A DNA stretch of 32,000 nucleotides from Parasynechococcus marenigrum WH 8102 (lineage in GTDB: Bacteria; Cyanobacteriota; Cyanobacteriia; PCC-6307; Cyanobiaceae). Positions 1 to 32,000 of the stretch are shown here, piece after piece; the stretch's first letter is position 1, and the number at the start of each line of letters is the position of its first letter. The stretch is taken from NCBI RefSeq assembly GCF_000195975.1, contig NC_005070.1, positions 390,001 to 422,000 on the forward strand. Direction: 5' to 3'. The notes below the pieces were generated by a model, which made no database searches, had not been told where the DNA came from, and saw only the letters and a program-made list of their open reading frames with translations. The position numbers were made by a program, and so were the translations under genes.

Positions 1-599
1 CGCACCATCTCAGCGCGGTCTGCAGGACTGGACGGCATCACCACCTGTTCTGCAAACACCAGTTGCTTGCGCCTCTGTTCTTGGTCGAGGAGCTGATCAT
101 CTGAGATCTCCTGGCGGTGCAATCCGGTGAGAACCGTGCGCTGACCGGCAAACGGACTTCCCTCCAGCATTCGGTCCAGCGCCTCACGATCCCGAGGGCC
201 ACTGAGGCAGACGAGGTCGTAACCCAGCCGCCAGCTCATGCCTTCCATGAACTTCTCCAGCACAACGCCGTTGAATCCGCAGAACAACAACGGTCGCTCA
301 CGACTGGGCAGCAATCCCAACGCCAGTCGGAAATCACTGATTTTGCTGCCGGTGAGGTAGACGCCAATGGCATCGAAGTGGAGCAGCTCGGAGTGAGTCA
401 GCAACTGCCCCATGTCCAGCCGCCAGAGATCACCAAGGGCAGCAGCCCGCTGCAGTATCGAATCGGGTGTTCCCTCACGCGGGATGGCGTTGATGGTGAC
501 CTGAACGTTGAGGTCCGACGGGAAGCGACATAGCGCTTCACAGGCCAACAATTGGCTGTCGCTGTCTCCGATCAGCAGCAGTTTGAACGGATCGTTCAT
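1..599 (-). CDS. Uncharacterised glycosyltransferase-like protein, paralog 3 of a tandem trio. N-terminal part only; the 3' end lies beyond the left edge.
   Basis: My own translation of the minus strand from ATG 599-597 stays open to position 1 (MNDPFKLLLIGDSDSQLLACEALCRF...RPLLFCGFNGVVLEKFMEGMSWRLGYDLVCLSGPRDREAL...). It is absent from the ORF track because no stop lies in the window. It aligns by eye with the N-terminal halves of the 596-1651 and 1648-2955 products. An ATGA stop/start overlap joins it to the upstream gene at 596-599. Confidence 0.6.
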   Translation of the reverse strand, partial: MNDPFKLLLIGDSDSQLLACEALCRFPSDLNVQVTINAIPREGTPDSILQRAAALGDLWRLDMGQLLTHSELLHFDAIGVYLTGSKISDFRLALGLLPSRERPLLFCGFNGVVLEKFMEGMSWRLGYDLVCLSGPRDREALDRMLEGSPFAGQRTVLTGLHRQEISDDQLLDQEQRRKQLVFAEQVVMPSSPADRAEMV

Positions 600-1651
600 G
601 GCAGCAACTCCTCCAGGCGGCGGATCAGGCGCGCGGCGCCGTCATGCACCCCCCAGCCCATGGACTGCAGCCAGGACGTGTTGACGGGTGGCACATCCAG
701 CAGTTGATCCAAGTGGTCGATCGACTGCAGGCGATGCATCAGTCCGCTGCCGAAGAACGTCGTTGTGCCTTGATCGGAGTGGATGCCGTAATCGCCGATG
801 AGCAGGGTTGGCCGGCCCCAGGCCATGGCGGTCAGGCTCCAGGGGGAGCTGACGCAGAGACAGGCACTGCAGCTAGCCAGCTGGGTCAAGAGCTGACCAG
901 GTGCACCAAACACCAGATTGTCGGGGAAGGTCCAATCGCTGGATTGGAACTTAGAGATCCAAGGCTGACCTTTCTCCCAGGCGTGGTCGCGTTGGATCAC
1001 AACCGACCACTCGGGGGACGTTTCGGCCCAGCGGATCAATTGCCGCAGCAACTGTGCTTTGGCACCGATCTGGGTGGGGATGGCCTCCTGAACCAAGGCG
1101 AGCAGGGTATGAGGTGGTTGTGGTGTTCCCCCATTGAGAGCTCCGAGGGGAGGACGTTCCGGAGAAAACCAATGCCCGATCGCCTCGATTGATGGACTGG
1201 CCACGCTCTCGGGCCAGAACTGTGTGATCGCTTCAAGCTCCCGTCGCTGACGATCTCCTGGCACCACCAACAGATCACAGCATTGGCTGTCGCATAGCTG
1301 ACGCACCAGGCTGTCGCCGAGGGAGGCCTGGAGAGGACCGCTGAACACCAGAGCTGGCCGCACACCACGCTGCCGTGCGAGGTCCCGGTGAGCATGGGTA
1401 AAGCGCTCAAGTTGGTCGCTGCGACGGATGAACAACCCAACGGCGCTGGCGGACTCCAACAGCTCATGGCCCAGCAGATCCATCAGGGTCAGTGGGATTT
1501 GCGGGGTGACGGAAGGCAGAGGGCTGTCTCGGCGTGAGGACAGTGCCGGTCCAATGGTCAGACAGGTCTGGCCGCAGCGTTCCAGCTGCTGTTGCAGCAG
1601 CTGGCAGGCCAGAGCGCTGCTGTCGTCATCACTGACCAGAAGGATCGTCAT
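596..1651 (-). CDS. Uncharacterised glycosyltransferase-like protein, paralog 2 (GT-B-like C-terminal half)
   Basis: This is ORF 596-1666. I prefer ATG at 1651 because it forms an ATGA overlap with the stop of the upstream gene (1648-1650). The resulting N-terminus MTILLVSDDDSSALACQLL matches paralog 3 (KLLLIGDSDSQLLACEAL). The C-terminal block LCVSSPWSLTAMAWGRPTLLIGDYG parallels ITVSSTAALEAMAMGVSTRIVGDLG of paralog 1. Confidence 0.65.
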   Translation of the reverse strand: MTILLVSDDDSSALACQLLQQQLERCGQTCLTIGPALSSRRDSPLPSVTPQIPLTLMDLLGHELLESASAVGLFIRRSDQLERFTHAHRDLARQRGVRPALVFSGPLQASLGDSLVRQLCDSQCCDLLVVPGDRQRRELEAITQFWPESVASPSIEAIGHWFSPERPPLGALNGGTPQPPHTLLALVQEAIPTQIGAKAQLLRQLIRWAETSPEWSVVIQRDHAWEKGQPWISKFQSSDWTFPDNLVFGAPGQLLTQLASCSACLCVSSPWSLTAMAWGRPTLLIGDYGIHSDQGTTTFFGSGLMHRLQSIDHLDQLLDVPPVNTSWLQSMGWGVHDGAARLIRRLEELLP

Positions 1652-2955
1652 CGCTCCCTTAGCCACCGAGACAACCAGCCGAAGCCCACCAGCCCATCGC
1701 GGAGTCGGCGCAGAAGGGTGCGGGTTTTATGCCGTTTTTGCTGGCTGGAGCGCGCGCCACCACTGCTGAGCATGCGGCGGCCGCCGTGACGGATGGCATA
1801 GGTCTGCCAGCTGCGGCTGCCCCAGCTGCCTGGTCCAAGGCCATCGGTTGGCAACGGGGGCCGGTCGCCATGCAGTTGTTTCAACAGGGCTGACAGAAAG
1901 ATCTCCTGCCCCTCGGGTTGGTGGCCGTGGCGTTGCAACCAGTCGACCTTGTGAACGGGTGTGAACGGGTCACGACAGATTGCGGCGAAGTCCGCAACGG
2001 CCCCTGATTCCGCAAAAAAGTGATTGCCCAGGGTCTCGGTGACACCGAGATCGCCAACGATGCGGGTGCTCACGCCCATGGCCATGGCCTCAAGGGCTGC
2101 CGTTGACGAGACGGTGATGGCGCAGCCGCATTGCCGCAGCAGCCGCGTGGCTGGCTTGAAACTGAGTTGCAGATTGGGGACCGTGTCACTCATACGCTCG
2201 ATCACACCAGCCATTTCGCCGTGGCGACGGTGCAGGGTGCTCTCGATGCTGGAGGTTCGCGGTTTGAAAATCACCGGATGATTGGGCCAGGCTTCCGCCA
2301 GCTCCTTGAGTTGCTTGCAGATGTAGCGCCGTTGCAGCGGATGGACCGGTATCGAGGGCTGCTCGAAGAACACAATCGATGGTTTGTCAGGCAAGGTTTG
2401 CTCGGATCTGGCGTTCCAGAGCAACGGCAGGCCCGTCACCACGGCGTTATCGCTGGACAGCCCCAGGGCCTCACGGCCGAGCCGATACTGGGCGAAATCC
2501 TGATCACTGTTGAGGCAAAGCAGGTCAGCGCCGGAACGATCCAGCATTCCCTCCAAGGCAAAGCGGAATAGCAGGCCTGGATAGGCACTGACCAGAACCG
2601 GGCGGTCCGTGCGGCGATGCCACTCCTTCGACAGCATCAGTAGCGCATCACGGCTGCGGAGACCGTCCAAACCCAGAATCAGAACATCGGTGTCACCGGC
2701 CATGGCGGCGGTGAGGCTGCGAAAGTCACCCCAAGCTCCCCTCTTAATCGTGGTGCGGCGGTCGGTGCGGCTGATCTCCAGGCGTTGGCGGCGAGAGAGA
2801 GCCCGGTTCGAGACCTGCAGCAGATGCAATGTCGTTTCAGCTCCCTCACGCCGGCAGGCGGCAAGCAAGGTCATGGCCACCTTGCCGAAGGAGTCGAAGC
2901 AGGCGACGGCGGCCACCTTTCTGCCGGAGAGGCGCTTATCGGCAGCGGGCGCCAT
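1648..2955 (-). CDS. Uncharacterised glycosyltransferase-like protein, paralog 1, with a basic C-terminal tail
   Basis: This is ORF 1648-2979 (TTG at 2979). ATG at 2955 gives MAPAADKRLSGRKVAAVACFDSFGK. The nucleotide-sugar-transferase-like C-terminal half reads IVFFEQPSIP...VIFKPRTS...ITVSSTAALEAMAMG. The gene lies directly downstream of the cytidylyltransferase on the same strand. The start is uncertain (2955 or 2979). Confidence 0.65.
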   Translation of the reverse strand: MAPAADKRLSGRKVAAVACFDSFGKVAMTLLAACRREGAETTLHLLQVSNRALSRRQRLEISRTDRRTTIKRGAWGDFRSLTAAMAGDTDVLILGLDGLRSRDALLMLSKEWHRRTDRPVLVSAYPGLLFRFALEGMLDRSGADLLCLNSDQDFAQYRLGREALGLSSDNAVVTGLPLLWNARSEQTLPDKPSIVFFEQPSIPVHPLQRRYICKQLKELAEAWPNHPVIFKPRTSSIESTLHRRHGEMAGVIERMSDTVPNLQLSFKPATRLLRQCGCAITVSSTAALEAMAMGVSTRIVGDLGVTETLGNHFFAESGAVADFAAICRDPFTPVHKVDWLQRHGHQPEGQEIFLSALLKQLHGDRPPLPTDGLGPGSWGSRSWQTYAIRHGGRRMLSSGGARSSQQKRHKTRTLLRRLRDGLVGFGWLSRWLRER

Positions 2956-2981
2956 CGTCGGGCTCCGGGAATTCGGCAAAA

Positions 2982-3662
2982 CTAACTGGCAGTGAGAGCC
3001 GCAAGGCTGCGGCAGAGGGCCAGATCGGCCGGTGTATCGATTTCCGGCCCCGAGTCATCGATCACCACCGGTTGCCAGGGGGCACAGAAGCGGCTGCCTT
3101 CGGCGCGGAAACAGGCGGTGCTCATGGCGTAGATCGCACCGGTTTCCAGAAAAGCTGGCTCCAGGTCCTGCCGCCGTTGACGGGGGTGTTGAGGGTCGTG
3201 GTTGATCCCGCGGCCATCATTGCGCCAGAGGAAGCCATGCCATGGCGCGACGGCGAAGGCACTGTTGATCTCCGGATTCTCAAATGCTGTCAGCACCTGG
3301 TCGATCTGTGCACCGCTGGTGAAAGGAGATGTGCACTGCAGGAAGACCAGCAGGGAAGGCAGTGGCCCTTGCTGTTCCAAGGTGTCCAGGGCATGCAGCA
3401 GGGCTGATTCGGAACTGGCCGTATCGCCTGCAATGGCGACCGGGCGACGCACCACCTCGGCGCCATGGCTCTGGGCTTCTCCAGCGATGGCGTCATCGTC
3501 GGTGCTGACCACCACCCGATCCACCCCGCGGCTCGCGAATGCAGCTTGCACGCTGCGAGCCACCAGGGAGAGCCCGCCCACCGCTTGCAGGTTCTTACCG
3601 GGTATCCCTTTAGAGCCGCCCCGCGCTGGAATCACAGCCAGGGCTCCAGCGGTCGCGCTCAT
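2982..3662 (-). CDS. neuA: Acylneuraminate (nonulosonic acid) cytidylyltransferase family protein, NeuA-like
   Basis: The N-terminal motif ALAVIPARGGSKGIPGKNL is typical of CMP-sialic/nonulosonic acid synthetases (CTP_transf_3 family). Further matches include VVVSTDDD, FLQCTSPF and ETGAIYA. I start the gene at ATG 3662 (MSATAGALAVIPARGG). The Pro/Ala-rich extension to 4028 in the ORF track is antisense to kpsC and was rejected. Sugar specificity cannot be read from the sequence. Confidence 0.85.
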   Translation of the reverse strand: MSATAGALAVIPARGGSKGIPGKNLQAVGGLSLVARSVQAAFASRGVDRVVVSTDDDAIAGEAQSHGAEVVRRPVAIAGDTASSESALLHALDTLEQQGPLPSLLVFLQCTSPFTSGAQIDQVLTAFENPEINSAFAVAPWHGFLWRNDGRGINHDPQHPRQRRQDLEPAFLETGAIYAMSTACFRAEGSRFCAPWQPVVIDDSGPEIDTPADLALCRSLAALTAS

Positions 3663-3694
3663 CAGAGAGGATTCAGGTCGCTCCCTCCTACCCG

Positions 3695-5680
3695 ATGATT
3701 CAGCGATTCGGGGTGCCGGAGATCGGTCTACTGGCCCATCGCACGGTGCCGGCGCTGCTGGCTCCGGCGCAGTTGCTGCCGGGCCGGCGGCGGGATGTGG
3801 AGGCGTTGCTGGCCTGGGGGCGACGCCCCAGTGCCCGGCGGGTGGAGTGCTTGGGTCGACGCTGGCAGCTGCCGGTGTGGCATCTCGAGGATGGTCTGCT
3901 GCGCTCCTTGGCCAAGGGCCGCCAGCACCCACCTCTGGCGTTGTTGGTGGATGACCTGGGGGTTCATTTCGATGCCACCCAGCCCAGCCGGATGGAGCAG
4001 CAGATTCAGCAACCGCTGACCCCTTCACAACACAACCGGGCTCGTGAACTTCAGCAGCGGTGGTGTGCTCAGCGGCTGAGCAAGCTCAACCCCGCCCGGG
4101 AATCACCGGCTCCAGCCGAGCCCTTTGTGCTGGTGGTGGACCAGTCCGCCGGCGACTGCTCCATCGGCCTCGGGCAAGCCGGGCCGGAGAGCTTCCGGTG
4201 CATGTTGCAGGAGGCGCTGCGGGATCAGCCGGACTGTCTGGTGGTGGTGAAGGTGCATCCGGATGTGATCCGGGGCCGCGCCCGGGGCCATTTCCGCCGG
4301 CGGGATCTGCAGCACCCGCGCATCCGCATCTGCGCTGACGGATTGCACCCTGCCGCCCTGTTGGAGCAGGCCCTGGCGGTGTATGTGGTGACCTCCCAGA
4401 TGGGCTTCGAAGCACTGCTGTGGGGGCGAACGGTCCACTGCTTTGGCATGCCCTTTTATGCCGGTTGGGGGCTGACCCATGATCGTCTTCCGGCTCCGGT
4501 CCGTCGGGTGCAGATGGTGCCCTTGGAAGCGCTGGTGCATGCGGCGCTGGTGGCGGGCACCCGTTGTGTGGATCCCCATCACCATCAGCCCTGCCCGATC
4601 GAAACGCTGATGGATGCCATCGGGCTGCAACGCCGCCTGCAGGGGGCGGATCCTCAGCGGGTGGAGGCCTTCGGGTTTACGCCCTGGAAGCAACGCAGCC
4701 TCAAGCGCTTTCTGGCCGGCAGTGAGCTGCGCTTCCGCCTGCCGCGGGCGTTGCCGGGGCCACGGGCGGAGGCTGTGGCGGTGTGGGGGCGGCGGGCGCG
4801 ACCACGCCTGCTGGCCACGGCGCGCCAACGGGCGCTGCCTGTGCTGCAGGTGGAGGACGGCTTCCTGCGTTCGGTGGGGCTGGGGGCGGATCTGATCGAT
4901 CCGATCTCCTGGGTGGTGGACCGCCGGGGGATGTATTACGACGCCACGGAGAGCAGCGATCTGGAACATCGGCTGGCAACAGTGCATTGGAATGAGGCCC
5001 AGTTGGAACGGGCTGAGGCCCTGCGCCAACAGCTGGTGGAGCAGGCGATCACCAAGTACAACCTGTCGGGAGATGGGTGGCAGCGCCCCAAGGGGGGCCG
5101 GCGGGTGGTGTTGGTGGTGGGCCAGGTGGAAAGCGACGCTTCAATCCGCTACGGCGCTCCCGGGATCACCACCAACCTTGCGCTGCTGGAGGCTGTTCGG
5201 GCCGCTGAACCGGAGGCTTTTCTGATTTACAAGCCCCATCCGGATGTGGTGGCGGGCCTCTGCCGCTCCGGGGAAGGGGAAGAGCGGGCTGGGCAGGTCT
5301 GCGATTGTCTGTTGGGCGATGGTTCGATCCATGCCCTGTTTGAGCAGGTGGATGCCCTGCATGTGCTCACCTCACTGGCGGGATTTGAGGCGCTGCTGCG
5401 GGGGGTGGAGGTGAACTGCTGGGGCCTGCCGTTTTATGCGGGTTGGGGTCTGACGAATGACCGGTTGTCGTCTCCTCGGCGGGGGCGGCCGCTGCCATTG
5501 GCGGCGTTGGTGCATGCCGCCTTGATTGATTACCCCCGCTACGTCAGCCGCCACAGCGGTTGGTTCATCACTCCAGAACAAGCCATCGAGGAGCTGGTGG
5601 CCTGGCGGGATGCACCTGCGGCTCCACGCACCCTGGTGCAGGCCCTGTTCCGCCACTGGGGGCGACTGCGCAGCCGCTGA
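3695..5680 (+). CDS. kpsC: Capsule polysaccharide biosynthesis protein KpsC (two-domain beta-Kdo transferase)
   Basis: The 661-aa product has an internal duplication typical of KpsC. The first half reads VVVKVHPDV...VTSQMGFEALLWGRTVHCFGMPFYAGWGLTHDRL. The second half reads LIYKPHPDV...LTSLAGFEALLRGVEVNCWGLPFYAGWGLTNDRL. The N-terminus (ALLAWGRRPSA...WHLEDGLLRSL) resembles E. coli KpsC. Confidence 0.9.
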   Translation: MIQRFGVPEIGLLAHRTVPALLAPAQLLPGRRRDVEALLAWGRRPSARRVECLGRRWQLPVWHLEDGLLRSLAKGRQHPPLALLVDDLGVHFDATQPSRMEQQIQQPLTPSQHNRARELQQRWCAQRLSKLNPARESPAPAEPFVLVVDQSAGDCSIGLGQAGPESFRCMLQEALRDQPDCLVVVKVHPDVIRGRARGHFRRRDLQHPRIRICADGLHPAALLEQALAVYVVTSQMGFEALLWGRTVHCFGMPFYAGWGLTHDRLPAPVRRVQMVPLEALVHAALVAGTRCVDPHHHQPCPIETLMDAIGLQRRLQGADPQRVEAFGFTPWKQRSLKRFLAGSELRFRLPRALPGPRAEAVAVWGRRARPRLLATARQRALPVLQVEDGFLRSVGLGADLIDPISWVVDRRGMYYDATESSDLEHRLATVHWNEAQLERAEALRQQLVEQAITKYNLSGDGWQRPKGGRRVVLVVGQVESDASIRYGAPGITTNLALLEAVRAAEPEAFLIYKPHPDVVAGLCRSGEGEERAGQVCDCLLGDGSIHALFEQVDALHVLTSLAGFEALLRGVEVNCWGLPFYAGWGLTNDRLSSPRRGRPLPLAALVHAALIDYPRYVSRHSGWFITPEQAIEELVAWRDAPAAPRTLVQALFRHWGRLRSR

Positions 5681-5700
5681 GGCGTGCCAGGATCTTCCCA

Positions 5701-7728
5701 GTGCTGTACGGCGATTTGGGCAGGGGACGGGCGCCGGCACTGGTGCAGGTGCGCATCGAAGGACCGGTTCTGCTGCTGATGGGCCCGATCGGGCTGTTCT
5801 TTGCCCGCTTCAGCCGATACCTGCAGGGATGCGGCATCCCTGTCACCAAGGTGCGTTTTCCTTTGCGGGAATTCGGCTTCCCTTCGGACGTGTGTGTGCC
5901 GTTTCAAGAGCCGATGAAGGCCTGGCGGCCCTTCCTGCGTCAGCTGCTGCAGGAGCGCGGCATCCGCCACATCTTCATGTATGGGGACTTCATCATTCCC
6001 CACCGGATTGCCATTGAAGAGGCCCAGGCGCTGGGGATTGAGGCCTGGGTGTTTGAGCTGGGTTATCTGAGGCCCAACTACGTGACCCTGGAGCGGGACC
6101 GGGTCAACGCCCGCTCCAACCTCAACCAACCCGCGGCCTTCTATCGCAACCTGCCACCGGTGGACCAGCTGCCACCAGACATCGTTCTGGATCCGGGCTG
6201 GCGCTGGCGCAAGGCCTGGAAGGCTCCCACCTTCATTCAACACGCCTTCACCCGCTACCCGATCATTGAAGGCGAGCACAAACTGCAGCCCACCCCGGGC
6301 TTCCTCTGGTGCCAGCTGCGCGGTAGCTGGCGTTACTGGCTGTACCGCTGGCAGGAGCGAAACCTGAAGCGGCGGCTGCTGGAGCACCTGTCCTTTTTTC
6401 TGGCGGTGCTGCAGGTGTCCAGTGATTCCCAGATCCAGCTGGGGTCGCCCTACCGCGGCATGCACGACTTCATCGAAGACGTGATCCGCTCCTTTGCGGC
6501 CCACGCCCACAGCTCCGACCATCTGGCCTTCAAGCACCACCCGCGGGATCGGGGCTACAACCACTACGGCAGCCTGATTGCTGTGCTGGCGCGCCGCTAT
6601 GGCGTCTGCGAGCGGGTGCATTACTTCCACGACGGGGCCCTCAGCCGTTACCTGCGCACCTGCCGTGGCGTGATCACGGTGAATAGCACGGTGGGCCTGC
6701 AGGCCCTGTTCCATGCGGTGCCCACCAAAACCATGGGCAACACCTTCTACAACCTTGAGGGGCTGACGGATCAGAAGCCTCTGGATGGCTTCTGGAGGGA
6801 CCCCCAGCCCAGTGACCGACCGCTGTTCTGGCGCTTCTACCACCACCTGGTGATGACCACCCAGGTGAACGGCAACTTCGATGGGGACTTTCCCTTCCGG
6901 ATCACCTTCCCGATCGGTCCAGAGGCTCGCCAGCTCGATCCGCTGCCGCAGTTGCAGCCGCTGCGGCCGCGGCCACGGTTGAACCCCCTGCTGCTGCCGG
7001 CCCGGGTGCTGGCTCGCCTGGGGTGGGCGGCCCTGGGGTTTGTTTTATACGGCCTGCAGCTGCCTGCGGTGCTGCTCCGCCGATCGGACTGGGCGGCTCA
7101 ACTGATGACCTGGGCTTCTGCTGTGGCGTTGAGGGCTCTCGGGGTGCAGGTGGTGGTGGACGACAGCCAGCCCAGTGAGCCGGCCGCGGTGCCACTGGTG
7201 CACATCTTCAACCACCGCAGCCCCTGTGATGGCCTTGTGATTCAGGGGGTGCTGCGCCTGCCGGGCATGACCACGGCACAGCTGCATCTGAAGTGGGTGC
7301 TGCCTGGCTATGCGGCCGCGGCACGCAATGCCGGCTCGGCCGTTCTCGATCATCGCCAGCCCAGTTCGCGGCTGGAGGGAATGATGCGGGCCTCCGCGTT
7401 GTTGCGCGACCACGGCCAGATCATGCTGGCCCCCAACGGCTCCCTGGTGACGCCGATTGAGCAGCGGGTCTCCCCCAGCGCCTGGATGCTGGCCCAGCAC
7501 TACAACGGTTGTGTGGTGCCCTGGCTGTTCCGCTACGACGGACTGGAAGGGGCCGTGGGAGCCAAGTACCGTCCTCTGGCGTTGCTGCTGAGCCGGTTGA
7601 CGGCTCCGCTGGGGACGATCCATTGCCGGCGGGGCCGGTCCCAGGATCTGGTTCTGCCGATGGATCCCCGAGACCGGGAGGGGTTCAGCCGGGCTGTGCA
7701 GGCGTACTACCAGCAAGCACAAGACTGA
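5701..7728 (+). CDS. kpsS: KpsS-like capsule biosynthesis protein (beta-Kdo transferase) fused to a C-terminal PlsC/OlsA-type lysolipid acyltransferase domain
   Basis: One uninterrupted frame runs 5560-7728. KpsS-like features include VLLLMGPIGLFFARF (compare the E. coli KpsS N-terminus LLLQGPMGPFF), FLAVLQVSSDSQI, FKHHPRDRG and VITVNSTVGLQALF. These are followed by a Pro-rich linker, a hydrophobic segment and acyltransferase motifs. The start is uncertain: GTG 5701, GTG 5743 or ATG 5779, all downstream of the kpsC stop at 5680. Confidence 0.85.
   Translation: MLYGDLGRGRAPALVQVRIEGPVLLLMGPIGLFFARFSRYLQGCGIPVTKVRFPLREFGFPSDVCVPFQEPMKAWRPFLRQLLQERGIRHIFMYGDFIIPHRIAIEEAQALGIEAWVFELGYLRPNYVTLERDRVNARSNLNQPAAFYRNLPPVDQLPPDIVLDPGWRWRKAWKAPTFIQHAFTRYPIIEGEHKLQPTPGFLWCQLRGSWRYWLYRWQERNLKRRLLEHLSFFLAVLQVSSDSQIQLGSPYRGMHDFIEDVIRSFAAHAHSSDHLAFKHHPRDRGYNHYGSLIAVLARRYGVCERVHYFHDGALSRYLRTCRGVITVNSTVGLQALFHAVPTKTMGNTFYNLEGLTDQKPLDGFWRDPQPSDRPLFWRFYHHLVMTTQVNGNFDGDFPFRITFPIGPEARQLDPLPQLQPLRPRPRLNPLLLPARVLARLGWAALGFVLYGLQLPAVLLRRSDWAAQLMTWASAVALRALGVQVVVDDSQPSEPAAVPLVHIFNHRSPCDGLVIQGVLRLPGMTTAQLHLKWVLPGYAAAARNAGSAVLDHRQPSSRLEGMMRASALLRDHGQIMLAPNGSLVTPIEQRVSPSAWMLAQHYNGCVVPWLFRYDGLEGAVGAKYRPLALLLSRLTAPLGTIHCRRGRSQDLVLPMDPRDREGFSRAVQAYYQQAQD
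7012..7728 (+). other. Domain: membrane-anchored 1-acylglycerol-3-phosphate/lyso-ornithine-lipid acyltransferase-like (LPLAT) module within the KpsS fusion
   Basis: The hydrophobic segment LARLGWAALGFVLYGLQLPAVLL lies at about 7012-7080. The HX4D motif NHRSPCD is at 7210-7230. An FPEGTR-like block, MLAPNGS, is at about 7423-7443. The preceding linker is PLPQLQPLRPRPRLNP. Confidence 0.7.
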
Positions 7729-8950
7729 TGTTGTGACCGCCAAAGCCGAAGGCGTTTTTGAGCAAGAGCCGTTGGCCTTGATCTGAAGACAGCTGCACAG
7801 GGCCCTGGTTGGCCACCGCCAGCTCCACCTCCGGATCCAGGGGATCGGCGTTGAGGCTGCCGGGCAGTACGCCGAGGCGCAGAGCCTGCAGGGCCAGGAT
7901 GGTTTCCACCGCTCCGGCGCCCCCCAGCAGATGGCCGAGCTGGCCTTTGGGGGCGCAGACCGGCAGATGATCGGCGGCGCTGCCGAGGCTGCGCCGCAAT
8001 GCTCTGGCCTCCGCCAGATCGCCGAGGCTGGTGCCGGTGGCATGGGCCTGAACGCCACAGAGGTCCGAGGGGCTCACATCCGCCCGGCGCAGGGCATCAT
8101 CAATGGCACGGCTGGCCTGCAGCCCCTGGGGTTCGGGGGCGACGATGTGATGGGCATCGCTGCTGCTGCCGCTGGCCAGCAACCAACCCAGATCAGCTCC
8201 TGCTGGCGTATCCCGCTGGCGCATCAGGGCCAGGACCCCGGCACCTTCGGAGAGCACGAAGCCATCTCGACCGAGGCCGTAGGGCCGGGAGGCCTGATCG
8301 GGGGCATCGTTGCGGCTGGAGAGGGCGCGCATGGCGGCAAAGCCCACCAGCCCCAGTCGATTCACCGGTGCTTCGCTGCCCCCGGCCAGCACCAGATCGG
8401 CGCGGTCGTCGTTGAGCAGCATCTGGCCCAGCATCAATGCTTCGGCGCCGGAGGCGCAGGCTGACACCGGGGTGTGGGCACCGCCGAGCAGACCCAGCTC
8501 AATGGCAACCTGGCCAGCGGCGGCATCCGGAATCAGCATCGGCACGGTGAGGGGGTTCACCCGGCTTGGTCCACCCGTGCTGAGTTGCGTGTGCTGATCG
8601 TGCATGGTGGCGAGTCCGCCGATGCCGGTGCCGATGACCACGGCGATGCGACTGGGATCGAGCCCTTGGGTGATGGGACCGGTCATGGCCCAGGCCTGCC
8701 GGGCGGCCACCAGGGCGAGCTGGGCACAGCGATCGGAGCGGCGGCGGAGCAGGGGCGGCAGGCTGTCGAGGGCACCCGTTGGGACGCAACCGGCCAGTCG
8801 CACGGGTAAATCCTCGCTCCAGGGAGCCTGCAGGGTCTGAATGCCACTGTGGCCGGCGATCACCGCATCCCAGGTGCTGTTTGCATCGGCTCCAAGGGGG
8901 TTGAGGGAACCCCACCCCACCACTGCTGCTGGTTCAGCTCTGAGAGCCAT
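7685..8950 (-). CDS. Beta-ketoacyl-ACP synthase, KAS I/II type (FabF-like, locus-dedicated copy)
   Basis: The active-site Cys context is PVSACASGAEAL. The His motifs are VQAHATGTSLGD and KGQLGHLLGGAGAVE. The C-terminus is NAFGFGGHNISLVL. I place the start at ATG 8950 (MALRAEPAAVVGWGS), which overlaps the ACP stop by 17 nt. The ORF-track start at 8998 would overlap by 65 nt. Confidence 0.9.
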   Translation of the reverse strand: MALRAEPAAVVGWGSLNPLGADANSTWDAVIAGHSGIQTLQAPWSEDLPVRLAGCVPTGALDSLPPLLRRRSDRCAQLALVAARQAWAMTGPITQGLDPSRIAVVIGTGIGGLATMHDQHTQLSTGGPSRVNPLTVPMLIPDAAAGQVAIELGLLGGAHTPVSACASGAEALMLGQMLLNDDRADLVLAGGSEAPVNRLGLVGFAAMRALSSRNDAPDQASRPYGLGRDGFVLSEGAGVLALMRQRDTPAGADLGWLLASGSSSDAHHIVAPEPQGLQASRAIDDALRRADVSPSDLCGVQAHATGTSLGDLAEARALRRSLGSAADHLPVCAPKGQLGHLLGGAGAVETILALQALRLGVLPGSLNADPLDPEVELAVANQGPVQLSSDQGQRLLLKNAFGFGGHNISLVLAGSTPAQPG

Positions 8951-9215
8951 CGCTCCGGCGGGGACTAAGGGATTCCAGGTGCTGCTGGATGTCCGCAACG
9001 GTGCGGAACCGGAGTAGTTCCTCCTCCTTGATCCGGATGCCGAAGTTGGTGTCCGCCTCGATCAGGATTTCGTAGAACCCCAGGGAATCAATCCCCACGT
9101 CCTCCATCAAACGAGCATCCGGGGTGATCAGAGCTGGATCGGCGCCGGAGATGCGGTGCAGGATCTCGATCAGCTGTCCCTGCAGCTCTTGCTTGTCAGG
9201 GCAGCTCTCTCCCAA
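8934..9215 (-). CDS. Acyl carrier protein (phosphopantetheine attachment Ser in DSLGFYE)
   Basis: The 93-aa acidic product has GIDSLGFYEILIEAD, a classic DSL motif at an ACP-like position. The TTG start at 9215 is preceded by an SD-like AAGAGG (plus-strand cctctt at 9223-9228) with a 7-nt spacer. Confidence 0.85.
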   Translation of the reverse strand: MGESCPDKQELQGQLIEILHRISGADPALITPDARLMEDVGIDSLGFYEILIEADTNFGIRIKEEELLRFRTVADIQQHLESLSPRRSDGSQS

Positions 9216-9260
9216 CGCACAGCCTCTTGATGAATAGTAAAAGTACCAGTGTTGGTGGTA

Positions 9261-10172
9261 TTACTCGTCGCCTCGGTACCAGCTGAAGCGTTGGTAGACG
9301 GGTTGGTGGGGCAGGTCGATGAACAGGGCGAGCCGTTCTGGAGGCAGCAGCCTCAGGTCGGCGACCATCAAGATTTCAGTGATGTGGTTAAAGTCCAGCG
9401 CAAGAGAAAGATCACAGACCTCCGCTTGCATCAGATTGACGTACTGACGCAGCAGCACCGGCAAGCGGAAATCGTCAGAGAGAGTTTCGCGGATCTCCTG
9501 TTCAAGGGCCTGAATGTGGCCGCTGGGATGGGGGGTGTCATCGGCGCGAATGCCTGGGACGGGATGGCGTGGGGCCGGCAAGCGGGCGTCGCAACGCCGG
9601 TAGGGGGGACGCAGCAGGGCGCTGAGAAAGGCGGCGTTCACCGCATCGCTGTGGGCGAAGTGGTTGTAAGACACCAACCCGTGCAACAGCTGGTATCCAC
9701 TGCGGGCAGCGATCAGCAGACCGCCTCTGAACAGGGCCATCAACGAGTGAGGCTGGCGTTGAAAGCGTTCCGCCAGGGCGACCCTGCCGATCTCGAGGTG
9801 GTTGGTGCGGCTGGCCAGGTCAGCCTTGATGCCGGGATAGACGTGTTCGAGGTAGGAGCCGCTGCTGCCGGGTAAGGAGCTGGCGCCAACGGGAATGAAT
9901 TGCAGGCGGGCGGAGCCGGCGAGGTCGCCGCTGCTGCGTTCCACGAGCAGCAGATGGTCGTAATGGGGATCACGGCCATCGAGGTCACGCTCGTCTCCCG
10001 ACCCGGACAACTGCTTGCGATAGGTCGATTCCCGCAGCTGTCCCACGGCATCGGCCACAGCATCAAAGGCGTTGCCTGCGATCAGATGCAGATCGAGGTC
10101 ATCAATCGTGAGTAAGCGTGTTTCCGTCGACGAGGCCACGACGGAGGGGATGGACGGACCAGACAGCGTCAT
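9261..10172 (-). CDS. GNAT-fold N-acyltransferase of the OlsB / hemolysin-like (Acetyltransf_5) family
   Basis: HLEIGRVALAERFQ resembles the ELGRxxV core of the family. The C-terminal block LPVLLRQYVNLMQAEVCDLSLALDFNHITEILMVADL resembles the conserved PPLLKxYLRLGAxxxGxPxxDxxFxTxDxxxL block of OlsB-type enzymes. It is the first gene of a three-gene minus-strand operon with ACP and KAS. This is a recognition-level call, not a search result. Confidence 0.7.
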   Translation of the reverse strand: MTLSGPSIPSVVASSTETRLLTIDDLDLHLIAGNAFDAVADAVGQLRESTYRKQLSGSGDERDLDGRDPHYDHLLLVERSSGDLAGSARLQFIPVGASSLPGSSGSYLEHVYPGIKADLASRTNHLEIGRVALAERFQRQPHSLMALFRGGLLIAARSGYQLLHGLVSYNHFAHSDAVNAAFLSALLRPPYRRCDARLPAPRHPVPGIRADDTPHPSGHIQALEQEIRETLSDDFRLPVLLRQYVNLMQAEVCDLSLALDFNHITEILMVADLRLLPPERLALFIDLPHQPVYQRFSWYRGDE

Positions 10173-10248
10173 CCTTGTACCTAACTGTCTCAGTCTGCGG
10201 GCAGATTAGACCAACTTCTTTGAGCCTTTTGAGCTAATCACTGCCTTC

Positions 10249-11340
10249 ATGCCTTCCTCTTTGCGTCTCGCTTCTTTGGTCTGCACCCCGCTGATTGCCG
10301 GACTGGCGGCTGTTGCAGCGTCCTTGGCGGTGGTTCCGATGAAGGCCAGTGCTGAACCATTGGCGCTGGCCACTGGCGCAGCCAGCGTTGGGCGTGAGGC
10401 TTTCCGCTATCGACTGGGGCCTGGAGACAGCCTGGTGATGTCGGTGTTCAAAATGAGCGGTTACGAGGCCAATGTGAAGGTGCTGAGCGATGGCACCATC
10501 AACCTGCCGCGGATCGGCACGGTTGAAGTGTGGGGGCTGACGCTGGAGGAAGCGCGCCTGAGGATCACTGCCGCCTACGAGGTCTTTCTGCGCCGGCCGA
10601 TCGTCTACCTCGATCTGGTGACCTCCCGCCCGGTGAAGGTCACGGTGACCGGTGAAGTGGAGCGGCCGGGGGTGTTCAGCCTGCCGACCCAGGCGGAGGG
10701 GGGCTGGCCGACGCTGGTGGATGTGGTGCAGAAAGCTGGTGGTGTGACAGCGAGTGGTGATCTGTCTCGTATTGAGGTGCTGCGACCTGCCGCACGCCCC
10801 GGTGGCTCGATGCGTCGTTATCAGTTCGACTACCTCACGGTGCTGCGCAAGGGGGGGCATGCCCCGAATCCGCTGATTTACGACGGCGACAGCATTCGCT
10901 TGTACAAAAACGATGGCGTCAACAATGCTGACTTGATCACCACGGCGGCCTCCAACTTCGCTCCCGACATGATCCGCGTGAATGTGATTGGTGAGGTGGC
11001 CAAGCCGGGCGTCCAGCAGGTGCCATCCAATGCGCCGTTGTCCCAGGCGATCTTCGCGTCAGGGGGAATCACCCGCCGCGGCAGCATCAGCACAGTGGAA
11101 TTGGTGCGTGTGGATGGCGACGGTGAGCCAACTGTTGCGGTGATGAGCTTTGATCCCAGCGCCGTGCTGAGCAGCCCGACCAACCCACCGCTCCGTCAAG
11201 GAGATGTGATTGTGGTGAACCGCACAGCCTTGGCCAAGGTGGCCGATGGATTGACCGATGCCTTCTCGCCACTGACGCCGATCGTGAATGCGGCATCGAT
11301 TTTCCGGATCCTTGGCTTGCCCTCAGTGATTGGCAACTGA
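10249..11340 (+). CDS. Polysaccharide export protein, Wza/KpsD family (Poly_export plus SLBB-like repeats), with a signal peptide
   Basis: The N-terminal signal-like sequence is MPSSLRLASLVCTPLIAGLAAVAASLAVVPMKASA. The Poly_export core is YRLGPGDSLVMSVF...DGTINLPRIGTVEVWGLTLEEARLRI. SLBB-like blocks include VTVTGEVERPGVFSL and VNVIGEVAKPGVQQV. Confidence 0.85.
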   Translation: MPSSLRLASLVCTPLIAGLAAVAASLAVVPMKASAEPLALATGAASVGREAFRYRLGPGDSLVMSVFKMSGYEANVKVLSDGTINLPRIGTVEVWGLTLEEARLRITAAYEVFLRRPIVYLDLVTSRPVKVTVTGEVERPGVFSLPTQAEGGWPTLVDVVQKAGGVTASGDLSRIEVLRPAARPGGSMRRYQFDYLTVLRKGGHAPNPLIYDGDSIRLYKNDGVNNADLITTAASNFAPDMIRVNVIGEVAKPGVQQVPSNAPLSQAIFASGGITRRGSISTVELVRVDGDGEPTVAVMSFDPSAVLSSPTNPPLRQGDVIVVNRTALAKVADGLTDAFSPLTPIVNAASIFRILGLPSVIGN

Positions 11341-11365
11341 GGAACGGGTTCGATCCATCGTGGAT

Positions 11366-12661
11366 TCAGATCCCCAGTCGCTCCCAGATCACGCCGAGAT
11401 TGGCCTGATGCAGTTCGGTACTGAAGCAGTCCGCCAGCTGATCGGCTGACAGCCGACTGGTGACATCCGCGTCGGCTTCCAGGTTGGCGCGGAAATCACC
11501 GCCTTCATGGTTCCAGGCGGTGTGGGCGTTGCGCTGCACGATCCGATAGGCCTCTTCTCGGCTCATGCCGGTGCCCACCAGGGCCAGCAGCACCCGCTGG
11601 CTAAATACCACGCCGCCGTAGACGTTCATGTTGCGGCGCATGTTGTCGGGATAGACGCCAAGACCCTTCACCACGCTGGTCATCTCCCGCAGCATGAAAT
11701 GAAGGGTGACGGAACAGTCCGGCAGCATCATCCGTTCGGTGGAGCTGTGGCTGATGTCGCGCTCGTGCCAGAGGGCAACGTTTTCCAGGGCTGCCACTAC
11801 ATAGCTGCGCAGCACCCGTGCCAGGCCGCTGATCCGTTCGCTGCGGATCGGGTTGCGCTTGTGGGGCATGGCGGAGCTGCCCTTCTGGCCCTTGGCGAAG
11901 TTCTCCTCCACCTCGAGCACATCGGTGCGCTGCAAGTTGCGGATCTCCGTCGCGAAGCGGTCGAGGGAGGCGCCCACCAGGGCCAGGGTCTGCACATAGT
12001 CGGCATGGCGATCGCGGGAAATCACCTGGCTGCTGGCGGTATCCGGCGTCAGTCCGAGGATTTCACAGGTGATGGCTTCCACCTGGGGGTCGGTGTTGGC
12101 GTAGGTGCCCATGGCCCCACTGATCTGCCCAATGGCCACCTCTTCTTCCAGCCGCGCCAGGCGGCTGCGGTTGCGTTCGGTTTCCGCCAGCCAGCCGGCG
12201 ATCTTGAAGCCAAAGGTAATCGGCTCCCCATGAATGGCATGGGAACGGCCGATCATTTCGGTGGCTTTGTGCTCGCGGGCCAACGCCCGTAGGGCGTCGG
12301 CCAAGGCATCCAACTCCAGGCGGAGCAGGGCCACGGACTGTTTCAGCTGCAGCGCCAGGCCGGTGTCCAACACATCGCTGCTGGTCAAGCCCACATGGAT
12401 GTGACGGCCGGCATCACCGACGTGTTCGTTCACGTTGGTGAGGAAGGCGATCACGTCGTGGCGCACTTCCGCTTCGATCTCGAGGATCCGCTCCACGGAG
12501 AAGTGGGCCTTGGCTTTGATTGTGTCCAGGGCGTCTTGGGGAACACGGCCGAGGCGGCAGTTGGCTTCCGTGGCGGCGATCTCCACATCCAGCCAGCTCT
12601 GGAATTTCGCCTGCTCACTCCAGACGGCTCCCATTTCAGGCAGGGTGTAACGCTCGATCAC
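11366..12661 (-). CDS. purB: Adenylosuccinate lyase
   Basis: The N-terminus is IERYTLPEMGAVWSEQAKFQSW. The fumarate-lyase signature is GSSAMPHKRNPIRSE. Similarity is full-length. The start is GTG at 12661 (giving the usual M-IERYT N-terminus) or GTG at 12679 as in the ORF track. Confidence 0.95.
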   Translation of the reverse strand: MIERYTLPEMGAVWSEQAKFQSWLDVEIAATEANCRLGRVPQDALDTIKAKAHFSVERILEIEAEVRHDVIAFLTNVNEHVGDAGRHIHVGLTSSDVLDTGLALQLKQSVALLRLELDALADALRALAREHKATEMIGRSHAIHGEPITFGFKIAGWLAETERNRSRLARLEEEVAIGQISGAMGTYANTDPQVEAITCEILGLTPDTASSQVISRDRHADYVQTLALVGASLDRFATEIRNLQRTDVLEVEENFAKGQKGSSAMPHKRNPIRSERISGLARVLRSYVVAALENVALWHERDISHSSTERMMLPDCSVTLHFMLREMTSVVKGLGVYPDNMRRNMNVYGGVVFSQRVLLALVGTGMSREEAYRIVQRNAHTAWNHEGGDFRANLEADADVTSRLSADQLADCFSTELHQANLGVIWERLGI

Positions 12662-12712
12662 CGGACGACGCGGATGCACAACCTGCTGACTCTATGCAGT
12701 GGTCGAAACCAT

Positions 12713-12741
12713 AAAAAAAGACCCCTCGAGTGAGGGGTCTT
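12713..12741 (-). terminator. Rho-independent terminator of the KGK-repeat gene
   Basis: The minus strand reads AGACCCCTC-ACTC-GAGGGGTCT followed by TTTTTTTAT. That is a 9-bp GC-rich stem (extendable), a 4-nt loop and a 7-T run. It starts about 21 nt after the stop at 12762. The T-run follows the stem only on the minus strand. Confidence 0.8.
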
Positions 12742-12761
12742 GAACTGAATCTGATTGGTGA

Positions 12762-13415
12762 TCAGGCGTCAAACTTGACCCACTTGGGAGCTTCTTCGAG
12801 GTTCTTGGTGGTGAAGGTATCATCGCCAACAACCAAAGTGTCCTTCTTGTTGAAGTCGGAAAGAACAAGCTTGCCCTTGCCTTTTTTATCAGTAACTTCA
12901 ATTACGTCTTTACCTTTGCCAGAAATAACGGTAGTTTTTCCTTTCAACGTGCCGCTAAAAGTAATAGTGTCACGACCTTTTCCTGTAGAAATAGCTGCAG
13001 CTTTGAGGGTAGAGTCAGCGCCAAACGAAATGGAATCTTCTGCCTTGCCCTTTGCGGTAGTGATAGAAGGCTTCAATAACTTACCTTCCTTGGCGGTAAA
13101 TTCGATAGCACCTTTGCCAGTAGAAGTTATTTCGAGACTTGCGGCTTTTGTGACAGAGAGGGTGATGTTCGCTGTCTTTCCTTTAGGAGCTTCGTTGATA
13201 AATGAAGCATTTGTAAGACGTGATCCAGTAATCTCAGTTTTTTCCTCACCCTTGAGCCCAAGATTGAGACCTTCAATAGGTGATGAAATGGTGATTTCAC
13301 TTGATACACCATCTTCAGACGCGATTACTTCGATTTTGCCAGCATCGGCTTCATCGACGACAATAACGTTGGAAATAACATCGTCTTGGACGACGGACGG
13401 TATGGTGGTCGCCAT
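12762..13415 (-). CDS. Small secreted-type repeat protein (KGK / GKGxD-I-x-F repeats, no signal peptide, no Cys), in a low-GC islet
   Basis: The product is 217 aa with an ATG start. About seven KGK-initiated beta-strand-like repeats are visible: KGKTANITLSV, GKGAIEFTA, KGKAEDSISFG, GKGRDTITFSG, GKGKDVIEVT, KGKGKLVLSDF. The C-terminal VLSDFNKKDTLVVGDD resembles the xDFxxxxDxLxL ends of RTX-type exoproteins. The strand was chosen from terminator polarity and motif periodicity. Confidence 0.7.
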   Translation of the reverse strand: MATTIPSVVQDDVISNVIVVDEADAGKIEVIASEDGVSSEITISSPIEGLNLGLKGEEKTEITGSRLTNASFINEAPKGKTANITLSVTKAASLEITSTGKGAIEFTAKEGKLLKPSITTAKGKAEDSISFGADSTLKAAAISTGKGRDTITFSGTLKGKTTVISGKGKDVIEVTDKKGKGKLVLSDFNKKDTLVVGDDTFTTKNLEEAPKWVKFDA

Positions 13416-13480
13416 GATGAAGGAAGAAAATTAAAATACTTCCTAATCATATTAATCCAATCACACAGCTTGAAAAGGTG
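13416..13480 (-). promoter_or_regulatory. Putative promoter and 5' leader of the KGK-repeat gene
   Basis: The region is AT-rich. A minus-strand TAATAT (-10-like) lies at 13449-13454, about 34 nt upstream of the ATG. I found no convincing -35. A weak hairpin GGAAG-N12-CTTCC abuts the start codon. Support is weak. Confidence 0.25.
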
Positions 13481-13602
13481 GTTAAGGCCACAAATTCGAG
13501 CGGGACATGCCAGCTTCGTCTGATATGAGGCTCTTTATGGGCTCTTGTTTCCTAAAAAGCCTTTCCAGGACAGTCATTAGCAGCTTATGGACTAGTGATA
13601 TC

Positions 13603-14811
13603 TCAGGTCACGACTTGCTCACGAACCCTCTGAAACAGCTGCTCGTAGCCCTCCATAGCCTTGCTGAGGCCTCCGTGGCGTTCGATCCAGCTCCGCCCGG
13701 TGGCTCCCAAGGTGCGAGCCTGCTGAGGTTGCTCAAGCAACTCAATCATCCGGTTGGCTAGGCCCTCGGCGTCGTTGAACGGCACCAGCGCCAGGGCGTC
13801 TGTGGCCTCCTTGTGCAACTCCACCGCGATCGGGCTGTCGGGGTTGCTGATGATCGGAGCTGAGCAGGCTAGGGCCTCCAGCACACTCCACGACAAGGTG
13901 TAGGGGTAACTCAGGGCCACATGGCAGGCGCTGCACTGCAGCAGCGTCAACATCGCTGCGTGGGGGAGTGGCCCCAGGTGATGGATCTGCTCGCGATTTA
14001 GCGTGTCCGGCAGTTGCTCCAGGGCATCGACAAAGTGGTCTTCACCCTTTGGCGGTTGCAGGCCATATCCCTGACCCGTGCCGCCCACCAGCACAAGCTG
14101 TGCCTCCGGCAGGGCCAGGCTGACGAGGGGCCAGGCCTTCAGCAGTTGCCGCAAGCCGCGGAGGGGTTCGAGGTCGCGGGAGATGAAGGTCACCAGCGGT
14201 TGGCCGGCCCTGAACTCAAGGGCCTGTTCGGGAAGCTCCAGGCAGGCGTTTGGATCTGGCATGATCCGTTCGAGATCAACGCCTTCCGGCAGCAGGGTCA
14301 GGCGCTGCTGCAGGTCCGGCGGAAAGCTGAGGAGCTGGCTGCGGCTGGCCACCACGGCTGCGGATGACTGGAACACGGCCAGTTCGGCAATCAGGTTGGC
14401 ACTGCTGAAGCTGGTGGCGTCCGGCTCAAACCCGTCGAGATCCTGATCAAACCCGAAGCCAAGGGAGCGGGAATTGCCCCATAACTCCGGGTAGCTGATC
14501 AAGGGCACATCCCCGCAGACGCGCTGCAGGCAGAGGGCTTCTCCCCAGGCGCTGTGGCTCATCACCAAATCGGGTGGATGCTCCTGATCCAGAAGCTGCT
14601 CGACCAACCTGGCGACCGCCAGCCCTCGTTGCAGTTGGGATGGCGCCTGTTCAAAGCAGTATTGCAAATAGGTGAGGCCCTGCCACTGCAGACCGCTCGG
14701 TGCCTCCGCCATTGATCCAATGGCTGTGACCTGATGCCCGGATGCCAGCCAGGCCGGTGCTAGATCACGGAATTGGCCCGGAAAATTCTGGTGGATCAGC
14801 AGCAGATGCAT
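13603..14811 (-). CDS. Glycosyltransferase, GT4 / group 1 family (GT-B fold)
   Basis: The N-terminus MHLLLIHQNFPGQFRDLAPAWLASGHQVTAIGS is typical of one GT4 subfamily. The C-terminal donor-binding block is ALSYPYTLSWSVLEALACSAPIISNPDSPIAVEL (EX7E-like). Confidence 0.85.
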   Translation of the reverse strand: MHLLLIHQNFPGQFRDLAPAWLASGHQVTAIGSMAEAPSGLQWQGLTYLQYCFEQAPSQLQRGLAVARLVEQLLDQEHPPDLVMSHSAWGEALCLQRVCGDVPLISYPELWGNSRSLGFGFDQDLDGFEPDATSFSSANLIAELAVFQSSAAVVASRSQLLSFPPDLQQRLTLLPEGVDLERIMPDPNACLELPEQALEFRAGQPLVTFISRDLEPLRGLRQLLKAWPLVSLALPEAQLVLVGGTGQGYGLQPPKGEDHFVDALEQLPDTLNREQIHHLGPLPHAAMLTLLQCSACHVALSYPYTLSWSVLEALACSAPIISNPDSPIAVELHKEATDALALVPFNDAEGLANRMIELLEQPQQARTLGATGRSWIERHGGLSKAMEGYEQLFQRVREQVVT

Positions 14812-14867
14812 CGTCAGACCCTATTCACAGCGCAGTTAATCTTCAACGCCTGAATTGCCATGGAGCC

Positions 14868-15890
14868 ATGGGGTTGCGCAGCTGGTTCCGACGACAGCTG
14901 AGCGGGGAAAAGAACCGTATTGATCTGGTCACGCCGGCCAGGGTCTCCCTCACACCTCCTGCCCATGCAGGTCTCGATGCATCGACCATCCCTGCCCCCT
15001 GGTCTGTGGCGCGGCTGCAGGCCCTGTTTGAAGCCTTGGCCCATCAGCCATCCAAAACCAGTGATCAGGCGGCACGTCTGGCGCGGCATCAACTGTCGAA
15101 GTTCTGGCTGGCAGCCCCGGTGGATCAACTGCGACTGTTGTACGAGGGGGAGATCGGTGACCTGCAGCGGCTGCAGTTGACCGGTCCGCTGGTGCAACAG
15201 CAACTGGCGGCTGATGAAATCCGCTGGCGTGATCAGCTGCTGCAACGGCTAGAGGATCCCGCCCGAGCTGCAGAGCGGGTCAACCTGCTGCTGGCACTGA
15301 TGCCTTACACCCAACCGCGCAAGTTGTCGGTGGCCGATCCCCTGAGCACCTTGCCGGACTGGTTGCTGAACGACTATTGCGTCTACTGCGAGCCGGACCT
15401 GGCAGTTCCGGTGGGGTTGTTGGAACCAGCAAGCGAGATCGAGCCCCTCACCGATCGGCGGGGAGAGGAGGCGATGGTGTGGTTCCGCGACGAGGCTGTT
15501 GTGGCCCGCATGCAGGAGCTGATCCAGGCCTACAGCGCCGATCCGACGGCAGCAGACACAAGGCAGGAACTGGCGGGCCTGCGACGGGTGTTGGCGCAGC
15601 TGTGGCTGGATGTTGAGCCTGTGCAGCTGCAGACCCTCGATCAGACGACCGTGGGGGCGGTGACGCGGGCGCTGATCGGCTCTGGATTCAGCGCTGTCCT
15701 GCAGTCTCAAGACGATGTCAGCGCTCGAGAGCGGTTGGCAGCTGATCCGGTCGATCTCAGCCCCCCCGGAGTCGAAGGACGTGTGGTGGCGGCTTTGCTG
15801 TTTTTGCCGACTGGAGCGGTGCAGCTGGAGAGCAAGGAGGGGCTAGCCCCCTGGTTGATCGAGATCCTGAGTCAGCACATGGCCGGGTAG
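14868..15890 (+). CDS. Hypothetical protein (340 aa, helical, Leu/Gln/Ala-rich)
   Basis: This is ORF 14742-15890. I prefer ATG 14868 (MGLRSWFRRQLSGEK), which is downstream of the divergent GT4 start at 14811. I recognise no motif. Coding status rests on length and non-shadow-like composition. Confidence 0.55.
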   Translation: MGLRSWFRRQLSGEKNRIDLVTPARVSLTPPAHAGLDASTIPAPWSVARLQALFEALAHQPSKTSDQAARLARHQLSKFWLAAPVDQLRLLYEGEIGDLQRLQLTGPLVQQQLAADEIRWRDQLLQRLEDPARAAERVNLLLALMPYTQPRKLSVADPLSTLPDWLLNDYCVYCEPDLAVPVGLLEPASEIEPLTDRRGEEAMVWFRDEAVVARMQELIQAYSADPTAADTRQELAGLRRVLAQLWLDVEPVQLQTLDQTTVGAVTRALIGSGFSAVLQSQDDVSARERLAADPVDLSPPGVEGRVVAALLFLPTGAVQLESKEGLAPWLIEILSQHMAG

Positions 15891-16625
15891 CGGAGGCGGC
15901 TCCTCACCTCGCAACAGGTGCTCCACCCGCTTCTGGAGCCAGTCGCTGAACAGATCCTCCAGCAGGATCTGACGGGTGGAGTCATCGAGGCGGGATCCCT
16001 GCCAGTGATCCAGGCGCAGGATCACCCAGATGTTGACCAAGAAAAACGGTGCCCAGAGCTGGCCTGGTTGGCTGATACGCAGCTTCTCCACCAGCACGGG
16101 ATGGGCCTGACTCAAGGACACCGGACCGATAAGCCCGCCACTGTCGCGTTCGTCGCCTTCGGAGTAACGGGCTGCCAGCTCTTTAAAACTGTCTTCATTC
16201 TCCAGGAGCCGTTGGTGTAGCTCAAAGGCCAGATCCCCATCGCTCAGGCGGATCAGGGAGTAGTGAATCTGATCCAGGTCCGCTTTGCTGGCGAGAAAGC
16301 GAAGTTCCACCTCCTCCGCGAACATCAACCTCTGGAAGCGTTGCAGCCGCTCCGCTTTGGTAGCGAAGTAGAGGAAGTCCTCCTGCTGCCATCCCTTGGC
16401 AGTGAGGAACTGTTCCAGGTCAGCATCAGCATCGAGATTCTCCCGGCTTCTGTAGGCATCCACCAAGTCCTTCTCGATGGCCTGGGGCAAAGGAACGGCC
16501 CTGCAGATCTCATCGAACACCGCAGCCTGGGCGATAGCGAGGCAAAGCCCTTGCTGCCGGGCGATGCGATTCAACGTCTCGGCTGAGCAAAAGGGTCGGC
16601 CGGGGTGGAGTTCGATCTCAGTCAT
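15843..16625 (-). CDS. Parvulin-type peptidyl-prolyl cis-trans isomerase (PpiC/SurA/PrsA-like)
   Basis: The rotamase core is FKELAARYSEGDERDSGGLIGPVSLSQAHPVLVEKL...GQLWAPFFLVNIWVILRL. It is the last gene of the ABC-HlyD operon. Its ATG at 16625 overlaps the stop of the small membrane protein gene by 8 nt. Confidence 0.8.
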   Translation of the reverse strand: MTEIELHPGRPFCSAETLNRIARQQGLCLAIAQAAVFDEICRAVPLPQAIEKDLVDAYRSRENLDADADLEQFLTAKGWQQEDFLYFATKAERLQRFQRLMFAEEVELRFLASKADLDQIHYSLIRLSDGDLAFELHQRLLENEDSFKELAARYSEGDERDSGGLIGPVSLSQAHPVLVEKLRISQPGQLWAPFFLVNIWVILRLDHWQGSRLDDSTRQILLEDLFSDWLQKRVEHLLRGEEPPPLPGHVLTQDLDQPGG

Positions 16626-16890
16626 GGAACTCCTTCCACACCAGCCAGTACACCAGCCAGCCCACAGGGGGCACCAGCAGCAGGGGCATCAAGGCGAAGA
16701 CCGTGATGACGGGTTGTCCCACCAGCAGCGGCATGGACCACACAAGTAAATAAACGACAACGGTGAAGCTGACGCGTTGCCGCCGCCCCCCCAGCCAGGC
16801 TTTGAGACGCTGCAGCTTGAGCGCCAAACGTGCGGTTCTGGTTCGTCGTTCAGGGGGAAGGTGATGCCAGAACGGGTGGGGAGATTGCAT
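16618..16890 (-). CDS. Small membrane protein (90 aa, basic N-terminus plus two predicted TM helices)
   Basis: The product is MQSPHPFWHHLPPERRTRTARLALKLQRLKAWLGGRRQR followed by VSFTVVVYLLVWSMPLLVG and VITVFALMPLLLVPPVGWLVYWLVW. An ATGA overlap with the HlyD stop lies at 16890. Its position and coupling in the operon support that it is a real gene. Confidence 0.6.
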   Translation of the reverse strand: MQSPHPFWHHLPPERRTRTARLALKLQRLKAWLGGRRQRVSFTVVVYLLVWSMPLLVGQPVITVFALMPLLLVPPVGWLVYWLVWKEFHD

Positions 16891-18152
16891 CAGCGCATCC
16901 GCTCGAGGCCGCGGCGTTTGTCATCCAGCAGATCGGTGATGGCCGAGATGAAGCGACGGTCTCTGAGGTGGATGTCGGCAGTGAGACTCATGCCCGGTTG
17001 CAGCGGCACCGAGCGTTGGCCCAACTGGAGCGATTGTCGCTGGAGTTTCAACACGGCTGGAAAGTACAGCCCCTGCGCCTCCTGCCCCAATTCCCGCCGT
17101 TGCTCATCTGGAGTTAGGGCATCGGATCCAACCCGCTCCACCGTCGCGGGCAGATAGGCAAAGTCACTGGCCTTGAACGCGTTGAGTGAGATGTCTGCCC
17201 GTTGATTGGTTCCCACGAAGCCGATGGCGTCATTGGGAATGAACACCTTGGCCTGCAGATCGTTCTGTGGAACCAACTTGAGCAATGGCTTGGGTTCCGT
17301 GTTCGGGTCGATGACGCTGCCGGCACTCACAGTGATGTCGAAAACCACGGCATCGATTGAGGCGCGTAGTTCAATGCGGGAAAGGCGCACGTCCGCTGCC
17401 CGGATCTTGCGGTCGAGCTCGGCGATGCTGCGCAGGTTCTGTTCAATTTCGCTGCGCATCACGGCCATGCTGCCGGCATTGGCGGCCCGATGGTTGGCGG
17501 TCAAGCTCGCCAGTTCCCGTTGCAGGGCATCCAGTTCGGTGCTGAGGTCATCCACATTGGAGCGAGCGCTGAGGGCTTGCAGTTCGCTGGTGGCTCCGTC
17601 CTCCAACAACAGTTGATAGCTCTCGGCGATCGTTTCGGCGGTCACCAGTGATCGCTGCAGCCCTGCAATCCGAACGCGGGTGCGCTGCTCGGCTTCCCGC
17701 TGGGCTGTCCTGACGCCTGACCGTTGTTCTCGCAGCTGTTGCAACAGGTTCAGCTGGTTGGGGGTGAGGTCTTCTTCAGGCCGTTCACCCAGCAGGACAC
17801 GGTTGATGATGATTTTGTTGTGCAGTGCTTCGCGTTGGATGCGGGCGGCATTCAGCTGAGCCTTGGTTTCGCGCGGATCAAAGCGCAACAGCAGATCGCC
17901 GGCCTTCACCGCTTGGCCTTCCTGCACCAGCACGCTGTCCACCACGCCCGGCAGAGCTGCCTCCACATCTTGGATGGCCTGTGTCGGTTGAAGCTTTCCT
18001 TGCACGGCCACCGTTTCCGGTAGCGGCGCGAGAAAAGCCCAGAGCGTGGCGAAGGTTGTGGTCCCCACCAGGGTCCACACCAGCACGGAGGAGTTCCGCC
18101 GGGTTTTGCGCAGAAGCACTGGTTGGTTGAAGCTCCAGGGCTTGTTCTCCAT
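16890..18152 (-). CDS. HlyD-family type I secretion membrane fusion (periplasmic adaptor) protein
   Basis: After ATG 18152 comes the N-terminal TM segment SSVLVWTLVGTTTFATLWAFLAP. The lipoyl-like hairpin is VQGKLQP...GVVDSVLVQEGQAVKAGDLLLRFD. A long coiled coil and a beta-barrel domain follow. The ATG at 18152 shares its A with the TGA of the ABC gene. The ORF-track extension to 18353 was rejected. Confidence 0.9.
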   Translation of the reverse strand: MENKPWSFNQPVLLRKTRRNSSVLVWTLVGTTTFATLWAFLAPLPETVAVQGKLQPTQAIQDVEAALPGVVDSVLVQEGQAVKAGDLLLRFDPRETKAQLNAARIQREALHNKIIINRVLLGERPEEDLTPNQLNLLQQLREQRSGVRTAQREAEQRTRVRIAGLQRSLVTAETIAESYQLLLEDGATSELQALSARSNVDDLSTELDALQRELASLTANHRAANAGSMAVMRSEIEQNLRSIAELDRKIRAADVRLSRIELRASIDAVVFDITVSAGSVIDPNTEPKPLLKLVPQNDLQAKVFIPNDAIGFVGTNQRADISLNAFKASDFAYLPATVERVGSDALTPDEQRRELGQEAQGLYFPAVLKLQRQSLQLGQRSVPLQPGMSLTADIHLRDRRFISAITDLLDDKRRGLERMR

Positions 18153-20992
18153 CAGCTGAGACCTTCCTGGCTCTGGCTCTGATACAGGGCGTAGTACCAA
18201 CCCTGTCGCTCCATCAGCTCCTGGTGCTGGCCCACCTCCATCACGGCGCCCTGATCCATCAGCACGATCATGTCCGCCGGCCGCACCGTGGAGAGGCGGT
18301 GGGTGATGAAGAACACGGTTCGACCGCGGAAGGCTTCGAACAGGTTGCGACACACCTGACGTTCCGTCCGCGCATCCAGGGCACTGGTGGCCTCATCGAG
18401 GATCAGCATGCGTGGGTTCTGGAGCACGGCACGGGCCAGGGCCATGCGTTGACGCTGACCGCCGGAGAGCCCGGCTCCCCGTTCCCCCACCGATGCGTTG
18501 TAACCCTGAGGAAGCTCCATGATGAAGTCATGGGCGCAGGCGATGGTGGTGGCTCGGATCAGCTCCTGACTGGTGGCATCCGGTTTCACCATCAGCAGGT
18601 TGTCCTTGATCGTGCCGTCAAATAGCAGGGAGTCCTGGGGGACGACACCGATCTGGCGTCGCAGGGAATAAAGCTCAACTTTGCTCACGTCCAGGCCATC
18701 GATCTGAATCCGACCCTGTTCAGGTTCGTAGAAGCGAGGCAGCAGCTTCAGCAGGGTGGATTTGCCGGAGCCGGAGCCGCCGACCATGCCAACAAATGTG
18801 CCCATCGGAACGTCCAAAGAGACGTTGTTGAGGATCGGAGGGCCGTTCAGGCTGTAGCGGAAGTCGACGGAGTCGATATGAACGCTGCCCTGAATCAGGG
18901 GCATCGGGATGTTGCTGGCCTGAAGATCGCTTTGCTCGGTGGGACGGTCCACCACATCCGCCGCCAGGGTCAGATTGCGGCTTTGAATCTTGAATTGCTG
19001 CCAGGTCTGGACCAACTGCACCATCGGACCGGTGACCTTGCCGCCGATGATCCGGAAGGCGAACAGGGCACCGATGCTGAGCTCGTTGCGTGACACCAGC
19101 CAGACGCCGACAACCATCGTGGAGATGCTGGACAGTTCTCCCAGGAACTTGGCCAGGGCGCCGATGGTTTCCCCCGACACCTTGAGCTTGAAGTCTTCAC
19201 CGATGAAACGGCTATAACGGTCCTGAAATTCCCAGCGCGTCTTCAGTTCGGCGTTCTGGGACTTGATGGTCTGGATGCCGGTGAGGGCTTCGGTCAGATA
19301 GCTGTTGGTGTTGACCCCCTCCTCGATCGTGCGCTCGATCTGGGTCTCCACGACCGGATTCACGATGATGGCCAGCACGATGAACAGCGGCAGGGTGCTG
19401 AGGGTGACCAGAGTCAGCAGAGGATTCAGGGCAAACAGCACTGCCACGTACAGGAGGCTGAAGCTGAAATCAAGGATGGTGGTGAGCGCCTTGCTGATCA
19501 GAAAATCACGCAGGCGATCGAGCTGGGTGAAGTAGTAGGTGATCCGGCCGACCGGCCGCTCATCGAAGAAAGCCTGCGGCAGGCGGACAAGGCGATCCAG
19601 GATCGTTTCGCGGGTGTCCATGTCCACCCGGTTAGCGATGCCCGTGAAGATCAGACTTCTCAAGGCCGATGCAATGGCCTCAACCACCGTGGCGCCGATC
19701 AGGATCACGCCGATGCTGATCACACCATCGAGGGAATCGCTGCCTCCCGACCGGGCGTTGATCAGCCGCATGATCCCAAGGGGGGTCACCAGGGCCAGCA
19801 CGTTCACCACCGCTGAGGTGGCGATCACCTCAATCAGTTCGCGGCGGTGGGGGCGCAGGAACGGGCCATACCAGCCCCAGCTGAAACGCTGGGTTTTGCT
19901 GTCCGGACGGCGGCGCAGCAGCAGCAGGCTGAGGCGATCGGCCTCTTCGCTGAGCACAGCCTCGAGCGGCACACGGACCGGGCCGATCTCCGGCTCCAGC
20001 AAGCGAAGTTGCCCATCGGGGTCCACACCTTCGAGGATGGCGATGCGGCCGTCATGCTCCAGCACGGCGGGAGCCGGCGTGCGCCGAAGCTGAGCGAGGG
20101 GAATCTCCGCCAACGACACCGATAGATCAAGGTTGTTCAGCAGCTGGCCGATGTTGAATAGGTTGAGCTGGGGCTGCCTTGCCAGCAGGGCCTCCACTTC
20201 GTCACGCACGTTGTCGCGCCAGAACGGCACGCCGAAATGCTGAGCCAGTGCTTGGCAGAGGGCCATGGGAATGTCGCGGGGCCCACTGGCGCGCGGCAGG
20301 CTGAGCACCTCCGGTGTCAAATTGGTGCTGGGGGACGCGTCCGTCGGAACAATCTCGGCGGCAAAGTAGTTGTCCAGGGCCTGAAGTTTCGGATCTGGCA
20401 GCCAGATCAACCGTTGCTGCAGCCCTTCGTTGCTCGGCCTGGCTGGCCAGATCGTTCCATCGGGCCAGTGCCACTGGCCACCGCCCACGGTCTGCGGATC
20501 GTCGTTGTCGTGACCACTCGCTTCCCGTGCCATGGAATGGAGGCTTAGTGCGTTACGCCATTCCTCCAGTTGGCGTGCCCTGGCGGGGTTGGCTTGGGCG
20601 AGACGGATCATCAGATCCACCACTTCGATGGCGGGCATCTGCTGGGCACACCATTGGCTCAGCTTCGGTTGCTCATCCCAGAGCTGCAGAAACTGATCAG
20701 CGGGGATGAACTGGGTTTCGGTGAGATCGGAGGTGCGCAGGTGCTCGAGGGGTTGACCCTGAACAAGCCCGAGCCAACCCACAAGGTCGCCGACGCCATG
20801 GCGTTGCACCGTTCGCCAGTCCCCTTTGGGGGGCAGCTGCGCCATGCTGCGAACACCTCCCTTGGTGATTAACCAGACGCCGTCGGGGCGCTCGCCGGCG
20901 GCGACCAATTGCTTGCCCGTTCCATAGCGCCTTAGCTCTCCAGCTCCTGCCAGCATCGATGTGAGTGACGACGTTGGGCTGGATGCGGTCAT
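18152..20992 (-). CDS. Type I secretion ABC transporter (permease plus ATPase) with an N-terminal cyclic-nucleotide-binding domain and a C39-like peptidase domain
   Basis: Walker A is GGSGSGKST, the signature is LSGGQRQR, and Walker B is ILILDEATSALD. A six-TM ABC exporter core is present. The N-terminal domains are listed separately below. The start is ATG 20992 (MTASSPTSS) or TTG 21022. Confidence 0.9.
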   Translation of the reverse strand: MTASSPTSSLTSMLAGAGELRRYGTGKQLVAAGERPDGVWLITKGGVRSMAQLPPKGDWRTVQRHGVGDLVGWLGLVQGQPLEHLRTSDLTETQFIPADQFLQLWDEQPKLSQWCAQQMPAIEVVDLMIRLAQANPARARQLEEWRNALSLHSMAREASGHDNDDPQTVGGGQWHWPDGTIWPARPSNEGLQQRLIWLPDPKLQALDNYFAAEIVPTDASPSTNLTPEVLSLPRASGPRDIPMALCQALAQHFGVPFWRDNVRDEVEALLARQPQLNLFNIGQLLNNLDLSVSLAEIPLAQLRRTPAPAVLEHDGRIAILEGVDPDGQLRLLEPEIGPVRVPLEAVLSEEADRLSLLLLRRRPDSKTQRFSWGWYGPFLRPHRRELIEVIATSAVVNVLALVTPLGIMRLINARSGGSDSLDGVISIGVILIGATVVEAIASALRSLIFTGIANRVDMDTRETILDRLVRLPQAFFDERPVGRITYYFTQLDRLRDFLISKALTTILDFSFSLLYVAVLFALNPLLTLVTLSTLPLFIVLAIIVNPVVETQIERTIEEGVNTNSYLTEALTGIQTIKSQNAELKTRWEFQDRYSRFIGEDFKLKVSGETIGALAKFLGELSSISTMVVGVWLVSRNELSIGALFAFRIIGGKVTGPMVQLVQTWQQFKIQSRNLTLAADVVDRPTEQSDLQASNIPMPLIQGSVHIDSVDFRYSLNGPPILNNVSLDVPMGTFVGMVGGSGSGKSTLLKLLPRFYEPEQGRIQIDGLDVSKVELYSLRRQIGVVPQDSLLFDGTIKDNLLMVKPDATSQELIRATTIACAHDFIMELPQGYNASVGERGAGLSGGQRQRMALARAVLQNPRMLILDEATSALDARTERQVCRNLFEAFRGRTVFFITHRLSTVRPADMIVLMDQGAVMEVGQHQELMERQGWYYALYQSQSQEGLS
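19912..20305 (-). other. Domain: C39 peptidase-like domain, apparently non-catalytic (CLD type)
   Basis: RDIPMALCQALAQHFGVP...LNLFNIGQLLNNLDLSVSLAEIPLAQL...PAVLEHDGRIAILEGVDPDGQLRLLEPEIG follows the C39 layout. By hand alignment to the canonical ECGLACLAMI motif, the catalytic Cys position is occupied by Ile. The NHFVVL His position also looks replaced. Confidence 0.6.
20677..20950 (-). other. Domain: cyclic nucleotide-binding (cNMP) domain of the ABC transporter
   Basis: ELRRYGTGKQLVAAGERPDGVWLITKGGVRSMAQLPPKGDWRTVQRHGVGDLVGWLGLVQGQPLEHLRTSDLTETQFIPADQF follows the beta-roll pattern of CAP/cNMP-binding domains. Confidence 0.75.
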
Positions 20993-21067
20993 CGACGGGC
21001 CAGAGCCGCGGATTCTGATCAAAGTACCTGCCGCTCCTTAAAGTCAGGCCATTCCTGGAAGGCGCCT

Positions 21068-22912
21068 GTGCGGCCGACACTCCTGGACGACCTGATCCAG
21101 CTGTGCCAACAGTCCGGCGCTGTGGCCGATGCGTTGTGCTCCGTTGAGGCTCATGACGACCCATTAACGGCGGTGCTGCGGCAGAGCATCGCGTTGCGGG
21201 AACAGGGGTTCGATGCACTGTCGTTGCAACTGCTGGATGAGGCCCAGTCCGCTGGCATCAGCAGTGGCTGGATGAACGACAACCGAGCCCGGGCAATGAT
21301 TCGCCTGGGCAGGATTGAACCGGCGTTGCAACTTTGGACGGAGCTACTGATCGATGGATCAGATGCTGCCTTGCAGGCCTGTGCCCAGCGGGCCCTGGAT
21401 CGCTTCCAGTGGCCTCAGGATCTGGTGGCGGCTCTTGATGAGGGGAATCTCCAGCAGGCCCAACTGGCCTTGGATTGCTGGTTCGATGGCCTGGCGGAGC
21501 CGGCTCTTGGCACTCGAGAGCTGTTGCGGGTTTTTGATCAGGGAGACACCAAGCTGCTGCGATTGATTCCCCTGCTGAAACAGCGTCTGGAGCGGGAGTC
21601 CTTTGGTGATGCACAGGTGTTGCTGCATGGCCTGCAGCAACGCACCAGCCCTGCTGCGGTGGAACAGTTGCTGCGGCTTGGTCCCAACACCCTGTTGGTA
21701 ATTGGTTGCCTCTCAGCGGCTGGCCCGGCTGAAGCCATTGTTCGCACCGTCAATGGCCTCTGGTGCCTGAGTGGGGGCGGGGCCGTGACGCTGCAGAGGC
21801 AGGGTGTCGGCGCCGATGAAAGCTTTGCCCTGCTGCTGCGCCTGCCCTTGGGGGAATCGATTGATCAGTTGTGGATCAATGGCCTGCCCGTGAGCTGGAC
21901 CCTCCGTGATCTGCAGGGCCGTTCCTATCTGGACAACGTCAAGCTGTTGCTGAGTCTCTGCCGACTAGCGCAGATCCCGCTGCGCAGCCTGCCCCAGGTG
22001 ATGGACTCTGTTCTTGGGGATGCCATGCTGGAGCTCAGCCAGCCGCTGCGGGATCCGGCGGGTTGGTCGTCGTGGATACAGCAGGCCCAAAGCTTTGGGC
22101 GACCGGCACCGGAGGCTGAGATCACCGTTGTTATCCCGCTTTATGGCCGTTGGGAATTCCTGCGGGGCCACGTGGCCGGGTTCGCCATGGACCCTTGGTT
22201 TCAACAGGGCCGGGTGCGGCTGCTGTATGTGTGCGATGACCCGCGCCTGCACCTGCTGCAGCGTTGGTGCGCCATGCATCTGGCCCACGAAGCGCTGGAC
22301 ATCAGCGTGATCAGCCTGCGCCGCAACATGGGTTTCGGCATGGCTTGCAACATCGGCGTTCAGGCGGCCGAGACCCCGCTGGTTTGCCTGATGAACAGCG
22401 ACATCATGCCCTTAGCACCAGGATGGCTGGATCCCCTGCACCAACGCATCCGCGAGCGGCCCGAGCAACTCTTGGCTCCACTGCTGCTGTACGACACGGG
22501 ACTGATTCAGCACGCCGGGATGACCACCGAGGTGCAGGACAACGGCTGCCGGGGGTTTCCAGCCAACATTCACCCCTACAAAGGATTGTCGGTGCAGGAG
22601 CTGGAGCAGCGTCATCCGCATCTTGATCCCTACCCCGTTGATTCCCTGTCAGCGGCGATGCTGCTGTTCGAGCGGGACCGCTTTCTGTCGGTCGGTGGTT
22701 TTCACCCCGCCTTTGGCCGGGGTGATTTCGAAGACCTTGAGCTCTCCCAACGCTGGAAGCAGCAGCAGGGGGAGCTCTGGATGGTGCCGACCGCCCGGTT
22801 GATGCATCTGGAACGGCAATCGATGGCCAGCGGTGCCGATGAATCAGCGGCCTGGGCCCTGCAGGCCAATGCCTGGTTGGCCATGGCGTTGTGTTCCAAC
22901 CTGGGCCAATGA
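21068..22912 (+). CDS. Two-part protein: N-terminal helical repeat module plus C-terminal family 2 glycosyltransferase
   Basis: The GT2 core is ITVVIPLYGRWEFLRGHV...LLYVCDDP...RRNMGFGMACNIGV...LMNSDIMP...LIQHAGM. The N-terminal 330 aa are helical and share a motif (GISSGWMNDNRARAMIRLG...LQLWTELL) with the 24664-25956 product. The start is GTG at 21068. Confidence 0.8.
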   Translation: MRPTLLDDLIQLCQQSGAVADALCSVEAHDDPLTAVLRQSIALREQGFDALSLQLLDEAQSAGISSGWMNDNRARAMIRLGRIEPALQLWTELLIDGSDAALQACAQRALDRFQWPQDLVAALDEGNLQQAQLALDCWFDGLAEPALGTRELLRVFDQGDTKLLRLIPLLKQRLERESFGDAQVLLHGLQQRTSPAAVEQLLRLGPNTLLVIGCLSAAGPAEAIVRTVNGLWCLSGGGAVTLQRQGVGADESFALLLRLPLGESIDQLWINGLPVSWTLRDLQGRSYLDNVKLLLSLCRLAQIPLRSLPQVMDSVLGDAMLELSQPLRDPAGWSSWIQQAQSFGRPAPEAEITVVIPLYGRWEFLRGHVAGFAMDPWFQQGRVRLLYVCDDPRLHLLQRWCAMHLAHEALDISVISLRRNMGFGMACNIGVQAAETPLVCLMNSDIMPLAPGWLDPLHQRIRERPEQLLAPLLLYDTGLIQHAGMTTEVQDNGCRGFPANIHPYKGLSVQELEQRHPHLDPYPVDSLSAAMLLFERDRFLSVGGFHPAFGRGDFEDLELSQRWKQQQGELWMVPTARLMHLERQSMASGADESAAWALQANAWLAMALCSNLGQ

Positions 22913-23421
22913 GTCAGCCCGCCTTCCCGTTCCATCGACAGTGGCCCGAGCGCTGCCCCATGAAGGGGCACGACGTTTTGTTCGATACACCAGATCGTCT
23001 GCTGACGTTGCTGTTGATCTCCCCAGAAGAGATGGTGCAGGGGTACCTGCAGCTGCTGGATCACGACGCTCAGCCCCAGCCGTTCTGGCGCCAGGAGCAT
23101 GACTGGCGGCCGGGGATCGAGCCCCTCAGTGGGGCCTTGATCCGGGTGATGCTCAGCAGCAACCCCGAGCTCTTGCAGCTTTATCAAGCGGTGGACCGCC
23201 GCAGTGGCGGGGACGGCGATGCCCACTATCTCGAGCGCCTGGAGCAGGCCCTGCAACCCCAGCCTCTGTTGGATGCCTGGCGCGGCCTTGGTGAACTGCG
23301 GGGTGAGCTTGATCATCAGCTAAGGCTGGTGCAGCAACAGCGTCTGCAGCTCGATGAGGCCCTGGCGCTGCTGCAGCGCAGTCAGCGCCTGCTGGATCAC
23401 AGCGTCATGTTGCCGCCTTAG
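22909..23421 (+). CDS. Hypothetical protein (170 aa) with a C-terminal coiled coil
   Basis: ATG 22909 forms an ATGA overlap with the GT2 stop (22910-22912). The C-terminus is LRGELDHQLRLVQQQRLQLDEALALLQRSQRLL. No family was recognised. Confidence 0.5.
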   Translation: MSQPAFPFHRQWPERCPMKGHDVLFDTPDRLLTLLLISPEEMVQGYLQLLDHDAQPQPFWRQEHDWRPGIEPLSGALIRVMLSSNPELLQLYQAVDRRSGGDGDAHYLERLEQALQPQPLLDAWRGLGELRGELDHQLRLVQQQRLQLDEALALLQRSQRLLDHSVMLPP

Positions 23422-24667
23422 GTCTGAGCCACAACTGCTCCTGCTGATGCCTGCCGAGCAGGCGGCGGTGGGCGCCGCGCCGCAGCCACCACTGGCGCCG
23501 CACCACCACGGGATCACCGGGGAACAGGTTGCGCTGGGGCTCGCGGATCAGTTGGCGCTGCACCATCGCCAAGCGGTGCGGCTGATGCCAGAACGATGCA
23601 GTGGCCAGCACGATCCAGTCCTGTTGGCAGGCCAGCAGGGCTGAGAGGACATCGCCGGCGGCCTCTTCCGGAGGCACCAGTTGCAGTTGGCCATCAGCGA
23701 TGGCATCGGCGTGGGTATCCTGAAGTTCGGGCCAGAGGCTGGGGGCCACCGTCAGGATCAGCGTCCAGCGGCAGCACAGTTGATCGCGCAGCGATTCAAG
23801 ACGGCTGGTGAGGTCGTTGAGGTCGCCGTTGTTCAGAAGAATGCCAAGGCTGAGGTGGTGGCACCACAGGCGCCAGTGGGGTGATTCCTGTAGAACGGCC
23901 TGCCACAGCGCTGGGTTGCGCCGGGCCAGCAGCCGGCAGGTTTCGGCAAAGCCTTCCTCATTGGCGAGTTCATCGATGAGGGCCTTTTTCTTGATCACCG
24001 GCAGGCCGAGGCTGACGCTGGTGAGGGGCCAGGCGGTGGGGTTGAGCATCGGTTGGCCCGACAGGCTGAGGCGCCGCTGGTGCGCCGGCACCAGCGCCTT
24101 GAGTTGGAATCCTTCAGCGAGCAGGGCCTTGGACAGGCCGAGTTCATAGGCCTCAATCAGCGCCTTGCGGTGCGGTTGACGCTGCACCTGATCGAACAAG
24201 CGGCGGATGGATGCTGACTGCAGCACTGAGGAGCCGAACAGCAGAAAGAAGCTCTGCAGGTGGGGCGTGAGCTGCAGGCTTTCGGTGAGGGCCCAGGCTT
24301 CATCCGAACGCTGCAGCATCGAAGCGATGGCGACGGCGAGGTCGGTCAGCGGGCCGTAGATGCTGTCGTTGCAGATCAGCACGTGGCTGGAGGCGTGCAG
24401 CAGCCCCTGTTGGTCGGCCCACTGCAGGCCGCGTTTATAGGAGCCGAAGTCGTACTCGCCATGGGGTTCGAACAGGGCTATGCAGCCCTCGTCCTGCCAG
24501 GAGGCGGGGATCTGGGTTGGTGCAGGGTTGTCGAAGACCAGCACCAGCCGTGTGCTGATCTGCCGCAGCGCCTCCACCCAGATGCGGGTGGATTCCGGCA
24601 CGGCATCGCCGCTGAAGTGGCCGGCCATCACCGTCAGCAGTGATGCCGGTCCGGTTTTGCCGGTCAT
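23405..24667 (-). CDS. Rhamnan synthesis protein F (RgpF)-like glycosyltransferase
   Basis: HGEYDFGSYKRGLQWA, VLICNDSIYGP, PHLQSFFLLF and LIEAYELGLSKALLAEGF match hallmark blocks of the RgpF family. An ATGA overlap with the upstream gene lies at 24664-24667. Confidence 0.8.
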   Translation of the reverse strand: MTGKTGPASLLTVMAGHFSGDAVPESTRIWVEALRQISTRLVLVFDNPAPTQIPASWQDEGCIALFEPHGEYDFGSYKRGLQWADQQGLLHASSHVLICNDSIYGPLTDLAVAIASMLQRSDEAWALTESLQLTPHLQSFFLLFGSSVLQSASIRRLFDQVQRQPHRKALIEAYELGLSKALLAEGFQLKALVPAHQRRLSLSGQPMLNPTAWPLTSVSLGLPVIKKKALIDELANEEGFAETCRLLARRNPALWQAVLQESPHWRLWCHHLSLGILLNNGDLNDLTSRLESLRDQLCCRWTLILTVAPSLWPELQDTHADAIADGQLQLVPPEEAAGDVLSALLACQQDWIVLATASFWHQPHRLAMVQRQLIREPQRNLFPGDPVVVRRQWWLRRGAHRRLLGRHQQEQLWLRPKAAT

Positions 24668-25956
24668 GACGCGCCAAGGAGCTGCTGCTCCAACAGCTCC
24701 AATTGCTCACGGGCCAGCTGTTGTGCAAGCCGGTGGCGGCGTAGATGCAGATCCCAGGCTTCTCCCGCTTGCATGGGCAGTTGAATCGCTTCCCGCCTCC
24801 AGCTGGGACTGGTGCTCCCATCACGTTCCAGCAGCCGTTGGCGCAGCAGCGGACGCCAGGGGCGCTGCTGGCCCTGTTCCCGGGTGGCGGTGATCGCCTC
24901 GAGCAACAACGCCTCTTGCTCGTCATTGACAAGGTGGCCGAGGGCCTGGGCTGCGGTGTTGCGGACCTCTGGATCGTCGCTGTTGAGCAGGTGCTGCCAG
25001 ATGGTTCGAGCCGCTTGCCGGTCGCTGCCTTGCAGCAGTCGAGCTGCGTTGTCCTCCAGCCAGGGGCTGGAACAACCCAGCTCATGGCAGCGTTGGATCA
25101 GGCGTTGGCTGAGCAGGCTGGCGCCGCATTCCCGGCAGGCGACGATTTCGAGCAGCACTCGATCCATGCCTGGATTGGCCTTTCTGTCGGTCTGGCCCAG
25201 ATGTCGTGGCGGCCAGCCCGCCTGCAGACAGCTCTGAATCAGCTGGTTCTCCAGTTCCGCCGCCTCCCTGCTCTGGTGGTTGTGCAGCTCTAAGGCGTCC
25301 GTCGCCAATGACTGGATCGTTGGGTCGGGGTGCTGTTGAGCGCCCCGCCAGAGCTCCTGGATCTCCTGCCACGACGAGGGCTCTGGGTCGCTTGGGCTCG
25401 CTTTAATCCAGCCCTGCTGTTGGGCCAGCTTGAGCAGGCGATGGGTCTGGGGTGCCGTGGTGCTGCGTTGATGGTTCAGGGCTTGCTGCAAGACCGCCTG
25501 CAGGGCTGGTGGTGGTGAGCCCTCTTCCGCAAGCTCCAGCAGCTCTGGCTCCACGACCCCCTGCTCGTCGAATTGTTCACGCACCAGGGAGAGCATCTTG
25601 ACAGCGGCTGCGGCTGCACCGCTGTCTTCACCGGCCTGCAATTTCCTCCAGATCGCTGCTGCGCGCCAGGACTGCTGTTGGTGCACCAGGGCGCGGGCTC
25701 GGTTGTCCTCCAGCCAAGGGGACTGCCAGCCCGCCAGATCGGCAATCTTGATCAGCTCGAGCGATAGATCAGCCCGTTCAGCCTCGCGGCAGTCGATCAG
25801 TTCTTCCAGCAGCTGCGGTTCCGTGGCAGCTCCTTGGGCCGGAAGATGCCGGGGTTGCCAACCGACTAGGGCGCAGTGGCGGCGCAGGGTCTCGCTGAGT
25901 CGATCAGCCTGTGGGAGCATGAACGGAGCAGGGCCGAACGGGCAGTCGATGTCCAT
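24664..25956 (-). CDS. Helical repeat protein with an internal duplication (WLEDNxAR module), unknown function
   Basis: Two large repeats are each introduced by GW(Q/P)PRHL. Each contains ...CRE...S..LI....G..SPWLEDN(R/A)AR.L......AA.IW..L. The start is ATG 25956 or ATG 25920 (MLPQADRL). The gene is translationally coupled to the RgpF-like gene. Confidence 0.6.
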   Translation of the reverse strand: MDIDCPFGPAPFMLPQADRLSETLRRHCALVGWQPRHLPAQGAATEPQLLEELIDCREAERADLSLELIKIADLAGWQSPWLEDNRARALVHQQQSWRAAAIWRKLQAGEDSGAAAAAVKMLSLVREQFDEQGVVEPELLELAEEGSPPPALQAVLQQALNHQRSTTAPQTHRLLKLAQQQGWIKASPSDPEPSSWQEIQELWRGAQQHPDPTIQSLATDALELHNHQSREAAELENQLIQSCLQAGWPPRHLGQTDRKANPGMDRVLLEIVACRECGASLLSQRLIQRCHELGCSSPWLEDNAARLLQGSDRQAARTIWQHLLNSDDPEVRNTAAQALGHLVNDEQEALLLEAITATREQGQQRPWRPLLRQRLLERDGSTSPSWRREAIQLPMQAGEAWDLHLRRHRLAQQLAREQLELLEQQLLGAS

Positions 25957-27904
25957 TCTCTACGTCTGCCACGGCCATCCGCGCTACGCCAAAGGCGGCG
26001 GTGAGCTCGCTGCCTGGCGGCTTTTTCAGGCCTTCGAAGCGGAGGGAGCTGCTTTTCTGGCGGCGGCTCCATCACTTGCCGTGATGCCGCCCGGTTGTGA
26101 GGTGATGTCGGCGGGGCCGCGGCAATGGTTGATTAAACCGTCCCTCTCACCGTTGCAGCACGGCACGGAGGTGAGCCTGCAGGACGGTGGTGCGCTGCAT
26201 CAAGCCCTGGCCGATCTGCGACCGGAACTTGTGCATTTGCACCACTACGTGCATGTGGGGATCGATCTGGTGCATGCCCTGCGGCGCTGGTTCCCCCAGG
26301 CTGGGTTCCTGTTCACCTTGCATGAATACTGGGGACCCTGCGCCTATGAGGGTCGCCTGCTGCGTCGCTCCGGCGAGCTCTGTGCTGGACCCGAGCCGGA
26401 GGTCTGTGTGGAGTGCGTGGGCCCGGAGCAACGGGTGGATCTGGCGATCCGGCAGCTGCGCTTGCAGCGGATGTTTGCGGCCATCGATCACTTACTCTCC
26501 CCCAGCCTGTTCCTCAAGCAGCGCTATGAGGAATGGGGGTTGGACCCCCACCGCATCAGCGTGGTGGAGAACCTGCCGGCGCCAGCCCCAGCGTCAGTGG
26601 AATCAGGCGCCAACGCGGGGAGCGATGCACTGGTGCTGGGGTATTTCGGCCAGGTGAACCCCTGGAAAGGTCTGGAGTTGATCCTGCAGGCGGTGCAACG
26701 GGCGCGTCGCCGTTGCGGGCAGCTCAGCGTGCAGCTGCATGGCTGCGGTCCGGCCGACCTCGACCCCAGCACTTCGCCCTACCCGGAGTTGGCCGGTCGC
26801 CTGGCCGCGCTAGTGGAACAGTTGGGGCCGGAGGCTGTGCAGCTTTGCGGCCGCTACGACAGCGATCAACTGGCCGATCGCATGGCCGGGGTCGATGCGG
26901 TGCTGATGGCCTCCACCTGGTTTGAAAATGCGCCGATGGTGATCCAGGAGGCGTTTCAGCACGGCCGGCCGGTGCTGGCTCCCCGGCTGGGTGGGATGGC
27001 CGAGAAGGTGCAGCATGAACTGTCCGGGCTGTTGTTTGCGCCAGGTGATCCAGCGGATCTGGCACGGACGATCGAGCGTTGTATCGATGAGGTGGACCTG
27101 CTGCCTGGCTTGCAGGCGCAGGTGCTGCGGATGCCTCTGAAGGGTGCCCGCAGCCTGGAGCAGCACCGACGCCTTTATGCGCGCTTTCGTGGGTCGTCCG
27201 CAGCTGCGGAGCCGTCGCTGGCCGAATGGGAGCCGGCTCTGCTGGAGGACCTGCGCCAGAACTTTGAGCCGCTGGGGGCCAATTGCGAGCTCGGGTTTTT
27301 GATGGGTCGGCTGGGGATTCAACGCTCCAGCCTGTTCCGCTGGTTGTTCACGCCGTTGGCGAGCCTGGAAAAGGTGTTGGCTGAGGGCCTGGAACGTTTC
27401 TTCAGTGAACCGGTGGCGGTCACTGATCCGGTGATGGCGGCAGACATGGTGGTGGACCAGCGCACAGGAATCTTTTTCCATGCCGGGGAGTTGCGGCAGC
27501 AGCTGGAGCAGGCGGGAAACAATTCCGCTGCCTTGGTTCAGGTCCGGGCTGGAGAGGCCTGCCGGGACCAACGGGGCAAGTACCGCTATCTGGTGGAGAA
27601 GTTCCTGGCGTCTGTGCCGGTGGCCTCCACGCTGCACGTGTTTTCCGATTTCCATCGCGAGCTGAATGAGGCGGCGATGCTGCGGATCCATTCCCGCCTC
27701 AGGGATCTCGGCAAGCCCCTGGGGTCCACGCTGCTGTTTGTGCAGCCAGCCGATGGCTCGACGGAGGTGAATTCGGTGCGCTGCCTGGGCGATGGCCTGC
27801 AGCTCGCTGCCATCCGGCGCTTTGCGCCGGGGGAGCACGCCGATCAGATCGATCTGGAGGCCTGGATCTCGCTGCTCAGCCTTTCGCGTCAGTTGTCCAG
27901 CTGA
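25949..27904 (+). CDS. GT4 glycosyltransferase with a Cys-rich insert, fused to a C-terminal DUF1796-like domain
   Basis: The N-terminus is MSILYVCHGHPRYAKGGGE. The donor-binding block is STWFENAPMVIQEAFQHGRPVLAPRLGGMAEKV..SGLLF. A C-terminal 230 aa (from about 27221) begins PLGANCELGFLMGRLGIQRSSLFRW. That resembles the SLGxNCxxxxxL...FDW opening of DUF1796 (putative papain-like fold) proteins. The ORF-track start at 25598 is antisense shadow. Confidence 0.85.
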   Translation: MSILYVCHGHPRYAKGGGELAAWRLFQAFEAEGAAFLAAAPSLAVMPPGCEVMSAGPRQWLIKPSLSPLQHGTEVSLQDGGALHQALADLRPELVHLHHYVHVGIDLVHALRRWFPQAGFLFTLHEYWGPCAYEGRLLRRSGELCAGPEPEVCVECVGPEQRVDLAIRQLRLQRMFAAIDHLLSPSLFLKQRYEEWGLDPHRISVVENLPAPAPASVESGANAGSDALVLGYFGQVNPWKGLELILQAVQRARRRCGQLSVQLHGCGPADLDPSTSPYPELAGRLAALVEQLGPEAVQLCGRYDSDQLADRMAGVDAVLMASTWFENAPMVIQEAFQHGRPVLAPRLGGMAEKVQHELSGLLFAPGDPADLARTIERCIDEVDLLPGLQAQVLRMPLKGARSLEQHRRLYARFRGSSAAAEPSLAEWEPALLEDLRQNFEPLGANCELGFLMGRLGIQRSSLFRWLFTPLASLEKVLAEGLERFFSEPVAVTDPVMAADMVVDQRTGIFFHAGELRQQLEQAGNNSAALVQVRAGEACRDQRGKYRYLVEKFLASVPVASTLHVFSDFHRELNEAAMLRIHSRLRDLGKPLGSTLLFVQPADGSTEVNSVRCLGDGLQLAAIRRFAPGEHADQIDLEAWISLLSLSRQLSS

Positions 27905-29261
27905 GGCGGTGGAGTTGCAGTTGGCCGGGCTGATGCAGGGGCTGCAGCAGCAGCCCGTTGAAGGGGATGGCGTGGTTGATCTCGAGCAGGATGCGATTGA
28001 AGCCAGGCTGCACCGGATGCTCCACCACCTCCAAGGGCGCGCTCATGTTGGGGCAGTGGCGCAGCACCGTCAGGGTCAACTGGCTGGCCTGGTCGCTGTT
28101 GAATTCGATCAGCAGCTGGCCCTGGGGTGGGGAATTGAGCTGATGGATGTGAATCACTGGCACGGTTCCGATGGCCTCGAGCCGGCAGCCCTCCCCTTTG
28201 ATTTGCCGGAGCTCGCGGTTGTGGATGGCGTCTCCCACCTCGTGGAACAGCAGACTGTGACTCTGGGCCTGGGCCTCAGCCCAGCGCTGGGTGATGCGGG
28301 GGTGTGAGCGGCAGGCCAGTTGGGCGGCGAGGGCTTCGGTAAAAGCGTCTGAAGGCTGGTAGTCCGGCCGGGTGATCACACTGCGCAACAGCATCGAGCA
28401 GCCGTTGGCGTCGCTGTCGACACCGGCGAGGTAGCGCTCGGTTTCCGAGGTGATCAGCACATCGGGCTTGTAGAGCTCCACCAGGTCCGGCTGGAAATAG
28501 GGCCCCCGGATATAAAGCACATCGCGGAAATCCTGCGCGAAGAGATGCAGCAGGGTTTTGATGAAGCTGTCTCCGAAGAGCACCAGCCGGCGAGTCGTGC
28601 GGCTGAGGGGGTTGTGCAGCATCACTAGATCACCGGTGTTGCCGGGGAGGGCATCGGTGTTGGCGTAGGGCCAGGCTTCCCCGATCCAGGGGAAGCACAG
28701 GCCTGGGTTTGGCGTGTCGCGGCCCAACATCGCTCCAAGGTCACCGAGGCGGGGCTGCTGGCTGAGTCTGAACTGTGGAAACTCGCTGGAGAGGCCTGGC
28801 AGATGTTGACCAATGGCCTGGTACAGCGCCAGTTGGCCTGCTGCATTGATGTGGGTGTCATCGGCCCAGTAACTGCTGCCGCGGCATTCCGCTGCGATCA
28901 GGGCATCGAGTGGGTAGAGCACCTGCTCCTGGATCGGATCGCGTTGGCGCAGCAGTGGCGCGTAGGCGTTGAGGAACAGGCTGCGAATGTTGCGTTTGTA
29001 GGGCTGAGGCAACTGATCCCGCAGCACGAGGGGTTTGCAGGGCACCACCACATGCAGGTAGGGGATGCTCAGATGCGCTGCCCAGCCGCGCCGCTGGCGC
29101 AGGTTGCTGAGGAAGTTCTCCTGCGACTCGGGCAGCACGATGGCGGCGCCGGTGAGGTAAGCGAACTGGTTGTAGTTGCCTTCAAACAGAAACAGCTGGC
29201 CGTTGTGACCGATCAGCACGTTGTTGCTGACACAGCCTGGCTGCAGCCGTTCGCAGGGCAT
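27876..29261 (-). CDS. AlgJ/AlgX-like (SGNH-like, DHHW-type) putative polysaccharide O-acyltransferase with an extra C-terminal beta-rich domain
   Basis: YWADDTHINAAGQLALY resembles the DTHW block. Family-typical blocks RRLVLFGDSF and KPDVLITSETERYL are also present. ATG 29261 forms an ATGA overlap with the beta-barrel gene stop. No N-terminal TM segment or signal peptide is visible. This is a recognition-level call. Confidence 0.6.
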   Translation of the reverse strand: MPCERLQPGCVSNNVLIGHNGQLFLFEGNYNQFAYLTGAAIVLPESQENFLSNLRQRRGWAAHLSIPYLHVVVPCKPLVLRDQLPQPYKRNIRSLFLNAYAPLLRQRDPIQEQVLYPLDALIAAECRGSSYWADDTHINAAGQLALYQAIGQHLPGLSSEFPQFRLSQQPRLGDLGAMLGRDTPNPGLCFPWIGEAWPYANTDALPGNTGDLVMLHNPLSRTTRRLVLFGDSFIKTLLHLFAQDFRDVLYIRGPYFQPDLVELYKPDVLITSETERYLAGVDSDANGCSMLLRSVITRPDYQPSDAFTEALAAQLACRSHPRITQRWAEAQAQSHSLLFHEVGDAIHNRELRQIKGEGCRLEAIGTVPVIHIHQLNSPPQGQLLIEFNSDQASQLTLTVLRHCPNMSAPLEVVEHPVQPGFNRILLEINHAIPFNGLLLQPLHQPGQLQLHRLSWTTDAKG

Positions 29262-30724
29262 CAGAAGGCCAGTTCGGTGTAAATGCCAACGCGGGTGCGG
29301 CAATCACTAAAGGTGGTATTTTCGCGATTGCGGCATTCCTTGAGGTCAAAAGACTGATCCAAGGTTGGATTGACTCCTTTTATCGGATTCAAAGCTTCAA
29401 TCGAGATAGTCCAAGGGACTCGTTTGAATGGCTTGAGAGATACACCCAGGTCGATGTCGGTGCCGCTGTACTTGGCGTAGATGCCGAACCAGGGCCAAGG
29501 TGCAAAGCCGATGGATGCGATTGGTCCCACGTACACCTGATGGATGCAGTTTTCGTCGACGGCGGACACCGGTTTGCCGGCAAAGATCGAACGGTCGGCG
29601 CAGACAAAGGCCGAAGAGACGCCAGCGACATCGGGGTAATAGACATATCCCGATCGCTTGTCGTCGTATCGGTCTGCGAAGAGTGACGGGAAGAGGCCGC
29701 CACGCAAGGACTCTGGGTAGGAAATTGTGCCGATGTTGGTTTCGTTGTTGAAAACATCACTCATCAACCCCAGCGATACGGAAATGATCGGTGGTTCCAT
29801 CGTGTCGTTCAGACGAAATACCTTGGTGCCGAAGAGGGCAAAGTTTCGAGGCAAGTCGGTGGTTTCATCAAAGTGAAACAGCCTGTAGCCCGCAAAGGTG
29901 AGACCAAATGTTTGGCCGAGGTTTTTGGAGAGAACAAAACCAATTGATTGGCCCTCACCGAACTTGGTGCCAACGTCGTCGTCTCCAAAGGTTTGATCGC
30001 CAATCGTGAAATTGAACGGTGACCCTTCGCCGCTGAGGCTGTGCATGGTCCAGTGCAGATCAAAACTCAGGGCTGGTGAGTTCCACAAGCGAACCCGCGC
30101 TTCCAGCATTCCGTCGGCGCATTGGTCGAGAAAATCACCAGTTCGGCAATTCGGGGGACCAATGCGGGAGTCATCGATCGCAATCAGCGCAGCATTCACC
30201 CAGCTGTCTGGGTGACGCTGGAGCGCATTAAAGCCAAGATTGGGATAAACAGTGTCCCCAATCTGAATCATCGACCCTCGGGAATAGGCTGTGCGGTAAT
30301 AAATCTGATCAGCTTCGCTCATTAGCTGACCGTTGGGCCAGCGAAAACCTTCTTCATTGACTTCCTGATTTGATTTGTCTCCTTCAGTCTCTTCATCCGC
30401 AATGGCGATATTTCCTCTTTCATCTGAAGCATCTTGATCAACAGTTGGTTCCGTCCAGACCAACTGATCTGGCTCCAATCGTTCTTCTTCAGGGCTCAGT
30501 GGCTCCCAGATCTGAGCATTGGCCGGTGCATCTGTTGTGGGAACAGGTTTCCAGGAGTTGACCGTAGTCGTTCCAAGGGTGCTGGGCTCGACCGTCTGCC
30601 ATTGGGTCTGGGCCTGCAAGGCAGGGACACATCCCATGGGGACTGCAAGAGACACAGCCGCAACGCGGCGGTACAGCGACAACCGAACCCGAGACAACAA
30701 CTCAGGCCTCCAGCGTTGGATCAA
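29261..30724 (-). CDS. Outer-membrane beta-barrel protein (unknown family) with an acidic N-terminal linker
   Basis: The signal-like N-terminus is LSLYRRVAAVSLAVPMGCVPALQA-QTQ. Amphipathic strands alternate (FGLTFAGYRLFHF, WTISIEAL). The C-terminus is RVGIYTELAF, with the terminal Phe typical of BAM substrates. No SLH domain is present. GC is lower than in the flanks (hand counts of 40-50% in two sampled lines). The TTG start at 30724 is uncertain. Confidence 0.7.
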   Translation of the reverse strand: MIQRWRPELLSRVRLSLYRRVAAVSLAVPMGCVPALQAQTQWQTVEPSTLGTTTVNSWKPVPTTDAPANAQIWEPLSPEEERLEPDQLVWTEPTVDQDASDERGNIAIADEETEGDKSNQEVNEEGFRWPNGQLMSEADQIYYRTAYSRGSMIQIGDTVYPNLGFNALQRHPDSWVNAALIAIDDSRIGPPNCRTGDFLDQCADGMLEARVRLWNSPALSFDLHWTMHSLSGEGSPFNFTIGDQTFGDDDVGTKFGEGQSIGFVLSKNLGQTFGLTFAGYRLFHFDETTDLPRNFALFGTKVFRLNDTMEPPIISVSLGLMSDVFNNETNIGTISYPESLRGGLFPSLFADRYDDKRSGYVYYPDVAGVSSAFVCADRSIFAGKPVSAVDENCIHQVYVGPIASIGFAPWPWFGIYAKYSGTDIDLGVSLKPFKRVPWTISIEALNPIKGVNPTLDQSFDLKECRNRENTTFSDCRTRVGIYTELAF

Positions 30725-32000
30725 TCAGCAACCACCCGGCTAGTGGCGTTCCTTGCAGAGCCAGTTGCTCCCGTAGTTGTTGCAGTTGTTGGCGCTGGGG
30801 GGCGCCGGGTGCTGTGACCAGCAGCTGAGTGCTGCAGGTGCGACTGGCGAGCAGGTCGCGGCTGACTAGGAGCTTTCGATTGCCAAGAGCTGCGACGAGG
30901 GCCTGCTGAAGCTGCTCAATTTGGTTGTTGGGGAAGTTGCCTACGGGAATCAGAGCGACTGACTGAGCATCAGCGAGGGGACCCTCTGCCAGCAGCTGTG
31001 CTGTGCTGCTCCATTGCTCTGGAGCCATTGCCGGCAGACGCTCCAGCATTGGGCAAGGGAGCAAGGTTTTGAGCTCGTCTTCGCTGAAGACAAGGCCGCT
31101 GCGGCGATCGCGGATCAGGGCGGCGCCACAGCCCAGGACGAGCCCTCCAAACAGTCCCAAAGCCACCATCCGTTTCTTGCGGGGCGCAACTGGCTTGTCG
31201 AGCACAGTGGGGGTTGAAATCAACTCCCATGGATCGGTCTGACGGGCCTGATCGAGCTTGAGGCTTTGCAGCTGCACCTCAAGTTCAGCCAGGGTTTTCT
31301 CGTCCCTCAGTGCCGCCCGCACCAATTCGCGGTGTTTGAGCACCACCTCGCGAGGCCTCGTGAGAGACGCTAGCTGGGCCTCCGCTGTGATCAATTCGCC
31401 TTGCAGCAGTCCGATGGTCTGCTGGTTGATGTAAGCGATCAACCCACTGCGTTCGCGTTGAAGGCGTTGAATCGACTGATCCTGCGGGGTGAGCAGCGCT
31501 GACTGCTGCTGAAGTCTGGTTTCGACGCGCTGGAGCTGTGAGTAGATCTCAGTGTTTGCGGCCAGCTGGGGGGCTTTGTAAAGGGTGGTGTTTCCTGAAC
31601 GTTGTGCTGCAGCAATCCGCTGACGCAGGGCATTCACCTGATTCTGTGCTGCTTCGCGGCTGGCTTCCACAGACCCACCGTTCGTGCTTCCAGTCGCTCC
31701 CGTGGGCATGCCGTCTTGAATGCCAAGCCCATTCGCCAGGGCGTAGGCCTGAGCAGTGCGCATGGAGGTGGCGGATTGCTGGCGCAGCTTGTCGATTTCC
31801 TGTTCGAGGTAAGCCACGCCCTGGGTTAGGCCCCGGCGACGGTCTTTGCCGGAATACTCCTGGTAGGTGCGGGTGATGCGTTCCAGCACCGGCAGGATCA
31901 AATCTTCATCGGTGTCGCGATAGGTCAATGACAACACCGATGTGCCTTTCACCAGTTCAATCTCCAAGCTCCTGGTCCAATCGGTAATCACCCATTTGCT
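30702..32000 (-). CDS. Polysaccharide co-polymerase (Wzz/GumC/ExoP-like, PCP-2 type) with a degenerate C-terminal kinase-like domain. Partial; the N-terminus is probably beyond the right edge.
   Basis: The periplasmic Wzz-like start is VLSLTYRDTDEDLILPVLERITRTYQEY. A long coiled coil follows, then the second TM segment MVALGLFGGLVLGCGAALI. The roughly 135-aa cytoplasmic tail ends LLVTAPGAPQRQQLQQLREQLALQGTPLAGWLLID. The first TM helix expected for PCPs is not in the window. Confidence 0.8.
   Translation of the reverse strand, partial: SKWVITDWTRSLEIELVKGTSVLSLTYRDTDEDLILPVLERITRTYQEYSGKDRRRGLTQGVAYLEQEIDKLRQQSATSMRTAQAYALANGLGIQDGMPTGATGSTNGGSVEASREAAQNQVNALRQRIAAAQRSGNTTLYKAPQLAANTEIYSQLQRVETRLQQQSALLTPQDQSIQRLQRERSGLIAYINQQTIGLLQGELITAEAQLASLTRPREVVLKHRELVRAALRDEKTLAELEVQLQSLKLDQARQTDPWELISTPTVLDKPVAPRKKRMVALGLFGGLVLGCGAALIRDRRSGLVFSEDELKTLLPCPMLERLPAMAPEQWSSTAQLLAEGPLADAQSVALIPVGNFPNNQIEQLQQALVAALGNRKLLVSRDLLASRTCSTQLLVTAPGAPQRQQLQQLREQLALQGTPLAGWLLIDPTLEA

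Follow-up and report, generated by a model that had tools for sequence, protein, structure and literature searches.

A KpsS-acyltransferase fusion suggests that marine picocyanobacteria build or remodel their own capsule lipid anchor

In marine picocyanobacteria (Synechococcus, Cyanobium and Prochlorococcus) the capsule-priming enzyme KpsS is joined or adjacent to a lipid-acylating pair, an arrangement which suggests that these organisms build or remodel their own capsule lipid anchor. KpsS, an acyltransferase of the PlsC fold (AT) and a GNAT N-acyltransferase are strictly co-inherited as fused or adjacent genes. On balance, and with somewhat better than even confidence, we read the locus as the part of an ABC-transporter-type (group-2-like) capsule system that serves its lipid end, in which a dedicated N-acyl and O-acyl pair is coupled to priming by KpsS and KpsC. 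The window analysed here is a stretch of 32,000 nucleotides from Parasynechococcus marenigrum WH 8102.

The fusion gene and its locus

The kpsS::AT gene occupies 5701..7728 on the plus strand as a single frame of 675 codons, uninterrupted as the original prediction had described, within an open frame listed as 5560..7728 (+). Its likely start is the GTG at 5701, 20 nt past the kpsC stop at 5678-5680, giving a product of 675 aa to which the nearest homologs are equal in length at 100% coverage. The protein consists of a KpsS-type domain, a proline-rich disordered linker and the PlsC-fold AT with its HX4D motif intact. The KpsS-like glycosyltransferase domain (5701..6915, plus strand, approximately residues 1-405) matches Pfam Capsule_synth at 3.8e-54 and NCBIfam KpsS at 6.2e-82, its 276 bits falling far short of the cut-off of 600, and a structure search finds its model similar to KpsC (6mgd/8fux) and to the beta-Kdo transferase WbbB. 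The linker (6916..6990, plus strand, approximately residues 406-430) has 7 Pro among 28 residues (405-432) and contains the sole internal stretch of the model with pLDDT <50, residues 416-426.

The AT (LPLAT/PlsC-fold) domain (6991..7728, plus strand) matches Pfam Acyltransferase PF01553 at 8.6e-7, with 29.3 bits against a gathering score of 23. In the model its N-terminal part is a pair of membrane-interface helices (residues 431-458 and 462-479), of which the first has borderline transmembrane hydropathy (1.63), and the domain superposes on the entire PlsC of T. maritima, two-helix N-terminus included (Foldseek against 5kym: E 2.4e-5, TMt 0.60, 258 columns). The domain is modelled confidently (pLDDT about 85-94); the pTM of 0.57 for the fusion makes the geometry between KpsS and AT unreliable. 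The HX4D motif NHRSPCD (7210-7230) and the family block APNGS (7429-7443) lie exactly where they had been placed by the original prediction, and His505 and Asp510 are conserved in 106/117 and 115/117 homologs. Across the family motif III reads [AF]P[NS]GS as against the canonical FPEGTR/FPEGT; since the canonical Glu is missing, the acceptor of AT is not readable from sequence.

The 3' end of the fusion converges with that of a three-gene minus-strand operon, GNAT->ACP->KAS, the predicted overlap of 44 nt being confirmed at 7685-7728. The first gene (9261..10172, minus strand) encodes a GNAT N-acyltransferase of the OlsF-C/GlsB/OlsB superfamily (Acetyltransf_5, 5.4e-11), which aligns with positions 304-567 of the 570 of the OlsF model at 1.8e-15. 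Among 45 members of its family OlsF is matched by all 45, GlsB by 18 and OlsB by 7, and aminolipid N-acyltransferases are, from sequence comparison, its sole recognisable relatives; all of those detected acylate free amino acids, making lipids. The GNAT model has a pLDDT of 88, and the closest solved folds are EsaI and FeeM, both acyl-ACP-dependent. The dedicated acyl carrier protein (ACP; 8934..9215, minus strand; PP-binding 3.6e-10) carries Ser44 within the expected DSL motif (9084-9086), and every NCBIfam ACP match is under its own cut-off. Its gene overlaps the annotated start of the FabF-like beta-ketoacyl-ACP synthase (KAS) paralog (7685..8998, minus strand; ketoacyl-synt 2.8e-42, Ketoacyl-synt_C 2.3e-28), for which ATG 8950 may be the true start. 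The KAS has the anticipated Cys-His-His residues, Cys181 (8456-8458), His319 (8042-8044) and His356 (7931-7933), aligned with the triad of Thermus FabF 1j3n, and scores 375.7 bits on TIGR03150 fabF, under the cut-off of 493.75.

Matches of the fusion, GNAT, ACP and KAS to Capsule_synth, Acyltransferase, Acetyltransf_5, PP-binding and ketoacyl-synt all exceed Pfam gathering scores, and all four family assignments made from the sequence hold at superfamily level. The proposed OlsA/OlsB-type pair survives as an N-acyl/O-acyl superfamily pairing, but neither AT nor GNAT reaches the cut-off of any curated OlsA, OlsB, OlsF or PlsC model, and the window AT domain has no match to the OlsA model; the term "OlsA/OlsB-like" thus names a possible mode of action, not family membership.

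Directly upstream of the fusion, and syntenic throughout related loci, lies a kpsC-like gene (3695..5680, plus strand, 661 aa) with two Capsule_synth modules (2.3e-78, four matched stretches). Divergent from the GNAT gene, and adjoining it in all types of the locus described below, is a gene for a Wza/KpsD-type OPX outer-membrane polysaccharide export protein (10249..11340, plus strand; Poly_export, SLBB, SLBB_2). A CMP-sugar synthetase gene (2982..3659, minus strand; CTP_transf_3 1.6e-20), divergent from kpsC, encodes a cytidylyltransferase best matched by PseF (NCBIfam PseF 9.8e-36), with KdsB models weaker. Two putative glycosyltransferase genes of the DUF6716 family (596-1666 and 1648-2979, minus strand; 4.7e-17 and 4.9e-58) are probably the polymer-specific portion. 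Relatives carry a third DUF6716 copy and a NeuB fusion upstream; given the NeuB fusion, N-acylated nonulosonic acids are probably part of the polymer. The original prediction had spoken of a Kdo-primed glycan, a label that rests on the relatives L027 and L122: the window cytidylyltransferase scores best as PseF-like and not as KdsB, no kds or kpsMTE genes lie within the window, and kpsM, kpsT and kpsE are likewise absent within 10 kb in the window type of locus.

Co-inheritance of KpsS, AT and GNAT

The fusion is full length in 120/120 protein clusters among the matches listed, at 49-95% identity, and is present with the same 650-700-aa architecture in 34 species-level genomes, including one complete chromosome (L031, CP138939). 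KpsS, AT and GNAT stay together in three layouts. Type I loci, found in marine Synechococcus and including that of the window, are fused and have ACP and KAS; type II loci are fused without ACP/KAS, in the order kpsMT-kpsE-GT2 ... kpsC-kpsS::AT, then GNAT; and in type III, represented by the Prochlorococcus-like contig L122 (29.7% GC), kpsS and AT are adjacent separate genes one base apart, ordered kdsB/C-kdsD-kdsA-kpsC-kpsS-AT, then GNAT-GT-wza-kpsM-kpsT-kpsE. The L122 proteins share 25% (AT) and 28% (GNAT) identity with those of the window, HX4D and PSGS still being present in the AT, and a 252-aa protein from a Prochlorococcus MAG falls into the same 90%-identity cluster as this AT.

Among contigs with enough sequence to judge, AT is carried by 61/61 of those anchored on GNAT and GNAT by 54/54 of those anchored on the fusion; all come from one clade, the picocyanobacteria, so shared ancestry inflates these counts. 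In the contigs examined AT was nowhere found away from kpsS. The linkage, persisting through three layouts and a split of kpsS from AT, is much stronger than could be told from the window sequence. Co-occurrence of the fusion with an entire OlsB-like/ACP/KAS triad, for which the original prediction had suggested a survey, holds for GNAT and fails for ACP and KAS, which are missing from types II and III and are therefore lineage-specific accessories outside the conserved core. The polymer genes swap completely, from DUF6716/NeuB in type I to GT2 with WsaF-like or epimerase genes in types II/III, and GNAT and AT remain with kpsS, kpsC and wza as they change.

The AT family is tiny, 1.84 billion representative proteins yielding 64 matches at E<=1e-3; its few named members are from Synechococcus, Cyanobium or Prochlorococcus, and it is restricted to the KpsS/capsule context. 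In 8 loci the fused AT lacks both HX4D and PNGS, and in 8/8 an intact standalone AT follows, a pattern of sequence loss and replacement which indicates that selection maintains AT activity and that it can act in trans.

A possible route and its precedents

We infer in what order the steps run, which acyl donor and amine acceptor are used, and that the product is the capsule anchor. GNAT would take an acyl chain, probably 3-oxo- or 3-hydroxy-acyl, from an acyl carrier protein: in this lineage from the locus ACP after one condensation by the FabF-like KAS, and from the housekeeping ACP in lineages lacking the locus ACP/KAS. Transfer to an amine, for which an amino acid's alpha-amino group is the likeliest candidate, would give a mono-acyl ("lyso") lipid, to which AT, docked by its two N-terminal helices at the inner membrane's cytoplasmic face, would attach a second, ester-linked chain. 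The tether would allow this lipid to be passed straight to KpsS, which would add the first ulosonic-acid (Kdo) residue to it; alternatively, AT may acylate the lipid just after KpsS has added that residue. KpsC would then lengthen the linker, polymer-specific transferases assemble the glycan and the Wza/KpsD protein carry it across the outer membrane. A phosphorus-free aminolipid anchor is plausible.

Private ACPs with dedicated KAS paralogs are known from rhizobia, where AcpXL/FabF-XL/LpxXL supplies an envelope-lipid acyltransferase with a special acyl chain. That system is analogous to the ACP, KAS and AT set of type I loci; it differs in acting on lipid A, not a capsule anchor, and in having genes for a dehydratase and a reductase, of which the locus here has neither. 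In Sinorhizobium, RkpJ is a KpsS homolog, RkpF an ACP and RkpG acyltransferase-like; the rkp-1 region (rkpA-J) uses a large type I FAS/PKS-like protein and is not known to carry a KpsS-LPLAT fusion or an OlsB-like GNAT. The fatty-acid-synthase-like genes of this region have been linked to K-antigen capsule production, with the proposal that they produce a specific lipid carrier or alter one (PMC4881576, citing Kiss et al. 1997). A second precedent for a capsule-dedicated lipid terminus is the Vi antigen of Salmonella Typhi and Burkholderiales, also ABC-transporter-dependent, in which the capsule-locus acyltransferase VexE makes the reducing terminus and is required for Vi export and surface retention (PMC8760489, PMC12220298). 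Vi systems lack kpsS/kpsC and have a diacyl-HexNAc terminus, whereas both genes are present here and the acyltransferases are of other subfamilies.

In the known aminolipid pathways the N-acyltransferase is always found with a PF01553 O-acyltransferase (OlsB/OlsA, GlsB/GlsA, the halves of OlsF), the pairing of an OlsF/GlsB/OlsB-superfamily enzyme with PF01553 being the signature of acyloxyacyl-aminolipid pathways, and the donors of OlsB and OlsA are acyl-ACP (PMC12971839). The locus has the same Acetyltransf_5 and PF01553 pair, and bifunctional OlsF demonstrates that fusion of N- and O-acyltransferase activities to other domains is possible. The differences are that scores here are far under the curated cut-offs (OlsF 56 vs 620 bits), motif III is not FPEGT, the fusion partner of the O-acyltransferase is a glycosyltransferase instead of the N-acyltransferase, the pair lies inside a capsule locus, and no aminolipid product is known from organisms carrying it.

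Alternatives to a locus-made anchor

With the group 2 capsules of E. coli and Neisseria the locus shares adjacent KpsC and KpsS homologs, here beside the OPX exporter, a KpsS model resembling KpsC and WbbB and, in relatives, kpsM, kpsT, kpsE and CMP-Kdo genes in one locus. It differs in KpsS score, in the absence of kpsMTE from the window and in the PlsC-fold AT fused or adjacent to KpsS and paired with an aminolipid-type GNAT: classical loci have no acyltransferase genes, and their acceptor, used by E. coli KpsS, is bulk phosphatidylglycerol (PG) (PMC11041684, PMC10148158). The best surviving alternative, which we consider unlikely, retains this conventional anchor. AT would merely re-acylate lyso-PG or Kdo-lyso-PG beside KpsS, supplying or repairing scarce PG acceptor or setting the acyl composition of the terminus, and a separate product would come from GNAT, whether or not ACP and KAS take part. 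The fold of AT is that of PlsC, a lysophospholipid acyltransferase, 22/24 family members match the AGPAT model TIGR00530 (the model matched by most), and besides the known use of PG by KpsS (PMC11041684) E. coli capsule termini have been called "(lyso)phosphatidylglycerol" (PMC10148158, PMC7694667). However, the window AT scores just 12 bits on that model (cut-off 103), the acceptor-side FPEGTR is replaced throughout the family, and the co-inheritance of GNAT and AT is left unexplained.

That AT and GNAT decorate the glycan and not its lipid end appears improbable. One form of this would be the transfer of an unusual acyl group, assembled on the private ACP, to the nitrogen of an amino or nonulosonic sugar, with O-acylation of a sugar hydroxyl; the PseF-like cytidylyltransferase and the NeuB fusion of relatives fit such a polymer, and sugars are acylated by certain members of the broader LPLAT superfamily, mycobacterial PatA among them. 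Yet GNAT and AT stay with kpsS/kpsC/wza despite complete turnover of the polymer genes, AT bears PlsC-type membrane helices, and the detectable relatives of GNAT make lipids.

These organisms inhabit low-phosphate water. GNAT and AT, whose pairing resembles OlsB/OlsA or GlsB/GlsA (PMC12971839), could form an ordinary phosphorus-sparing pathway for bulk aminolipid beside the capsule genes, the KpsS fusion being mechanistically meaningless; we find this less credible again. Hitch-hiking is disfavoured by a translational fusion present in >100 protein clusters, by adjacency persisting down to 25-28% identity and by the constant association of AT with kpsS in the contigs examined. No ornithine lipids have been identified from cyanobacteria (PMC12971839), a point that also weighs against an aminolipid anchor.

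An assembly or frameshift artefact, or chance frames of the kind that high-GC DNA yields in numbers, might have been suspected from the split genes of L122, and is refuted by the recurrence of one architecture in 34 independent genomes and >100 clusters, by domains above Pfam thresholds with both fusion domains confidently modelled, and by E-values and a whole arrangement, kept across dozens of genomes, that exclude chance.

Gene order and conservation of the fusion gene

The fusion gene (5701-7728, plus strand) lies in a GC-rich window (~0.60-0.69 over the part discussed here), which is most closely related to genomes and MAGs of marine Synechococcus. On one side are two DUF6716 putative glycosyltransferases (596-1666 and 1648-2979, both minus), a PseF-like cytidylyltransferase (2982-~3659, minus) and a two-module kpsC (3695-5680, plus), which adjoins the fusion. 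On the other is the minus-strand operon encoding a FabF-like ketosynthase (KAS, 7685-8998), an acyl carrier protein (ACP, 8934-9215) and an Acetyltransf_5 N-acyltransferase (GNAT, 9261-10172), followed by a Wza/KpsD-type exporter gene (10249-11340, plus) and a putative purB, judged from its sequence (11366-12679, minus). GTG 5701, 20 nt past the kpsC stop, is the most likely start codon of the fusion and gives a protein of 675 residues that equals its best homologs in length. The original prediction described a KpsS-type domain joined by a Pro-rich linker and a hydrophobic helix to an acyltransferase (AT) domain, and this description holds in its details: the linker is present and also disordered, the helix comes after it, the motifs NHRSPCD (7210-7230, an intact HX4D) and APNGS (7429-7443) are correctly placed, and the 3′ ends of the fusion and of the minus-strand operon converge with an overlap of 44 nt. 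Profile HMM searches, proposed there as a check, placed all five Pfam domains above their gathering scores. An Rfam scan of the window and a promoter and terminator scan of 7400-10400 gave nothing informative.

The same architecture, with lengths of ~630-710 residues, is present in all 120 protein clusters listed, at 49-95% identity; 34 species-level genomes, one of them a complete chromosome, have it too. This recurrence rules out the suspicion that the fusion is an assembly artefact, to which we give virtually no weight, and the gene is intact in relatives rather than the product of a frameshift. The AT motifs are missing from 11 of 117 homologs. Eight of the loci concerned were inspected, and all eight have an intact standalone AT of ~250 residues directly after the degenerate fusion, complete with N-terminal helices, HX4D and PNGS. 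These eight, in which the fused AT has lost both HX4D and PNGS, are L030 6753-9705, L039 8001-10673, L040 864-3549, L041 1852-4560, L051, L072, L105 and L109. Because a standalone AT accompanies each inspected degenerate fusion, AT activity is needed at the locus, is under selection and can act in trans. Four loci (L009, L013, L014, L089) carry an extra standalone AT paralog, with HX4D kept in both copies.

The Capsule_synth family (PF05159) spans the KpsS domain of the fusion (3.8e-54, profile positions 3-309 of 310), and the predicted structure of this domain matches GT-B proteins in Foldseek, among them KpsC (6mgd, 8fux) and the beta-Kdo transferase WbbB. On the NCBIfam KpsS equivalog (NF050054), whose cut-off is 600 bits, it reaches 276; it is a divergent homolog. 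We infer from this homology and from the in-locus kds genes of relatives that Kdo is the sugar transferred by the KpsS domain. Within the locus, kdsA, kdsB and kdsD are found only in the relatives L027 and L122, the cytidylyltransferase of the window being PseF-like. At L027 5731-7853, in a locus otherwise laid out as in the window, kdsA and a kdsB-kdsC fusion are inserted between the cytidylyltransferase and kpsC, which favours Kdo as the sugar donated by members of this family. Sequence searches of the PDB with the KpsS domain, the AT domain and the GNAT returned nothing usable.

The acyltransferases and their gene layouts

The AT passes the PF01553 gathering score (29.3 bits vs 23), and across full-length homologs its catalytic His is kept in 106 of 117 and its Asp in 115 of 117. 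The canonical motif III, FPEGT(R), is absent; it is replaced family-wide by the block [AF]P[NS]GSL.T.I..R, in the form [AF]P[NS]GSLVTPI among the full-length homologs, and the PEG form is seen only in marginal outgroup matches. An AlphaFold model of the fusion, built with a 43-sequence alignment, has a mean pLDDT of 82.9, with ~85-94 in the AT part, which opens with a pair of long helices (431-458 and 462-479). In Foldseek this part aligns with T. maritima PlsC over its entire length (5kym; E 2.4e-5, TMt 0.60, 258 columns), and the two-helix N-terminal membrane motif of PlsC is present in it. PlsC sits in the cytoplasmic leaflet via a comparable two-helix N-terminus. As acyl donors are cytoplasmic and the AT helices would make a hairpin or an anchor at the membrane interface, the KpsS and AT catalytic domains are both expected to work on the cytoplasmic face, in a model whose interdomain geometry is unreliable (pTM 0.57).

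Searching 1.84 billion representative proteins with phmmer gave 64 matches to the AT family at E<=1e-3, 45 of them at E<=1e-10. These are fusions, fragments and standalone forms of ~200-265 residues, with a handful of canonical LPLATs at the very margin, and the few named members all belong to Synechococcus, Cyanobium or Prochlorococcus. Identification as a housekeeping PlsC was rejected, as the family has only these 64 members and, across the contigs inspected, is always in this locus. The AT falls below the cut-off for 1-acylglycerol-3-phosphate acyltransferases (TIGR00530, 12 bits vs 102.95), the window AT has no match to the NCBIfam OlsA equivalog models, and the standalone paralog in L013 reaches 17 bits on the OlsA model against a cut-off of 300. 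Of five marginal canonical LPLATs, two (P0448 and P0443) have their highest score on OlsA models, without reaching the cut-off, and the other three on AGPAT; for the AT, the NCBIfam models do not separate OlsA-like from PlsC-like enzymes.

The GNAT matches PF13444 (Acetyltransf_5) at 43.5 bits vs 22.4 and aligns over the whole N-acyltransferase half of OlsF, including its C-terminal extension (model positions 304-567 of 570). Among 45 aligned family members all match the N-acyltransferase half of the NCBIfam OlsF model (best E 2.8e-19), 18 match GlsB and seven OlsB (E 5e-9 and 4e-6, respectively), none of the 45 coming near a curated cut-off; the GNAT of the window scores 56.5 bits on OlsF vs 620. 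By these comparisons the only family-level relatives of the GNAT are aminolipid N-acyltransferases; two homolog searches returned picocyanobacterial orthologs only. Known pathways always pair such an N-acyltransferase with a PF01553 O-acyltransferase, as in OlsB/OlsA, GlsB/GlsA and the two halves of OlsF (PMC12971839). The predicted GNAT structure (pLDDT 88.3, pTM 0.87) is closest to EsaI, FeeM, BjaI and the CurA GNAT loading domain, the first three being acyl-ACP- or acyl-CoA-dependent N-acyl transferases and the last a malonyl-CoA-binding loading domain. Proximity to the acyl-ACP-using EsaI and FeeM is only suggestive of an activity that N-acylates an amino acid with an ACP-borne 3-hydroxyacyl chain.

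Contigs were collected with two separate anchors, the fusion and the GNAT, the GNAT-seeded metagenome scan being dominated by loci laid out as in the window. Both genes are present in 54 of 54 and 61 of 61 contigs long enough to judge, counts that come from one clade, the picocyanobacteria, and are inflated by shared ancestry. Co-occurrence of the fusion with the entire minus-strand operon had been put forward for survey, and it extends to the GNAT and stops short of the ACP and KAS. Three layouts can be distinguished. Type I, that of the window, occurs in marine Synechococcus and some Cyanobium and consists of kpsC, kpsS::AT (the fusion), converging KAS-ACP-GNAT, wza and the purB-like gene. 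Type II, from other picocyanobacteria, has kpsE-kpsT-kpsM and, further on, kpsC and kpsS::AT followed directly by the GNAT, a GT4-like gene and wza, with no ACP or KAS; here the fusion is ~50% and the GNAT ~35-40% identical to those of the window, and the flanking genes differ. Type III is represented by L122 (1-18348), a TARA contig of 29.7% GC, with kdsB/C, kdsD (kpsF), kdsA, kpsC, kpsS, AT, a converging GNAT, a GT4-like glycosyltransferase gene, wza, kpsM, kpsT, a kpsE-like gene and GT2. A Prochlorococcus MAG protein shares a 90%-identity cluster with the L122 AT, and L122 looks like a complete capsule locus of the group-2 type from Prochlorococcus. Its kpsS encodes 410 residues and its AT, one base past the kpsS stop, 252. 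The AT and GNAT are 25% and 28% identical to those of the window, with HX4D and PSGS still kept. The split pair gives Rosetta-stone support for a functional link rather than a sign of artefact, and the association of KpsS, AT and GNAT survives deep divergence and rearrangement. While kpsMTE lies beside kpsC in types II and III and the window has the Wza/KpsD-type outer membrane exporter, no KpsM, KpsT or KpsE homologs were detectable in the window (1-32000) or within 10 kb of the fusion in type I loci.

As predicted, the ACP (PP-binding, 3.6e-10) carries the serine of the DSL motif, Ser44 in GIDSLG, and the KAS has both KS domains and a Cys-His-His triad when aligned with Thermus FabF. The ACP misses every NCBIfam ACP equivalog cut-off and is thus taken as specialised, and the KAS, at 375.7 bits vs 493.75 on the housekeeping fabF model TIGR03150, as a FabF paralog. 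Neither gene occurs in type II or III loci, and they were rejected as core parts; comparison of the three types shows them to be a single-lineage add-on.

The lipid end of the capsule

Capsules made by KpsS and KpsC are thought to have one conserved terminus, (lyso)phosphatidylglycerol-Kdo. The present locus works like a capsule locus of the KpsS/KpsC kind to which a pair of the OlsB/OlsA type has been added. By curated thresholds its acyltransferases lie outside the OlsA, OlsB, OlsF and PlsC equivalog families, and even its KpsS and FabF parts are divergent paralogs. Precedents for a dedicated capsule lipid end are VexE for Vi antigen (PMC8760489, PMC12220298) and the Sinorhizobium rkp-1 region (PMC4881576); neither shares the architecture found here. 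A phylum-wide survey of cyanobacterial Kps proteins mentions no acyltransferase (PMC4594306), our literature searches on KpsS, acyltransferase, cyanobacteria and lyso-PG found the fusion nowhere described, and a search linking rkpJ and KpsS returned nothing. OlsB homologues in cyanobacteria are mainly from Nostocales, and ornithine lipids have not been identified in the phylum, according to a 2026 aminolipid review (PMC12971839).

On balance we lean towards the GNAT and AT as a KpsS-coupled lipid-building pair, adding an N-acyl and then an O-acyl chain. For type I we envisage that an acyl primer and malonyl-ACP are condensed by the private KAS on the private ACP, and that the GNAT donor is the resulting 3-oxoacyl chain, or a 3-hydroxyacyl chain if housekeeping enzymes reduce it first. 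The best structural match of the GNAT, EsaI, takes 3-oxoacyl-ACP. For OlsB the donor is 3-hydroxyacyl-AcpP (PMC12971839). Types II and III would have to draw on housekeeping acyl-ACP. Given the tether to KpsS, the lipid product would be the Kdo acceptor, or acylation would take place after the first Kdo is added. The original prediction is confirmed as an observation, and its lipid-anchor interpretation is supported in part, with the ACP and KAS outside the core.

A more specific proposal is tentative: Prochlorococcus, Synechococcus and Cyanobium may start a Kdo-primed capsule on a phosphorus-free N-acyl (acyloxyacyl) amino-acid lipid, not on phosphatidylglycerol, made on site by the KpsS-coupled GNAT/LPLAT pair. 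A conventional phosphatidylglycerol anchor, with the fused AT re-acylating lyso-PG locally, would fit both the PlsC fold of the AT and the “(lyso)PG” of the literature (PMC10148158, PMC7694667), but it leaves the obligatory GNAT unexplained and we consider it rather unlikely. It is improbable that the GNAT and AT instead decorate the glycan, for while NeuB and PseF-like genes fit such a role, the two stay with kpsS, kpsC and wza when the polymer genes change. Very improbable, too, is an unrelated pathway for bulk aminolipid, which is hard to reconcile with the conserved translational fusion.

In the most abundant phototrophs of the sea, KpsS is hard-wired to an AT and to an N-acyltransferase of the aminolipid type. 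The locus offers a natural system for the study of how the capsule lipid end is made, and its fused and split forms, together with the variants that pair a degenerate AT with a standalone one, are ready-made genetic controls. If the anchor is locus-specific or phosphorus-free, the assumed universality of the PG-Kdo terminus would change, aminolipid enzymes would gain a new role, and picocyanobacterial surface chemistry in low-phosphate oceans would have to be rethought with respect to grazing, phage adsorption and aggregation. With a phosphorus-free aminolipid, a third kind of capsule anchor would join PG-Kdo and the diacyl-HexNAc of Vi antigen; it would also be the first glycosylated aminolipid to serve as one.

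Further genes of the island and its relatives

A contig labelled as a Mesorhizobium carmichaelinearum MAG (L026, CALRKZ020000004.1) carries a fusion 63% identical to that of the window together with KAS, ACP, GNAT and wza, and is probably misbinned, since the locus is cyanobacterial. At L031 253-3436 and L039 1-1472, upstream of DUF6716 genes, are a 768-residue CBS-NeuB-SAF-AP_endonuc_2 fusion and a Sulfotransfer_2 protein; the polymer probably contains a nonulosonic acid and may be sulfated, with the three DUF6716 paralogs as candidates for its polymerases.

In the window, GC drops to ~0.51 at 12730-13434, where a Gly/Lys/Thr-rich repetitive ORF of 217 residues (12762-13415, minus) is mirrored by a plus-strand ORF of 234. 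Pfam gave nothing above cut-off for the ORFs of this segment, Lipid_bd alone appearing at E 0.004. At 16890-21022 an HlyD-family adaptor stands beside a 956-residue ABC exporter with an N-terminal cyclic-nucleotide-binding domain, which looks like a type I secretion pair within the glycan gene region. The same island may hold a second surface-polysaccharide pathway: two GT4 genes, a GT2 gene, an RgpF-like gene, a HEAT-repeat protein and a possible AlgX-like SGNH protein are found at 13603-14811 and 21068-29303. An ORF of 487 residues without a family match (29261-30724) and a GNVR-domain protein (30702-31991) are also present.

Follow-up and report, generated by a model that had tools for sequence, protein, structure and literature searches.

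SYNW0406 of Synechococcus sp. WH8102, a probable RTX-like substrate of a neighbouring type I secretion pump with alleles swapped at a resident locus

The protein SYNW0406 of Synechococcus sp. WH8102 is probably a non-canonical RTX-like substrate of the type I secretion pump encoded near it, with a predicted beta-solenoid fold and a sequence made hypervariable by allele exchange. The coding sequence lies at 12762-13415 on the minus strand of the window (the whole 32,000-nt stretch of DNA analysed) and is documented by the ORF call, dN/dS, peptides and an AF2 model. Its translation (217 aa, 22.6 kDa) is 100% identical to NP_896501.1, "hypothetical protein SYNW0406", and the same letters are given in Tables S5/S6 of PMC4949707. 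Searches of Pfam and NCBIfam returned no family model for SYNW0406 or for three of its distant relatives. The best match of SYNW0406 was Lipid_bd (E = 0.004, 17 bits, cut-off 25), which is below the cut-off and was taken as noise. The family comprises 241 clusters in public data. A literature search on SYNW0406-0412 found nothing beyond two proteomics datasets and an unrelated network prediction. Type I secretion of Gly/Asp-repeat proteins is already known, and SYNW0406 was previously detected, though not interpreted. Despite its abundance in the medium, the protein carries the annotation "hypothetical" and is not part of any curated family.

SYNW0406 ranks with the most abundant proteins released by WH8102 into seawater. 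In the WH8102 exoproteome it makes up 1.3-5.5%, and the compiled table lists it seventh, ahead of the S-layer protein SwmA (PMC4949707). After 10 h in the light, its share was 4.1-5.5%, and in the dark it was 1.5-1.7% (PMC4949707). A dark decrease was also reported for SwmA, SwmB and the alkaline phosphatases, and the proteins that rose in the dark were mostly cytoplasmic (PMC4949707). Exoproteomes also hold many cytoplasmic proteins derived from lysis. In co-culture with a heterotroph, SYNW0406 increased about 3-fold (PMC4949707). Tryptic peptides cover residues 67-217, with none N-terminal of residue 67 in the examined part of the peptide table of PMC4949707, and the detected C-terminal peptide WVKFDA (212-217) indicates an intact C-terminus (PMC4949707). 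These data demonstrate the expression of SYNW0406, its extracellular abundance and its intact C-terminus. In cell pellets, SYNW0406 had 8-20 spectral counts and MpeA had 180-420, which puts the ratio of the two at about 0.03-0.04. The exoproteome of PMC4949707 gave a ratio of 0.24-0.70. SYNW0406 is thus enriched about 7-20-fold outside the cell relative to phycoerythrin (MpeA), an estimate that spans two laboratories and two quantification schemes.

The genes upstream of SYNW0406 include a secretion pair. The immediate neighbour is a GT4-family glycosyltransferase gene (13603-14811, minus strand), whose divergence partly tracks that of SYNW0406. It is followed by a conserved 340-aa protein of the cluster (14868-15890, plus strand), which has no family match, and a PpiC-type rotamase-like protein (15843-16625, minus strand; Pfam Rotamase, E = 7e-7; a weak TIGR04500 match well under the cut-off). 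A conserved 90-aa hydrophobic protein (16618-16890, minus strand) is found in every examined locus whose flank extends that far upstream. The HlyD-family membrane fusion protein is encoded at 16890-18152 on the minus strand; it matches Pfam HlyD_3 and reaches 165 bits with TIGR01843 (type_I_hlyD), under the cut-off of 209. The sequence-only reading had placed an HlyB/HlyD-like system 3.5 kb away, and the HlyD-like gene indeed starts at that distance, at 16890. The ABC exporter (18152-20956, minus strand) combines, by Pfam, a cyclic-nucleotide-binding (cNMP) domain, an HlyB-like N-terminal region, a transmembrane domain and a nucleotide-binding domain. The HlyD and ABC genes lie 3.5 and 4.7 kb from SYNW0406, respectively, on the same strand.

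The best NCBIfam match of the ABC exporter was TIGR01846 (type_I_sec_HlyB), with 572 bits over model positions 6-693, under the cut-off of 725. Its best bacterial PDB match was HlyB (7sgr/8dck) over residues 52-706, which include part of the N-terminal C39-like domain. Pfam Peptidase_C39 was not detected on the exporter, and the His of the HlyB segment GRHFIL (the C39 His) aligns to Ile; the Cys position was assessed by eye only. The cluster yielded no gene for an outer-membrane channel. The cluster is rich in capsule and polysaccharide genes, and KpsD/KpsC/KpsS/KdsB-like genes occur in the surroundings of SYNW0406.

The order ABC (cNMP), HlyD, 90 aa, PpiC-like, about 350 aa, (GT4) and SYNW0406 relative was kept from 100% to about 25% identity. 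A scan anchored on the ABC gene took its N-terminus as the query, and the genome loci counted were those whose flank spanned 9 kb or more. Of these 12 loci, 10 carried a SYNW0406-family gene on the same strand, 7-8.6 kb downstream, among them loci of Cyanobium, Aphanothece and freshwater Synechococcus; the other two had no family gene within 10 kb. A scan of genome contigs with the SYNW0406-family alignment gave nothing confirmable. In all informative contexts of the family, linkage to the ABC exporter and the HlyD adaptor was conserved. Since the linkage is kept down to 25-35% identity, the idea of type I secretion, raised by the sequence-only reading, has independent evidence. It is further supported by the lack of a signal peptide and by the extracellular abundance. 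We infer that SYNW0406 is exported through this very ABC/HlyD pair.

Alternatively, SYNW0406 could be an abundant cell-associated protein (cytoplasmic, periplasmic or envelope-bound) that reaches the medium by lysis or in outer-membrane vesicles and not through ABC/HlyD, its linkage to them reflecting a shared role in envelope polysaccharide. The protein is easily seen in cell pellets, the phycobiliprotein-rich exoproteome points to leakage, and the localisation predictors gave "Unknown", with non-classical secretion as the sole flag (PMC4949707). The many capsule and polysaccharide genes of the cluster would also fit. However, the enrichment of SYNW0406 over MpeA outside the cell speaks against leakage, and in the dark SYNW0406 fell 3-fold when leakage proteins were reported to rise (PMC4949707). 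Deeply conserved synteny with a type I secretion pair also argues against this explanation, as does the relative P0062, in which the same domain is fused to a genuine RTX block (HemolysinCabind E = 7e-32). We therefore regard release by lysis or vesicles as unlikely.

The features of the product agree with secretion by a type I system. SYNW0406 contains no Cys, His or Tyr and only two Arg. Its pI is 5.45, and the net charge over residues 1-60 is -9. Hydropathy averaged over 19 residues peaks at only 1.15; accordingly, no segment resembles a signal peptide or a transmembrane helix. The absence of Cys and of a signal peptide and the acidic N-terminus had all been read from the sequence, and composition, hydropathy and charge bear them out. 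GKG/KGK was seen 10 times against 0.55 expected, and none of 20000 shuffles had more than 6. The proposal of about seven short beta-strand repeats led by lysine and glycine also held: there are seven K/G clusters, and all of them sit right before a predicted beta-strand. An internal repeat aligns residues 96-129 with residues 141-172 (hhalign E = 8e-5). The more conserved half of the protein is the C-terminal half, and the C-terminal SDFxKKDxLxV contains several invariant family residues (F188, K191, D192 and L194).

Canonical GGxGxD nonapeptides had been described as absent from SYNW0406, and this was confirmed. The motif GG.G.D had no match, Pfam HemolysinCabind gave none even at E <= 10, and the tandem GGxGxDxUx nonapeptides of RTX proteins (PF00353) do not occur. 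The protein has two G.G.D.[ILV].[FVIL] motifs, GKGRDTITF at 145 and GKGKDVIEV at 166, which are 21 residues apart; each is an RTX nonapeptide minus the first Gly. Many relatives start with a perfect GGxGxDxUx, such as MATTVPGGDGTDVIL and MANTIPGGNGTDVVL. The AF2 model of SYNW0406 (pLDDT 92, pTM 0.88) is all-beta with periodic strands. The model of a distant relative, built from a separate alignment (mean column identity 33%), has the same features (pLDDT 95, pTM 0.90). This confident all-beta repeat model is in line with the solenoid suggested by the sequence-only reading, and the predicted fold of SYNW0406 is a beta-solenoid. Foldseek searches of PDB with the two models and of BFVD, and a profile search of PDB sequences, found no significant relative. 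The top Foldseek matches, none of them significant, were all beta-helices or beta-rolls: CyaA RTX, 3p4g, a type I secreted lipase and protease, and pectate lyases.

SYNW0406 might also be secreted by the type I system but act as an enzyme: as a small lyase or epimerase with a beta-helix fold, it would trim or modify the Kps-like surface polysaccharide that the flanking genes produce. Among its weak Foldseek matches are pectate lyases, the fucoidan lyase FdlA and the alginate epimerase AlgG, and its gene lies between a glycosyltransferase gene and the KpsD/KpsC/KpsS/KdsB-like genes. However, every such fold match had E > 0.08 and TM <= 0.37, and the protein is without His, Tyr and Cys and nearly without Arg. 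The columns that never vary in the family hold Gly, Asp, Lys, Phe, Leu and Pro, as is usual for turns and core, and the wider family keeps just one invariant Gly and one invariant Asp. SYNW0406 has no conserved residues of a catalytic type, and it is therefore more likely to serve a structural or binding function on the cell surface than an enzymatic one. We consider an enzymatic function quite improbable.

The sequence-only reading had described a horizontally acquired islet of low GC. The composition is indeed atypical. The GC of the coding sequence is 0.445, about 4 SD under the mean of all 654-nt windows in the 32 kb (0.623, sd 0.042), and the minimum of these windows (0.422) falls within the gene. 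In 300-nt windows, the GC was 0.41-0.45 at about 12750-13650 and 0.59-0.65 on either side, so the dip stands and the earlier flank figure of 57-60% was slightly low. GC3 is 0.42 in SYNW0406 versus 0.73-0.81 in neighbour genes. The codon check that had been suggested showed that the usage matches neither the neighbour genes (RSCU correlation -0.12) nor the phycobiliprotein genes of a related strain (0.15). SYNW0406 prefers ATT, TTT, AAA and GAA; mpeBA/cpeBA of a related Synechococcus prefer ATC, TTC, AAG and GAG. Expression-linked codon bias was considered as the cause of the low GC3 and rejected (r = 0.15 against mpeBA and cpeBA on a related Synechococcus contig, a reference from another strain). 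Compared with the window and the neighbours, both base composition and codon usage are atypical, as would be expected of an acquired islet.

These values, and the fact that the low-GC stretch stops exactly at the intergenic borders, would suit a foreign gene that had recently entered beside purB from a phage or another phylum and was functionally unrelated to its neighbours. The other evidence is against such an insertion. Orthologues with 100% to 33% identity share the slot between the GT4 gene and purB. SYNW0406 is therefore not a foreign insertion, given that the same locus is found in all relatives examined. It had been asked whether homologues occur only in phages or islands: tblastn against 50,697 phage records gave no match to SYNW0406, and the orthologues are syntenic in all related loci. 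No mobility or integrase-like gene was present among the window ORFs scanned, and the window holds no tRNA or Rfam family. The relatives with known context are all picocyanobacterial. Neither presence and absence among relatives, nor mobility genes or border tRNAs, nor foreign homologues mark the gene as an acquired islet. Recent insertion of a foreign gene is largely refuted, and we think it very improbable.

The horizontal component is allele replacement at a resident locus, not gene insertion. Between two orthologous loci (L001 and L006), sliding identity was 92-99% through GT4, 48-75% across a cassette and 91-100% over the gene's final ~130 nt and beyond. The swapped cassette lies approximately at 12891-13626 (minus strand) and includes the upstream spacer and the first ~160-175 codons. 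Within SYNW0406, GC3 rises from 0.37 over the first 173 codons to 0.60 over the final 45. A piece of about 0.7 kb, with the promoter and most of SYNW0406, has been cleanly replaced between genomes that are otherwise 92-100% identical. The dN/dS in the SYNW0406 frame was 0.15-0.22, and these overall values give no direct sign of positive selection.

SYNW0406 is a real gene that is independently terminated. The spacer upstream of it (13416-13602, minus strand), presumed to hold the promoter and 5' UTR, is as AT-rich as had been noted (GC 0.41, also over the 180 nt upstream). A block of the spacer at about 13475-13520 is retained in one locus even though the DNA around it there is only about 50% identical. 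A consensus promoter scan of the SYNW0406 strand found nothing that reached the threshold. The search for a Pho box upstream of SYNW0406 gave a single good 8-mer, CTTAACCA; it stands alone and is not kept in A18-46.1, so no Pho box is claimed. In the intrinsic terminator (12713-12741, minus strand), a 10-bp stem containing 6 G-C pairs encloses a 4-nt loop and is accompanied by a T-run. With its surroundings (71 nt), it folds at -23.7 kcal/mol (z = -3.8; 0/200 shuffles as stable). A hairpin and U-run follow the stop codon in all six orthologous loci folded, with different stem sequences; the strong terminator proposed from the sequence is thus well founded.

The downstream neighbour is purB (adenylosuccinate lyase; 11366-12661, minus strand), which matches Pfam Lyase_1 and ADSL_C and is called as a 431-aa gene; its locus tag is SYNW0405 (PMC3865332). 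The likely purB start is the GTG at 12661, about 50 nt from the end of the T-run (12713), within the 35-50 nt estimated before. Between terminator and purB start, at 12688-12696 (minus strand), is the element CATAGAGTC, which contains a -10-like TAGAGT. It is unchanged in 5/5 loci where purB comes next, and L013, in which purB is not the next gene, lacks it behind the terminator. From this pattern of sequence conservation, CATAGAGTC is probably a purB promoter element. The earlier suggestion that a purB promoter is pressed against the terminator gains support from these five loci. The opposite-strand ORF at 12730-13434 (plus strand, 234 aa), whose frame is open for 183-239 codons in 6/8 orthologous loci, has a negligible chance of being the expressed product, since the peptides of two independent studies fit the minus-strand SYNW0406, the minus-strand frame has the low dN/dS given above, and the plus-strand frame is interrupted in two loci, L013 (113 codons) and L015 (137 codons).

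Taken as an RTX-like secretion substrate, SYNW0406 would be transcribed as its own unit from the AT-rich spacer, ending at the strong terminator. The protein would be made without a signal peptide and exported in one step, with an uncleaved C-terminus, via the ABC exporter and HlyD adaptor encoded 3.5-7.5 kb upstream; the outer-membrane channel would be encoded elsewhere. Outside the cell, it may fold to a beta-solenoid with coils of about 21-22 residues, as modelled, and the (T/S)GxGxD turns at the coil corners probably bind Ca2+, by analogy with RTX beta-rolls. SYNW0406 may then remain loosely on the cell surface, where it would have its role, or be shed. Its gene is an old resident of a picocyanobacterial cell-envelope polysaccharide cluster. 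Homologous recombination probably swaps the promoter and the N-terminal three quarters among lineages, in keeping with an exposed molecule on which phages or grazers, the presumed selective agents, exert pressure.

A bolder reading, which we offer only tentatively and hold to be doubtful, is that SYNW0406 and its relatives form an as yet unnamed, picocyanobacteria-wide class of small coat or decoy proteins. Their secretion by a dedicated type I system would be gated by a cyclic nucleotide through the cNMP domain on the ABC exporter, which would fit the 3-fold drop in the dark. Cassette-like recombination would maintain diversity in their exposed N-terminal three quarters, the part that phages or grazers see. 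If so, SYNW0406 would rank among the main determinants of cell-surface identity for one of the ocean's commonest phototrophs. Marine Synechococcus are among the most abundant phototrophs on Earth, and what they display and shed shapes their dealings with phages, grazers and heterotrophic bacteria. The analysis turns an anonymous proteomics entry into a testable system: a dedicated, conserved type I module with a cyclic-nucleotide-binding domain, a predicted RTX-like solenoid without RTX repeats, and a hot spot of allele replacement. SYNW0406 is thus a concrete locus for studying the diversification of picocyanobacterial surfaces.

The closest known systems are the RTX exoproteins of HlyB/HlyD/TolC-type systems, such as HlyA, CyaA and the alkaline proteases (PF00353; PMC3034196). 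SYNW0406 resembles them in having no signal peptide, an acidic pI, no Cys and, once secreted, an uncleaved C-terminus. It is also linked to an HlyB-like ABC exporter, whose N-terminal region is without the peptidase His, and to an HlyD adaptor. Both have Gly/Asp turns followed by short beta-strands; for SYNW0406, a parallel beta-repeat fold is predicted, and one relative has a true RTX block. However, SYNW0406 has no tandem GGxGxDxUx and no HemolysinCabind match. GxGxD turns occur every 9 residues in RTX exoproteins, whereas in SYNW0406 they occur every ~21-22, one per coil. SYNW0406 is also very small (217 aa), with no separate functional domain, and the neighbouring ABC differs from RTX transporters by its extra N-terminal cyclic-nucleotide-binding domain.

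SwmA is an RTX-type S-layer glycoprotein of Synechococcus WH8102 and is needed for swimming. It comes from the same organism as SYNW0406; both are abundant in the exoproteome and respond in parallel to the dark and to co-culture. The SwmA repeats GGKAADSITF, GDTNKDTITF and GGADDDSLTF look like TGKGRDTITF, KAEDSISF and SGKGKDVIEV of SYNW0406, and SwmA matches the same large repeat proteins as the SYNW0406-family profile. Over the first 399 SwmA residues, the similarity is marginal (HMM 16 bits; BLASTP E ~5e-4 in a 290-sequence set; hhalign probability 50%). The idea of SYNW0406 as a "mini-paralogue" of SwmA is therefore kept only as a resemblance. SwmA differs in being a reported 130-kDa polypeptide that is encoded elsewhere. 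The ABC/HlyD genes implicated in SwmA export are at SYNW0193-0195, a separate cluster.

Region IV of MpAFP (PDB 3p4g) is a Ca2+-dependent beta-helix of 19-residue xGTGND repeats in a type I secreted adhesin. It shares with SYNW0406 one Gly/Asp turn per solenoid coil of about 20 residues and is among the top fold matches of both models, although these matches are not significant (E 0.45-1.5, TM <= 0.31). The SYNW0406 repeats are far less regular, and there is no ice-binding or adhesin context. The hypervariable envelope islands of marine picocyanobacteria (Dufresne et al. 2008, PMC2441476) resemble the SYNW0406 locus in their atypical composition, glycosyltransferase-rich surroundings and mosaic divergence between close strains. 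Their proposed role is the avoidance of phages and grazers (PMC2441476). Unlike these islands, the SYNW0406 locus has no integrase or tRNA at its borders; the gene is always there, in a fixed place, and it is the allele that varies.

The 217-aa product of the ORF at 12762-13415 (-), here called X, was identical, letter for letter, to NP_896501.1, "hypothetical protein SYNW0406" (Tables S5/S6 of Christie-Oleza et al. 2015, PMC4949707). The adjoining purB is SYNW0405 of Synechococcus sp. WH8102 (Cox and Saito, PMC3865332), so the window corresponds to the SYNW0405-0412 region of WH8102. SYNW0406 is expressed and abundant outside the cell. It made up 1.3-2.1% of the WH8102 exoproteome after 4 days, 4.7-5.2% in co-culture with a heterotroph and 2.2-3.3% upon phage addition, and after 10 h it reached 4.1-5.5% in the light and 1.5-1.7% in the dark (PMC4949707). 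In the compiled exoproteome table it occupied the seventh row, above SwmA (PMC4949707). Most of the proteins that increased in the dark were cytoplasmic ones that had leaked, and SwmA, SwmB and alkaline phosphatases decreased (PMC4949707); the dark response of SYNW0406 resembled that of the latter group. Spectral counts in WH8102 cell pellets were 8-20 for SYNW0406, 180-420 for the phycoerythrin MpeA and 4-11 for SwmA. The SYNW0406/MpeA ratio was approximately 0.03-0.04 in cells and 0.24-0.70 outside, a rough 7-20-fold extracellular enrichment between values from two different laboratories and metrics. Detection of WVKFDA, the C-terminal peptide (PMC4949707), indicates that the C-terminus is not removed. 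In the part of the tables covered, no peptide came from residues 1-66, which may be because this stretch gives two very long tryptic peptides. Figure 6 of Cox and Saito (PMC3865332) also marks SYNW0406 as a gene with a more than two-fold change under phosphate stress in the transcriptome of Tetu et al. 2009, and its exoprotein rises alongside alkaline phosphatases in co-culture. No convincing Pho box was found upstream of the gene; one Pho-box-like 8-mer, CTTAACCA, was not conserved. SYNW0406 was previously present in two proteomics datasets and never interpreted. The opposite-strand ORF, whose expression would have refuted the sequence-only reading and whose frame is open in several orthologues and broken in two, was ruled out by the SYNW0406 peptides and by a dN/dS of 0.15-0.22 in the X frame.

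The ABC exporter encoded at 18152-20956 (-) (18152-21022 is also given) contains, in this order, a cNMP-binding domain, a region aligning with the N-terminal part of HlyB, and transmembrane and nucleotide-binding domains. Its best NCBIfam match was type_I_sec_HlyB, which aligned over model positions 6-693 and scored 572 bits where the cut-off is 725, and its best bacterial PDB match was E. coli HlyB (residues 52-706). The position of the His in HlyB "GRHFIL" is occupied by Ile, and Peptidase_C39 was not detected in the protein; transporters serving RTX-type substrates have this architecture. The HlyD gene product matched type_I_hlyD, also below the cut-off of that model. The cyclic-nucleotide-binding domain (Pfam E = 3.5e-8) takes up residues 31-116, at the N-terminus of the exporter, and is kept in the exporters of most related loci with a full-length gene called; its presence hints at nucleotide-gated secretion.

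The gene order ABC, HlyD, 90 aa, PpiC-like, ~350 aa, (GT4 glycosyltransferase), X was kept in every informative context of an X relative. It persists to relatives only ~25-35% identical in other Synechococcus lineages, and the HlyB/HlyD-like synteny extends across picocyanobacteria. In the converse test, the exporter N-terminus served as anchor for 24 genome loci from marine Synechococcus, Cyanobium, Aphanothece and freshwater Synechococcus. In 12 of these the downstream DNA reached 9 kb or more, and 10 of the 12 had an X-family gene on the exporter strand, 7-8.6 kb further downstream. The Cyanobium-type X is ~250 aa long with regular GAGDDTLI-type coils. The cluster held no other conserved signal-less, non-enzymatic candidate substrate. 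The earlier proposal, which made X a surface protein or a substrate of type I secretion, is well supported by the independent evidence of exoproteome abundance and deep ABC/HlyD synteny, but it is not proven.

The SYNW0405-0412 region lies within a cell-envelope polysaccharide cluster encoding KpsC/KpsS-like Capsule_synth, KdsB-like, KpsD-like Poly_export/SLBB, ACP, KAS, glycosyltransferase and RgpF proteins. A 487-aa ORF (29261-30724 (-)) has a signal-peptide-like N-terminus and a C-terminal ...YTELAF, had no Pfam match, and probably encodes an outer-membrane beta-barrel. The second lower-GC stretch of the window (~0.53 at 29400-30600) coincides with this ORF. The adjoining ORF (30702-31991) looks, by its sequence, like a polysaccharide chain-length (Wzz-like) protein.

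The descriptive statements of the sequence-only reading about X all stand, with minor numerical corrections. Cys, His and Tyr are absent from the protein, its pI is 5.45 and it contains no hydrophobic segment, which agrees with the reported lack of Cys and of a signal peptide. The N-terminus, already described as acidic, is strongly so, with a net charge of -9 over residues 1-60, and residues 61-180 carry a net +8. This charge dipole could seat the protein on an anionic Kdo-containing polysaccharide, an idea given little weight because the Cyanobium relatives are not Lys-rich. The described KGK repeats were evident as 10 GKG/KGK against 0.55 expected, each K/G cluster immediately preceding a predicted beta-strand, and residues 96-129 resemble residues 141-172. 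Pfam and NCBIfam models gave no match to X or its family. A word-indexed search returned 52 clusters (43-100% identity, nearly all 211-224 aa), and an exhaustive profile search (E <= 1e-3) returned 241 clusters at 50% identity clustering, many of 205-235 aa. Among these relatives, P0049-51 carry an internal duplication of ~75 residues, P0062 (512 aa) joins the X domain to a C-terminal genuine RTX block (HemolysinCabind E = 7e-32), and P0089 (657 aa) fuses it with RCC1-like repeats. Several RCC1-like ("alpha-tubulin suppressor") exoproteins rise in co-culture (PMC4949707). Many relatives start with a perfect RTX nonapeptide (GGDGTDVIL, GGNGTDVVL), which is degenerate in WH8102. Conservation is somewhat higher in the C-terminal than in the N-terminal half of the protein. 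The invariant residues are Gly, Asp, Lys, Phe, Leu and Pro, reduced to one Gly and one Asp in the wider family, a pattern that speaks for a structural protein and against a catalytic one.

AlphaFold2 modelled X (22 homologues) with a pLDDT of 92 and a pTM of 0.88, as beta-strands throughout but for one short helix. A distant relative, from an independent alignment, showed the same strand rhythm (pLDDT 95, pTM 0.90). Foldseek searches with the family models against PDB and BFVD gave nothing significant (best E 0.09, 0.22 and 0.02; TM <= 0.37), and a profile search of PDB sequences gave no match. The top PDB matches, none significant, were almost wholly beta-helices or beta-rolls; weak neighbours included CyaA RTX, antifreeze 3p4g, a type I secreted lipase and protease, pectate lyases and two-partner-secretion domains. 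Because of the strand periodicity and the kind of weak fold neighbours, the predicted fold is read as a beta-solenoid with ~21-22-residue coils and (T/S)GxGxD corners that has no close relative among solved structures.

The low GC noted earlier was confirmed. In 300-nt windows, GC was 0.41-0.45 at ~12750-13650 and 0.59-0.65 outside; the CDS has 0.445 compared with a mean of 0.623 (sd 0.042) over all 654-nt windows, the 180 nt upstream have 0.41, and the minimum of the 32 kb falls within the gene. The gene indeed has its own terminator, a 10-bp GC-rich hairpin with a T-run (12741-12713 (-)). A hairpin and U-run followed X in every orthologue folded; the stem sequence differed each time and the position was the same, so the terminator is conserved by function, not sequence descent. 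A 5-bp hairpin, CUGAU-CACCA-AUCAG, surrounds the stop codon (~12749-12765 (-)). Hairpins with other stems occupy the same place in the orthologous loci L005, L006, L011, L013 and L015, not in the metagenomic L007; they may have arisen by chance or may mark a 3'-end element. Between the terminator and the purB start (GTG at 12661), CATAGAGTC (12688-12696 (-)) was unchanged in five loci while the bases around it varied. This suggests a purB promoter immediately behind the X terminator and partly inside its T-run, with TAGAGT as a -10-like element. The block GGCATGTCCCGCTCG..TTGTGGCC..ACCTTTTCAA (~13475-13520 (-)), 60-110 nt before the X ATG, was kept in L006 within a spacer only ~50% identical, and is a possible regulatory site.

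The gene had looked like a horizontally acquired islet to the sequence-only reading, but it is not an insertion. Orthologues from 100% to 33% identity occupy the same slot adjoining purB; no tRNA or Rfam element was found in the window, no mobility gene among the ORFs scanned, and no phage homologue of X. X is a resident gene with cassette-like allele replacement. Between WH8102 and L006, purB and kpsD are 98-99% identical, GT4 91% and X 67%, with a dS of 1.6. Sliding identity was 92-99% through GT4, dropped to 48-75% from ~190 nt upstream of the X ATG to about codon 160-175, and returned to 91-100% over the last ~130 nt of X, the terminator and purB. On these alignments, the X locus is a recombination hot spot. 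The ABC/HlyD/PpiC-like proteins (15843-20956 (-)) of WH8102 are 63-79% identical to those of strain A18-46.1 (L005), despite 99% identity in purB and kpsD, and 90-97% identical to those of L007, where identity in GT4 and X is no more than 54-59%. This indicates that the secretion module and its presumed substrate were exchanged as separate blocks.

GC3 of the X alleles was 0.39, 0.42, 0.49, 0.59, 0.61, 0.61, 0.67 and 0.74, below that of the neighbours in all but L014 (0.74). In WH8102 it was 0.37 in the swapped part and 0.60 in the conserved 3' part. Codon usage of highly expressed genes was rejected as the cause, X correlating with mpeBA/cpeBA of a related strain at r = 0.15; it favours ATT, TTT, AAA and GAA, and CTG and GTG are absent from it. 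Since this usage is unlike that of highly expressed genes, judged by a reference set from another strain, the low GC does not look like the result of translational selection but like the signature of a gene pool that is flexible and exchanged laterally. On one contig, the phycobilisome rod region of a related Synechococcus, phycobiliprotein genes had a GC3 of 0.63-0.75 and the lyase/HEAT genes between them 0.37-0.51, in agreement with the atypical regional composition in Dufresne et al. 2008 (PMC2441476).

We believe that the adjacent pump would export X in one step, by way of a signal at its C-terminus. Ca2+ in seawater could assist folding at the GxGxD corners, and at or close to the cell surface the protein may serve as a structural or binding component. 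Phages or grazers might drive its diversification.

Compared with known RTX exoproteins, X seems to behave as RTX-type substrates of type I secretion do, but its lack of tandem nonapeptides places it outside the RTX family as defined. WH8102 also has an RTX-type S-layer protein, SwmA (PMC3034196), whose repeats are similar to those of X, although homology is only marginal. As in the Ca2+-dependent antifreeze domain 3p4g, to which the match was not significant, one turn is predicted per ~20-residue coil. The setting of X fits the glycosyltransferase-rich hypervariable regions of marine Synechococcus (PMC2441476).
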